This document shows positions 1-64,000 of a stretch of DNA of 64,000 nt, piece by piece. Origin of the DNA: Balanoglossus misakiensis. Lineage: Eukaryota > Animalia > Hemichordata. The notes under the pieces were generated by a model that worked only from the letters and a program-made list of their open reading frames with translations, searched no databases and had not been told where the DNA came from. Positions within the stretch are counted from its first letter, which is position 1. Every line of letters starts with the position of its first letter. The stretch spans positions 5,642,001 through 5,706,000 of the forward strand of contig CM082590.2 in the NCBI GenBank assembly GCA_040954595.2, read 5' to 3'. Made by a program: the position numbers and the translations under genes.

Positions 1-724
1 TGCATGAAACCGTCGAGACTTTTTCAGAGGCCTATTTCTCATCAAAGAAAAAGCTAAAAACCCCATAAACCATATATATTCTGGAAGCTGAGATTTTGAA
101 CTTTTGTTTGAGTTGCAAATATTATTGATCCCCGGAAATGGTGGCGATTTTGGGTGAAAAAAAACATTTTTTGATATTATGTCATGAAATTTAAAATAGG
201 TAAAAAAGTTGACCATGCATCATGCATCTTAATATGTCATTCAAAACTAGAGTACACGTGCAAAAAAACGCTAATTTTGTTTTGCGTTATCTGCTTCCAT
301 TGAGGAGTAACAGCGTTTAAAAGTTAGATTTTCAGAAAATTTGATCAAATTCACGGTGAGTTGTATTGAATCAGAGTTTATTCCCGCCAGGGACACTTTA
401 TCGACAAACAAAACTAGCGTTTTGTTGGATGGGTCATACACAATTCCCTGTCAAAATTTGAGCAAATTCGGCCAACGCAGGGCGAAGCTATTTTAGTCCG
501 AAGTTGTCAAGAGCAGCTAAAATGCAAACTGAGAAAAACGGCTATTTGCATTGTTGACACCTATTTGTTAAGCTGTGAACTCATTCAGAAAAGTGCTATT
601 TGGGGTGATTATGCACCATTTCCGCCAAGACGTATTAGTCAGGATGTGGGTCAGTATTAGGCCTACCGATTTATGTAAAAAAGTAAAATTTGGCAAAAAT
701 CACAACTTTTCATGCAATGCCACC
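1..724. mobile_element. Non-autonomous TIR element, Kolobok-like (TTAA site); left end cut by the window edge
   Basis: Ends ...TTTCATGCAATGCCACC followed by TTAA (725-728). The reverse complement GGTGGCATTGCATGAAA matches the window start TGCATGAAA. No coding capacity. Confidence 0.55.
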
Positions 725-801
725 TTAACCCTAACGCTGCCAAGTTGGTTGAAACTGGTTTGATTTCCAGGGTGCCTAGAATCCTGGCTCCCAGGCCTGT
801 T

Positions 802-1011
802 AGACTGCCAAGTGTGTGTTAATCAGTAGGGCCTATACAAGACCCTCAGACCAATACAGTGCAAACCAGTCTGATTTGGTACATTTTACAGGGGGCTCAG
901 ACTGCCAAGTGTGTGTTACTCAGTAGGGCCTATACAAGACCCTCAGACCAATACAGTGCAAACCAGTACGATTTGGTACATTTTACAGGGGGCTCAGACT
1001 GCCAAGTGTGT
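802..1011. repeat. 97-bp tandem duplication, ~2.2 copies
   Basis: AGACTGCCAAGTGTGT recurs at 802, 899 and 996 with near-identical sequence between. Confidence 0.9.
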
Positions 1012-1399
1012 CTAAGTACGTATGAGAGCCATGTCAAGACAGTCAATATATGTTTTAGAAGAAAAAATGGCAAATACATATTTTAAGGGACTTGACACTC
1101 AGAACAGGTATGACAGCCAGTAGCATTAGGGATAAGGACACATTGTCCAGTCCCAGAGGTGTAGACAAGTTTCACTGTACAGGAATCTAACACATCCCAC
1201 ACCATTGGATAACATTCCATGCATGTTAATTATAGAACAGTTGTCATCCAATCAATGCTTACGTGTGTGAATTCTGTGTATCAGTAGAAACAAAACACAT
1301 GGAATGTTTTCAATATAGGCACACTGCCACAGTGCCGCCCCATAGAAGACTTCAGTTGTCTGCATTCCATGTTTTCTTCCAGACCAGGCCGATCATTAG

Positions 1400-2425
1400 C
1401 CTAGCATCTAGCCGTATTTTGTCCGCTTTGCTTCCAAAACTAACGTCTAGCCTCACCCATGCCACTGGCCCAATAAAACCCCATACCCCTTGCTGGGAAT
1501 TGTGATGTTACTAGCGTCCCCTTGAAGTCACTCACATAAACTGAACAATGGTAAATGGGTGTGGATGATAGGCTAGTCTAGTATCTAGCCGTATTTTGTC
1601 CGCTTTGCTTCCAAAACTATCGTCTAGCTTCAACCATGCCACTGGCCCAATAAAACCCCATACCCCTTGCTGGGAATTGTGATGTAACTAGCGTCCCCTT
1701 GAAGTCACTCACATAAACTGAACAATGGTGATTGGGTGTGGATGATAGGCTAGTCTAGTATCTAGCCATATTTTGTCCGCTTTGCTTCCAAAACTAACGT
1801 CTAGCCTCACTCAAAGCCACTGGCCCAATAAAACCCCATACCCCTTGCTGGGAATTGTGATGTTACTAGCGTCCCCTTGAAGTCACTCACATAAACTGAA
1901 CAATGGTGATTGGGTGTGGATGATAGGCTAGTCTAGTATCTAGCCATATTTTGTCCGCTTTGCTTCCAAAACTAACGTCTAGCCTCACTCAAAGCCACTG
2001 GCCCAATAAAACCCCATACCCCTTGCTGGGAATTGTGATGTTACTAGCGTCCCCTTGAAGTCACTCACATAAACTGAACAATGGTGATTGGGTGTGGATG
2101 ATAGGCTAGTCTAGTATCTAGCCATGTTTTGTCCGCTTTGCTTCCAAAACTAACGTCTAGCCTCACTCAAAGCCACTGGCCCAATAAAACCCCATACCCC
2201 TTGCTGGGAATTGTGATGTTACTAGCGTCCCCTTGAAGTCACTCACATAAACTGAACAATGGTAAATGGGTGTGGATGATAGGCTAGTCTAGTATCTAGC
2301 CGTATTTTGTCCGCTTTGCTTCCAAAACTAACGTCTAGCCTCACTCAAAGCCACTGGCCCAATAAAACCCCATACCCCTTGCTGGGAGTTGTGATGTAAC
2401 CTATCATCCACACCCATTTACCATT
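1400..2425. repeat. ~178-bp tandem repeat, ~5.7 copies, in a CDK4/6 intron
   Basis: The unit TCTAGCC(G/A)TATTTTGTCCGCTTTGCTTCC... starts at ~1408, 1585, 1762, 1940, 2118 and 2296. Confidence 0.95.
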
Positions 2426-2797
2426 TCAACCACCCACTATTCTTTGGAAAATTAATTATTTTTTAACCTTCAATTGTTTGACCACTGATTAAAATGCATG
2501 CGTTGATATTGTGTATTTTTCATGAAGATATCTGCAACTTAGACCTTCCAAGGTATTCAGAACTCACTGATTTTATTGTGTGTGACCTTAAACAGTTCAA
2601 TTCTATCATAAATATCACCTAAACTACATGCTGATAGTGCATACAGTTCATGCCATGCAAACATGCCCCTGAAAAATTATTCAAGAACTTTGAGTGGCCA
2701 TTTTTGTGTTATGTTATTTTTATTCTATTAGTTTGTCTTTTCACAAATCATATTTATTTTTTTCTGGTCGAACTGATAGAGTGATTACGGTACTTAC

Positions 2798-3033
2798 CGC
2801 ACAATGTTCGGGTGTTCGAAATTCTCCAGTTGTTTCAACATGGCGATCTCCCGGATGGTAGACATAGGCATTCCATCTTCTCCGGTCTGTATACGAACTT
2901 TCTTCAATGCAACAATCCGTCCACTCTCTATGTCGCGCGCCTTGTAGACTGTCCCATAAGCCCCGGTGCCAATCTCTGCCACCTCCTCATACTTCTTCTT
3001 GACCATATTTAAATGTTGGCGGATAAGATTCAT
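2798..3033 (-). CDS. CDK4/6: Cyclin-dependent kinase 4/6, first coding exon; gene continues beyond the window start
   Basis: [34 protein letters not shown] helix (CDK4 PISTVRE, CDK6 PLSTIRE) and FEHPNIVR. Phase-2 GTAAGT donor at 2797 inside the R codon, as in vertebrate CDK4/6. Likely acceptor TTCACAG gives an exon start at 3145. Confidence 0.93.
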
Positions 3034-3233
3034 TGTGTCGTCCTGATTGTCACAACCACAGACTACCGGCTACAAAGTCATATCCATATGTCTTATCCTC
3101 TTGAAGGCCACCATTTCTATACCATCACAGCCAATACCAGCAAATCTGTGAAATTACCATATAAAAAGTCATTGTCAATGACCTAGTCTCCACTGGATCA
3201 ACAGCAGTGGTTTTGTTACGAGCAGTACTGAGG

Positions 3234-3526
3234 TTAGGCCCCCCCCCCAAAAAAATGTGCTCTTCCAATTACATGGTTTTCAAAAATAGTGTCGGTAGGT
3301 AGGGAATTTTTTTTTTTTTTTTGCGATTTTTTTATTTCTCTGGGAACTGTTGTGTAGAAGAATGACGTCATAGTTCTCGCATGATTCGCGCAATTATGAT
3401 CTATTTCCTATATTTCACATTGTTATTTTTACTTCCGGGTTTACGAAGCTCTAAAAAGTTTAGGGTCGGCGGGTTAAAATTAGGGTAGGTCGGGTAATCG
3501 GAACAGCACATATATTTTTATTTGGC
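3234..3526. mobile_element. Short non-autonomous repeat family; partial copy at ~3745-3830 and inverted copy at ~5590-6630 split by a MITE
   Basis: Shared blocks ACATGGTTTTCAAAA, ATGACGTCATAGTT, GAAGCTCTAAAAAGTT and TAATCGGAACAGCACATAT, direct and reverse-complemented. Confidence 0.6.
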
Positions 3527-5803
3527 AAAGTTCGACCACACACACCTCCAAGAACAAAGTCTCTCTCTCGCTGCCCTTTTTCCATTAAATATGCCTGATA
3601 CAATACACAGTTTATGTTATTCTACATGTGGATATACATGTATAGTGAATCAAGTTCAACCACACACAACTTCAATCCCGCTTGTAGACACGGTCTCTAC
3701 CATTTATTCATTTTGGGGGATTTTAACTCTCATATCCTACTGAGGTTAGGCCCCCCCCCCCCCAAAATGTGCTCTTCCAATTATATGGTTTTCAAAAATA
3801 GTGTCGGTAGGTAGGGAATTTTTTTATTTCTCTTGGAACATTGATTCACTATATATCCACATGTACATTAACATACATGTAAACAGTGTCTTGTGTCAAA
3901 CATATTACTGGAAAAAGGGCAGTTAGAGAGAGAGTTTGTCCCTTTAATTAAAGAATATTTTGTGACTTGTTTTTTTACTTTTAATTAAAAAACTCACTGT
4001 AATAAGAAATTGAACAAATGACATGTTAACTGTATTTTATGACTTTCATTTTTTCTCAAAAACTCATTCAACTTTGTTCACATTTTGTATTTTTTTCTGT
4101 AACAAAATTTCATGATGACCCAGAATCACCTTTCATTTCAAATCAAAAAAGTTCATCTGTGTGGTAGCTGTCAAATAGATTATCTACAATAATAACGGAG
4201 CTCTTCTATTTGCATATCTGGCGCTTTTTTTCCCATGATTCAAATTACAGTAAACGCCACATTGGAAATTCTGCCAACTTTCCCTCGATTTTGTAAAAAA
4301 TCGCGCGACTTATACATGGCGAATATTTTTTTTTTTTTTCTGAAAGAGTGACCTCAAAGCTAGAAAATTATGTAGAAATCAGCTAGGCCGGATTTCCCCT
4401 TTAATGTACAGTGTTTCATCCAAGATGGCATCAACAGGGGGGATAGGTCCCCCCATTGCCAGAATATTTTTTTTCGAGGGAGGGGGGGGGGGGGTAGCTG
4501 TCAAATAGATTATCTACAACGATAACAGAGCTCTTCTATTTGCATATTAATGTACAGTGTTTCATCCAAGATGGCATCAACAGGGCAGGGGGGATAGGTC
4601 CCCCATTGCCAGAATATTTTTTTTTTCGAGGGAGGGGGGGGGGGGTCCGCTTTGGCATGGGGGAATGTAATATATCCAACATGTGAGTCACATCACTTTA
4701 AGAGGTGCTGGTCCCCCCCCCCCCCCGGCAATGTCCAACGGGGTGTCAATATGTCAACAGGGGGTGAATCCCCCACCCCACCCCAGCCACGAGCCAGGAT
4801 GAAACACTGGCTGTATGCACATAGATGAAGCTAAATACACTATAGAACTATATTGCAATCTTGTTTAAATATTTATGATACTGCAATGCATTGTTTTGTA
4901 GTGGGACTTTTACAAACATTGTGAAATTCTACGAACTCTGTCCTAAATACCGCGTTTTAATGGACAGTGGTTTTGTTTCTGGGACGTGTGATGACCTGGT
5001 CGCTGGTTTGGACATACCACTCTGGCCACAACTTGGTGACCTCTGGACTGACAGGACAAACAAACGCTGAGTTGAAGGCAAAGCTCCTTTGTTTACCAAC
5101 ACCACCCCCAATCGCCATAGCTGGCTGTATGTTTTACTGTATCGTCACCAGGCAGTTTTTCAACGACGATGGAAACATCCAAACATGTGCCACACCACTG
5201 TGTGTGAAAACCCGACAATCAGGAAATCGGGGCGATGCATAGACCAGCTGTTTGGGGGCAGGGGTGGGTCTGCGTTCGAGGAAGACATTGTCAGGACATG
5301 TCCCATCATGGACCGTTCACCTCTCACGTGGCAAAGAAGCAACTAAACTTACCTGGTTTACACTAACTCTTGTAACTTATCTTGTGGGGGAAGACGGTCC
5401 GATCTTGTGTCCAAATCTTTACCGATCCACGAAAACAGAGATCGAGATCCGCAATGTTATACAAAATGAAGTCTTCAAGAAACCGTGTAAGTTTTGACCC
5501 CCTTTGAGTGCTGTATCGTAACGTAGATGGCGCACTTTGGGATGGGACATTGTATGATTGTATACAGTCATGCAAATTGCACAATCTGACCCCACCTTTA
5601 TCTGACCCTGAACTTTTTAGAGCTTCATAAACCGGAAGTACAAATAACGATGCAAAATATACAAAATCTATGAAAATTGCGAGAATCACGCAAGAACGTT
5701 AACTATGACGTCATTCTTCTACACGACGGCGGCTAAAGATATAAAAAAATTGCAAAATTATTTTTTTCCCTACCTACCTACCCTAGTTTTGAAAACCATG
5801 TAA

Positions 5804-6603
5804 GGCTGCATTCACAAACACCTCTGGAGGGGGGGGGGGCAGGAGAATTGAGGGGGGGGGGTTTGAAAAAATTGAGTGTATGTAAGGGGGGGATTTGAAA
5901 TAATTTAAGGACTGAAAGGGGGGGACTTGAAAACTTTGATGATTAAATATTTATTTTGAGTCCACAAAAATGCAGTTTCGCGCCCTTTATTTTAAAAAAA
6001 ATTCTAATGTGGGAGGGGGACACCCCCTCCCACACCCACCCCCTCCATTCATCAACACCTTTCAGTCATTGACTGGTTTATCTAGTGTCCCAGGTCAGGG
6101 GACTTGCCCCACCCCATGATAACATTGAGCGGCGATGGTTAAATTTGTCCTCCCCAACATACCGATAGTTGAGTTAATTTGCTTTTGCCGGGTTCATTAA
6201 AATGCAGCTTTGAGCTCTGTATTTTATAAAATCTTCTTACGTGGGAGGGGGACACCCCCTCCCAAACCCACCCCCTTCGATTCTTGGTTTACAATGTCTC
6301 CAAACACAGTAATACAAATACTTAAAAAATAAATACAATGTTCAGTTTTAATACCCACTGATGAGGGGAAACATCAGTTTCAAATTCTTTTCATGGGAGC
6401 GCTGTTTTTCTTTTTTACAAGATAGATAGGTGATGTGTTTTGCTCTGTGAAAAAAATGGGGGGGATTTCAAAATTTTGGCAGTTCGGAAGGGGGGGATTT
6501 GAAAAAATTTCGGGTTGTTGAGGGGGGCATGTGAAAATTAACGGTAAAAAAATTTGAATTCTCCCGCCCCCCCCCCCCTCCAGAGGTGTTTGTGAATGCA
6601 GCC
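5804..6603. mobile_element. PIF/Harbinger (Tourist-like) MITE, 800 bp
   Basis: TIR GGCTGCATTCACAAACACCTCTGGAG...CTCCAGAGGTGTTTGTGAATGCAGCC with TAA duplicated on both sides. Second copy at 29284-30057. Confidence 0.9.
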
Positions 6604-6750
6604 TAATCGGAACAGCACATATTTTTTTATTCCGTTCAGTGTTTGCGTGAATTGTATCTCAAAACCTTTCCGGATGTGTAAGACATCCTGTACAATTAAT
6701 ATTTTTTTATTATGATGATGATTTACGGAGCTGCATTGAAGTGGGTGCTG

Positions 6751-6834
6751 CCACAGGCGCTTGTATAGATGCTATTTCAGTTTTTTTATTAATTGTAAAT
6801 TAATTGTAGGCCTATACCCCACTGGGCTCTTTAT

Positions 6835-6885
<51 letters not shown>

Positions 6886-7041
6886 ACAAAATTAAGACCA
6901 AATGTCATGTTCTAGGCCGAACATAGCGAGAACGCTCGTTTGACGCAAATTCGGGAGATCGTCTAAGCTACTGATTTATCGGTTTTAGTCACTTTACAAT
7001 TAATAAAAAAACTGAAATAGCATCTATACAAGCGCCTGTGG
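6751..7041. repeat. Foldback with 49-bp inverted arms around a (GA)n microsatellite
   Basis: CCACAGGCGCTTGTATAGATGCTATTTCAG... (6751-6799) is the reverse complement of 6993-7041. (GA)n at ~6838-6880. No TSD seen. Confidence 0.75.
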
Positions 7042-7399
7042 TCCCATTTATTTCTAACCGGAACATTCTGTTTTTTTTTTCTTTGCAGCGTAAACACCCC
7101 GGGGGACACTTGGCAGTGAAACTCTCAAACATAAAATCAATTGTCGGTCAAAATCCGGCTTCAAAAGTCGTCGGTCCTTTTAATATTTTGCCAAACAGCT
7201 GTATGACCTGTAGCTCACGAGAATTCCTGACTTTATCACGATCTGGTTGAAAAATGTTTGTAGCTACTTGATTGTGGTGGAGTGTTTTTTTCTGCCGACT
7301 AAACAAACATTCTGTGCTATATATTAAGTGTGGTGAGTGGTTTCCGTCAAAGTCTATACGCGTAAAGCTAATAGAACAAACAGTATTTCATCTTTACGA

Positions 7400-8100
7400 C
7401 CAAAAATAAACTGCTTCTGATACGTACCTGTACATACCAATAAACTTCAAACGAAACCATCAAAATATCAGCTCAGTTGCCAATCTGATTAAAATCAGAT
7501 GTAGCATAAAAAAAACCAAGTCGCCGTTCCCTACATCTGATTTTAATCAGATTGCTCAGTTGCGGGCGCGCACGCATGCGTAGACATCGCCTTTAGGCCT
7601 ACTGCTCAAGACGAAATCGTAAAGTTAACACTGACCCAGCTTTATTGCAGTTCTCGTCCACACCAAACAAACCCACGGAATATTTTATTCTTTGTTCGTT
7701 GAGGACGTCGCGTTTATGCTGAGTTTATTGGCTATACACTTTATTGTTCCATGACGCCCGTGCGTATTACACCCCGGGGGGAGACTCAGCTGTAAAAACT
7801 CCAAAACACAAACTCAATTGTCGGTCAAAATCCGGCTTTAAAAGTCGTCCTTTTAGTTCTAAAATGGTAAAAAGACTTCATTCTATCCAAAATCGGTGTG
7901 TCAAAAGTCTAGACAAGGCCATAACGTGAGTGCCCCACCTGGGTTCAAAATTAGTAGTCTGTTCCCCCCTGCCCCTCATTTATTTGAAGTCGCCCATTTC
8001 CTCCTAAATCACGTGACAAGACGACGCCATCTTGGAACCAAAGGAGTTTCACTTGTCCAACCTGGAGTTATATAACTGGACGTTCGAACAAAAGACGGGT
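7400..8100. promoter_or_regulatory. Putative shared (divergent) promoter region of CDK4/6 and the ROCO gene
   Basis: Relatively CpG-rich. NRF1-like GCGCACGCATGCG at ~7568, E-box CACGTGAC at 8010, YY1-like CGCCATCTT at 8025. Candidate - strand donor CAG|GTACGT at 7427 and + strand donor GAG|GTAAGT at 8187. Confidence 0.4.
7481..7554. mobile_element. 74-bp micro-MITE with 24-bp TIRs and 9-bp TSD (Mutator-like)
   Basis: CAATCTGATTAAAATCAGATGTAG / CTACATCTGATTTTAATCAGATTG, flanked by direct repeats CTCAGTTGC at 7472-7480 and 7555-7563. Confidence 0.8.
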
Positions 8101-8156
8101 GTTAAATGATGTAATTTGTGAATGAATGCCAAGGCCAATGTTAATGACATATAACA

Positions 8157-11100
8157 ATGGCATCCCAGGAAGATAAAGATCCAGAGGTAAGTGACCCTTG
8201 AACTGAACGGGCAACAGTTTCTGAGTTTGTAGAAGTCCGTCTCTGGTCATGGACGCCCATAATCTAATCAACAGGTGTTTCAGAATAAATATCCGTCTGC
8301 TGAGATTATTCATGTTTCGGGTGGACTGAAACTTTTGATGGACAAAATTTACAAATTACACTGCATGAAAACCCTATAATACTTACAATATAAGCATGGA
8401 CAATCGCCTGTATTTTAGTTGAATACAGTCTAGTCCATTGTTAATATAGAAAGTATTCACTGTGAATACAGATATATTCATAATGGATAGACAAGTATAA
8501 GCACTATTCTGTATACCATCTAATACACTGCAAGAATTCATCAGTATTTTTCAAAGAATAAAGATTTGGACTTGTCTGTATTCATCTGTGCTTTTGGAAA
8601 AACAGACATGAATTCGTGTGATTTTTTCATGGTTCCATATTGATTCATGACTGATTTAACATCAAATTAATGATTTTTGATCTTCGCTTCTTCATTAAAT
8701 TTATCCTGCGATTTTCTTCATCTAGGGCATACTGTTTATTTGCAGAATTACCCCATGTACATGTAATTGATAGCATTCCAGTAAATCTTTCAGCACAATC
8801 GATCCTGATGTCAGGCTACAGGCAGAAAAATTAACTGGTTGAATTTTATCAGTATTGTATAAACGTCTGCAAATATATCATGGGTCATACGGGAATACAG
8901 ACTGACCAAAGCTGTGACACAAGACAAGACATCTCCCATCCACACATCCTCTCATGCTATTAGTACATTCATGCCAACAATAAAAAATAATGAAGAGGGT
9001 AAATTTTTCATTATTCACTTTTTATTATTATTCATAAATAAATTACAATAAAAAAGATAGCTGTTAAAATCAAACTTAAATAAGAGATTAACTCCACAAA
9101 TTTTTTTCAGTTTTTACATATTGCAATATTATAAAAATGGCAGGAAATTTAAGATGAAGAATAAAAAGATATCCTGAGATTGAAAATAATGGTGACAATT
9201 TCAAGCTTCGGCAATTTAAATGTTACTGAGGTTCAACATAGTTTTCTGAATAAACATTGATTGGACGGGACCGGGATGATGGAGTTGCTGAGCGTTGCCT
9301 TTTTTTGACTAGTCTGCCTAAAATTCCCTTTTCCTCTAGTCTCCTGTCAAGTGTTTTGATCAGTTCATTAAGGGGTGCAGCTCTCCAGGCCGGCGTCTTG
9401 ACTACGACTGTGTTCTCTGATTCACCAACTTCCTCGTCCGACATTAGTTCCGCCTTTACCCTTGCCCAGAATTCTTTCTCATCTGCATTGATGACCCTTT
9501 CTCTCCTTTTTAATGTCTGAAAATAAAAAAAATGAACTGTATTAATATTTTTAAAAAATCTAACATATCAAGTCAAATTTTTCTTTGAATGGCATTTCGT
9601 ATCATGGTGAACCTGCCTGCTGGAAGATGCCTCTTGAATGACATTTACTCATGCTTTGCTGATGTAGTGACATCATTTAAAAATCTACCAGGAACTGTTG
9701 CATTAAGGCATATATGTACAGACCGGAAATGCATTTTGCTTATTAGATAAATTAGCAAATGACTTGTAAATAGCATAAAGTAATTACCTGCCATCTTGTA
9801 GCATGCCCCTTCCGTCTGATCTTGTTTTTCTCCCTCAGAGCTAAATCTGCACCTTCTCTATATTTTAATCTTGTATTTTCGTAATTTCTCCTAATTGCCA
9901 CTGCAAATAGTAAAAAAGAATGTTAATAACTGTTAATGACAACATTCATTCATTTCATTGTATTGCTTTTTTTAAACATTAATCTTACAAGTTCAGTAGC
10001 ACAACAGGAAAAAGTAGGAAAAAGAATAAGGTACAATCATTGTCACAATGGCTTGCCTATTGTTGCGCCCACGGTGCTAGAGTTGCTTCCTTAAGCTATT
10101 TCACAGTAACTTCCTTTGTATTAAGTTTATTTTTACACAAAAAGACAAACTTACTCTTGTATTCTTTTTCTGTAAATTTATTGCTAAACTTCAGGGACAG
10201 CTCACTCATCATCTTTTCCCTGACTGCAACATTATGCATTGTATTCCACCTGTAGCAATGGTATGAAAGGTAAATATTAATATATAAAACATGTTATTCA
10301 TCCCAAATCATTTACATTGAATTGACTTTTATAGCCAGCAAAGGCAATTTTATCCCGATCAACTTCCCCATATAATTTGACACTTTTCACTGTTGAGATA
10401 TTGTAACTAGTTGCTGAAAATCCCAGCTCTATAATATAAAAGCTTAAATACGCTATAAAAATACCATTGTCCAATCTCAGGAGCTATTTTGCTTTGGATG
10501 ACACCATAAACAGTGATATTTTCTTGGAAAACAGCCAACGCAATACAAAATCAAAGTTGTACATTTATTATTTCCAAGCACCCGTTACATTTTTTCAAGA
10601 GACTTTCAGGAGTGTATAAAACAAACATTGCAATCGGAGGTCATATAAGATATTACTGTAGTCACTTAAGTATTGATTTTTCAAAAGCACTTATTATACT
10701 TACCCATCTGGAACTCTAAACTGCACTTCATCTCCACCATTGGCCTGAATGTTTTTTATCTTCATCTGTTTAAAAGAAATATAAACAAGAAATGTCAAGA
10801 ACTAACTTCTTTCTTTCTGATCAACAGCTGTTACAAAATTTATATCTTGGGGTCAGAGGAATGCAAAAAATTATGTACAAAAGAGACATACTGTGTTTCT
10901 GCCATCTTGGAAAATGGCATAGCATTGTGGGACGATTGAGGGGGGGGGAGAAGCCATGTCACTCAAGCAATGGCATCCTAGTGTAGGCATCGTATCAAGA
11001 AACATAGCTAAGTTTCTTGATATGGTGTCTACACTAGAATGCTATGGCTTGGGTGACATGGCTTCCCCACCGTCAATCGTCCCACAATGCTATGCCATTT

Positions 11101-14100
11101 TCCAAGATGGGGGGAACACAGTTAAAAAAAAAACTTACTGATAACTCTGCTGGAGTTGCAGTTTTTGATAGTTCTCTGTTGTCAGATGCTGCTGCTGCAC
11201 TGTTACTCTGTTTGTCTTCAAGGTCCCTTATCTTTTCGACCAATGAACGTAATTGTTCTCTGGCTTCACAACGAAAATCCAGGCCATCTTTCCTTTCATC
11301 TTCAATAATATCATGTAAGGAATTTAACCCGGCCATCATTTCCTGAAAATCTGTAAGAATATGATATAGAGAACAATACGAGCTTAGATTTGACTGATAA
11401 ATGTATATTTTTGCACAGTACACTTTATACTCTGCCCTCAAAATAACTGGTACCTCACTAGTTATTTTCCCAAAATTGCAAATGCTGGTAAAAGAAGTCT
11501 GGTTCAGTTTGTAAAAAACAGCTGTATGTTCATAGCTCTTAAAACCTTTACACAGGCTTCAATTTTCCAGTTTTATATTGTTCTCTTCACTACAATGCAA
11601 AACATGACAAAGACATGCTTATCTCCAGGTGTCATGAACAATAGAGATGTCACAAACAATAGTGATGAAGTGTGCAAGCTTATTGTGTGCAGTTTGTTTA
11701 TGCCTTGTGTATGTGTTAAAGTTAGTTTATCAATCACATGTGTCATTTCCTGCAGAACAATGAGTATTTTGGGATAGCATGGAAGAATGAGTGACTCTCA
11801 TTACATTTGTTAGTTGAACATAATCATGGCAATTTTCCATCATACAGCCGCTAACCAAACAACTCCGTTCAAAAACACACAAATGACTAAGTAATGTTCA
11901 TCATATGTCTAAAAGCAAAGGCAGTACGCTTTTATTGCGTGCGGAACACACTTTCGGCCACTTGATTCGAAGTTACTGCTAGCTACAGTTCAAACAGACT
12001 GATTTATGAATGTGCAGATTAATGTCAACGATTTAAAACATAGTAATTACCTGCTGCACGGACATCTGGACTGGCGATGCTGCTGACGGTTGGAGTTCGG
12101 TCGAAGTAGGAAGACATCTCAGTCAGCGAGCTTTGCCCATCTTCTCTTGACTGCCTCACAGAATAAAAGTTTGGTACTGGTCTTGTTGGAGGATCATCAT
12201 CGCATGAAGTTGAACGTGACGTACTTGCGGACGGCCGAATTGGAGTTGACCGCGCAATGTCATGTGCAACTTGGTCAGCTGTTAATCGACTAGCAACTCG
12301 CGATCTTGATCGATAGCTCATATCTTCTGTACTGACTATAAACTCTATAAAAATATGACTGGAGTGGATCTCTGTTCTTGCTCTCTACTGTTGTCACTGT
12401 AGTTCAATCAGCTCGGCTGCACTGCTGAACTTTAACCTTTCAAATTCGAGATATATACCCTTTGGTGGCGCTGTGCAGGTCCCCCTATGCTACTCTAAAT
12501 AATCAATTTGTGACAAAAAACAACAGCGACATTTCCGGTTTATGTCGCTCTAAATGCCACATTTTACTCTTTTAAGAAAGCTTAAAACAGTTTATAACAC
12601 ACATATCAAATACATTCTTACAATTTAAAAAAATTGCAAAAATTAAATGCGACATATCGACACTGGTTTTACATTAAGCATGTTTATTAACCTAGGGTAC
12701 CTTAATAACATTCAAAAGTCAAAGTTCAACTATTGTCTGTGGTTCACTGAAGAATATTGTGCTGCGATTTGAACTACAAATTAAATCTACAGCACCACAA
12801 TGCCGAAATCTGTACGATGGCCAAAGGAGTGTGGTCATTGTTTCCAACTTCTGTCAAAAACTGCATACTACGCACACAAACGGCAACATTTCAACTTTGA
12901 AGAATTTAAATGGCGCGTGGACCCGACACTTGAAGCTGTGACTCAAGACAGCACGCGTACGCAAGGTGAGTTTGTTTATTGAACCGTCGAAACCCATAGA
13001 TTATCCCGAAGGTGATCATTTATATTATTGACGCACTAGGACATTTATGTTTTAGAAACATAGTACAATATGATGACTATTTTGGGGTGGTCTGCAGGGA
13101 GTCACTTTGTTGCTGGAGTGGGACTTCAAGACAATAATTATAGAGAAGAAATGCATTAACGCCATCATAAGATTTGCATTGCACTCTGGGACAGACAGAC
13201 TTGTGATTGAGGGGGAGTATTCAGCCGTCCGTCATTGTGTCCATACGCCTATATGGTACGGTTTCCCTCATAACAAGTTAGAATATTGAATCACCGTCTT
13301 TATGTCACTTTATCTAGTGATACAAACATCACTGATGGGGGTGCAGGGCTTGAGTTTACCTAGGTCGATTTGGTAGGGGTGGCAGTTGTTTTGTCAAGTT
13401 ATCTGGAAGCAAGACTGTGCAAAATACAGTTGTGAATGTTGATATTTTAACGGTTGAGTTTGACTATACCATTGATATGTATTACACACAGTTCACATAT
13501 TTATCCTCCCAACATAAAGAGTATGAATGTACATATTATATTTACAGTTACCATTGAATTGGAGAGAGAGCACACAGATAACCTACATGTTGGTGATCAT
13601 GGTATTTCTGAACTTATCACTGGTGAAAGGTGGCAGTTTGAATATGACAAACAAGTGGATGCACAGTAAGTTCTTTTCTATTGCTAAATATTTAATCATT
13701 TAGCAGTCAGTCAGTTTTGCTGTTTTGTGAATGATTCCACATACTGTACTCCAAGGACCAGTGAATAACAGTGTCCAGGTAGAATGACTGGCTAAACATG
13801 CCTGATTAGTTTGTGAAAGGTAGTATTTATTGCAAGCGCATTAGGCTCAGTGTATTCATTCATTTTCAGATAGATCGTGGGTGTCTTTTTTCATTAGAGC
13901 TGATTGTCAGAGTATGTTTTACACACAGGTATAGTGGCATGGCCATACTATCTCTTGTTCTTGCCAACATTGCTCAGTAACAGTAACAACAGGCTTTGTA
14001 ACTGAAACTGGGTAGTTGTACAAAATGATCTTTGTATAGGTGTCACACGCAGGGTACGCCAACACAGAAATATTGATGGAGTAATCAAAAGAAAGAATAC

Positions 14101-17100
14101 CCAAAAGCGTCCAACATGAATTAATTTCAATTCATCAAAAACGTCCTAAAATGGGTGTTCAAACCACAGTCGGCCATGAATCCATGGAGCAGGCGGTTCA
14201 GTCCAAATAGGCCTACTATTCTGACCTTTATGAAGGGAAATGGGGCTGAAAGGGTTAAGAGTCATTTTTGAACAAACTGCAGTATTTTGAAAATGTAATA
14301 GAAATCTCGACAGTGATTTTTTTGTTTCCTTGTATACTTTATTTAGGATCGATCATGACAATAGTAGCAATGGAGGTGTTGATCAGGGTGATGAAGACTA
14401 CTATTCTGATGCAGATTCCATCGAAAATGAAGACTTGTCATGTGGACTGGCAGGGGAGTGTGAAAATGTCACAAGTAATGAGGTAGGCTTTGTTTCAAGT
14501 ATCACTAAAAGTTTGTTTAATTTTCATGACTACTTATCAAGAACAGAAAAGTTGTTAAATCCACAGTAGCTGTAATTTTTGACCAATGTTTTAGCCTCAC
14601 CTAATGATTGAAACCCAGAAATCACTAATCAAACAGCTGTGAAATCAGTATGTAGATTATGTAGATTTCTTTGGAACATCTGAATCAAATGAATTTAAAC
14701 TAAAGAAACTGAAATGTTCAGCTTAGTTTTTCAGACTTCAACCCCAAAGTGTATGTGAATGTAGCATAAATGGGACATGCCAATAAATAATAATGTTTGC
14801 TAGGAGTTGTACATATGTTTGAGTCTGTATGAAATAAACAGTGTTGCATTTATCCACTTAACTTGGTCATGCATGCATGGATAAACCTGTAAGATTGTTT
14901 TTGTTTCTTAATAGGGGGTTGATAGGCTGATTCCAGGTGAGGTTCCAGCTGATGGGTGTACATCCTTAACAGAATCAGCACATTCTTCTAATGTGGATTC
15001 CGAAGACGTTGAAGCTGAATGTTGGGATGAAAATGATGATCTACAAGAAGCACATGATCTAAATGACAACACAGCACAGGATGTTAACGAATCATCTGAA
15101 AGTAAACAGAACTCTTTCATAAATACAACAGTTACTGCAGTCTTACTGTTTACATTTTCATGGCAGAAATTGCATGGGATATCAGACCAAGCAATCCGCC
15201 TTATGATCCTCTTCTTGAAATTCCTTTTCACCACAATTGGCACAACTATGAAAATAAGTTGTCTTCTTGTTCTCGCTGAGTCTTTGCCATCAACCCTATA
15301 CTCAATGAGAAAGTATATTGGACTAGAACGAGACCACTTCACACAGTATGTGGTTTGCCCTCAGTGTCACACTCTATACAACTTCAAGGACTGTTACAAA
15401 GAAAGACAAAATGGCAGAAAGATACTAGTGAAGTGTTCACATGTTAAATTTCCAAGACACAGTCACGCAAGAAAAAGGAGAAGCTGTGGTGAGGTTCTCT
15501 TGAAAAAGGTCCGCGGGAAAAATGGAGCAGAGTATGTTTATCCACGAAAGGTATACTGCTATAGAAGCCTGGCAGACTCTCTGCAATGTTTTGTGAAGAG
15601 GCCAAATTTCATCAACGTGTGCAATACCTGGCGTTCAAGACAACAAAGAGAAGATCTCATGCAAGACATATATGATGGGGAAGTGTGGAAAGACTTTGAG
15701 CATCAGGGCTTCTTCAAAAGCAAATATAATTTGGGACTCACATTGAATATAGACTGGTTCCAGCCTTATGAACATACACCACACTCTATTGGTGCCTTAT
15801 ATCTTGTCATTAACAATTTACCTCGTGAAGATCGCTATAAACCAGAAAATGTCATTCTTGTTGGCCTGTTACCTGGACCAAAAGAACCAAAGAAGAACAT
15901 CAACACCTATTTAGGGCCATTGGTGCAAGAGTTGCAGCAATTTTTCCTTGGAGTAAAGCTGAATGATGGATCACGGTTTGGTAATATCTACCGATGTGCT
16001 CTGATGTGCTTGGCATGTGACATCCCCGCCTGTAGGAAATGTGGAGGATTTGTTGGTCATACAGCAGAACGAGGTATGTGTTGAATTATAAAAATAGTCA
16101 CTGTACTGCTCCAGTTTGTTGACAGAAAGTGTTATACAGAGGGTTTGCCTTCTGAATTATTTTTTACCAACCATTCACAACTTTATAACCAGTAAACTGC
16201 AAGCAAAAAATCAGTACATTCTGACAACTGTTTTGAAGACCCGTATAAATTCAAGGAGGGACTGTGTCATCAACAATGTCTTGTTCTTAAGGATGTACGT
16301 TCAGTAAAATTGAAAGTATTGTCATTTTTTTTAATTGTGGATTTTTTTATTCTCCTTTGTATGTATAATGAAAATCCGTAATAAAATATAGGGGTCACCG
16401 CGCTTTTTTTTAAAATACAGAGCCATGAATTTGGTCGATAATAGAAGAAATCTGCTGACTCAGCATTTTTTCACCAATGGTTTGTCTATGGGCAAAATTT
16501 TTAACGCAATTTATCTCAAAATAGAGCGCGGTGACCCCTATATTTTATTTGACCAATGAATTTATATTTGCTGGACTGAGCTATGTGTAAAATTTCACGA
16601 AAATGACAATAGTAGAAGTTTGTTTTCTGGCGATTATCAATGTAATCCTATGGGAAAAAGACCGGGCGCGCAGTGTTTCCGGTTTATGTTCTGCGCGTAC
16701 ATCCTTAAGAAGAACAGGTTTTAGTCCAGGCAGGCAGGCACAGTTACTAGTTACTGTAGTTAATGTAGTTTCATGAACCTTCATTATGGAGAATACAGCA
16801 TTGACTGTTTATTAATCAATATATACTGTTTTCTATTTACAGGATGCAGTAAATGCTTTAAAGCATTTCCCCGGCAGTCTTTTGCACAGAAGCCAGATTA
16901 TAGTGGATATGATTACACGAATTACCAAAATCGGACAGATGGGGAGCATAAAGCTCGGGCTTTCAGAGCCTCCCAGGCATCTACTCCAACTGAACAAGCA
17001 AGACTAGAAAAGATGTTTGGTGCACGATGGACATCTCTGAATGAACTCTCTTATTATTTACCAGTACGGTTTCATATTATAGATCCAATGCATAACTTAC

Positions 17101-20100
17101 TATTAGGTACAGCCAAACATGTTGTAAAAATCTGGAAAAAAATTGGTATTCTTGATGACAATTGTTTTACTGTCATCCAAGAACGTGTTGATGCTATGAA
17201 AGTTCCAAACAATTTGGGGAGAATACCATCAAAAATAGCAGCAGGATTTGCAGGTTTTACTGCAGATCAGTGGAAAAATTGGGTCCTTGTCTTTTCTTCA
17301 TTTGCTTTGAAAGATGTGATTCCTTCTCCACATTATGAATGTTGGCAGTTGTTTGTAGGAGCATGTAAGTTAATCTGTAGTAGGAAGATAACGAAACAGG
17401 ATGTTCTAAAATCACATGTAATGTTAGTTAACTTCTGTGATACTTTTGTACAGTTGTATGGTAGTGATAAATGTACGGTAAATATGCACATGCATATGCA
17501 CTTAAAAGATTGCATCCTGGACTATGGTCCTGTGTATTCTTTTTGGCTATTTTCATTTGAACGCTACAATGGTATACTTGGTTCATACAAAAACAACAAC
17601 CATTCAATAACAGTTCAACTCATGCGCAGGTTTTTACAGAACCAAGACATTGGGGATATTTCATGGCCAGATGAATTTTACAGTGCTAAAGATATCTTAC
17701 AAGCAAATGAGCCAGCCAGTAGAGGTACATTAGGTGAAATTGACCGTGTAAACATAAATGATTCAATCAGTCAGATGTGCTTGTCTGACTCTGTAGCTGA
17801 TTTTGACTTTTCAGAAACCAGTGTCAAATTACTGCAGCCTCAATATGAGCATTACTTTGATAATGATGATGTTCTTTCACTGAAAGAAATGTACTCAGTT
17901 CTTTATCCAGGTAAATCTGTCAATGTCCTTTGCATTGCAGAGAGGTACAACAGAGTATTGTATCATGGCTATCTGTACAGTTCTACAAAATGTAGAAGTG
18001 AAACGTCTTCATGCATTTCTGCCAGTTGGGTTGGTGACACATGTAATATTGACCCCTGTTCTGATTGGAGGCCAGGAATTGTGTCAGAATTCATCAAAAG
18101 TGAGGTAATCATTGAAAACAAAAAGCAAGGACATATTCTAGCCAAAGTGCAGTGGTTCAAGAAACACCCTATGCATGATTATTATGGATGTCATGTTGGT
18201 GTTTGGGGGACTCAGCTGGAGTGTGTTAGTGGAGCTGCATTTATACCAGTTCAACGGATTCAGGGCTTGTGTTTGATTACAAAATATAGAGTTAGGTTTC
18301 CTTATTGTAGGTCAACTGGCGAAAATGTAAATGTTGTTATTCCATCATTGCCTATTTATCAGTAACTTTTTAGCCATTGGTATAATTACTTGATAATGTT
18401 TGAGAACAGTTTCCTTCAATGAAAGTTTCCAAATGCTGTACAGTTCATAATTATTATGCTAAGCTTTTCTGACATGTTATGTACAATAAATGATACCAGC
18501 CAATGTGCATGGATGGTGTCAGAGATTTCACAAGAGTGAATTGTAAAATTTGTATATAAGAAATAATAATGGAAGTTTTAATATTAAAATGTCTAGATGC
18601 CTATATTATATCATTTGCCATATTTCACTCAGTGAACAACAATGTGCATGAAAAGGGGAACATGCCAATCATCCACCATCCACCCACCCCCTATATTGAT
18701 TGATGTGTTTTTTTAATTTTATCCTCATTTGAACACACAAATCATTAAATCATGTTCATGTTGTAAACTCAAATTATGCGCAAATTTCCAGTAATCATAG
18801 TTCTTAAATGAATTTATCAGCAATAAAAAGTTAAATTTGAACCATTTGTGCACCCTTATCGTAGAACGTCATTTATTTATTTAGTATTAAATATCTTACA
18901 ATTCAATGAATTCGATATCCAAGAAAAATGCAAGACACATATGGATATTTTTTCCCTCTAACTTTTTTCATTTGAGTATAAAAAAGCCGAAACTTGTATT
19001 GCTTTGCAAAATGCTGGCAGCTTCGTAGTGTGTCACACCTTTTACTGAATGGTATGTTCTTAAACCTACGCAAGCTGAGATCAGTCGACCCCCCCCCCCC
19101 ACACACACACACAGGAGTGCCCCCAAAGAGCTCAAAAATGGATGTCAAATTATTTTTAGGGTGATTGCGCTTAAATTAAGTTTGATCTGTTGGGATATGG
19201 CTTGAATTAGCGCATTGTGGCCTTTTCTCCCTTTTTTGCTTCTGCTCTCCAGGGCATATCTCGATCGGGCAGTCTTCGGGGATCTAGGGGCAGTCATCGG
19301 CATAGCTCTGCGTACAGGTCTGTGTGTTCCCGGCGTTACACGGCCTCTACCACTATGGTAACGCCGGTAACACACAGACGCGTACGCAGGGCTATACATG
19401 ACCTGGCCAGGTGCGGGGAGCACCTGCACGATGTCTGACAAATGTGTGGCCGATCTGGCCTTGATTAACGCTGACTGTGGGTGTCAACCGCATCTTCAGC
19501 ACACGGTATAGACTGTCAGTCATTTCACTGACGGTCAGTCGTGTCATTTTCACAAACATTACTGTCTTTTGTTCACCTTGATCGGTAGGTTATTGGCCCA
19601 CCAGATGACTCATATAGACGCCTGGGGCACTTAATTGTAACAATGGTACAGACGTCCTGAAACTTCGTTTTGGTAGAGCTTATAGTGGCGATCGAATTCC
19701 CCACGTACTGTCGAGATCAATTCTCCCTTGTTGTCCTGGATGTGCTCCCCAGAGAAAGTGTCACCAGGCCAAACATTTTTACAGAAAGTAAAATCACGGT
19801 TACTAGAAAAGACGGTTGGGAAACTATCTGGCTGTCCATTGTAAGATGCTCGACTCGGTAAACACTGAGAGTAAACGAAAGATATCAGGTGCTAACGAGC
19901 CTGGCCATAGAATAAAAAGACAGTATAACTGACCGCTCGGTCAAAATGACGTCATTACCCCTACAATCCAAAGCAAACCATACTCGTGTTTACGGAATTG
20001 CTTGCACGCACAGTACGTAGACCACCAGACTTGAAGAAAACAGAACAGAGGATGGATAATTTATAAAGTCACAGCACATTTATGACAATTTTGAACTTTC

Positions 20101-23100
20101 AAGGACATGGTGAAGCCATACATTCTTTGTCTTGACCGTGCCTTAGACTAGAGATTCAATGCGAACCAAAACAAACAAGATGGCCCGCCAAAGGCTGTAT
20201 CGATGATGTTAACGACTGTTATCGAAATGGGTATGCAATCTCAACGAAATATTCCAATTGGAATAAACGAAATAGCCCATGCAATACAAAAAGGTGTAAA
20301 ATATCTAAATATATATATAAAAAAAACAGAAATGCGACCATCAGGGTTGAATTCTAGGGGTTCAAAATTCGACGCTATTTGAATCCGGACTTTTAGTTAA
20401 CCGCCCGAGAAACAATGGTAGAGTGTCGCAAGCCCAACAGACTATGACCGTTCACTCCATAAGCCTATACACCTCCTTCACACATTCCGAACAATATAGA
20501 GTTTCCCAACCGTCTTTTCTGGTAACGCAGTGTGAACCGTGCATGGAGGTACGGGACGGAACACAACACAACACTGTTCAACAACACTGGTGTCTGGTGA
20601 TTCATTTTAGTAACCGTGGACACCCTAATTTTACCTCGCAATCTTGTAGGCACAGGCGCTAAAGAAATAACAATGATTGAGCAGCTACAGTCGCCGGCCG
20701 GCTTCAGCCCGGCGAATAGGCTACAGCGTATAGTCTTTTCCTGCACAAGGTTTTTTCTGTGCATGGCCAAATCGACGCAATTAAGTGCTGGCAGTATAAA
20801 GCCTTCATACCGGGTATAAATGTAACTTGTAAGCTTTGAATTCACGGTCAGTAATTTCGTCTTAACACTTCGCAAAGAACTAAGTTTACTCCGTTGTTCC
20901 ATGGAGGTATAAGGAAAGATTGCATCCATGGTTGTTCCTACTGATATTATAGATGGATTAAATAATATAGTTTGTATGTTGCTTGTTTCGATCACAAGGA
21001 TCGATGGACTGTTTTAGATCTACCAAAGAGGGACTGTGGACTGAATCAGGTTGACCTTCACACTGGTCGGGTCATTCTAGTAATGATATGCAAATAGAAC
21101 TCAAATCTCTGCGAATACAGATTGTATTTTGCAGTACCATTTCAAACTGGTCTTTATGAATACATCGTCTATCTATTCTTAATACAGAATGTATTAAAGA
21201 CTTGTACAATCTGTATTTTTCAGTACTATGCATGGATTTAGAATAGTGCTTATACTGATGAATACAGACAAGAATCCATTGCTTGTATTCAGCAAGCCTA
21301 TATTCATGTGGACTCACAAGAATGAGCGTGTATTAGCCTAAAATACTGGCAACTTGATTTGTGTGAATTTGCCTGTATTATAGGGTTTTCATGCAGTGTT
21401 ACCGCTCGGACAGAACGTGTCGCAGCAAAATGACAGTTGTGAAAACTTGACAAATTGTCGATGAAATTCAACACTGCACACAACAACTTGTAGACACGGC
21501 AATATATGTGGGCTCCAATTGCAAGTCAGCTCCAACCAGCTCTGTGCTATGCGTGTATTGTACCCCTAAAATGTTTGTCTACACGCGAAGCTCTGATTTG
21601 TTCTGCATGACAATGACTGTCCAAACATCTGTGGAATTCAGTCAGTCAATCCGTGAGTTCTGAGTGAGAGAGACTGTGGCCATGTGGGTGGGGCACACAA
21701 CTTGTAACAGTCCCGAAACTGTTCGTTGTTTGTGCTGGACGTACAAAGATTTGACTTGTAATAAACTGCTCGTCATATTTATTATCACAATCAATCGTTT
21801 TCAATCTATGTCTGTATTACTGTATAGTCAATCATTCCAGAGTCTGATAAGCATCTCTACAGTGGCTCACTCCACATAGATACCAATTACCATATCAAAA
21901 GACAATGACCTTTCTGACCTGTACGCAAGTTCATTCAAGGTGACACAAACGTCGATTGTAATCGAAGGGTGTTTCAGCCGCACTCAGTTTAATGTCATGC
22001 TTACCTTTGATCACTTGGTTTTTGTAACAATGATAGAAAATTATTCATATCATTCTTGTTAAATTAAATTGTTTAATGACCACATTCTTGAACATCAATT
22101 TTGTCTGCAACAAAGTCATTGTGTTATTTCTCACATACTCATGGTACCTACGCTACTACAGAGAAAAACTACAGAGGGAAGCTCTGTATATTTCTGTATG
22201 CAGAATGAGAAAATAAAGAAAATATTATGAATGTGATTGTCAAAAGATGGTGAACTTTGACCCCAGTGGTGGTGATACACTCAGGGAAAATGGCTATCCA
22301 TGCATGTTCCCAAAACTATCACAGAGAAGGGGATGCTTTCCATTTATCATCACTGTCTTTAAAAATGATAAAAAAATGGTACTTCTTCCAACAATGTTCA
22401 AACGAGATTTGAAATACAGATGGGTGTCTATAAACCCAAGTTCTTTGTATTAGAAACAATGTTATTGCTTTGTATTTGTATTATGGCATTATCTGTCCCA
22501 GTTTCTGTAAATTCGGCGTTAAGGGGGCTTTTATTGTCTGATTTTCTTCTATATTTTGCAAATTGTCTATTTTTAGTGTTGAAAAGTCATGGAAAAGGAT
22601 CAAGTCTTGAAATTTTACGGAGAAACAATGTCCATTTTCCCTGGGAGTGCCACCACCAGTTTTGTATTTCTGTTTTCCTGTTGCCCTTTGGAGATCTTGT
22701 TGTTTTGTCTTGGAGTTCAGAGTAATTGTGTTGTCTTTGTTTACGCATAATATGATGTCATTATTTTGTTGACAGTGACATGATCATGTTTTGTTTTCAT
22801 AATTCTTCATTAATGATGATTTCAATGTTTTTTCCTTTTGTATTTCTGTTAGTTATGATTGCATTTTGAGAATATTTTGATAAAAGAAGTGTTTCTTGTT
22901 GAATGTTACAGGATCTCTTCGATGCCGTAGAGGAGGGTGATGTTGCAAAGATTCAGTCGCTGATAGCTGATGGATATGATGTCAATGCATGGGGTGAACA
23001 CCTGGGAAGGGTAAGTGTTTCTTATCGACCAATGTTTGATACAGAGTCATCGCTCAGGGCTAGCGTTTGATATTTTTTTATTCATGTGCAGTGCACGCAA

Positions 23101-26100
23101 AGAGCTTAATTAAATTTGCCGGAAATTGTATTTCAATTACATACAACAAAATAACGATAGACAGCCTGGCTTTCTGGTATGCAACACATTTTAATGGAAA
23201 TATTGTTTTAAAATAATGATTTTTGCTGAAATAAAATGGATTTGTGATGCAAACAAAATATGACATTTTTTGGAAAGTAAAGTGAGTTTCAATCTAGGTC
23301 AGCAGGTGGTATAAATATGTTTTGAACTTGAACTTTGAAGCTGTGAAAGCTTTGCAAGATCATGGAGATACAAAATGTACACCACCACAGAGGACTGATG
23401 TTGGAACGAGTAAATAATTTAGGCCCAACCCCTTGGGTGTAATTTGGGGCGCCCTCTATGTAGTGGGCTTTCCTGCCTTCCGGAGAGAAGTTGCTACTTT
23501 TGTAGGGCTTCCGCCATCTTGTAGAGTCACTCGAGCAGTCGCTCGCTAAAAACTTCTCCCGAAATCCGTCTTTCGCTGCTTCGCTGCACTCAGATAGCGA
23601 AACTCTCCCACAGTCCGACAGGCGGACTCCCAACTGCTCTGGCTGCAAGCAAGCAGTAAAAGGGCATCGTGCTCTTGGATTCCAACCAGGCCCAAACTGC
23701 ACAGACGTGCCCAACCACAAGGCGCAGATGGAAGCTCTGCCATTCCCACCCCATCCGTCGTTGTCGAACAGACTGACTCACTCCAGCTCGAAGATCTACA
23801 AGCCAGACAGGCAGAACTGTTACAGGAAAAGCAACTCCTACTGCAGAAACGAGAGCAGCGTGCATTACAGACCCGCTCCAGCATCTCAGAACTAGAACAC
23901 GAACTTGCCGCCCTCCGAGTGCGGGATGCCAACACAAGTCTCATGCAACCGCCTCCACCGATCCCTTTATCGTCGGGCAACGGCTGTCCACCAACACTGG
24001 ACACCCTTCGTCAAAACCCAGTTGACGCACAACTCTCTCACATCGTGAATTCGGCATTTGGCGCCTCCGCATTGCCAACGTCCATCGGACAGTCTACTCG
24101 TGCTGAATGGCCGATCGGCTACATGCCACAAGGTAAGCCAGGAAAGTCCCCTCGTGACTCTCAAGCCCCTAGCTTCACAGACGAATCCAAAGTGAAATGG
24201 CCACATTTGCGCCTACCTCGCGAAAAAGGAGGGAAAGTCCCCAAATTCGACAACTTAACCATCGCACAACTGGTCAGAGGCGAATTAGAAATACTCAACT
24301 CCGTCTACCTGCCCATCTCGTCTGAGGAACGCGCTCCCAGATCACTGCATCTCCAGAACTTAATGAGACTCGCTCATAAGCACGATTGGATAGACGTACT
24401 GAATTTCCACGGTACCATCTTAGAAAAGATACAAAGCGCAGAACTACGTTGGCAAGACTGCTTCGACCGTTATGAAAAAGAACTTCTCTCACCCGACACC
24501 CTGACATCGGTCAAACAGGGCACTGATACCGCCCAGACACAGGCCGCCAAGAAGAGCGACATTTGTAACAAGTACAACTACCAGACATGCGCATGGGGCA
24601 ACAGGTGTTTTAGACGTCACATCTGCCATCGCTGTTTCAAAATTAACAACACAGCCACACCTCACCGCGGCAAAGATTGCCCACTCGCCACCAGCAAGAA
24701 GAATGACACCCCCAAATAGTAATACATCTAATTCGGACTGAACTTCAGTTGTTGGGTTGCATCCCATGTTCACAGAGACTACATTGTGTTCCATCTCTTC
24801 CTCACAGAACATTCCGTACACTTCTGCATCGGAAGAATTTTCTAGCGCTCGGTTACCGTCCAACGCTAACATTCGGGCTCCCTGGTCCCATACACCACGC
24901 CCTTTATGTATCTCAGGCCATACAGCCGCATCCTCCGACATTGTGTCTCACTCAGCAAACGATGACCCACCGTTCTCGTCCACTTCAAACATTGTAACAA
25001 TTCCTCCGATTTCAGCTTCGCCTCTGACATCGCCGTATTTAAACCTTCCGTCGAGCACGTCTCCCTCATCGGAATTTTCTTTAGCCAATATTTGTGTGTT
25101 GCATGCACAAGTCTCTACATCCTGGGTTACCAAACTACCAAGGACTCAAATATCCCGTTCCGACTAAATTAGTGTTGCCTTTATGGAGATCACTGCTGGC
25201 ACATTATGCAGACAATATCATTTGTGACTATCACCATTTCGGCTGGCCTATCGGTTATACCCGTGACACATTACCGGTCTTCGACATCCGTAATCACCCT
25301 TCGGCCTTGATGTTTCCCGACGATGTGGACCACTTCATCAGCACTGAAGTCGCCGCTGGCGCCACAGCCGGACCTTTCACAACCAGCCCATTTCCTCATG
25401 GGTTCGAGGTGTCTCCCTTTCAAACTGTGCCCAAAAAGGACTCTTCACGCCGTCGCGTCGTCATGGACCTCAGCTTTCCAGAACACTTTTCTGTCAATGA
25501 CGGAATCTCTTCAGACTTTTATGATGGATATCACATAAAACTGTCGTACCCATCTTTAGATCATTTCTCACAAATTATCCAGGACAAAGGCCCCGGTTGC
25601 CTGTTATACAAGAGAGACTTACGCCGAGCATATCGGCAAATTTTCATCGACCCACGAGATTACAATCTCCTTGGTTTTTCATGGCATCATTTATTCTTCT
25701 TTGATCTTGTTGTTCCCTTCGGGCTTCGCTCTGCTGCATTAGCCTGCCAACGTACCACAAATGCAGTTATGTATTTATTTAGACAGAATGGTTACGCTGG
25801 CATCAATTATTTAGATGATTTTGGGGGTGCAGAGGCGTCAAACAAAGCCATGGCAGCCTTTGAATCTCTTGGTAGACTTTTATCACAGCTTGGTCTAGAG
25901 GAGGCGCAGGATAAAGCAGTAGCGCCGTCCACTTGCATGGTTTTTCTCGGTATTGAATTCGACACTGTGTCTATGACCATGCGCATTCCAGCACACAAGT
26001 TATCCACCCTACTCACAGAGCTTGATGAGTGGGACACAAAAGTCTCTGTTTCCAAGCGTCAATTTCAGTCTTTGTTAGGCAAGCTTAATTCAGTTGCCAC

Positions 26101-29100
26101 ATGTGTTCGCTCAGGACGAGTGTTTTTCTCCCGTATGTTACAGTTACTTAGACAGCAGTTTAAATCACCTCGCATTTTTCTAGATTCCCAATTCTTCGCC
26201 GACTTAGTTTGCAGAGTTTCCGGTAGTTTTTTTCCCCAAGCGTATGCCATACGCAAGAGGTCAATAAAAATGCGTAAGAAGGTGATTTAAATGCGTACAA
26301 TGTATTCATATCACATCCATTAGCAGACTGTTGCAAAATAACGCAAAACACTTCAAATGGCACACATTGTAACCAAAAAGAATTCGAAACAGAACAAACA
26401 GCTTTTGACGTGATTTTACGTTTACAGACAAATGACGTCGCTTCTCTATGATCAGTGCCTTGCATATGCCGTTTGATGGCCGATTTTTGAAGATCACGAG
26501 AACCACGCGTGAAAGCATTCTTTTTGCCATATTTTTCACAAACCTTACAGAAAAGCACGAGTGTCTTTTTTTCCGCCGCTTTCGTCGACGTCGTGCAGTA
26601 ACCACGGATACTCTCGCATTTTTTTCACTGGTGGGGCATCCCCCACTGACTCTTGGTGTTCCGAATCATCGATTTCAGTGGCTTTCTTTCCATTATCAGT
26701 AGAAGATTTCGACGTAAATTTAAATGAAAATAAAGTTGACTGTTTTGCCGCCCTGTTGATCGATATTACACGTACGCAGGCTCACGTACGTGACGCATGG
26801 CATGATGATTAGAACGCGCGCTAAACGAAAATTGTTACATTTTATCATGGTCAAGCGTCTGCGCAAATGGTTTGGAATGTTGCAATTTTATTCAAAACAT
26901 GTAAGCGTGCACAAGGTGCTGTCTAGTTTGTCGGTCGTTTGATGAGTCTTTTGTTACCTCGAACTTTCAATGGCGAAAACAGAGTCAATTTCATTGCGTA
27001 CGCCAGACGCACTTGTCGGTTCTATATGCGTATAGAAATTTTCCATTGCGTGTATTACGCACATTTTTGCGTAACCGGAAACTCTGAGTTTGGTGGCGTA
27101 CCTTTTTACCATTATACAACAGAGTATCTGTTATCCCAGCTTCTAGATGGAGTACACCAGATGCCGTTTTTTTTCTACTGACGCCTGCCTCTCAGGCTGC
27201 GGGGGCTTTTCTCAAGGACTGTATTTTCACACAGACTTTCCTTTACCTGTTACTAGTCAGGGTTTACATATTAATGCGTTAGAACTTTTAACAGTGCTTG
27301 TTGCGTGTCGTTTGTGGGGCCATCTGTGGAAAGGCCAGCGCATCCAGGTGTTTTGCGATAATATGGCAACAGTCACTGTCATTAATTCAGGTCGCTCACG
27401 AGACCTCCATATGCTTCAATATTTACGAGAGTTATGGCTAGTGTCCGCACTCAATAGTTTTGAACTCAAAGCAGTGCATATTCAGGGTCAGGATAATCGC
27501 CTAGCACATTTCTCAGCATCACAGTTTTGAATTTCATGAGTTAACCAATAGTATGCATGTGATTGAGGTGGCAGTGCCAGTCACATATTTCACTAATTTT
27601 CACTATGACCTGTAAGCTTTCACTGTACATCTTCCCAGCGTCGAGATGTATTCTCAGTTAGGTTTCATTTTCTTATTTCAGGGTCGTCATGGCTTGCCCT
27701 TCACCAGCAAACAACAGCCTTACAAGCTTCTGCATTTGCTACAGGGACAGTCCAAAATTTGAAAAGCCAGTGGAAGGCTTTCTTGTTGTTTTGCCACTTC
27801 TTCGGCCTCAAGCCAACACCGGCATCACCGCATGTTCTTTCCATGTTTCTTACCTTTTTATCTCGTTCAGTCAGTTCAGTGCAGTCACTTAAAAACTACC
27901 TGCATGGTGTTTCTAAGTTGCATTCGTATTTACGCATTGAATGTTCGGCCTTAGAGAGTTTTCAAGTCAAACTGACTTTGAGAGGTCTTCAGCGAGTTCA
28001 TCCCCAGTCATGTACTCAGAAGCTGCCCATCACTCCGCATATCATGTTAGCTTTACATAGTTTGTTAGATTTTTCTAACCCTTTTCATCAAGTTTTTTGG
28101 ACTGCTTGCTTATTGTTTTTTTCACATTTCTCAGGAAGTCCAACCTTACTGTTCCTTCTCGCACGACCTTTGACCCCCAGAAGCACCTGTGTCGGGGGGA
28201 TATACAGTTTAGCGCTTTTGGGCTACACGTTCTCATTCGTTGGTCAAAAACCAATCAGTTCCATGATCGCGTGTGCTCCATCCCAGTTGCGCGGTTACCA
28301 GGCTCAGTGTTATGCCCAATCACGTCTTTCGAACGCATGCGCGACTTGATCCCAGCTCCAGCCGGAGCACCAGCATTTGTCTATCCTTCCCAGGGTACCC
28401 TAGTCCCCCTCACCCACAGCGCATTTGTGTCTTTTCTGCGTTCCGTCTTAGCGCAAGCCGGGTTCAACCCCTTTCTCTACTCAGGCCATAGTTTCCGCAG
28501 GGGCGGCGCTTCTTTCGCTTTCGAAGCAGGGGTTCCTGGGGAACTTATCAAATTGCACGGGGACTGGAAATCATCCGCTTACTTGCGCTACTTACATGTC
28601 AGCCCACAAAAGTGCTGCTCTGTCTCCACCCTTATGCAAGAGCATTTGCGTTCCCACTACAATCAGTCTTGAAGTTTTCACATCTTTTCTCCAATGTGTT
28701 AGGTATCCTTCTAGTAAGTTCCTAGGCAGTTTTGTATTTTACTGGCTAATGGGAACTCCCTGAATGCCCCCCCCCCTGGTTTGGCGGCTTGGAGCTGGTT
28801 TTGTCAAACTCTTTTTCATCTGCATATTAAAGATTTGCCAATTTTCCGCCAACCCTTCAGTGTGTCGCATTCTGTTCCTTCCCATTAGCCCACTAGTTTT
28901 CAAACATTTATACTGTTCAAGTGTTTCAGGTGTATTTGTATGCACCAGCCATTAACCGCTCCAGACGTGTTTTCCTGTACAATTCTTATATAAGTAGAGT
29001 TCCAGAGAGGCAGCCACTAATTCACACTAATGATCAAATTATTGTCAGACTTAAATTTGCTTGCAACACCACTACTACTGGCAACCATGACAGCTGCCCC

Positions 29101-32100
29101 ATCTGTTGACAACCCCTTACAGCTTTTCACTGACGGATCATTAGATTCTATTTCTTTTTTCAGCAAGGAATATATATTCATGATGGATAACGTGGCTACA
29201 TGCGTACTTACAACTTCATGACCACAGTGGAAACTATGGATGATTCTTTTATTGACAGTCAGATCGATATCATGAAACATTTAGGCTGCATTCACAAACA
29301 CCTCTGGAGGGGGGGGGGAGAATTCAATTTATTTTACCGCTAATTTTCATATGCCCCCCTTCCGAACTGCCAATATTTTCAAATCCCCCCCTTCCGAACT
29401 GCCAAAATTTTGAAATCCCCCCCCCCATTTTCTTTCACAGAGCAAAACACATCACCTATCTATCTTGTAAAAAGAAAAACAGCGCTCCCATGAAAAGAAT
29501 TTGAAACTGATGTTTCCCCTCGTCAGTGGGTATTAAAACTGAACATTGTTTTTATTTTTTAAGTACATACATTTGTATTCTGTGTTGGGAGACATTGTAA
29601 ACCGAGAATTGAAGGGGTGGGTTTGGGAGGGGGTGTCCCCCTCCCACGTAAGAAAATTTTCTAAAATACAGAGCTCAAAGCTGCATTTTAATGAACCCGG
29701 CAAAAGCAAATTAACTCAACTACCGGTATGTTGGGGAGGACAAATTTAACCGTCGCCGCTCAAAGTTATCATGGGGTGGGGCAAGTCCCCTGACCTGGGA
29801 CACTAGATAAACCAGTCAATGATTGAAAGGTGTTGATGAATGGAGGGGGTGGGTATTAGAAAATGTTGTAAAATAAAGGGCGCGAAACTGCATTTTTGTG
29901 GACTCAAAATAAATATTTAGTCGTTAAAGTTTTTAAGTCCCCCCCCCTTTCAGTCCCTAAATTATTTCAAATCCCCCCCTTACATACCCTCAATTTTTTC
30001 AAATCCCCCCCCCTCAATTCTCCTGCCCCCCTTCCAGAGGTGTTTGTGAATGCAGCCTTAGTTGTACAGTTAAATTTGATCTTTCTCTTGCTGCTAGGAG
30101 TGTGTGAATATTCATTTCTTGTTGTTAACAAGAAATGAATATTAGATTGAGCGGTTGCCACATTCCAAGTATCCGATTGGTGATGTCATTTTTATTCCAA
30201 CTTTAAACGTCTTCATTCCAGACGGGTTGGACAGCATTGCATGTAGCGTCCTGGGGAGGTCAATTGGATGCTGTCAGGGTGTTGATTAGCCATGGTGCAG
30301 ATGTCAATGCGCAGGATAAGGTACGTGAACTGACTTATTAATTCACAGGGGTTTCACTTAAATATGAAGTAGAGGGCCATAGTTGCAAAGTAGGGGGCCA
30401 ATTATGCTGGGGCCGGGGACATGTTGACCTTTGACCCCCCCCCCCCCCCCCCAATTCATTCTACACACAAACACATACACACAAACTTACTCATTTGAGT
30501 GTTTCAACCTTTTATTACCGCTCTAGTTATGTATCATGTTACAATACAGTCTTCAATCAAATTCAAAATCACTATCTGGGTCTGAGTTCTCTGATAACCC
30601 TAAAGCACTTGACACTTCTGTAACTTCATGTTGTATGGAAACACTTTCCTCCTCAGTCTCAACCTCAATATCAACCTGCACTGAAGCATCAGCATAAATG
30701 GCCCCACCTGGAGCCCCATCAGAGTCACTGTCTACACATGATGATGGTACATGCACCTGTACTTTTGTGCGGTATCTTCTACTTTTGGCTTGTTCCCACT
30801 GTTCTACAGCTGGAGATATTATCTGTTCTGCCTCAGCACTGGCAACTGGGGGACATGCATTATAGATTTTAACATTTCACTTGACAGTCGACTTCTCAAT
30901 CTAGTTTTGACATTCTTCAAAGTGCTTGCACCCCTTTCAGGCCAAGCATTACTCACAGGAACACAGAGTGCAGCTTCAGCTATTTTAGTTATCTCTGGGA
31001 AAAATGGGGTTAAGCTGTCACATCTCACTAACTCAGTCAAGAGCCACTGAGTTGGTGTAACAGTGCCTTTACATTTCTCAACATCAGTAGGCATATTTGC
31101 CTTCATGTAATCTACATAGTAGTATTTAAGTTGTGTAAACTCATTCACTAATTTCTTTTACAGCAACTTCCTCATTTTGGTAAAAGTGATCAGCAAGTAC
31201 TTTGATATGTGCTTCCCCATATGAACTAAAAGTTACATTTTCTTTACTTGGCATACTCAATGGGTCAAAGACAGACAGTGCAGTGAGCACTGGAGATGAC
31301 TCAGCAAACCTACTATCTATATTCTCTATGAGAGCAAACAATGTACTTTCTCATCAGACTTTCAAGATCAAGCTTGCCACTGCCCTGGAAACATAGCTCA
31401 GAAGATATATTTGTGAATGAGTCAATATCAGACACAAACTTATTTATTGGCACATTATCACTGAGAATATGTTTCAGTTTATCTTTAGTTGCTGAAACCA
31501 TGCTTGCAATGAGGGAGAAGTTAACTTGATCTCTTTGAAACACAAGAGACAGCTCTGACCAAATGGACAATACAGACTGCAATATATACAATGTGCCAAC
31601 AAATTTAACCGACTTTATTTTCTTTAGCAGGCCACATGCAAGTGCATCATCTTCAAAGTCATTCAGAGTAAGGAGCAATGCCTCCAAATCCCTCAGAGTT
31701 GCCTCTACAGCTAGATTGAAACTCAACCACCTGGTGTTGCAAGCTTTTTTAAGTCTGTGCATGACAATTTTCTGACTCTTGTCAGAGGTTAACTTTATTT
31801 TTGCAAGCTTTTCTTGCATTTTCAGATATGCTGCTAACCTCTTTGGGGAATTTTCAAAGAACTGCCAAAGCTGCCGAATTATTGTGGACACATCCTTCAC
31901 ATACTTTATGTTTGTATTACTGTCAGTACAAGCCAATGCCAACCTGTGGCAAACACAATGCACACTAATGATCAAATTATTGTCAGACTTAAATTTGCTT
32001 GCAACACCACTTCTACTGGCAACCATGACAGCAGCCCCATCTGTTGACAACTCCTTAAAGCTTTTCACTGACAGATCATTAGATTCTATTTCTTAATTTT

Positions 32101-35100
32101 TCAGCAAGGAATATTTCATTATGGATAACGTGGCTACATGCGTACTTACAACTTCATGACCACAGTACAAACTTTTGATGATTATTTTATTGACAGTCAG
32201 ATGGAAATCATGAAACATTTATTTGTAGAGTTAAATTTGATCTTTCTCTTGCTGCTAGGAGTGTGTGAATATTCATTTCTTGTTGTTAACAAGAAATGAA
32301 TATTAGATTGAGCGGTTGACACATTTCAAGTATCCGATTGGTGATGTCATTTTTATTCCAACTTTAAACGTCTTCATTCCAGGATGGTTGGACAGCATTG
32401 CATTCAGCGTCCAGGGAAGGTGAATTGGATGCTGTCAGGGTGTTGATTAGCCATGGTGCAGATGTCAATGTGAAGACTAAGGTATGTGAACTGACTTATT
32501 AATTCACAGGGGTTTCACTAAAATATGAAGTTCAGGGCCATAGTTGCAAAGTAGGGGGCCAATCATGCGGGGGCCAGGGACATGTTGACCTTTGCCCCCC
32601 CCCCCCCCCCCCCCATTCATTCTACACACAAACACATACACACAAACTCATTTGAGTGTTTCAACCTGTTATTACAGCACTAGTTATGTATCATGTGACA
32701 ATACAGTTTTCAATCAAATTCAAAATCACTATCTGGGTCTGAGTTCTCTGATAACCCTAAAGCACTTGACACTTCTGTAACTTCATGTTGTATGCATGGA
32801 AACACTTTCCTCCTCAGTCTCAACCTCAATATCAACCTGCACTGAAGCATCAGCATAAATGGCCCCATCTGGAGCCCCATCAGAGTCACTGTCTACACAT
32901 GATGATGGTACATGCACCTGTACTTTTGTGCGGTATCTTCTACTTTTGGCTTGTTCCCACTGTTCTACAGCTGGAGATATTATCTGTTCTGCCTCAGCAC
33001 TGGCAACTGGGGGATATGCATTATAGATTCACAGGGCTCGAAATTCGCGGTAGCCCCGCGTCCACAGACTACCAATGTTTGCGATCGGGCTACCAATTTG
33101 ACACCAGTGGTAGCCTGATTGGGCTACCATGCGTGCGACGTATCTTGGACTTGTTACAGTTTATAATGATACAACCAGCAGTGTTTTCTCCAGGATGCGC
33201 GATTCCCCCTCTTTTACACTTGAATCGCCCCTTGTAACAAGTTCAGGGGGCGACAATCGCCCCTTGGTGAGCAGCCCACCCGGCCAGTACATGCGCGTCC
33301 AAGCCTCTGTAGCATGCACCGTCAGTCAAAACACTGGGAAAACGGCTGATATTACTGCGTGCTGGCCTATACATTTTAACTTCCCACCCCCCAAAACTAT
33401 GTTGTAGATGACTTTCACATTCATTCACGTGTAATTTAGCTCCAGGGCTATAGTGTGCAATTGTTGGAACAGCCTATCTGGACACCATCTAAATTTAGAG
33501 CACACACTCTGCACTCAAGTGATGGCTGAACGTAACAATTTTATGCAAATTAAAAGAACTGCGTTCATCTCAGTTTTCCATGACCTTGTTTGGAAGGAAA
33601 GTCATTCAATATGTACAGAGGCTGTCCATTTGAGTAGTGTGCTTAGCCACAGATGGGAAGTGTTGGCAGAAATCTGAAGGAATATACACTACTTCAATTT
33701 ATTTCACTATAATAATGGTTTCAAAATCTATTATTTTGGCAGCTAAAAAAACTGAAACTTTTAAAATCAAACAAGAATTTTTTTACCGGGTATAGTATTA
33801 AAGAAAGACACTATTGTTTTTGCAGTTGCATTTATTTTATTCATTTCACTCTCCTTGCCAGGGGAGCAGTTAATCAGTCACTCTCCTACCACTTGTGAAA
33901 TTAATTTCAGGAGAGTTATTTTCAGCTCTCCAGGCTTTTTTAAATTACATGCCCTGAAAGTTATGCAAGTTGGTGTCTTCCTCTGCAAAACCTACTAATT
34001 TAAAGAAGAAAAAACTGTAACTGTTAATTTGTTGTCAAGTTCACATGTAAAATGTTGTAATTTACTAATGGTTAGGTTAGGTTAGGCAGGTACTGAACGC
34101 AGGCTTGTGAGCCTCTATATTCAGCTCCATATCATTCCATTGTGGAGGTAGTTTTGTCCGATCTGGTTTGCATGATGTAGGGTTCGGAGTAGTTGTATTT
34201 CATTGGCTGTGTTGCCAGAAAAATGTCAAGACGATTCTTGAAGGTGTTCACAGAGTTTGCGGTGACAACTTGGGCTGGTAGGTTGTTCCAGATTGCAGCT
34301 ATCCTATTTGTGAAAAAATTTCTTCTAGTGTTCAGTTTGCAGTGTCCTATGTCAACTTTCAGCGGATGACCTCTGGTGTGTTTGTGCGAACTGAGACGGA
34401 ATAGTCCTTCCGATACTCGGCAGTCATAAACGCCACTCAAGATTTTAAAAGTTTCAATGAGGTCGCCACGTAGTCTTCGATATGAAAGTGATGGCAGATC
34501 AAGTAACTTGAGACGTTCTTCATAAGAAATATTTTTGAGTCCGGGCAGCAGTTTAGTTGCTCTGCGTTGAACGTTCTCAATACAGTCAATATCCTTTGCT
34601 TTATGCGGATTCCACACACAACCGCCATATTCCAGAATAGGGCGAACTAAAGCTATAAATAGTAGCTTGAAAATGTCGTTATTGAGATAGTTAAAAGTTC
34701 TCCTGATGAGTCCAACAATTTTATTGGCTTTGTTCACTTGGGTTTGGATGTGCTTCTCAAAATTTAGGTTACTGTCCACTATGACGCCAATGTCTTTTTC
34801 ATACTTAACAATTTCTAAAGTGGTATTTGTTCCATCTGGACGGCACATATTGTAAGAAGTAGTATTTGTTGACTTATTTTTGCTATGAATTGGTAAAACT
34901 TTGCACTTGTCAGGGTGAAATTTAAGCAGCCAATCGTTGCTCCAATGGGAAAGACGAGATAAGTCACTCTGAATTTGTGATGAGTCAGCAGCTGTCTTGA
35001 TCACATTGTAGATTTTTGTGTCGTCAGCAAATAAATATACATTGGATGCTACACAATCAGGTAGATCGTTAATGAAAATAACAAATAGGATGGGTCCGAG

Positions 35101-38100
35101 TACAGATCCTTGCGGGACACCACTAATAACATGGTGCCACGAGGAAAATTGGCCATTCACACAAACACGTTGACTGCGGTTTCTCAAGAACTCCTGAATC
35201 CAGTTGCAGGTTGTGGGGCTAATACCGTAATGGGTTAACTTGACAAGGAGACGTTTATGAGAAACCTTATCAAATGCCTTCATAAAATCCATATACACAG
35301 CGTTTATTATACCACCATCGTCAAGAATACTGGTCCAGTGATCCAGGACTTTGAGAAGTTGTAATGTAGTTGATCTACCACTTATGAAGCCAAACTGCTT
35401 GTTACTGAATAGATCATGTTTGTCCATATGCGAGACGATTTTCTTTCGAACAAGTTTCTCCATTGTCTTACAAATGATACTGGTCAAGCTGATAGGTCTG
35501 TAATTAGACGGAGATTTCTTGTTTCCCTTCTTGAAGAGCGCTGATATTTGAGCTTCTTTCCAAGCTTTCGGTACAACACCAGAAAAAAAGGATTTGTTGA
35601 AAATAATAGTAAGTGGTAAATCAATAATGTAAGCAAGTGCATTCAAAATTTTGGGATGAACTCCATCAGGGCCAGGAGATTTTGTCACATCAAGATGCAG
35701 AAGGAATTTCCTTACTTCTAACTTTGTAAAAGGACTGTCACTGGAGATGATGTCTTCGTGGTTGCCGTTGAGAACTGGAAAATTGTCAATGCTCTCGTCT
35801 TCAGAGGAGAAAACACTGCTGAAGAAGTTGGCCAGAAATTCTGCTTTCTCTTTATCACTATTTGCAGTGAGCAGCTGCCCATTTTCAGTAACTTGAAGCT
35901 CTGAGATTCCTGATTTTACTTTCCTCTTTGAGTTGACGTAGTGCCAGAAGATTTTACAGTTAGTTTTGGTAGATTCCGCTATACTTTTCTCACGTGCTTT
36001 TCTGTCGTTCTTGACGATGCTCTTCAGTTTATTCCTGGCCTTGCAGTATTCACGGTATTTCACAGGGTCTCTAGACTCCATATATCTTTTCCAAAGCCTA
36101 TAATACTGTTTTTAATATGGAATGAAGGCAGTTAGTAAGTTAACGTTCAAAATTGTCATTCGTGACATTTACTTCGACCAAATCCCCCTTAATTTTGGAC
36201 TAAGGGGGGACATTCCCCCTTCTCTCAACATCCTGGAGAAAACACTGGGTTCAACCGGCCGCGGACTCGTGTGCATTTTGACACGTGTCAATCAACAATA
36301 TAATTGTTCACCATAGCAGTATGTATATTAAAAATTTACCAACGTTCTCAAACAGATATAGACCTGCTACCGTACATGTAGCAGTATACAATGTACATTG
36401 ATTTATTATTGTATTATGTGGACTACCAGCTATTGCTCTTGGGCTACCAACTTTAGAAAATGGTAGCCCACTGAGGCTACCAAGAAAAAAAACGAATTTC
36501 GAGCCCTGTGATTCTAACATTTCACTTGACAGTCGACTTCTCAATCTAGTTTTGACATTCTTCAAAGTGCTTGCACCCCTTTCAGGCCAAGCATTACTCA
36601 CAGGAACACAGAGTGCAGCTTCAGCTATTTTAGTTATCTCTGGGAAAAATGGGGTTAAGCTGTCACATCTCACTAACTCAGTCAAGAGCCACTGAGTTGG
36701 TGTAACAGTGCCTTTACATTCCTCAACATCAGTAGGCATATTTGCCTTCATGTAATCTACATAGTAGTATTTAAGTTGTGTAAACTCATTCACTAATTTC
36801 TTTTACAGCAACTTCCTCATTTTGGTAAAAGTGATCAGCAAGTACTTTGATATGTGCTTCCCCATATGAACTAAAAGTTACATTTTCTTTACTTGGCATA
36901 CTCAATGGGTCAAAGACAGACAGTGCAGTGAGCACTGGAGATGACTCAGCAAACCTACTATCTATATTCTCTATGAGAGCAAACAATGTACTTTCTCATC
37001 AGACTTTCAAGATCAAGCTTGCCGCTGCCCTGGAAACATAGCTCAGAAGATATATTTGTGAATGAGTCAATATCAGACACAAACTTATTTATTGGCACAT
37101 TATCACTGAGAATCTGTTTCAGTTTATCTTTAGTTGCTGAAACCATGCTTGCAATGAGGGAGAAGTTAACTTGATCTCTTTGAAACACAAGAGACAGCTC
37201 TGACAAAATGGACAATACAGACTGCAATATATACAATGTGCCAACAAATTTAACCGACTTTATGTTCTTTAGCAGGCCACATACAAGTGCATCATCTTCA
37301 AAGTCATTCAGAGTAAGGAGCAATGCCTCCAAATCCCTCAGAGTTGCCTCTACAGCTAGATTGAAACTCAACCACCTGGTGTTGCAAGCTTTTTTAAGTC
37401 TGTGCATGACAATTTTCTGACTCTTGTCAGAGGTTAACTTTATTTTTGCAAGCTTTTCTTGCATTTTCAGGTATGCTGCTAACCTCTTTGGGGAATTTTC
37501 AAAGAACTGCCAAAGCTGCCGAATTATTGTGGACACATCCTTCACATACTTTATGTTTGTATTACTGTCAGTACAAGCCAATGCCAACCTGTGGCAAACA
37601 CAATGCACACTAATGATCAAATTATTGTCAGACTTAAATTTGCTTGCAACACCACTTCTACTGGCAACCATGACGGCAGCCCCATCTGTTGACAACCCCT
37701 TACAGCTTTTCACTGACAGATCATTAGATTCTATTTCTTTTTTCAGCAAGGGATATTTCATTATAACGTGGCTACATGCGTACTTACAACTTCATGACCA
37801 CAGTGGAAACTTTTGATGATTATTTTATTGACACTCAGATGGAAATCATGAAACATTTATTTGTAGAGTCAAATTCTTTATCTTGCTGCTAGGAGTGTGT
37901 GAATATTCATTTCTTGTTGTTAACAAGAAATGAATATTAGATTGAGCGGTTGACACATTTCAAGTATCAGATTGGTGATGTCATTTTTATTCCAACTTTA
38001 AACGTCTCCATTCCAGGGTGGTCGGACAGCATTGCATGTAGCGTCCAGCACAGGTAAATTGGATGCTATGAGAGAGTTGATTAGCCATGGTGCAGATGTC

Positions 38101-41100
38101 AATGCGAAGGGTTGGGTACGTGAACTGACTTATTACTTCATCATGGATTACATGGCAACATAAATGAATAATTTTAAAAAATGCCTTTTAAAAAGACTTA
38201 TTACAACACTATATTATTTTCATCCAAAATTACTTTGCATGATCCAAATTCAATGGGAAGAAACAAGCTAACCCCTTAACAAGAAGAGGGAAAATCCAAA
38301 AATTATTACCCGTACTGATTTAGTTTTAATGACCATGATAGCCTTGGGATCCAGCCATAGGAAGGACAGTAGGACACATTGTACTCTAAATTTAACTCTC
38401 TTTACAATTTGGCCAAAGAAGTTGACACAGTTTGTGCCTGAATGAATAAATATGTTCCAGAAATTAAATTTTTATGGATTTTTTTGTGTTTTGTGTTTTC
38501 AAGCCATCGCTGAAATTTTGCTGGCAATCTTTTTTTTTTAATCTTCCAGATCCCTCCCACCCTGAATATCAAATGGTCCACCCTTAACTAAGCTATGGAG
38601 ACTAAAACATCCAATGTCAAAAACTATATCACCAATCAAAGCGTTTTCCTCACTGTTAGAATCAATTGAGATTCTTCACTGTCATACTTGAATCTGTATT
38701 CACTTTAACAGTCGGCAATTTTCATTTTGTGTGTGGAAGGACTGTGGATTATCCTTTCAAATCAGTCAGTATGCCATTATGGTTGTTTTTGCAATATGGC
38801 TGATACTTGTGATATTTTTATGTATTTATCTGTTGGTTTATTTATTGTTTGTTTGCTTGTTTACACTTCACATTACATTTTAATTATTTGTTTGTTTTAT
38901 GAAACCTCACATTACATTTCAAATTCTCTGACATTGTCAGTGTTTTTGTTAATTAAGGGCGGTACCTAGGTAAAATCTACCGGAGTTCCCCAGTCATTTT
39001 ACTGGGTGTATCAATGTAGTTACCGTACTTGCCCGGGTAAGAACCCCTGCGCGGGCAAACGCCCCCCTGTGGTTTTAGGGCCCATTTGAAGATCGAGGTT
39101 ATATCCGGTCTAAAGCCCCCCCCCCCCCCCCCTCCCCTCCCTTGGCCGAATATCCATTAAATTCTTGGAAATTTAATAAAGTGCATGCAAAAAGGCGGAT
39201 TTTCATCCCCATAGAAAATTAAAAAAAACGTCCACGACAGCAAACAATTTCCATATGATGATTTACTTTCGCGCTGATTATCTTACCCACCGCGGCCGAC
39301 TGGCCACGCTGAGTTATATATAGCCGCTCTAGAAAACATGACCTCAGACAGGTCCCTCGGGACCGTGCCTCGAATTCAACGATCACGTAGATGGACGCGC
39401 TGCCGCGTATGAGGTCACCGGGGAGCTTTCCAAAGCGGCCGCGTGGAACTGCTTCAGTCCGTCCTCGACGCGAAACACCCAAAATTGGAAGATCCCGACT
39501 TGGACTCGGAGAATGAACCACTCAAAAATTCCGGTAGGGAAAGGCATGATTGCCACGTTGAAGATAGATGTATTTGCGTCTAAGTATTAAATGCATGGGT
39601 GGGATCGACCATTTACCAGTGTCCCGGTTAAATGGGATGTTTTGTCTGCACCCATGGTGTCCCGATTAAACGGCGGGGACTGTAATATGTTTTCTGTATT
39701 TGATTTATGGGAAAACAACTTTTTATTATTTAATAAAGTACATTGTTTGACCGTGAAATGTTTTGCCATGTTATTTGCTTCATTATTCACCCCTTCCTCG
39801 TGTCCCTAGCCCCTTATTTGCAGAAAAGTGGAGGTGGTGCCCTGGCAAACCCCCCCCCCCCCAGCCCCTGTTTTTTTTCGTTACTTTGGGGGCCCAGCAC
39901 GTGGGGGCAAGTACGGTACATTAGGGGGTTGTAGAAATGTTACCGGGGTTCCCAAGTCCATTACCAATGTTCCCCAATCTTAGCAAAAACACTCATGCTC
40001 CTCCTTCATTACTTACAGTGGGGAGACACCCCTTTGCACTCTGCAGCAAGGAGGGATGTTGGTGAAGGCCGTGTCAGATTGTTATTGGAACACAAAGCTG
40101 ATGTGACCATACAAAACATGGTAAATACCTACCTGGCTTCTGCAGGTTAATTCTATCAGTTTAGAAACATTTATTTGTTTGTTTATTTGTTCGTTTAGGA
40201 AACCTCACAGAACATTTCAAATGTTATGACATTGTTCTCATGCTCCTCCTCCATTACATACAGAAATACTCACCAGAACGGTGTTGGCAAGAAATTACTC
40301 ACAAGGAAACTGCTTCATAATAATGGATGACCACAGACAAGTTCTGTACCTCTGATAATGATACCAGTAACTTAGGTGCTCTATGCGAGTCAAAACACAG
40401 TATTTCACTCAAACAAACACTTTCTGAACATTAATGGTCATCAAAGTCATCTCTATTCTTTTGTCTAAATAAAGATTTCCCATCCATGTACATTTTATGG
40501 TCTTATGCAGATCTTTACAAATTGATCCAAATCAGTTTTTCCCTCAAAACTGTCAAGATGAATAAAGGCACAATCTACTACCCATATTTTCTTTAAATTG
40601 TTCATCGTTATGAGGAAATTTATCATCCTAGTACTGTTGAAAAACTAGAGGTTAATTATCAATTCAGTGTTACAGTTGGTAGTCTGTTTGGTTGCGCTGT
40701 TTATGCATAACTTTTGTTGTTGTACCTCTTACATGATGTTGTCTGTTTTTGTTTCTTGGATAGGATGGCAACACAGCACTTCACATGGCAGCAATGGGCG
40801 GAGAGTTTCGGGGGGATTATGGAAAAGTTGTGAAACTATTGTTGCAATATGGAGCTGATATTGACTGCAAAAATAAGGTATAATCTTCCACTTTTATATT
40901 TTATTCCATGACACTCTAGACCTACACCATGTGTTCTGATCAACTCCCATTTTCTCAAGTAGTTAATCTTCATAATCTTTGAATTTGAAATGCACAATTT
41001 TATCAAAGTCTTGAAATTTCCTGAACACTATTTTAACCAAGCACTCCTAAAACAGTATGAGTTTGCACAATGGTCTTCTTTCCAATTGTGGTTTTTGTGG

Positions 41101-44100
41101 TAAATTTTGTTGAGGATTTGTATCTATTTGCCATTGTCCTTTGAATCAAAAGTACTCCCTCTATCGGGTCAGGTGTTGTACAGGCAGGTGTTGACTCATG
41201 ACGGTCGATGCCAATCCTATCTTTGAGACTTTCTATCTCCACTTTCAGTGATGTGGAGAGTATCAGATAGGGCGATTGTCTGTCGGCCTCCAGCATCTGC
41301 CAACTCCTGTCTGTCACCTAATACAATTGATCATAAGGAGGTGCCATATAATTTGTCATTGTCCGTTGAATCAAAACTACTCCCTCTATCGGGTCAGATG
41401 TTGTACAGGCAGGTGTTGACTCATGACGGTCGATGCCAATCCTATCTTTGAGACTTTCTATCTCCACTTTCAGTGATGTGGAGAGTATCAGATAGGGCGA
41501 TTGTCTGTCGGCCTCCAGCATCTGCCAACTCCTGTCTGTCACCTAATACAATTGATCATAAGGAGGTGCCATATAATTTGTCATTGTCCTTTGAATCAAA
41601 ACTACTCCCTCTATCGGGTCAGATGTTGTACAGGCAGGTGTTGACTCATGACGGTCGATGCCAATCCTATCTTTGAGACTTTCTATCTCCACTTTCAGTG
41701 ATGTGGAGCGTATCAGATAGGGCGATTGTCTGTCGGCCTCCAGCATCTGCCAACTCCTGTCTGTCACCTAATACAATTGATCATAAGGAGGTGCCATATA
41801 ATTTGTCATTGTCCGTTGAATCAAAACTACTCCCTCTATCGGGTCAGATGTTGTACAGGCAGGTGTTGACTCATGACGGTCGATGCCAATCCTATCTTTG
41901 AGACTTTCTATCTCCACTTTCAGTGATGTGGAGCGTATCAGATAGGGCGATTGTCTGTCGGCCTCCAGCATCTGCCAACTCCTGTCTGTCATCTAATACA
42001 ATTGATCATAAGGAGGTGCCATATAATTTGTCATTGTCCTTTGAATCAAAACTACTCCCTCTATCGGGTCAGGTGTTGTACAGGCAGGTGTTGACTCATG
42101 ACGGTCGATGCCAATCCTATCTTTGAGACTTTCTATCTCCACTTTCAGCGATGTGGAGAGTATGAGATAGAGTGATTGTCTGTCAGCCTCCAGCATCTGC
42201 CAACTCCTGTCTGTCATCTAATACAATTGATCATAAGGAGGTGCCATATAATTTGTCATTGTCCTTTGAATCAAAACTACTCCCTCTATCGGGTCAGGTG
42301 TTGTACAGGCAGGTGTTGACTCATGACGGTCGATGCCAATCCTATCTTTGAGACTTTCTATCTCCACTTTCAGCGATGTGGAGAGTATGAGATAGAGTGA
42401 TTGTCTGTCGGCCTCCAGCATCTGCCAACTCCTGTCTGTCATCTAATACAATTGATCATAAGGAGGTGCCATATAATTTGTCATTGTCCTTTGAATCAAA
42501 ACTACTCCCTCTATCGGGTCAGGTGTTGTACAGGCAGGTGTTGACTCATGACGGTCGATGCCAATCCTATCTTTGAGACTTTCTATCTCCACTTTCAGTG
42601 ATGTGGAGAGTATCAGATAGGGCGATTGTCTGTCGGCCTCCAGCATCTGCCAACTGCTGTCTGTCACCTAATACAATTGATCATAAGGAGGTGCCATATA
42701 ATTTGTCATTGTCCTTTGAATCAAAACTACTCCCTCTATAGGGTCAGGTGTTGTACAGGCAGGTGTTGACTCATGACGGTCGATGCCAATCCTATCTTTG
42801 AGACTTTCTATCTCCACTTTCAGTGATGTGGAGCGTATCAGATAGGGCGATTGTCTGTCAGCCTCCAGCATCTGCCAACTCCTGTCTGTCACCTAATACA
42901 ATTGATCATAAGGAGGTGCCATATAATTTGTCATTGTCCTTTGAATCAAAACTACTCCCTCTATCGGGTCAGGTGTTGTACAGGCAGGTGTTGACTCATG
43001 ACGGTCGATGCCAATCCTATCTTTGAGACTTTCTATCTCCACTTTCAGTGATGTGGAGCGTATCAGATAGGGCGATTGTCTGTCGGCCTCCAGCATCTGC
43101 CAACTCCTGTCTGTCACCTAATACAATTGATCATAAGGAGGTGCCATATAATTTGTCATTGTCCTTTGAATCAAAACTACTCCCTCTATCGGGTCAGATG
43201 TTGTACAGACAGGTGTTGACTCATGACGGTCGATGCCAATCCTATCTTTGAGACTTTCTATCTCCACTTTCAGTGATGTGGAGAGTATCAGATAGGGCGA
43301 TTGTCTGTCGGCCTCCAGCATCTGCCAACTCCTGTCTGTCACCTAAAACAATTGATCATAAGGAGGTGCCATATAATTTGTCATTGTCCTTTGAATCAAA
43401 ACTACTCCCTCTATCGGGTCAGATGTTGTACAGACAGGTGTTGACTCATGACGGTCGATGCCAATCCTATCTTTGAGACTTTCTATCTCCACTTTCAGTG
43501 ATGTGGAGCGTATCAGATAGGGCGATTGTCTGTCGGCCTCCAGCATCTGCCAACTCCTGTCTTTCACCTAATACAATTGATCATAAGGAGGTGCCATATA
43601 ATTTGTCATTGTCCTTTGAATCAAAACTACTCCCTCTATCGGGTCAGGTGTTGTACAGGCAGGTGTTGACTCATGACGGTCGATGCCAATCCTATCTTTG
43701 AGACTTTCTATCTCCACTTTCAGTGATGTGGAGAGTATCAGATGGGGCGATTGTCTGTTGGCCTCCAGCATCTGCCAACTCCTGTCTGTCACCTAAAACA
43801 ATTGATCATAAGGAGGTGCCATATAATTTGTCATTGTCCTTTGAATGAAAACTACTCCCTCTATCGGGTCAGGTGTTGTACAGGCAGGTGTTGACTCGTG
43901 ACGGTTGATGCCAATCCTATCTTTGAGACTTTCTATCTCCACTTTCAGTGATGTGGAGAGTATCAGATAGGGCGATTGTCTGTCGGCCTCCAGCATCTGC
44001 CAACTCCTGTCTGTCACCTAAAACAATTGATCATAAGGAGGTGCCATATAATTTGTCATTGTCCTTTGAATGAAAACTACTCCCTCTATCGGGTCAGGTG

Positions 44101-46359
44101 TTGTACAGGCAGGTGTTGACTCATGACGGTTGATGCCAATCCTATCTTTGAGACTTTCTATCTCCACTTTCAGTGATGTGGAGAGTATCAGATAGGGCGA
44201 TTGTCTGTCGGCCTCCAGCATCTGCCAACTCCTGTCTGTCACCTAATACAATTGATCATAAGGAGGTGCCATATAATTTGTCAATGTCCGTTGAATCAAA
44301 ACTACTCCCTCTATCGGGTCAGATGTTGTACAGGCAGGTGTTGACTCATGACGGTCGATGCCAATCCTATCTTTGAGACTTTCTATCTCCACTTTCAGTG
44401 ATGTGGAGAGTATCAGATAGGGCGATTGTCTGTCGGCCTCCAGCATCTGCCAACTCCTGTCTGTCACCTAATTATCTGACAATTCCTAATAAGGATTTTT
44501 CTTATTTGTGTTTTAAATAATTCTGTACTTTTGATACAGTCTGATGGAAAAGAGGAATCAGTGTTAATTTTCTTTAAATGATTGTTGATTTTGTGAAATT
44601 CAGGTTTTATTCACTATTAAACATGTCAGTTGATGTGGTTATTTTTTTCATGAAAAATTTCAAACAAAACTTTAAAATTACATTAGAATTTAATGAATTT
44701 TGAATTATTACTACTTTTATAAATATTAAATCATAATTAATGTTTCAATTCTTTTTGTCCTAAATAAATTAGACTGGAAAGACACCACTTGATGTCGCTG
44801 AAGAGTCTCGGAAGGAGGTGCTGTTGGATTACATTCAGGTGAGTGTACTTTTTATATTATCATGAATTTTAATAATATACAACCTGAAATGTGCTCATTC
44901 TTATTCATCTTGAATCAAAAGTGTCCATTGATTTCAGTGTGATATAAATTACTTAATGTGGTGTCAGTCTTATCTGTTCTCACCAAACCCACAAATAAAA
45001 TTGTATTTTTATGATTTCTTTATTCAACCAGAGACGAAATGAGTTCAAGGACCTGATGGAGGAACAAGGTGTGAAATGTGACACTTTTAAGTTGTTCTTC
45101 GCTGGAGATGGTGGAGTTGGTAAGACTACATTATTGGAGTCACTTCAGAGGGTATGTTGATATTTTTGTTTCATTTGCGTTAAAGTTCTAGTATTAATAT
45201 TACAATTAATTAAGGGTTGCTTGTGTGAAACTTGATGGGCCAGAATGAATTCTTAATAAACCCTTGCTCACTCTGTCCTCAAAATGTCATTTTCTGTGAT
45301 TTGTGAAGCAAGAGATGCCTGTCATGTGATAAATATATAATCCCAATGATATTTTTCTTTGTTTAACGTCATTGTATACTCGTGGTTTTCACGGAGACGT
45401 ACAACTTCTCATCTACGGCTCGAAGTTGCACGACTCCCCGAAAACCACTCATATAGGATGACGTCAAACAAAGAAATATATCGTGGGATTATATGTAATT
45501 TTTTCTTTCACTCCCCCTTATCAAAGATTAAAGAAACAACCCTGGAATCTGAAGAAAGTGAACACATTCCCACACCTGGTATTGATGTCCAAAGTGTTCA
45601 TATTCCTGACGTAGGCAAAGTCAGTGTTTGGGATTTTGCCGGCCAGGCTGAGTATTACGTCACTCATAACATGTTTCTGGGAGCACCCAATGCTGTCTCC
45701 ATATTGGTGTTCAAAGCTACAGACGAGAATGGTAAACTCAACACCTTTGAACGTGTGTTCCCACAGGTAAGAATCTTCACAGGAAAGTTAGACTGCATTG
45801 TTTATCACTTTCCAAGTTTTATCTGTACGAATGGAAAATATTGCTGTTTGAGAAACTTTATTCCATGTGCAACACTATCTCGGTCACCATTCATGGCTTT
45901 TTGAAAGAGTTGCAGATATTTCTATAATTGGTCTCCTGCAGATGTTGTTCAATAATTAAATTATTTCACATTGTTTATCGCATAGCTCCAAATATTACCT
46001 GAATCCTGAGAAATCTCATATTGGATTCAATTCATGATCCCTTGGACTCAAAAATAATACTTTTCACAAATATTCTCATTTGTAGATTTTGTTTTGGTTG
46101 CGGTTTCTGAAAGGAACAACCCACATGGACAGGTATTCATTTGATAAGTCAGGAGAAGGATACGAGAAACCAGTGGTGATATTGGTTGCAAGTCGAGCTG
46201 ATAAGTTGAAGAGAATCGATATGGCTCTAGGTTAGTGTTGTCAGCTTTTTCATATATCAAATAATATCTGTCATTTGTTCAAGTGTGTGTATGTATGTAT
46301 GAATGTATGTATGAATGTATGTATGTATGTATGTATGTATGTATGTATGTATGTATGTA

Positions 46360-46416
<57 letters not shown>

Positions 46417-49400
46417 ATGTATGTATGTATGTATGTATGTATGTATGTATGTATGTACCGGGTATTTATGTACATGTATGTACATGTATGTATGTATGTA
46501 TGTGTGTGTATGTATGTACATGTATGTGTGTATGTATGTATGTAGGTAGGTATGTATGTAGGTATGTATGTGTGTGTATGTATGCACGTGTATGTGTGTA
46601 TGTATCTATGTGTGTGTATGTATGTATGTTTGTTTGTTTGTTTTTTCACCATGCAGTCAGCAACTGAATACTTAGCATTTCAATATGAGTAGAACGTAGT
46701 TAGTTGATTCACAAATCAGAGTTTGGAAATAATCATAAAAAAAACATTTTACCATTTCACCACCATGATTCAGTCCAAACCAATTGTTTCCCATGGTAAG
46801 GTTGGACCTCTAAAGAGGGAACTGGGGGTGAAAGGGTTAATGACTATTTTACACCCAATAGAGAGAGAGGTTTACAGCAGAACTTTTTTTGCCATAGTTT
46901 CTGCATATGGAGTTATCTGGCTATTAATATTGTCATCTCTTTATAATTTACAGCTCGTCATTTGCTGAAGGAAGTTCTGACAGAAGCCCAGACTATGTTT
47001 CAAGATTATTTAGACATAGTGAGCGACATATTTCCGTTGAATTGCCGTGATTCTACAGACAGTGAAATGAAGAAACTCCGTGATTGTTTAAATCAGAAAA
47101 AGGTAACAATATTTCGCTGTAGTCATTTGCCTCTAAATTGTTAAGTTTTATCAGCACAGATACACTAGAGCACTGCAGTATTGGTGTACAACTACAAGAT
47201 TCATGACGAATATATATCTGAAAGTGTAAAACATTACATCCTCATCATGTTGTACAAGTATTAGTTGATATTAGAATTTCTGGCAAAAGTAACATTTTCA
47301 GTAATTACAAACAAAAATAATGTTAGCTGGAATGCATGGTTGTGAGATGCTTTTTACCAAATTACCAATGATGAAAATGTTGAAACAAGATAAGGTCAGT
47401 TCCATTGAAAATCAGAATTTGAATTTAAAGCAAATGAAAATCTTGTCAAAATACTTGATTTACAAAGATACTTTTTTGATCCCCTGCCCCCATGTATACT
47501 ACAGATATTTTCAACATACATTTTCATTGGATAAATAAAATTCTATGCTTCGTTTTATGTGTCACTTATTAGACTTGCATGGCCAGTCATGGTTTTATTT
47601 AATATTTCTTTTGAGTGACACAGTCCCTAAATTGACTGAATATAATGTTTGGCTACTTCCAATTATTTCATGTTATCCATTTATTTTTATTCTTAGAAAG
47701 TGAAAATGCTTCCAAGCGTGTGTGCCAAGATAATGGAAAAGAAGAGGAAATTATATGATGACTTTCCAGCTCTTTATTGGACAGTATATGTGGCGAAAAT
47801 CAAAGAAATATACCCCACGATTGACGAAAGTTTCTTACGAAAAGCCACCAACTATCTGCATGACATAGGAGAGGTCAGTAACAAGAAACAACATGTTCCT
47901 CATCCATTCTCTGTTAGTACAAATTCTGGGATGAGTGTATGTGATACTACAAATTTGACAAAATGAAATTATCAGTGTTTAATGCAGTTGATGTGTAAAA
48001 GAGTTACAGATTGTTCCTTCCATAACAATTTTTCGTGTTACTTTTCTTGTTTACAGCTTTTGTTTGTGAAGAAGTCATCTCTAGAAAGAAAAGATGTCGT
48101 GGTATTGGATCCAAACTGGTTGTGTTCCAGGATGTTTGGACCAATGTTGGCTACCCCTTTATTTGCACAATTCAGTTCCAGATTCAAGAGAGATTGTTTT
48201 CAGTCAATTGACAAGATAGAAGATGTACTTGGTGAAGGTGTTAACAGCCAACTGATCGTCGACCTTCTAGAAGATTTTGAGCTTCTCTGTCAAGCACATG
48301 ATATCACAGAGACGGGAGAGAAACTTTTCGTCATACCAGGGCTTCAAGACGACGATATGCCTGAAGGTCAATGGGAGGTGAGCCGAATGAAGACCATCTA
48401 CCTTGGAAGACGTTTTGAATGCCACGATGAAACAGATTCCTTTACGGCAGGCTTTTTCCCAAGATTACAGACCCGTCTATATAAGCATTTCACAGAGCTT
48501 GGCCAGCCGCCCAGTGGCTTATGGAGAAATGGTATCAAAGTGTGCCATGATGTTGAAGGTCTTGTCTTTATGACCAATGGCAGAAGGGCAGTCAATGTCT
48601 GCGTACGAGTTGAAGACAAGAAGTTGATTGGTGAGGGCTACAAGCTTCTTGAGATGGTTTCCAAAGACATACAGGATGTCTTCTCGATCGCATGTCCAGG
48701 CAACAGGATGAATCAGCTTATCCTGAGTGCAGATTCTCTTGCAAACCACAGCAACATGGAAAAAGTAGAGTTTTACACTCTCGATGAGGTGCTACGTGCA
48801 GAAGACATGGGAAAGAAAGTGTACAACCAAAAAGTTGGTAAAGCAGAAGATGTTTGTGACCTGCTTTGTCAAGGTCATGACACAACGATCTTACGAAGGA
48901 AGTGGAAACGCTGTGATATCAAATGGATGCTTGAAGAAACCAGACACAAAGTGACCATGAGAATGGACATTGAGCGTGGACACCCTTCCTTGCACTATGC
49001 CACCATGGCCGAATGGATGGGCATAAAATACACGGATGTGCGGACATTTGAAGAACAAGCTCGTCGCACTGGCCGACCAGTTACACACTATATCTTCGAA
49101 GAGTGGTGTCGCAGATGGATGAAACAACATCAAAGTGGAAAAGACACAACTACAGCTGCAGGTGCCAGAGCCATGTCACATGACATCAATGCCAGCAAAG
49201 GTCGTATGGCAAAAATGTCACTGTCATCAACATCATCACCCTCGCAAGATTCAAGTGAAGACGCGAAGGCTCAGAAAACAGCAAGACAGAAGTATCCACG
49301 TGTAGAGGGACCCCTCTTCGAAAGCAACTTTGAGAATCTGTTGGCAATTTTCAAGACCATGGGAAGAGACGACATGGTAGCATTGATTGAAGAGATGTTC

Positions 49401-49430
49401 GAAGAAATTGCGAAAACACAAACGAAATGA
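8157..49430 (+). CDS. Kinase-less ROCO / DAPK1-like protein: ankyrin repeats-Roc GTPase-COR-Death domain, ~970 aa, 14 exons
   Basis: Exons 8157-8186 (tentative first exon, [10 protein letters not shown]), 22912-23010, 30222-30320, 32383-32481, 38017-38115, 40019-40120, 40764-40877, 44773-44838, 45032-45151, 45527-45766, 46086-46230, 46954-47102, 47697-47873 and 48057-49430. All are GT-AG with compatible phases and give one open frame of 2913 nt. Confidence 0.85.
9223..12321 (-). CDS. CACTA accessory protein (ORF2, TnpA-analogous), 6 exons, 348 aa
   Basis: Exons 12321-12051, 11350-11139, 10765-10704, 10249-10155, 9900-9788 and 9516-9223 have compatible phases and stay open. Ser/Arg-rich N-terminus, coiled coil ([16 protein letters not shown]), basic region, then MSDEE...TPAWR...LIKTLD. 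Confidence 0.8.
10890..11122. repeat. ~230-bp near-perfect palindrome (foldback MITE-like) in ORF2 intron 2
   Basis: CCATCTTGGAAAATGGCATAGCATTGTGGGACGATTGA is mirrored at ~11074-11110. Complementarity continues to the centre at ~11007. Confidence 0.85.
12800..18365 (+). CDS. CACTA/EnSpm-type transposase, 5 exons, 1033 aa, intact
   Basis: Exons 12800-12965, 13548-13665, 14347-14482, 14915-16073 and 16843-18365 are phase-compatible. Motifs [57 protein letters not shown] and [23 protein letters not shown]. Confidence 0.92.
16291..16704. mobile_element. Kolobok-like MITE in transposase intron 4
   Basis: TTAA-GGATGTACG...CGTACATCC-TTAA, with an internal inverted repeat AAATATAGGGGTCACCGCGCT. Confidence 0.75.
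19248..20790 (+). ncRNA. Candidate structured non-coding region inside the CACTA element; no family recognised
   Basis: Many nested and long-range stems, with wobble pairs mostly G-U on the + strand and no convincing ORF. Transcription is not shown. Confidence 0.3.
22912..23010 (+). CDS. ROCO exon: N-cap ankyrin repeat ([33 protein letters not shown])
   Basis: 99 nt, ACAG acceptor and GTAAGT donor, phase 0-0. Confidence 0.88.
23590..24719 (+). pseudogene. Ngaro-like gag, frameshifted near 23.7 kb
   Basis: [11 protein letters not shown]...PGPNC, a coiled coil, [13 protein letters not shown] and C-terminal [16 protein letters not shown]. Confidence 0.75.
25094..27530 (+). pseudogene. Reverse transcriptase-RNase H of the Ngaro-like element, interrupted by an hAT insertion
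   Basis: [35 protein letters not shown] and YLDDF. Removing 26212-27086 restores ADLVWWRTFL. Then TDAC, INALE, CDNMATV and QGQDN after a frameshift. Confidence 0.9.
26212..27086 (-). mobile_element. Internally deleted hAT-like element with 6-bp TSD
   Basis: TIR CAGAGTTTCCGGT/ACCGGAAACTCTG and TSD AGTTTG. Retains a TTF-type zinc-finger fragment LFCKVC..F..GS....SAIKRH..GTDH. Confidence 0.8.
27690..28672 (+). pseudogene. Tyrosine recombinase of the Ngaro-like element, frameshift at ~28115
   Basis: [15 protein letters not shown] (catalytic R), [14 protein letters not shown] and [12 protein letters not shown]. Confidence 0.9.
29022..29180 (-). pseudogene. Short hAT transposase remnant, third copy of the cassette sequence
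   Basis: [13 protein letters not shown] matches ~31960-32110 and ~37607-37760. Confidence 0.8.
29284..30057. mobile_element. PIF/Harbinger MITE, inverted copy of 5804-6603
   Basis: Same TIRs with TTA duplicated. Absent from the paralogous cassettes (empty site GAAACATTTATTTGTAG). Confidence 0.9.
30222..30320 (+). CDS. ROCO variable ankyrin exon 1 ([33 protein letters not shown])
   Basis: 99 nt, TTCCAG acceptor and GTACGT donor, phase 0-0, ankyrin consensus. Confidence 0.92.
30346..32130 (-). mobile_element. 5'-truncated hAT transposon (ZNF862-like transposase pseudogene), copy 1
   Basis: CAGGGGTTTC TIR-like end. Motifs [23 protein letters not shown] and [20 protein letters not shown] (hAT dimerisation domain). 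Two frameshifts. Confidence 0.88.
32383..32481 (+). CDS. ROCO variable ankyrin exon 2 ([33 protein letters not shown])
   Basis: 99 nt, TTCCAG acceptor and GTATGT donor, phase 0-0. Confidence 0.92.
33030..36510. mobile_element. Non-autonomous TIR element with CAC termini and 3-bp TSD (CMC-like), containing a LINE
   Basis: TIR CACAGGGCTCGAAATTCG/CGAATTTCGAGCCCTGTG with ATT duplicated. Empty site at ~30865 in copy 1. Confidence 0.8.
34070..36130 (-). mobile_element. 5'-truncated CR1-clade LINE; RT ORF 34132-36081 is open
   Basis: [46 protein letters not shown] and IWNNLP..FKNRLD. 3' tail (AACCT)n at ~34070-34087. Confidence 0.92.
38017..38115 (+). CDS. ROCO variable ankyrin exon 3 ([33 protein letters not shown])
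   Basis: 99 nt, TTCCAG acceptor and GTACGT donor, phase 0-0. Confidence 0.92.
38938..39993. mobile_element. Probable non-autonomous TIR element (hAT-like ends), composite interior
   Basis: AGTGTTTTTG(T/C)TAA inverted at the ends. The paralogous intron at ~40195-40263 lacks it. Confidence 0.55.
40019..44838 (+). CDS. ROCO constant ankyrin exons (40019-40120, 40764-40877, 44773-44838)
   Basis: [52 protein letters not shown] and TGKTPLDVA. All phase 0-0. Confidence 0.88.
41127..44471. repeat. 225-bp intronic satellite, ~15 highly similar copies
   Basis: Exact 225-bp period (unit ends at 41320, 41545, ... 44470) with substitutions only. Confidence 0.97.
45032..47102 (+). CDS. ROCO Roc GTPase exons (45032-45151, 45527-45766, 46086-46230, 46954-47102)
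   Basis: G1 [16 protein letters not shown]2 PTPGIDV, G3 [17 protein letters not shown] and G4-like [10 protein letters not shown]. Confidence 0.92.
46283..46626. repeat. Compound (TATG)n/(GT)n microsatellite
   Basis: Seen directly in the sequence. Confidence 0.97.
47697..49430 (+). CDS. ROCO COR and Death-domain exons (47697-47873, 48057-49430)
   Basis: [31 protein letters not shown] and LWRNG are DAPK-like COR motifs. Death-like C-terminus [23 protein letters not shown]. Confidence 0.88.
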
Positions 49431-49526
49431 ACAATAACATCATGCATGGGCATAACAATTATTTCTACTGTTATGCAAATTTGCCACCACTGGAGTTTAA
49501 TCTGACCTCGTCTCGATATGCCTATG

Positions 49527-50955
49527 GACACATCACATGGACATGAATGCAAGAATGGACACAGATCATTTATGAAGTCAATGTGAACAACTTTACTTGA
49601 AGTACATTGTAAACAGAATACCAGAGTTGTAATAATTTGTCTGATCACAATATGTCTATAGACACATCACGTACATGGACATGAATGCAAGAATGGACAC
49701 AGATCATTTATGAAGTCAATATGAACAACTTTACTTGAAGTCAGTACATTGTAAACAGAATACCAGAGTTGTTATAATTTGTCTGATCACAATATGTCTA
49801 TAGACACATCACGTACATGGACATGAATGCAAGAATGGACACAGATCATTTATGAAGTCAATGTGAACAACTTTACTTGAAGTCAGTACATTGTAAACAG
49901 AATACCAGAGTTGTAATAATTTGTCTTATCACAAAATGTCTGAATGCAAGAATGGGCACAGATCATTTATGAAGTCAATGTGAACAACTTTACTTGAAGT
50001 CAGTACATTGTAAACAGAATACCAGAGTTGTAATAATTTGTCTGATCACAATATGTCTATAGACACATCACCTACATGGACATGTCAATGCAAGAATGGA
50101 CACAGATCATTTATGAAGTCAATATGAACAACTTTACTTGAAGACAGTACATTGTAAACAGAATACCAGAGTTGTAATAATTTGTCTTATCACAAAATGT
50201 CTGAATGCAAGAATGGGCACAGATCATTTATGAAGTCAATGTGAACAACTTTACTTGAAGTCAGTACATTGTAAACAGAATACCAGAGTTGTAATAATTT
50301 GTCTGATCACAATATGTCTATAGACACATCACCTACATGGACATGAATGCAAGAATGGACACAGATCATTTATGAAGTCAATGTGAACAACTTTACTTGA
50401 AGTCAGTACATTGTAAACAGAATACCAGAGTTGTAATAATTTGTCTGATCACAATATGTCTATAGACACATCACCTACATGGACATGAATGCAAGAATGG
50501 ACACAGATCATTTATGAAGTTAATATGAACAACTTTACTTGAAGACAGTACATTGTAAACAGAATACCAGAGTTGTAATAATTTGTCTTATCACAATATG
50601 TCTATAGACACATCACCTACATGGACATGAATGCAAGAATGGACACAGATCATTTATGAAGTTAATATGAACAACTTTACTTGAAGACAGTACATTGTAA
50701 ACAGAATACCAGAGTTGTAATAATTTGTCTTATCACAATATGTCTATAGACACATCACCTACATGGACATGAATGCAAGAATGGACACAGATCATTTATG
50801 AAGTTAATATGAACAACTTTACTTGAAGACAGTACATTGTAAACAGAATACCAGAGTTGTAATAATTTGTCTTATCACAATATGTCTATAGACACATCAC
50901 GTACATGGACATGAATGCAAAAATGGACACATCATTTAAAAAGTCAATGTGAATA
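49527..50955. repeat. 142-bp tandem repeat, ~10.5 copies (some ~118-bp variants), just 3' of the ROCO stop
   Basis: GACACATCAC.TACATGGACATGAATGCAAG... at 49527, 49661, 49803, 50062, 50323, 50465, 50607, 50749 and 50891. Confidence 0.95.
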
Positions 50956-50961
50956 ACTTAA

Positions 50962-51302
50962 AGTGCCTAGCTCGTCTCACACGCATGCGCGTAACTTCCC
51001 TTCGCGACAGTTTTCCCTGTGCATAGCCAGACAATGTTCAGCAAATTTTCCGTTCGATGCATTCAAATAGTGGACTGCCTTCGCTTCCTTCCATATTTCA
51101 CGCGCACCGTATAAGTAGATTCTGGTTTTGTCCCTCCTTTTCACCCAAGCTGGTGTCTTTTCCCGATCTCCGACACAGATTATGGTCGCCGCCATCTTGT
51201 CTGTTGTTAGGACAGAGCACTGCCTTATAGGATTGACTGTTCACTAAACGTCTGTAACCAGCGGCTACAGCTGGAACATGCGTGTGAGACGAGCTAGGCG
51301 CT
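50962..51302. mobile_element. Kolobok-like MITE
   Basis: 26-bp TIR AG(T/C)GCCTAGCTCGTCTCACACGCATG with TTAA on both sides. Confidence 0.8.
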
Positions 51303-51698
51303 TTAAAATATTCCTTTATTGTCATATATACCGTATCTGAAAGAATCTCAACATATTATAAGGAAATACTAGTATGTTTTTAATTGTCGAATGCTTTCTT
51401 TCTAGCAAAATATCTATCCACAAATTTCATAAACTTCAATAGTTTAACATCATAGTTTTTTTTTGGGGGGGGGGTGGGGTTGGGTGGGGGTGATTGATTG
51501 GGAGTTTTTTTTGGTAGATTTTTATATTTCTTTCAATAAATTACTTGCCGCAAATATTAGTATGCTTTTCTTCTTTTCATGTTACCAACGAAATATGGTA
51601 TACATTACATCTAAAGGAAAAATTATTTTTCTGAAAATCTGTCCGGACGCATAAGTGAACAGCCCAGATACAGTGCATGATTATGGCATACCATAGTC

Positions 51699-52110
51699 TT
51701 AAAGGAACAAAGTCTCTCTCTCGCTGCCCCTTTTTCATTAATTATGTTTGATACAAGACACTGTTTATGTTATTCTACATGTGGATATATAGTGAATCAA
51801 TGTTCAACCACACACAACTTCCATCCCACTTGTAGACACGAGAGTGAAAAACTCGCCAAAATGAATAAAAGGTGTTTACAAATGTTCCTCAATTCTTGCT
51901 GCCTTAGATAGGTTTTTGCTTCATGCTAGGGGGTCAAATCACATTATAATAATTGCATTCTGGGTAAAAGGTCGACAATTCACTGTAGTAAAAAATAGAA
52001 GAAATGATATTTTAACTGTATTTCATGACTTCCTTTGGTCAAACATTTTGTCTTTGAAGTAGAATATTTAACTCATTCAACTTTTTTCACACTTTGTTAT
52101 TTTTCCTGTT
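51699..52110. repeat. Dispersed repeat homologous to ~3550-3700 and ~3835-4100
   Basis: Shared AACAAAGTCTCTCTCTCGCTGCCC...GTTTATGTTATTCTACATGTGGATATA...TTGTAGACACG. Confidence 0.7.
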
Positions 52111-52612
52111 TATACAAACTTTATTTTATTGATAATTTTAGTTTCAAACTACAAAATGTCATTATAGTCCAGATGGTATGGGTATTCTATTAAGTTAACA
52201 TATTCCAAAAATGATGTGATAAACAGACTATCTACCAATATTGGAATTGTTTTTTGATGAGGCTGTTGAATGATAGTAGCCTGTTATTTCCAGAGTGCAG
52301 TGATGAGGGCGCTATTCAAATAGCAATTTGCCTGTAGACTGTTTACAGACATTTTTACACTGACACGTACAGCATGTATTGCTTTCAAGATGTGAATCAG
52401 AGAAATGCAGTGATGCTATTTGTTTTGTGCTAGACAGACAGGATGGGAAAAGTAGCAGGCTTGTCTCATGGTATTTGCATATTCACCTCATGAATATGTA
52501 TGTTTTTATGGCATTTATGATTATGATAGATTGGCCGTGATGATGTCTGTTTAAATTGACCAATGACAACAATGAGAGAATATGTAGATATAGTACTTAT
52601 AGGTTATTAAAC

Positions 52613-52618
52613 GTGTGT

Positions 52619-52676
<58 letters not shown>
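52613..52676. repeat. (GT)n microsatellite
   Basis: Seen directly in the sequence. Confidence 0.97.
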
Positions 52677-52678
<2 letters not shown>

Positions 52679-53441
52679 GAATACCCGTCTGTTGCAACAA
52701 TGACGACTAGGCCAGCACTTGCTACATGTAGCTGCAATTCCGTTGCTGCAGGTTTTGCCGAACTGCCAGTCGAGCACATCTTGGAGTGACTCTACCATTC
52801 TCGAGATCGAATCAGCATTTTCATATGTTTACTATTGACCTTCACCACGCCTGTTCTGTTCGCTTACCTGTGCACTTTCAGATTACTTGGTTCTTTGAAG
52901 CTCTGGTTTTGCCGTCAACCACTGAAACCAATTAGGCAAAACCTGCAGCTACTGAACTGCAGCTAAGGAGAGTTACAAAGGATGGATTCAAATGGGGACA
53001 TATTGACACAGTCAGCTCTGCATCGATCATCACTGCTCAGTTAAACAGACTGTGGGGATTTCTGTTTTTTTTTTTTATGGACACTGGAATTATTTCAGTG
53101 ATATTTCAGAGGACAGGTGAATTGTCGATTTCTTAATGAATTAGTTTCTTGGTTGTTATAGTAATACAATAGCAACTGTTGACTGCAAACACTTTGTGCG
53201 ATGTGTGGTTGACCTTGATTGAACTCGGGCGGGCGGGCTAGTGTGGACTTGTGTTGTTGTCTAACCAAATCAACAATCAAACTGGGTCAGAATAAAAAAA
53301 AATAGGTTGACAAAACTGAACTGAATGTTTTTTTCATAGTTCTCTATTTCTGCACAGGAGAAAGTTATCGGCACTTTTCTCGCACAAATCACGTTTTAGT
53401 TTTCTTATAGCCATTCCGTAAAGTGGTGGCAATTTATTTAT

Positions 53442-56271
53442 GTCTACAAGATATCAAAATCAGGACTTTGGGGTCAAGTCATATGTATTATGGAATGGTC
53501 AGTTTCTTCAGCCTAGGGGGGTCTACAGAATACCAAAAACAGCACTTTGGGGTCAAGTCAAATTATTAGGGTCTGGTCAGTTTCTTCAGCCTGGGGGGGG
53601 GGGGGGTCTACAGAATATCAAAAACAGCACTTTGGGGTCAAGTCATATGTATTATGGAATGGTCAGTTTCTTCAGCCTAGGGGGGGGGTCTCTACAGAAT
53701 ATCAAAAGAACATTGGGGTCAAGTCATATTTATTTAGGGTCTGGTCAGTTTCTTCAGCCTGGGGGGGGGGGTCAACAAAATATCAAAAGAACATTGGGGT
53801 CAAGTCATATTTATTAGGGTCTGGTCAGTTTCTTCAGCCTGGGGGGGGGGGGTCTACAAAATATCAAAAACAGGACTTTGGGGTCAAGTCATATGTATTA
53901 TGGAATGGTCAGTTTCTTCAGCCTAGGGGGGTTCTACAGAATACCAAAAACAGCACTTTGGGGTCAAGTCAAATTATTAGGGTCTGGTCAGTTTTCTTCA
54001 GCCTGGGGGGGGGGGGGTCTACAGAATATCAAAAACAGCACTTTGGGGTCAAGTCAATATGTATTATGGAATGGTCAGTTCTTCAGCCTAGGGGGGGGGT
54101 CTACAGAATATCAAAAAGAACATTGGGGTCAAGTCATATTTATTAGGGACTGGTCAGTTTCTTCAGCCTAGGGGGGGGGGGGGTCTACAGAATATCAAAA
54201 GAACATTGGGGTCAAGTCATATGTATTATGGAATGGTCAGTTTCTTCAGTCTGGGAGGGGGGTCTACAGAATACCAAAAACAGCACTTTGGGGTCAAGTC
54301 ATATTTATTAGGACTGGTCAGTTTCTTCAGTCTGGGAGGGGGGTCTACAAAATATCAAAAGAACATTGGGGTCAAGTCTTTATTTATTAGGGACTGGTCA
54401 GTTTCTTCAGCCTAGGGGGGGGTCTACAGAATATCAAAAGAACATTGGGGTCAAGTCATATTTATTAGGGACTGGTCAGTTTCTTCAGCCTAGGGGGGGG
54501 GGTCTACAGAAATATCAAAAGAACATTGGGGTCAAGTCATTTTATTAGGGACTGGTCAGTTTCTTCAGCCTAGGGGGGGGGGGTCTACAGAATATCAAAG
54601 AACATTGGGGTCAAGTCATATTTATTAGGGACTGGTCAGTTTCTTCAGCCTAGGGGGGGGGGGTCTACAGAATATCAAAAGACCATTGGGGTCAAGTCAT
54701 ATTTATTAGGGACTGGTCAGTTTCTTCAGTCTGGGAGGGGGGGTCTACAAAATATCAAAAGAACATTGGGGGTCAAGTCAAATTATTAGGGACTGGTCAG
54801 TTTCTTCAGCTAGGGGGGGGGTCTACAGAATATCAAAACAGACTTTGGGGTCAAGTCATATTTATTAGGGACTGGTCAGTTTCTTCAGTCTGGGAGGGGG
54901 GTCTACAAAATATCAAAAGAACATTGGGGTCAAGTCATATTTATCAGGGACTGGTCAGTTTCTTCAGCCTGGGGGGGGGTCTACAAAATATCAAAAGAAC
55001 ATTGGGTCAAGTCATATTTATTAGGGACTGGTCAGTTTCTTCAGTCTGGGAGGGGGTCTACAAAATATCAAAAGAACATTGGGGTCAAGTCATATTTATT
55101 AGGGACTGGTCAGTTTCTTCAGCCTGGGGGGAGTCTACAAATATCAAAACAGGACATTTGGGGTCAAGTCATATTTATAAGGGACTGGTCAGTTTCTTCA
55201 GTCTGGGAGGGAGGGGGGTCTACAAAATATCAAAACAGGACATTTGGGGTCAAGTCATATTTATAAGGGACTGGTCAGTTTCTTCAGTCTGGGAGGGGGG
55301 GTCTACAAAATATCAAAGAACATTGGGGTCAAGTCATATTTATTAGGGACTGGTCAGTTCTTCAGCCTGGGGGGGGTCTACAAAATATCAAAACAGGACA
55401 TTGGGGTCAAGTCATATTTATAAGGGACTGGTCAGTTTCTTCAGTCTGGGAGGGAGGGGGGTCTACAAAATATCAAAACAGGACATTTGGGGTCAAGTCA
55501 TATTTATTAGGGACTGGTCAGGTTTCTTCAGTCTGGGAGTGGGTCTACAAATATATCAAAATATCAAACAGGACATTTGGGTCAAGTCATATTTATTAGG
55601 GACTGGTCAGTTTCTTCAGTCTGGGAGGGAGGGGGTCTACAAAATATCAAAACAGGGACATTTGGGGTCAAAGTCATATTTATAAGGGGACTGGTCAGTT
55701 TCTTCAGTCTGGGAGGGAGGGGGGTCTACAAAATATCAAAACAGGACATTTGGGGTCAAGTCATATTTATTAGGGACTGGTCAGTTTCTTCAGTCTGGGA
55801 GGGGGTCTACAAAATATCAACATATTCAAACAGGACATTTGGGTCAAGTTCATATTTATTAGGACTGGTCAGTTTTCTTTCAGTCTGGGGAGGGAGGGGG
55901 GGTCTACAAAATATCAAAACAGGACTTTTGGGTCAAGTCATATTTATAAGGGACTGGTCAGTTTCTTCAGCCTGGGGGGGGGTTTTACAAAATATTAAAA
56001 CAGCACTTTGGGGTCAAGTCATTTTATTAGGGACTGGTCAGTTTCTTCAGTCTGGGAGGGAGGGGGGTCTACAAAATATCAAAACAGGATTTGGGGTCAA
56101 GTCATCTTTATAAGGGACTGGTCAGTTTCTTCAGCCTGGGGGGGTCTACAAATATTAAAAACAGCACTTTGGGGTCAAGTCATATTTATTAGGGACTGGT
56201 CAGTTTCTTCAGCCTGGGGGGGGGTTTACAATATATCAAATCAGGACATTGACGTCAGACATATTTATTAG
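53442..56271. repeat. ~79-bp satellite with a poly-G tract, ~35 copies
   Basis: GTCTACA(G/A)AATATCAAAA...GGGGTCAAGTCATAT...TGGTCAGTTTCTTCAG..Gn. Confidence 0.95.
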
Positions 56272-56938
56272 TCTTGATGAAAATGCTGTATCTTCAGTAA
56301 TTAATGATACTTTCATCTGGTGAAACCTTCCTCCATAGAAAACAATGGGTTTGACTGATCTATGGTGGTGAAAGGGTTAAAGGCATGTCAAAATACTTTA
56401 AGGTAAACTTCAAATACATTTTTAGAACTTTACTATCAGTGATGATACTGTGAAGAATGACTTCCTGCAGACTTGACTTGTTAATACTTTGTGAACAAAA
56501 ACAAATAGTTTAAAAATCGTTTCTCGTGAAAGATAGACATACATGTAGGTATGTTTTCAGAAGTCATTTCCCCATTTCTGGTATTACATGTAGTAGTCTA
56601 TTTCTAAAGGCAAAATTGACTTCTTTGTCACATGCTTGGTTAGAATAGCATTCCACATTTTACTTTCCAATGCAATCTGTTTACATTACAGAATTCTTTT
56701 TATACAGTTAGGTTGTCAACCATCACAGATGTGATATACTCATTCTTTTTACATCTAAAATTACTTTGCGATGTCAAAATTCAGTGGGAATTTAGAAACA
56801 AGATAACAAAAGCCAAAAGTGACTACATTTACTCACAATGATTTGTTTTGTACAATTTACCCTTTGGATCCAGCTATCACAGGAATAGGTGCAATAATTG
56901 TAGCCTTGGTAGGCTGCTTGATTGCTGATGGGTGGCTT

Positions 56939-58266
56939 GATCAACCAGCCCACCTAGGCTACAATTATTGCAGCTATCATAGGAAGGGCACATTTGGAAC
57001 GACCCCCCCCCCACACACACACAATTTGGGCGAAGAAACAATATATATCTGATGCACTCTACAAGTTGCACCCAAATATTTTTAAAGAATGTTTTCAGAA
57101 AAGCAACTTTGGATCAAGCAGCCCACCTAGGCTACAATTATTGCAGCTATCATAGGAAGGGCACATTTGGAACAACCCCCCCCCCCCCACACACACACAC
57201 ACAATTTGGGCGAAGAAACAATATATATCCGATGCAGTCTACAAGTTGCACCCAAATATTTTTAAAGAATGTGTTCAGAAAAGCAACTTTGGATCAACCA
57301 GCTCACTTAGGCTACAATTATTGCAGCTATCATATGAAGGGCACATTTTGAATAACCCCCCCCCCCCCCACACACACACACACACAATTTGGGCGAATAA
57401 ACAATATATATCCGTTGCAGTCTACAAGTTGCACCCAAATATTTTTAAAGAATGTGTTCAGAAAAGCAACTTTGGATCAACCAGCTCACTTAGGCTACAA
57501 TTATTGCAGCTATCATAGGAAGGGCACATTTTGAATACCCCCCCCCCCCCCCACACACACACACACAATTTGGGCGAAGAAATAATATATATCTGATGCA
57601 CTCTACAAGTTGCACCCAAATATTTTTAAAGAATGTTTTCAGAAAAGCAACTTTGGATCAACCAGCCCACCTAGGCTACAATTATTGCAGCTATCATAGG
57701 AAGGGCACATTTGGAACAACTCCCCCCCCCCCCCCCACACACACACACAATTTGGGCGAAGAAACAATATATATCCGTTGCAGTCTACAAGTTGCACCCA
57801 AATATTTTTAAAGAATGTTTTCAGAAAAGCAACTTTGGATCAACCAGCCCACCTAGGCTACAATTATTGCAGCTATCATAGGAAGGGCACATTTGGAACA
57901 ACCCCCCCCCCCCCACACACACACACACACAATTTGGGCGAAGAAACAATATATATCCGTTGCAGTCTACAAGTTGCACCCAAATATTTTTAAAGAATGT
58001 TTTCAGAAAAGCAACTTTGGATCAACCAGCCCACCTAGGCTACAATTATTGCAGCTATCATAGGAAGGGCACATTTGGAACAACCCCCCCCCCCCCCCCA
58101 CACACACACACAATTTGGGCGAAGAAAAAATATATATCTGATGCACTCTACAAGTTGCACCCAAATATTTTTAAAGAATGTTTTCAGAAAAGCAACTTTG
58201 GATCAACCAGCCCACCTAGGCTACAATTATTGCAGCTATCATAGGAAGGGCACATTTGGAACAACC

Positions 58267-58297
<31 letters not shown>

Positions 58298-59719
58298 AAT
58301 TTGGGCGAAGAAAAAATATATATCTGATGCACTCTACAAGTTGCACCCAAATATTTTTAAAGAATGTTTTCAGAAAAGCAACTTTGGATCAACCAGCCCA
58401 CCTAGGCTACAATTATTGCAGCTATCATAGGAAGGGCACATTTAGAACAACCCCCCCCCCCCCCCCCACACACACACACAATTTGGGCGAAGAAACAATA
58501 TATATCTGATGCAGTCTACAAGTTGCACCCAAATATTTTTAAAGAATGTTTTCAGAAAAGCAACTTTGGATCAACCAGCTCACCTAGGCTACAATTATTG
58601 CAGCTATCATAGGAAGGGCACATTTGGAACAAACCCACCCCCCACCCCACCACACACACACACATTTTGGGGCGAAGAAACAATATATATCTGATGCAGT
58701 CTACAAGTTTGCACCCAAATATTTTTAAAGAATGTTTTCAGAAAAGCAACTTTGGATCACCAGCTCACCTAGGCTACTAATTATTGCAGCTATCATAGGA
58801 AGGGCACATTTGGAACAACTCCCCCCCCCCCCCCCACACACACACACAATTTGGGCGAAGAAATAATATATATCTGATGCACTCTACAAGTTGCACCCAA
58901 ATATTTTTAAAGAATGTTTTCAGAAAAGCAACTTTGGATCAACCAGCCCACCTAGGCTACAATTATTGCAGCTATCATAGAAAGGGCACATTTGGAACAA
59001 CCCCCCCCCCCCCCCACACACACACACACAATTTGGGCGAAGAAACAATATATATCTGATGCAGTCTACAAGTTGCACCCAAATATTTTTAAAGAATGTT
59101 TTCAGAAAAGCAACTTTGGATCAACCAGCTCACCTAGGCTACAATTATTGCAGCTATCATAGGAAGGGCACATTTGGAACAACCCCCCCCCCCCCCCACC
59201 ACCACACACACACACAATTTGGGCGAAGAAACAATATATATCTGATGCAGTCTACAAGTTGCACCCAAATATTTTTAAAGAATGTTTTCAGAAAAGCAAC
59301 TTTGGATCAACCAGCCCACCTAGGCTACAATTATTGCAGCTATCATAGGAAGGGCACATTTGGAACAATCCCCCCCCCCCCCCCACCACACACAGAGAAT
59401 AATATAGATCCGATGCAGTCTACAAGTTGCACCCAAATATTTTTAAAGAATGTTTTCAGAAAAGCAACTTTGGATCAACCAGCCCACCTAGGCTACAATT
59501 ATTGCAGCTATCATATGAAGGGCACATTTGGAACAACCCCCCCCCCCCCACACACACACACAAGTCAATTTGGGCGAAGAAACAATATATATCCGATGCA
59601 CTCTACAAGTTGCACCCAAATATTTTTAAAGAATGTTTTCAGAAAAGCAACTTTGGATCAACCAGCTCACTTAGGCTACAATTATTGCAGCTATCATAGG
59701 AAGGGCACATTTTGAATAC

Positions 59720-59750
<31 letters not shown>

Positions 59751-62700
59751 ACAATTTGGGCGAAGAAATAATATATATCTGATGCACTCTACAAGTTGCA
59801 CCCAAATATTTTTAAAGAATGTTTTCAGAAAAGCAACTTTGGATCAACCAGCTCACCTAGGCTACAATTATTGCAGCTATCATAGGAAGGGCACATTTGG
59901 AACAACTCCCCCCCCCCCCCCCCACACACACACACAATTTGGGCGAATAAACAATATATATCCGTTGCAGTCTACAAGTTGCACCCAAATATTTTTAAAG
60001 AATGTTTTCAGAAAAGCAACTTTGGATCAACCAGCTCACCTAGGCTACAATTATTGCAGCTATCATAGGAAGGGCACATTTGGAACAACTCCCCCCCCCC
60101 CCCCCACACACACACACACAATTTGGGCGAAGAAACAATATATATCCGTTGCAGTCTACAAGTTGCACCCAAATATTTTTAAAGAATGTTTTCAGAAAAG
60201 CAACTTTGGATCAACCAGCTCACCTAGGCTACAATTATTGCAGCTATCATAGGAAGGGCACATTTGGAACAACTCCCCCCCCCCCCACACACACACACAA
60301 TTTGGGCGAATAAACAATATATATCCGTTGCAGTCTACAAGTTGCACCCAAATATTTTTAAAGAATGTTTTCAGAAAAGCATCTTTGGATCAACCAGCTC
60401 ACCTAGGCTACAATTATTGCAGCTATCATAGGAAGGGCACATTTGGAACAACTCCCCCCCCCCCCCCCCACACACACACACACAATTTGGGCGAAGAAAA
60501 AATATATATCCGATGCACTCTACAAGTTGCACCCAAATATTTTTAAAGAATGTTTTCAGAAAAGCAACTTTGGATCAACCAGCTCACCTAGGCTACAATT
60601 ATTGCAGCTATCATATGAAGGGCACATTTGGAACAACTCCCCCCCCCCCCCCCCACACACACACAATTTGGGCGAAGAAACAATATATATCTGATGCAGT
60701 CTACAAGTTGCACCCAAATATTTTTAAAGAATGTTTTCAGAAAAGCAACTTTGGATCAACCAGCTCACTTAGGCTACAATTATTGCAGCTATCATATGAA
60801 GGGCACATTTTGAATACCCCCCCCCCCACACACACACACACACAATTTGGGCGAAGAAAAAATATATATCTGATGCACTCTACAAGTTGCACCCAAATAT
60901 TTTTAAAGAATGTTTTCAGAAAAGCAACTTTGGATCAACCAGCTCACCTAGGCCACAATTATTGCAGCTATCATAGGAAGGGCACATTTTGAATAACTCC
61001 CCCCCCCCCCCCACACACACACACAATTTGGGCGAATAAACAATATATATCCGTTGCAGTCTACAAGTTGCACCCAAATATTTTTAAAGAATGTTTTCAG
61101 AAAAGCAACTTTGGATCAACCAGCTCACTTAGGCCACAATTATTGCAGCTATCATATGAAGGGCACATTTTGAACAACCCGCCCCCCCACCACACACACA
61201 CACACACACAATTTGGGCGAATAAACAATATATATCTGATGCAGTCTACAAGTTGCACCCAAATATTTTTAAAGAATGTTTTCAGAAAAGCAACTTTGGA
61301 TCAACCAGCTCACCTAGGCCACAATTATTGCAGCTATCATATGAAGGGCACATTTTGAATAACCCCCCCCCCCCCCCACACACACACACACACAATTTGG
61401 GCGAATAAACAATATATATCCGTTGCAGTCTACAAGTTGCACCCAAATATTTTTAAAGAATGTTTTCAGAAAAGCAACTTTGGATCAACCAGCCCACCTA
61501 GGCTACAATTATTGCAGCTATCATAGGAAGGGCACATTTGGAACAACTCCCCTCCCCCCCCCACACACACACACAATTTGGGCGAAGAAACAATATATAT
61601 CTGATGCACTCTACAAGTTGCACCCAAATATTTTTAAAGAATGTTTTCAGAAAAGCAACTTTGGATCAACCAGCTCACCTAGGCTACAATTATTGCAGCT
61701 ATCATAGGAAGGGCACATTTGGAACACCCCCCCCCCCCCCACACACACACACAATTTGGGCGAAGAAAAAATATATATCTGATGCACTCTACAAGTTGCA
61801 CCCAAATATTTTTAAATATGTTTTCAGAAAAGCAACTTTGGATCAACCAGCTCACCTAGGCTACAATTATTGCAGCTATCATAGGAAGAGCACATTTGGA
61901 ACAACCCCCCCCCCCACACACACACACACACACAATTTGGGCGAAGAAACAATATATATCCGATGCACTCTACAAGTTGCACCCAAATATTTTAAAGAAT
62001 GTGAGGCTACAATTATTGCAGCTATCATAGGAAGGGCACATTTGGAACAACCCCCCCCCCCCTCCCCCACACACACACACAATTTGGGCGAAGAAACAAT
62101 ATATATCTGATGCAGTCTACAAGTTGCACCCAAATATTTTTAAAGAATGTTTTCAGAAAAGCAACTTTGGATCAACCAGCCCACCTAGGCTACAATTATT
62201 GCAGCTATCATAGGAAGGACACATTTGGAACAACCCCCCCCCCTCCCCCACACACACACACAATTTGGGCGAAGAAACAATATATATCTGATGCAGTCTA
62301 CAAGTTGCACCCAAATATTTTTAAAGAATGTTTTCAGAAAAGCAACTTTGGATCAACCAGCTCACCTAGGCTACAATTATTGCAGCTATCATAGGAAGGG
62401 CACATTTGGAACAACCCCCCCCCCCCCCCCCACACACACACACAATTTGGGCGAAGAAAAAATATATATCTGATGCAGTCTACAAGTTGCACCCAAATAT
62501 TTTTAAAGAATGTTTTCAGAAAAGCAACTTTGGATCAATCAGCTCACCTAGGCTACAATTATTGCAGCTATCATAGGAAGGGCACATTTGGAACAATCCC
62601 CCCCCCACCACACACAGAGAATAATATAGATCCGATGCAGTCTACAAGTTGCACCCAAATATTTTTAAAGAATGTTTTCAGAAAAGCAACTTTGGATCAA

Positions 62701-64000
62701 TCAGCTCACCTAGGCTACAATTATTGCAGCTATCATAGGAAGGGCACATTTGGAACAATCCCCCCCCCCCCCACCACACACAGAGAATAATATAGATCCG
62801 ATGCAGTCTACAAGTTGCACCCAAATATTTTTAAAGAATGTTTTCAGAAAAGCAACTTTGGATCAACCAGCTCACCTAGGCTATAATTATTACAGCTATC
62901 ATAGGAAGGGCACATTTGGAATAACCCCCCCCCCCCCCCCACACACACACACACACACACAATTTGGGCGAAGAAACAATATATATCCGATGCAGTCTAC
63001 AAGTTACACCCAAATATTTTTAAAGAATGTTTTCAGAAAAGCAACTTTGGATCAACCAGCCCACCTAGGCTACAATTATTGCAGCTATCATAGGAAGGGC
63101 ACATTTGGAACAACCCCCCCCCCCCCCCACACACACACACAATTTGGGCGAAGAAAAAATATATATCTGATGCACTCTACAAGTTGCACCCAAATATTTT
63201 TAAAGAATGTTTTCAGAAAAGCAACTTTGGATCAACCAGCCCACCTAGGCTACAATTAGTGCAGCTATCATAGGAAGGGCACATTTGGAACAACCCCCCC
63301 CCCCCCCACCACACACACAGAATAATATATATCCGATGCAGTCTACAAGTTGCACCCAAATATTTTTAAAGAATGTTTTCAGAAAAGCAACTTTGGATCA
63401 ACCAGCTCACCTAGGCTATAATTATTACAGCTATCATAGGAAGGGCACATTTGGAACAACCCCCCCCCCCCCCCCACACACACACACACACACACAATTT
63501 GGGCGAAGAAACAATATATATCCGATGCAGTCTACAAGTTACACCCAAATATTTTTAAAGAATGTTTTCAGAAAAGCAACTTTGGATCAACCAGCCCACC
63601 TAGGCTACAATTATTACAGCTATCATAGGAAGGGCACATTTGGAACAACCCCCCCCCCCCCCCACCACACACACAGAATAATATATATCCGATGCAGTCT
63701 ACAAGTTACACCCAAATATTTTTAAAGAATGTGCTCAGAAAAGCAACTTTGGATCAACCAGCTCACCTAGGCTACAATTATTGCAGCTATCATAGGAAGG
63801 GCACATTTGGAACAACCCCCCCCCCCCCACCACACACACACACACAATTTGGGCGAAGAAAAAATATATATCTGATGCACTCAACAAGTTGCACCCAAAT
63901 ATTTTTAAAGAATGTTTTCAGAAAAGCAACCGTGGATCAACCAGCCCACCTAGGCTACAATTATTGCAGCTATCATAGGAAGGGCACATTTGGAACAACT
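56939..64000. repeat. ~180-bp satellite with internal poly-C/(CA)n, ~39 copies, running off the window
   Basis: GATCAACCAGC(C/T)CACCTAGGCTACAATTATTGCAGC...TCTACAAGTTGCACCCAAAT repeated. Confidence 0.97.

Follow-up and report, generated by a model that had tools for sequence, protein, structure and literature searches.

A candidate diversified ankyrin exon array in an Ank-ROC-COR-Death gene of the acorn worm Balanoglossus misakiensis

Results

Gene architecture

The window, a stretch of 64,000 nucleotides (64 kb) of Balanoglossus misakiensis DNA, contains a gene with an intact reading frame, 13 exons and 960 codons, counted from the N-cap exon onward, and the domain order Ank-ROC-COR-Death (Table 1). 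Between the N-cap and A5 there are six ankyrin exons, each encoding a single repeat and all in phase 0, and ROC, COR and the death fold follow in frame downstream, which bears out the ROCO context of the original prediction. With G-box motifs in ROC and COR directly after it, the gene is of the ROCO type and is predicted to encode a GTPase. COR-B was recognized in the last exon by Pfam (E=1.4e-8), and its predicted model matched the Roco COR structure 3dpt with E=1e-9. The C-terminus has a death fold as judged from its predicted model, which was established by aligning the model with the MyD88 death domain using VIA-align (Z=12.0, rmsd 3.4, 100 aligned residues); a Foldseek search with the same model gave a non-significant best E=2, and its top eight rows were death domains throughout. 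NB-ARC appeared merely as a P-loop match below the Pfam cut-off. We rejected an identity as an NLR (STAND) protein, because the switch is a ROC-COR unit and not a NACHT or NB-ARC ATPase, although an NLR-like way of working is possible.

The order Ank-ROC-COR-Death is that of DAPK1. No kinase exon was seen upstream on the + strand by tblastn, an insensitive search that missed a CDK exon as well, the first exon not being part of the gene model. Because the close relatives P0254 (Ptychodera) and P0255 start about 10 residues ahead of the N-cap and have no kinase, a kinase is unlikely in this gene; the N-cap exon itself is 54% identical to residues 11-38 of P0254. Apart from the exons of the six full repeats and the one half repeat, tblastn and a motif scan on both strands of the 64-kb window revealed no additional ankyrin exons, whether spare or inverted. 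A 225-nt array at 41126-44575 was considered as a coding cassette and ruled out, as it is intronic and without any ankyrin match.

Table 1. Features of the gene and of its cassette array (positions within the window)
Feature	Position	Strand	Details
N-cap ankyrin exon	22912..23010	+	99 nt, phase 0; weak Ank_4; gene model counted from here
Tandem array X-Y-X-Y-X	29009..38140	.	self-BLAST and alignments; unit ~2161 bp minus insertions
MITE-like insertion within X1	29283..30058	.	33-nt terminal inverted repeats
Hairpin before E1	30107..30143	.	perfect 17-bp stem, 3-nt loop; 78-115 nt upstream of acceptor
Variable ankyrin exon E1	30222..30320	+	99 nt between CAG and GT, phase 0; Pfam Ank above cut-off
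Hairpin before E2	32268..32304	.	identical copy
Variable ankyrin exon E2	32383..32481	+	99 nt between CAG and GT, phase 0; Pfam Ank above cut-off
Insertion found in cassette 2 alone	33030..36509	.	terminal inverted repeats
Reverse-transcriptase ORF inside cassette-2 insertion	34132-36111	-	Pfam
Hairpin before E3	37902..37938	.	identical copy
Variable ankyrin exon E3	38017..38115	+	99 nt between CAG and GT, phase 0; Pfam Ank above cut-off
Ankyrin exon A4, single-copy	40019..40120	+	102 nt, phase 0
Ankyrin exon A5, single-copy	40764..40877	+	114 nt, phase 0
C-cap half-repeat and linker exon	44773..44838	+	66 nt
ROC exon 1	45032..45151	+	P-loop GDGGVGKT
ROC exon 2	45527..45766	+	switch motifs TPGIDV, WDFAGQ; Pfam Roc E=6.7e-7, above cut-off
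ROC exon 3	46086..46230	+	G4-like motif SRAD; phase 1 at end
ROC exon 4	46954..47102	+	G5-like motif LNC
COR-A exon	47697..47873	+	alignment to COR-A region of relatives
Last exon	48057..49430	+	remaining COR, then death domain with long low-confidence insertion, stop

Cassettes, insertions and hairpins

The three paralogous 99-nt exons E1, E2 and E3 (starting at 30222, 32383 and 38017) lie, as had been proposed, in duplicated intron cassettes, which together form a tandem array. Its X unit is composed of an intron tail, the acceptor intron, the exon and 25 further nucleotides, while the Y unit of about 1.6 kb consists mainly of an inverted hAT-transposase remnant (Dimer_Tnp_hAT). The MITE-like element in X1 has a second, inverted copy at 5801-6606.

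The hairpin preceding each variable exon is the sole stem of at least 13 bp in the 64 kb, and 10 shuffles yielded one such stem. No such hairpin precedes the other ankyrin exons. A duplex between two hairpin copies has a calculated energy of -42.3 kcal/mol vs. -16.9 kcal/mol for the single hairpin. Of 161 inverted repeats, the 25 longest were inspected; only the hairpin and transposon ends stood out in this set, and no Dscam-like docking/selector pairs were seen.

Divergence of exons and introns

Counting the differences between the exons confirmed the expected values of 12/99 nt for E1/E2 (8 amino acid changes, no silent-only codon) and 17/99 nt each for E1/E3 (10 amino acid changes, one silent) and E2/E3 (11 amino acid changes, one silent). 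Per pair, 8-11 residues of the 33-residue repeats differ, corresponding to 67-76% protein identity. The acceptor-side intron differs at 4/161 positions between E1 and E2, close to the predicted 3 or so in about 155 nt, and at 8/157 and 4/157 positions for E1/E3 and E2/E3. The codons for TALH, LDA and LISHGADVN are indeed identical in all three exons, and the changes cluster at codons 1, 3, 8, 11-12, 14 and 30-33 as described; this description left out codons 18-20 of E3 (helix 2, off the binding face), which contain 4 changes in 8 nt, including the sole silent one. In the three-way comparison, 21/99 exon sites are variable, 17 of them at codon positions 1-2, and none of the 10-12 four-fold sites differs in any pair. 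Multi-nucleotide codon changes number 3-5 per pair, with fewer codons affected than random placement predicts (p ~0.01-0.07).

Equal divergence of introns and exons would have spoken against diversification, but the exons exceeded their flanking introns significantly in all three pairs, with 12/99 vs. 21/457 for E1/E2, 17/99 vs. 24/449 for E1/E3 and 17/99 vs. 13/453 for E2/E3 (Fisher p=0.007, 2e-4 and 9e-7). None of 2271 intron windows of 99 nt contained more than 9/99 differences, although paired intron divergence is uneven (0.7-5.9% by block). The three-way variable sites amount to 21/99 in the exon vs. 27/437 in the intron (p=2e-5), and four triallelic sites occur in the exon vs. none in the intron (p=0.001). 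Nonsynonymous sites are more divergent than the intron (p=9e-4, 1e-4 and 1e-7), whereas synonymous sites do not differ from it. The exon-internal dN/dS values of 7.8, 2.1 and 3.6 are nominally significant in one of three pairs (p=0.03, with 0.5 silent change rounded to 0, 0.18 and 0.13), three sequences being too few for a codon site model. Divergence peaks at the exons: it falls from 12/206 in the intron immediately past E1 to 11/1392 farther off (p=6e-6), a peak resembling the one described for selection against conversion (PMC3924837). The peak is lopsided, with about 2.5% in the acceptor-side intron for E1/E2 and E2/E3.

Neutral and relaxed-constraint models were rejected by simulation, the latter in the form of models without conversion. 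Under neutrality at intron rates, 21 variable sites were reached in 0/20000 runs; with the highest local intron rate, chance produced 12 changed codons in 9% of runs, and in 3% together with at most one silent codon. An older duplication with free surfaces predicted about 5 silent-only codons and a free binding face alone about 7, vs. one observed (p ~0.02 and ~0.001, respectively). All of these tests are based on three exons from one assembly.

Variable positions on the ankyrin fold

The proposed equivalence of codons 1, 3, 11, 12, 31 and 33 to DARPin positions 3, 5, 13, 14, 33 and 2 fits the register of PDB DARPin alignments, and codon 8 corresponds to position 10, likewise a randomized binding-face position according to PMC3308923. 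All seven library-randomized positions (2, 3, 5, 10, 13, 14, 33) vary among the exons (p=2e-4). The variable sites are not spread at random over the fold but skewed to the binding side: where ankyrin positions are free in general, variation affects 10/11 of them on the binding side and 2/9 of them on the back (p=0.003), or 8/8 and 1/8 with a stricter cut-off, the front/back split having been defined after the data were seen. The generic-ankyrin control for this comparison comprised 42 proteins and is still rich in NompC orthologs; it replaced an earlier one of 14 proteins, which was too small with 5 usable proteins, 4 of them NompC-type, and in which variable positions correlated with generic ankyrin variability at rho 0.35. 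In non-ROCO proteins with young repeat pairs, front change was at least equal to back change in 9/9 cases, mostly with smaller margins.

Relatives

The closest relatives are hemichordate models annotated as "DAPK1-like", which belong to a family that is multi-copy in hemichordates. Full-length models are 33-40% identical across most of the protein, and Ptychodera P0105 reaches 51% across the last exon. The C-termini of relatives contain Death, CARD, caspase or GT4-conflict modules. The ankyrin repeats cluster by gene in the tree, and acorn-worm and amphioxus relatives have expanded other repeats independently, as exemplified by P0254 of Ptychodera, in which the A4 repeat type is amplified about 16-fold. 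Similar positions are variable in these expanded repeats, and front change exceeded back change in 8/9 scored relatives. Seventeen proteins had passed a P-loop pattern filter, 9 of which had young repeat pairs, with 4 isoform entries skipped; the filter left out the true family members P0254, P0255, P0007, P0012, P0013 and P0017, and 4 of the 9 represent closely related paralogues from amphioxus, with 1-3 pairs per protein. Three pairs of RefSeq isoforms were inspected in relatives, and their differences lie outside the ankyrin array.

Discussion

We probably deal with tandem copies of one ankyrin exon, in which conversion is likely to homogenize introns and framework, diversifying selection is likely to separate the predicted groove residues, and the product would be a germline-diversified cytosolic sensor. 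The original prediction of duplication plus diversification stands with respect to selection on the binding face, which is supported by the exon/intron comparison, the triallelic sites, the front/back skew and the simulations. Its suggestion of exon-limited gene conversion as the diversifier appears not to hold, as conversion seems chiefly to homogenize introns and framework, leaving the divergence peak at the exons. Targeted mutation is likewise unsupported, because the 21 variable sites showed no base or context bias by inspection. The array may have arisen by a duplication whose junction produced X-Y-X, with an unequal crossover then adding the third copy, and the phase-0 exons would allow whole repeats to be gained or lost in frame.

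The role as a cytosolic sensor is suggested by the architecture and the relatives. A ligand on the concave ankyrin face would alter the nucleotide or dimer state of ROC-COR, which in turn may make the death domain accessible for an adaptor or caspase, a logic resembling that of NLRs with a GTPase replacing the STAND ATPase. Selection is likely exerted by a molecule of microbial or viral origin or by a non-self cue. Taken by itself, without an active shuffling mechanism, an immune role seems plausible and leans towards the probable.

The variant codons might instead represent short conversion tracts whose donors were diverged paralogues of the ankyrin exons at other sites of the genome, with selection doing no more than sorting them. 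The clumped multi-nucleotide changes, the dense changes in codons 18-20 of E3, the multi-copy family and the intergenic exchange of repeats between fungal NWD genes described in PMC13449251 all fit this idea. However, diverged donors should also have contributed silent changes, which are absent from the four-fold sites, the window contains no donor, and keeping tracts chiefly at binding codons requires selection anyway. We therefore regard imported tracts as unlikely in general, while one short tract of this kind is possible in E3. An old duplication combined with relaxation of the binding face and, later on, conversion confined to the introns would need no positive selection and could account for the patchy intron divergence (locally up to 9/99), the correlation with generic ankyrin variability and the weak exon-only dN/dS. 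Yet the silent sites of the exons are as homogeneous as the introns, there is almost no variation here at those back-face positions that other ankyrins leave free, and both relaxed models failed in simulation, albeit as models without conversion, which makes this scenario very unlikely. That the array is an assembly artefact, with alleles of one exon strung in tandem, is extremely improbable: the insertions nested in the copies differ, and the array is bordered by unique sequence and contains two internal junctions. Even for alleles, the excess of exon over intron divergence would still require selection.

A further proposal supplements selection on tandem exon copies rather than replacing it. 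The hairpins could pair between cassettes in the pre-mRNA and cause exon skipping, or form cruciforms that promote recombination, possibly in somatic cells. The stem is perfect, invariant in three copies, at a fixed acceptor distance and unique for its length in the window, the inter-copy duplex is more stable than the hairpin, and the six exons from N-cap to A5 share phase 0. Against this, copying of the cassette may have carried the hairpin along as a passive remnant, as 37 nt without any change are nothing unusual at 2.5-5% divergence; the other ankyrin exons lack it, three exons allow at most 8 skip forms, a mutational signature is lacking, and there are no spare or inverted exon copies of the Ectocarpus type. 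We consider such an active diversifier decidedly improbable. The boldest reading, in which kinase-less Ank-ROC-COR-Death proteins form an undescribed class of cytosolic immune receptors in animals, matching the NLRs with a GTPase, and the hairpins of this gene drive cassette recombination or combinatorial skipping to give a DARPin-like repertoire per animal, is also improbable.

The favoured interpretation, selection on tandem copies of one exon, would extend to animals a regime documented so far in fungal NLRs and brown-algal ROCOs. It would recast the many "DAPK1-like" genes of acorn worms, amphioxus and echinoderms as a fast-evolving sensor-switch-effector family instead of kinases, in which the amplified ankyrin exon and the terminal death-fold or enzyme module differ between lineages while the groove positions that vary are similar. 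For relatives of LRRK2 and DAPK1, this concerns the signal perceived by ROC-COR proteins and the way in which the sensor governs the switch, and a natural gene of small size, in which 33-residue exons can be swapped and the variable positions are defined, would make this question testable.

Comparison with known systems

A mechanism of this type is already on record for the ANK repeats of fungal NLRs and for the LRR exons of brown-algal ROCOs. The brown-algal LRR-ROCO genes (Zambounis 2012, Teng 2024) share ROC-COR and a sensor with one repeat per exon; their concave face is described as being under diversifying selection, and an immune role has been proposed for them (PMC3341825, PMC11378527). 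Their LRR exons have 72 nt in phase 2, whereas ankyrin exons of 99 nt in phase 0 are found here, in an animal gene with a C-terminal death domain; they also have spare intronic or inverted exons and alternative splicing, in contrast to three young copies only and no spare or inverted exons in our window. The ANK repeats of fungal NLRs are reported as near-identical, under concerted evolution and positively selected at the face of the inner helix and beta-hairpin (PMC4986451, PMC13449251). Fungal HiC NLRs (Dyrka 2014) combine a STAND ATPase with C-terminal repeats, whereas the repeats here are N-terminal to a ROC GTPase and, unlike the HiC ANK repeats, split by introns of 2-5.5 kb. At 67-76% identity they stay below the HiC definition of at least 85% among repeats across 100 or more amino acids (PMC4986451); positive selection on the concave face, as in the HiC repeats, is indicated for our three sequences by the exon/intron tests, front/back skew and simulations.

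DARPin libraries leave positions 1, 16, 20, 22 and 32 fixed, and all of these vary among E1-E3. Every library-randomized position (PMC3308923) varies as well. The match with the randomized positions is expected for any ankyrin under binding selection and implies no library-like mechanism. Traits of VLR, Ig or DGR systems were not observed, with neither an AID- or DGR-type mutation bias (21 variable sites, by inspection) nor template cassettes for the exons in the 64-kb window. As in red/green opsins, introns are homogenized while functional exon divergence is kept (PMC3924837), but the opsins are described as whole-gene duplicates with two fixed functions, as opposed to intragenic repeat cassettes with multi-allelic codons. 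The same Ank-ROC-COR-Death order occurs in the C-terminal part of DAPK1 and in the RefSeq "DAPK1-like" proteins of Ptychodera, Glandiceps, Saccoglossus, Branchiostoma and echinoderms; DAPK1 has a kinase, unlike the present gene and the close relatives inspected, where none was seen, and the "DAPK1-like" proteins form an expanded family in which repeat numbers vary and C-terminal effectors have been swapped.

Variable Ankyrin Exons and Their Host Gene

The ROCO gene model comprises 13 exons with canonical splice sites and contains 960 codons without internal stops, which encode an N-cap repeat, the three variable ankyrin exons E1–E3, two single-copy repeats, a half repeat, a ROC domain with G-box motifs, a COR domain, and a last domain. 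The predicted structure of the last exon resembled Roco COR structures (E = 1e-9), and the C-terminal model matched the MyD88 death domain (Z = 12.0, rmsd 3.4 over 100 residues), with death domains filling all 13 top rows of its structural matches. The last two helices of the death domain are preceded by a Ser/Thr/Lys-rich, low-confidence insertion of ~55 residues, and relatives carry variable insertions at the same place. Between P-loop and switch I, the ROC domain is ~10 residues shorter than those of the relatives, and a small exon may be absent from the gene model there.

The positions and the 99-nt length of E1–E3 agree with the original prediction, as do the pairwise differences of 12 (E1/E2), 17 (E1/E3), and 17 nt (E2/E3). 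These result in 8, 10, and 11 amino-acid changes with 0, 1, and 1 silent-only codons, respectively. Amino acids vary at 12 of the 33 codons (1, 3, 8, 11, 12, 14, 18, 20, and 30–33); the variable codons listed previously are all among these, but codons 18 and 20 and a silent change at codon 19 had been omitted.

Self-comparison revealed a tandem X-Y-X-Y-X array with a unit of ~2161 bp, in which the exons lie in the X blocks. Y consists largely of a hAT transposase remnant in inverted orientation and therefore represents a reasonable neutral reference. A MITE-like element interrupts the first X block, and a 3.5-kb insertion with a reverse-transcriptase ORF lies in cassette 2, the repeat unit holding E2; being private to single copies, these insertions argue for real, separate copies. 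All three cassettes share a perfect 17-bp hairpin 78–115 nt upstream of the acceptor, the sole stem of at least 13 bp in the window, which could mediate pairing between cassettes or induce breaks, or could simply be an inert leftover.

Features of the ROCO locus and its surroundings
Feature	Position	Strand	Description
Tandem repeats	~1400-2400		177-nt unit, inside an intron of the kinase gene
Kinase first exon	2794-3069	-	Pfam Pkinase, presumably CDK4/6-like; divergent orientation vs. ROCO gene
Transposase_21 ORFs	14915-18365	+	CACTA-type, upstream of ROCO gene
Candidate first-exon donors	20543; 20901		both Met-Glu
ROCO gene	22912-49430	+	13 exons
DIRS-like retroelement	~23290-28990		first ankyrin intron; RVT_1 ORF at 25085-26290; broken near 26200-27130 by insertion with C17orf113-type zinc finger; further ORF, without Pfam hit, which we take from its motif to be tyrosine-recombinase-like
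X-Y-X-Y-X array	29009-38140		
E1	30222-30320	+	99 nt, CAG/GT borders, phase 0, Pfam ankyrin repeat above cut-off
E2	32383-32481	+	99 nt, CAG/GT borders, phase 0, Pfam ankyrin repeat above cut-off
E3	38017-38115	+	99 nt, CAG/GT borders, phase 0, Pfam ankyrin repeat above cut-off
Near-copy of acceptor region of single-copy ankyrin exon A4	40237-40263		27 nt, 2 mismatches, 244 nt downstream; the sequence after it is non-ankyrin with an early stop; possibly relic of failed A4 duplication
Tandem repeats	41126-44575		~15 copies of 225-nt unit, 97–99% identity, filling the intron that separates the final full ankyrin exon from the C-cap exon; repeats do not match ankyrin coding sequence
Shortened ROC segment	45151-45527		between P-loop and switch I
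Death-domain insertion	49100-49330	+	
Dense satellites 3' of ROCO gene	49459-50988; 53400-56250; 56900-64000		units of 142, ~80, and ~182 nt

Divergence and Position of the Changes

As had been noted for E1/E2, the exons differ more than the flanking intron, and this was significant for all three pairs, with differences in exon versus X-block intron of 12/99 vs. 21/457 for E1/E2 (p = 0.007), 17/99 vs. 24/449 for E1/E3 (p = 2e-4), and 17/99 vs. 13/453 for E2/E3 (p = 9e-7). In the three-way alignment, 21 of 99 exon sites vary vs. 27 of 437 intron sites, including four triallelic sites in the exon and none in the intron. Across 2271 overlapping 99-nt windows of intron, the maximum was 9 differences, so that none attained 12. 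Nonsynonymous sites exceeded the intron in all three pairs and synonymous sites in none, and no difference was present at the 10–12 four-fold sites per pair. Two results count against the selection signal: exon-only dN/dS values of 7.8, 2.1, and 3.6 (p = 0.03, 0.18, and 0.13) reach nominal significance in one pair of three, and intron rates are uneven, ranging from 0.7% (8/1079) to 5.9% (16/271).

In the register of PDB DARPin alignments, codons 33, 1, 3, 8, 11, 12, and 31 correspond to repeat positions 2, 3, 5, 10, 13, 14, and 33, which fits the earlier DARPin mapping of codons 1, 3, 11, 12, 31, and 33. DARPin positions 2, 3, 5, 10, 13, and 14 are described as the randomised residues of a single exposed face, and positions 26 and 33 were, by implication, varied in earlier libraries (PMC3308923). 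All seven of these library positions vary in E1–E3 (p = 2e-4), or 7/8 with position 26 included. Because library positions are loose in any ankyrin, the comparison was limited to generically free positions, defined as those unconstrained in the old repeats of a control set of 42 proteins. Among these, 10 of 11 on the turn and helix-1 side (front, the predicted binding side) varied vs. 2 of 9 on the helix-2 side (back; p = 0.003), a split drawn post hoc.

Selection, Conversion, and Mutation

Neutral divergence at intron rates produced 21 variable sites in none of 20000 simulations and in 0.6% at the worst local rate, at which 12 changed codons arose in 9% of simulations. Under an older duplication with free surfaces, ~5 silent-only codons are predicted, one or fewer occurred in ~2% of runs, and the front/back split appeared in ~0.1%. 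With a free binding face alone, ~7 silent-only codons are expected, and one or fewer occurred in 0.04–0.2% of runs. All these models are free of gene conversion.

The silent sites within E1–E3 are homogenised, and intron divergence is 12/206 directly downstream of E1 vs. 11/1392 farther on. A divergence peak is the described expectation where selection resists gene conversion (PMC3924837), and the intron and silent-site pattern represents such a peak of divergence, albeit an asymmetric one. The cluster at codons 18–20 of E3 may be one imported tract. Targeted mutation, also proposed originally, is unsupported because inspection of the 21 variable sites showed no base or context bias.

Relatives and Recurrence

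The best relatives were RefSeq models labelled "DAPK1-like" from Ptychodera, Glandiceps, and Saccoglossus, followed by echinoderms and amphioxus, which makes an acorn worm the likely host. The ankyrin repeats of the relatives number from a handful to over 20, their C-terminal domains are of Death, CARD, caspase, or GT4-conflict type, and these varied C-termini suggest that effectors may be swapped within the family. A GT4-conflict glycosyltransferase or caspase replaces or trails the death fold in P0123, P0020, and P0019 (amphioxus) and in P0257 and P0124 (sea star, amphioxus). The annotated Ptychodera isoform pairs P0254/P0109 and P0255/P0110 differ by loss of ROC segments, among them the P-loop in P0110, and not in their ankyrin repeats.

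In the repeat tree, E1–E3 cluster (support 0.60), and their neighbour is the one repeat of Ptychodera P0255 that corresponds to them (0.95 with the N-cap). The single A4 nests among the 16 expanded repeats of P0254, and the repeats of Glandiceps and of amphioxus group separately, indicating that different exons were amplified independently. The most variable codons were 8, 3, 12, 11, 14, 32, and 1 in young repeat pairs of Glandiceps P0001 and 1, 12, 3, 8, 33, and 11 in those of seven amphioxus proteins. From 17 proteins passing a filter that dropped some true members, front exceeded back change in eight of the nine scored relatives, four of the nine being close paralogues. Such a skew also occurs outside the ROCOs: front equalled or exceeded back in all nine non-ROCO proteins that had young pairs, most of them of NACHT-ankyrin type. 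These comparisons are at the protein level and do not by themselves demonstrate selection in the relatives.

Comparison with Known Systems

The diversification of the binding face across the duplicated exons is real and statistically supported, and the ROCO gene that carries them is intact and includes a death domain. Among the open-access main texts searched, we found no publication describing ankyrin exons that diversify in kinase-less ROCO genes of animals. A review of ROC proteins covers animal LRRK, DAPK1, and MFHAS1 plus an expanded Trichoplax set, and the term "ankyrin" is absent from the portion considered (PMC4104024). Brown algae are described to possess one-repeat-per-exon ROCO sensors under selection (PMC3341825, PMC11378527). 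In fungal NLRs, ankyrin repeats are described as evolving in concert while their concave face is under positive selection (PMC4986451); such repeats are said to exist in animal NLRs also (PMC13449251). The process is probably germline diversification by selection in a regime of known type. The gene belongs to the ROCO proteins by membership; it may work like the NLRs with high internal conservation of repeats, and it is not itself an NLR.
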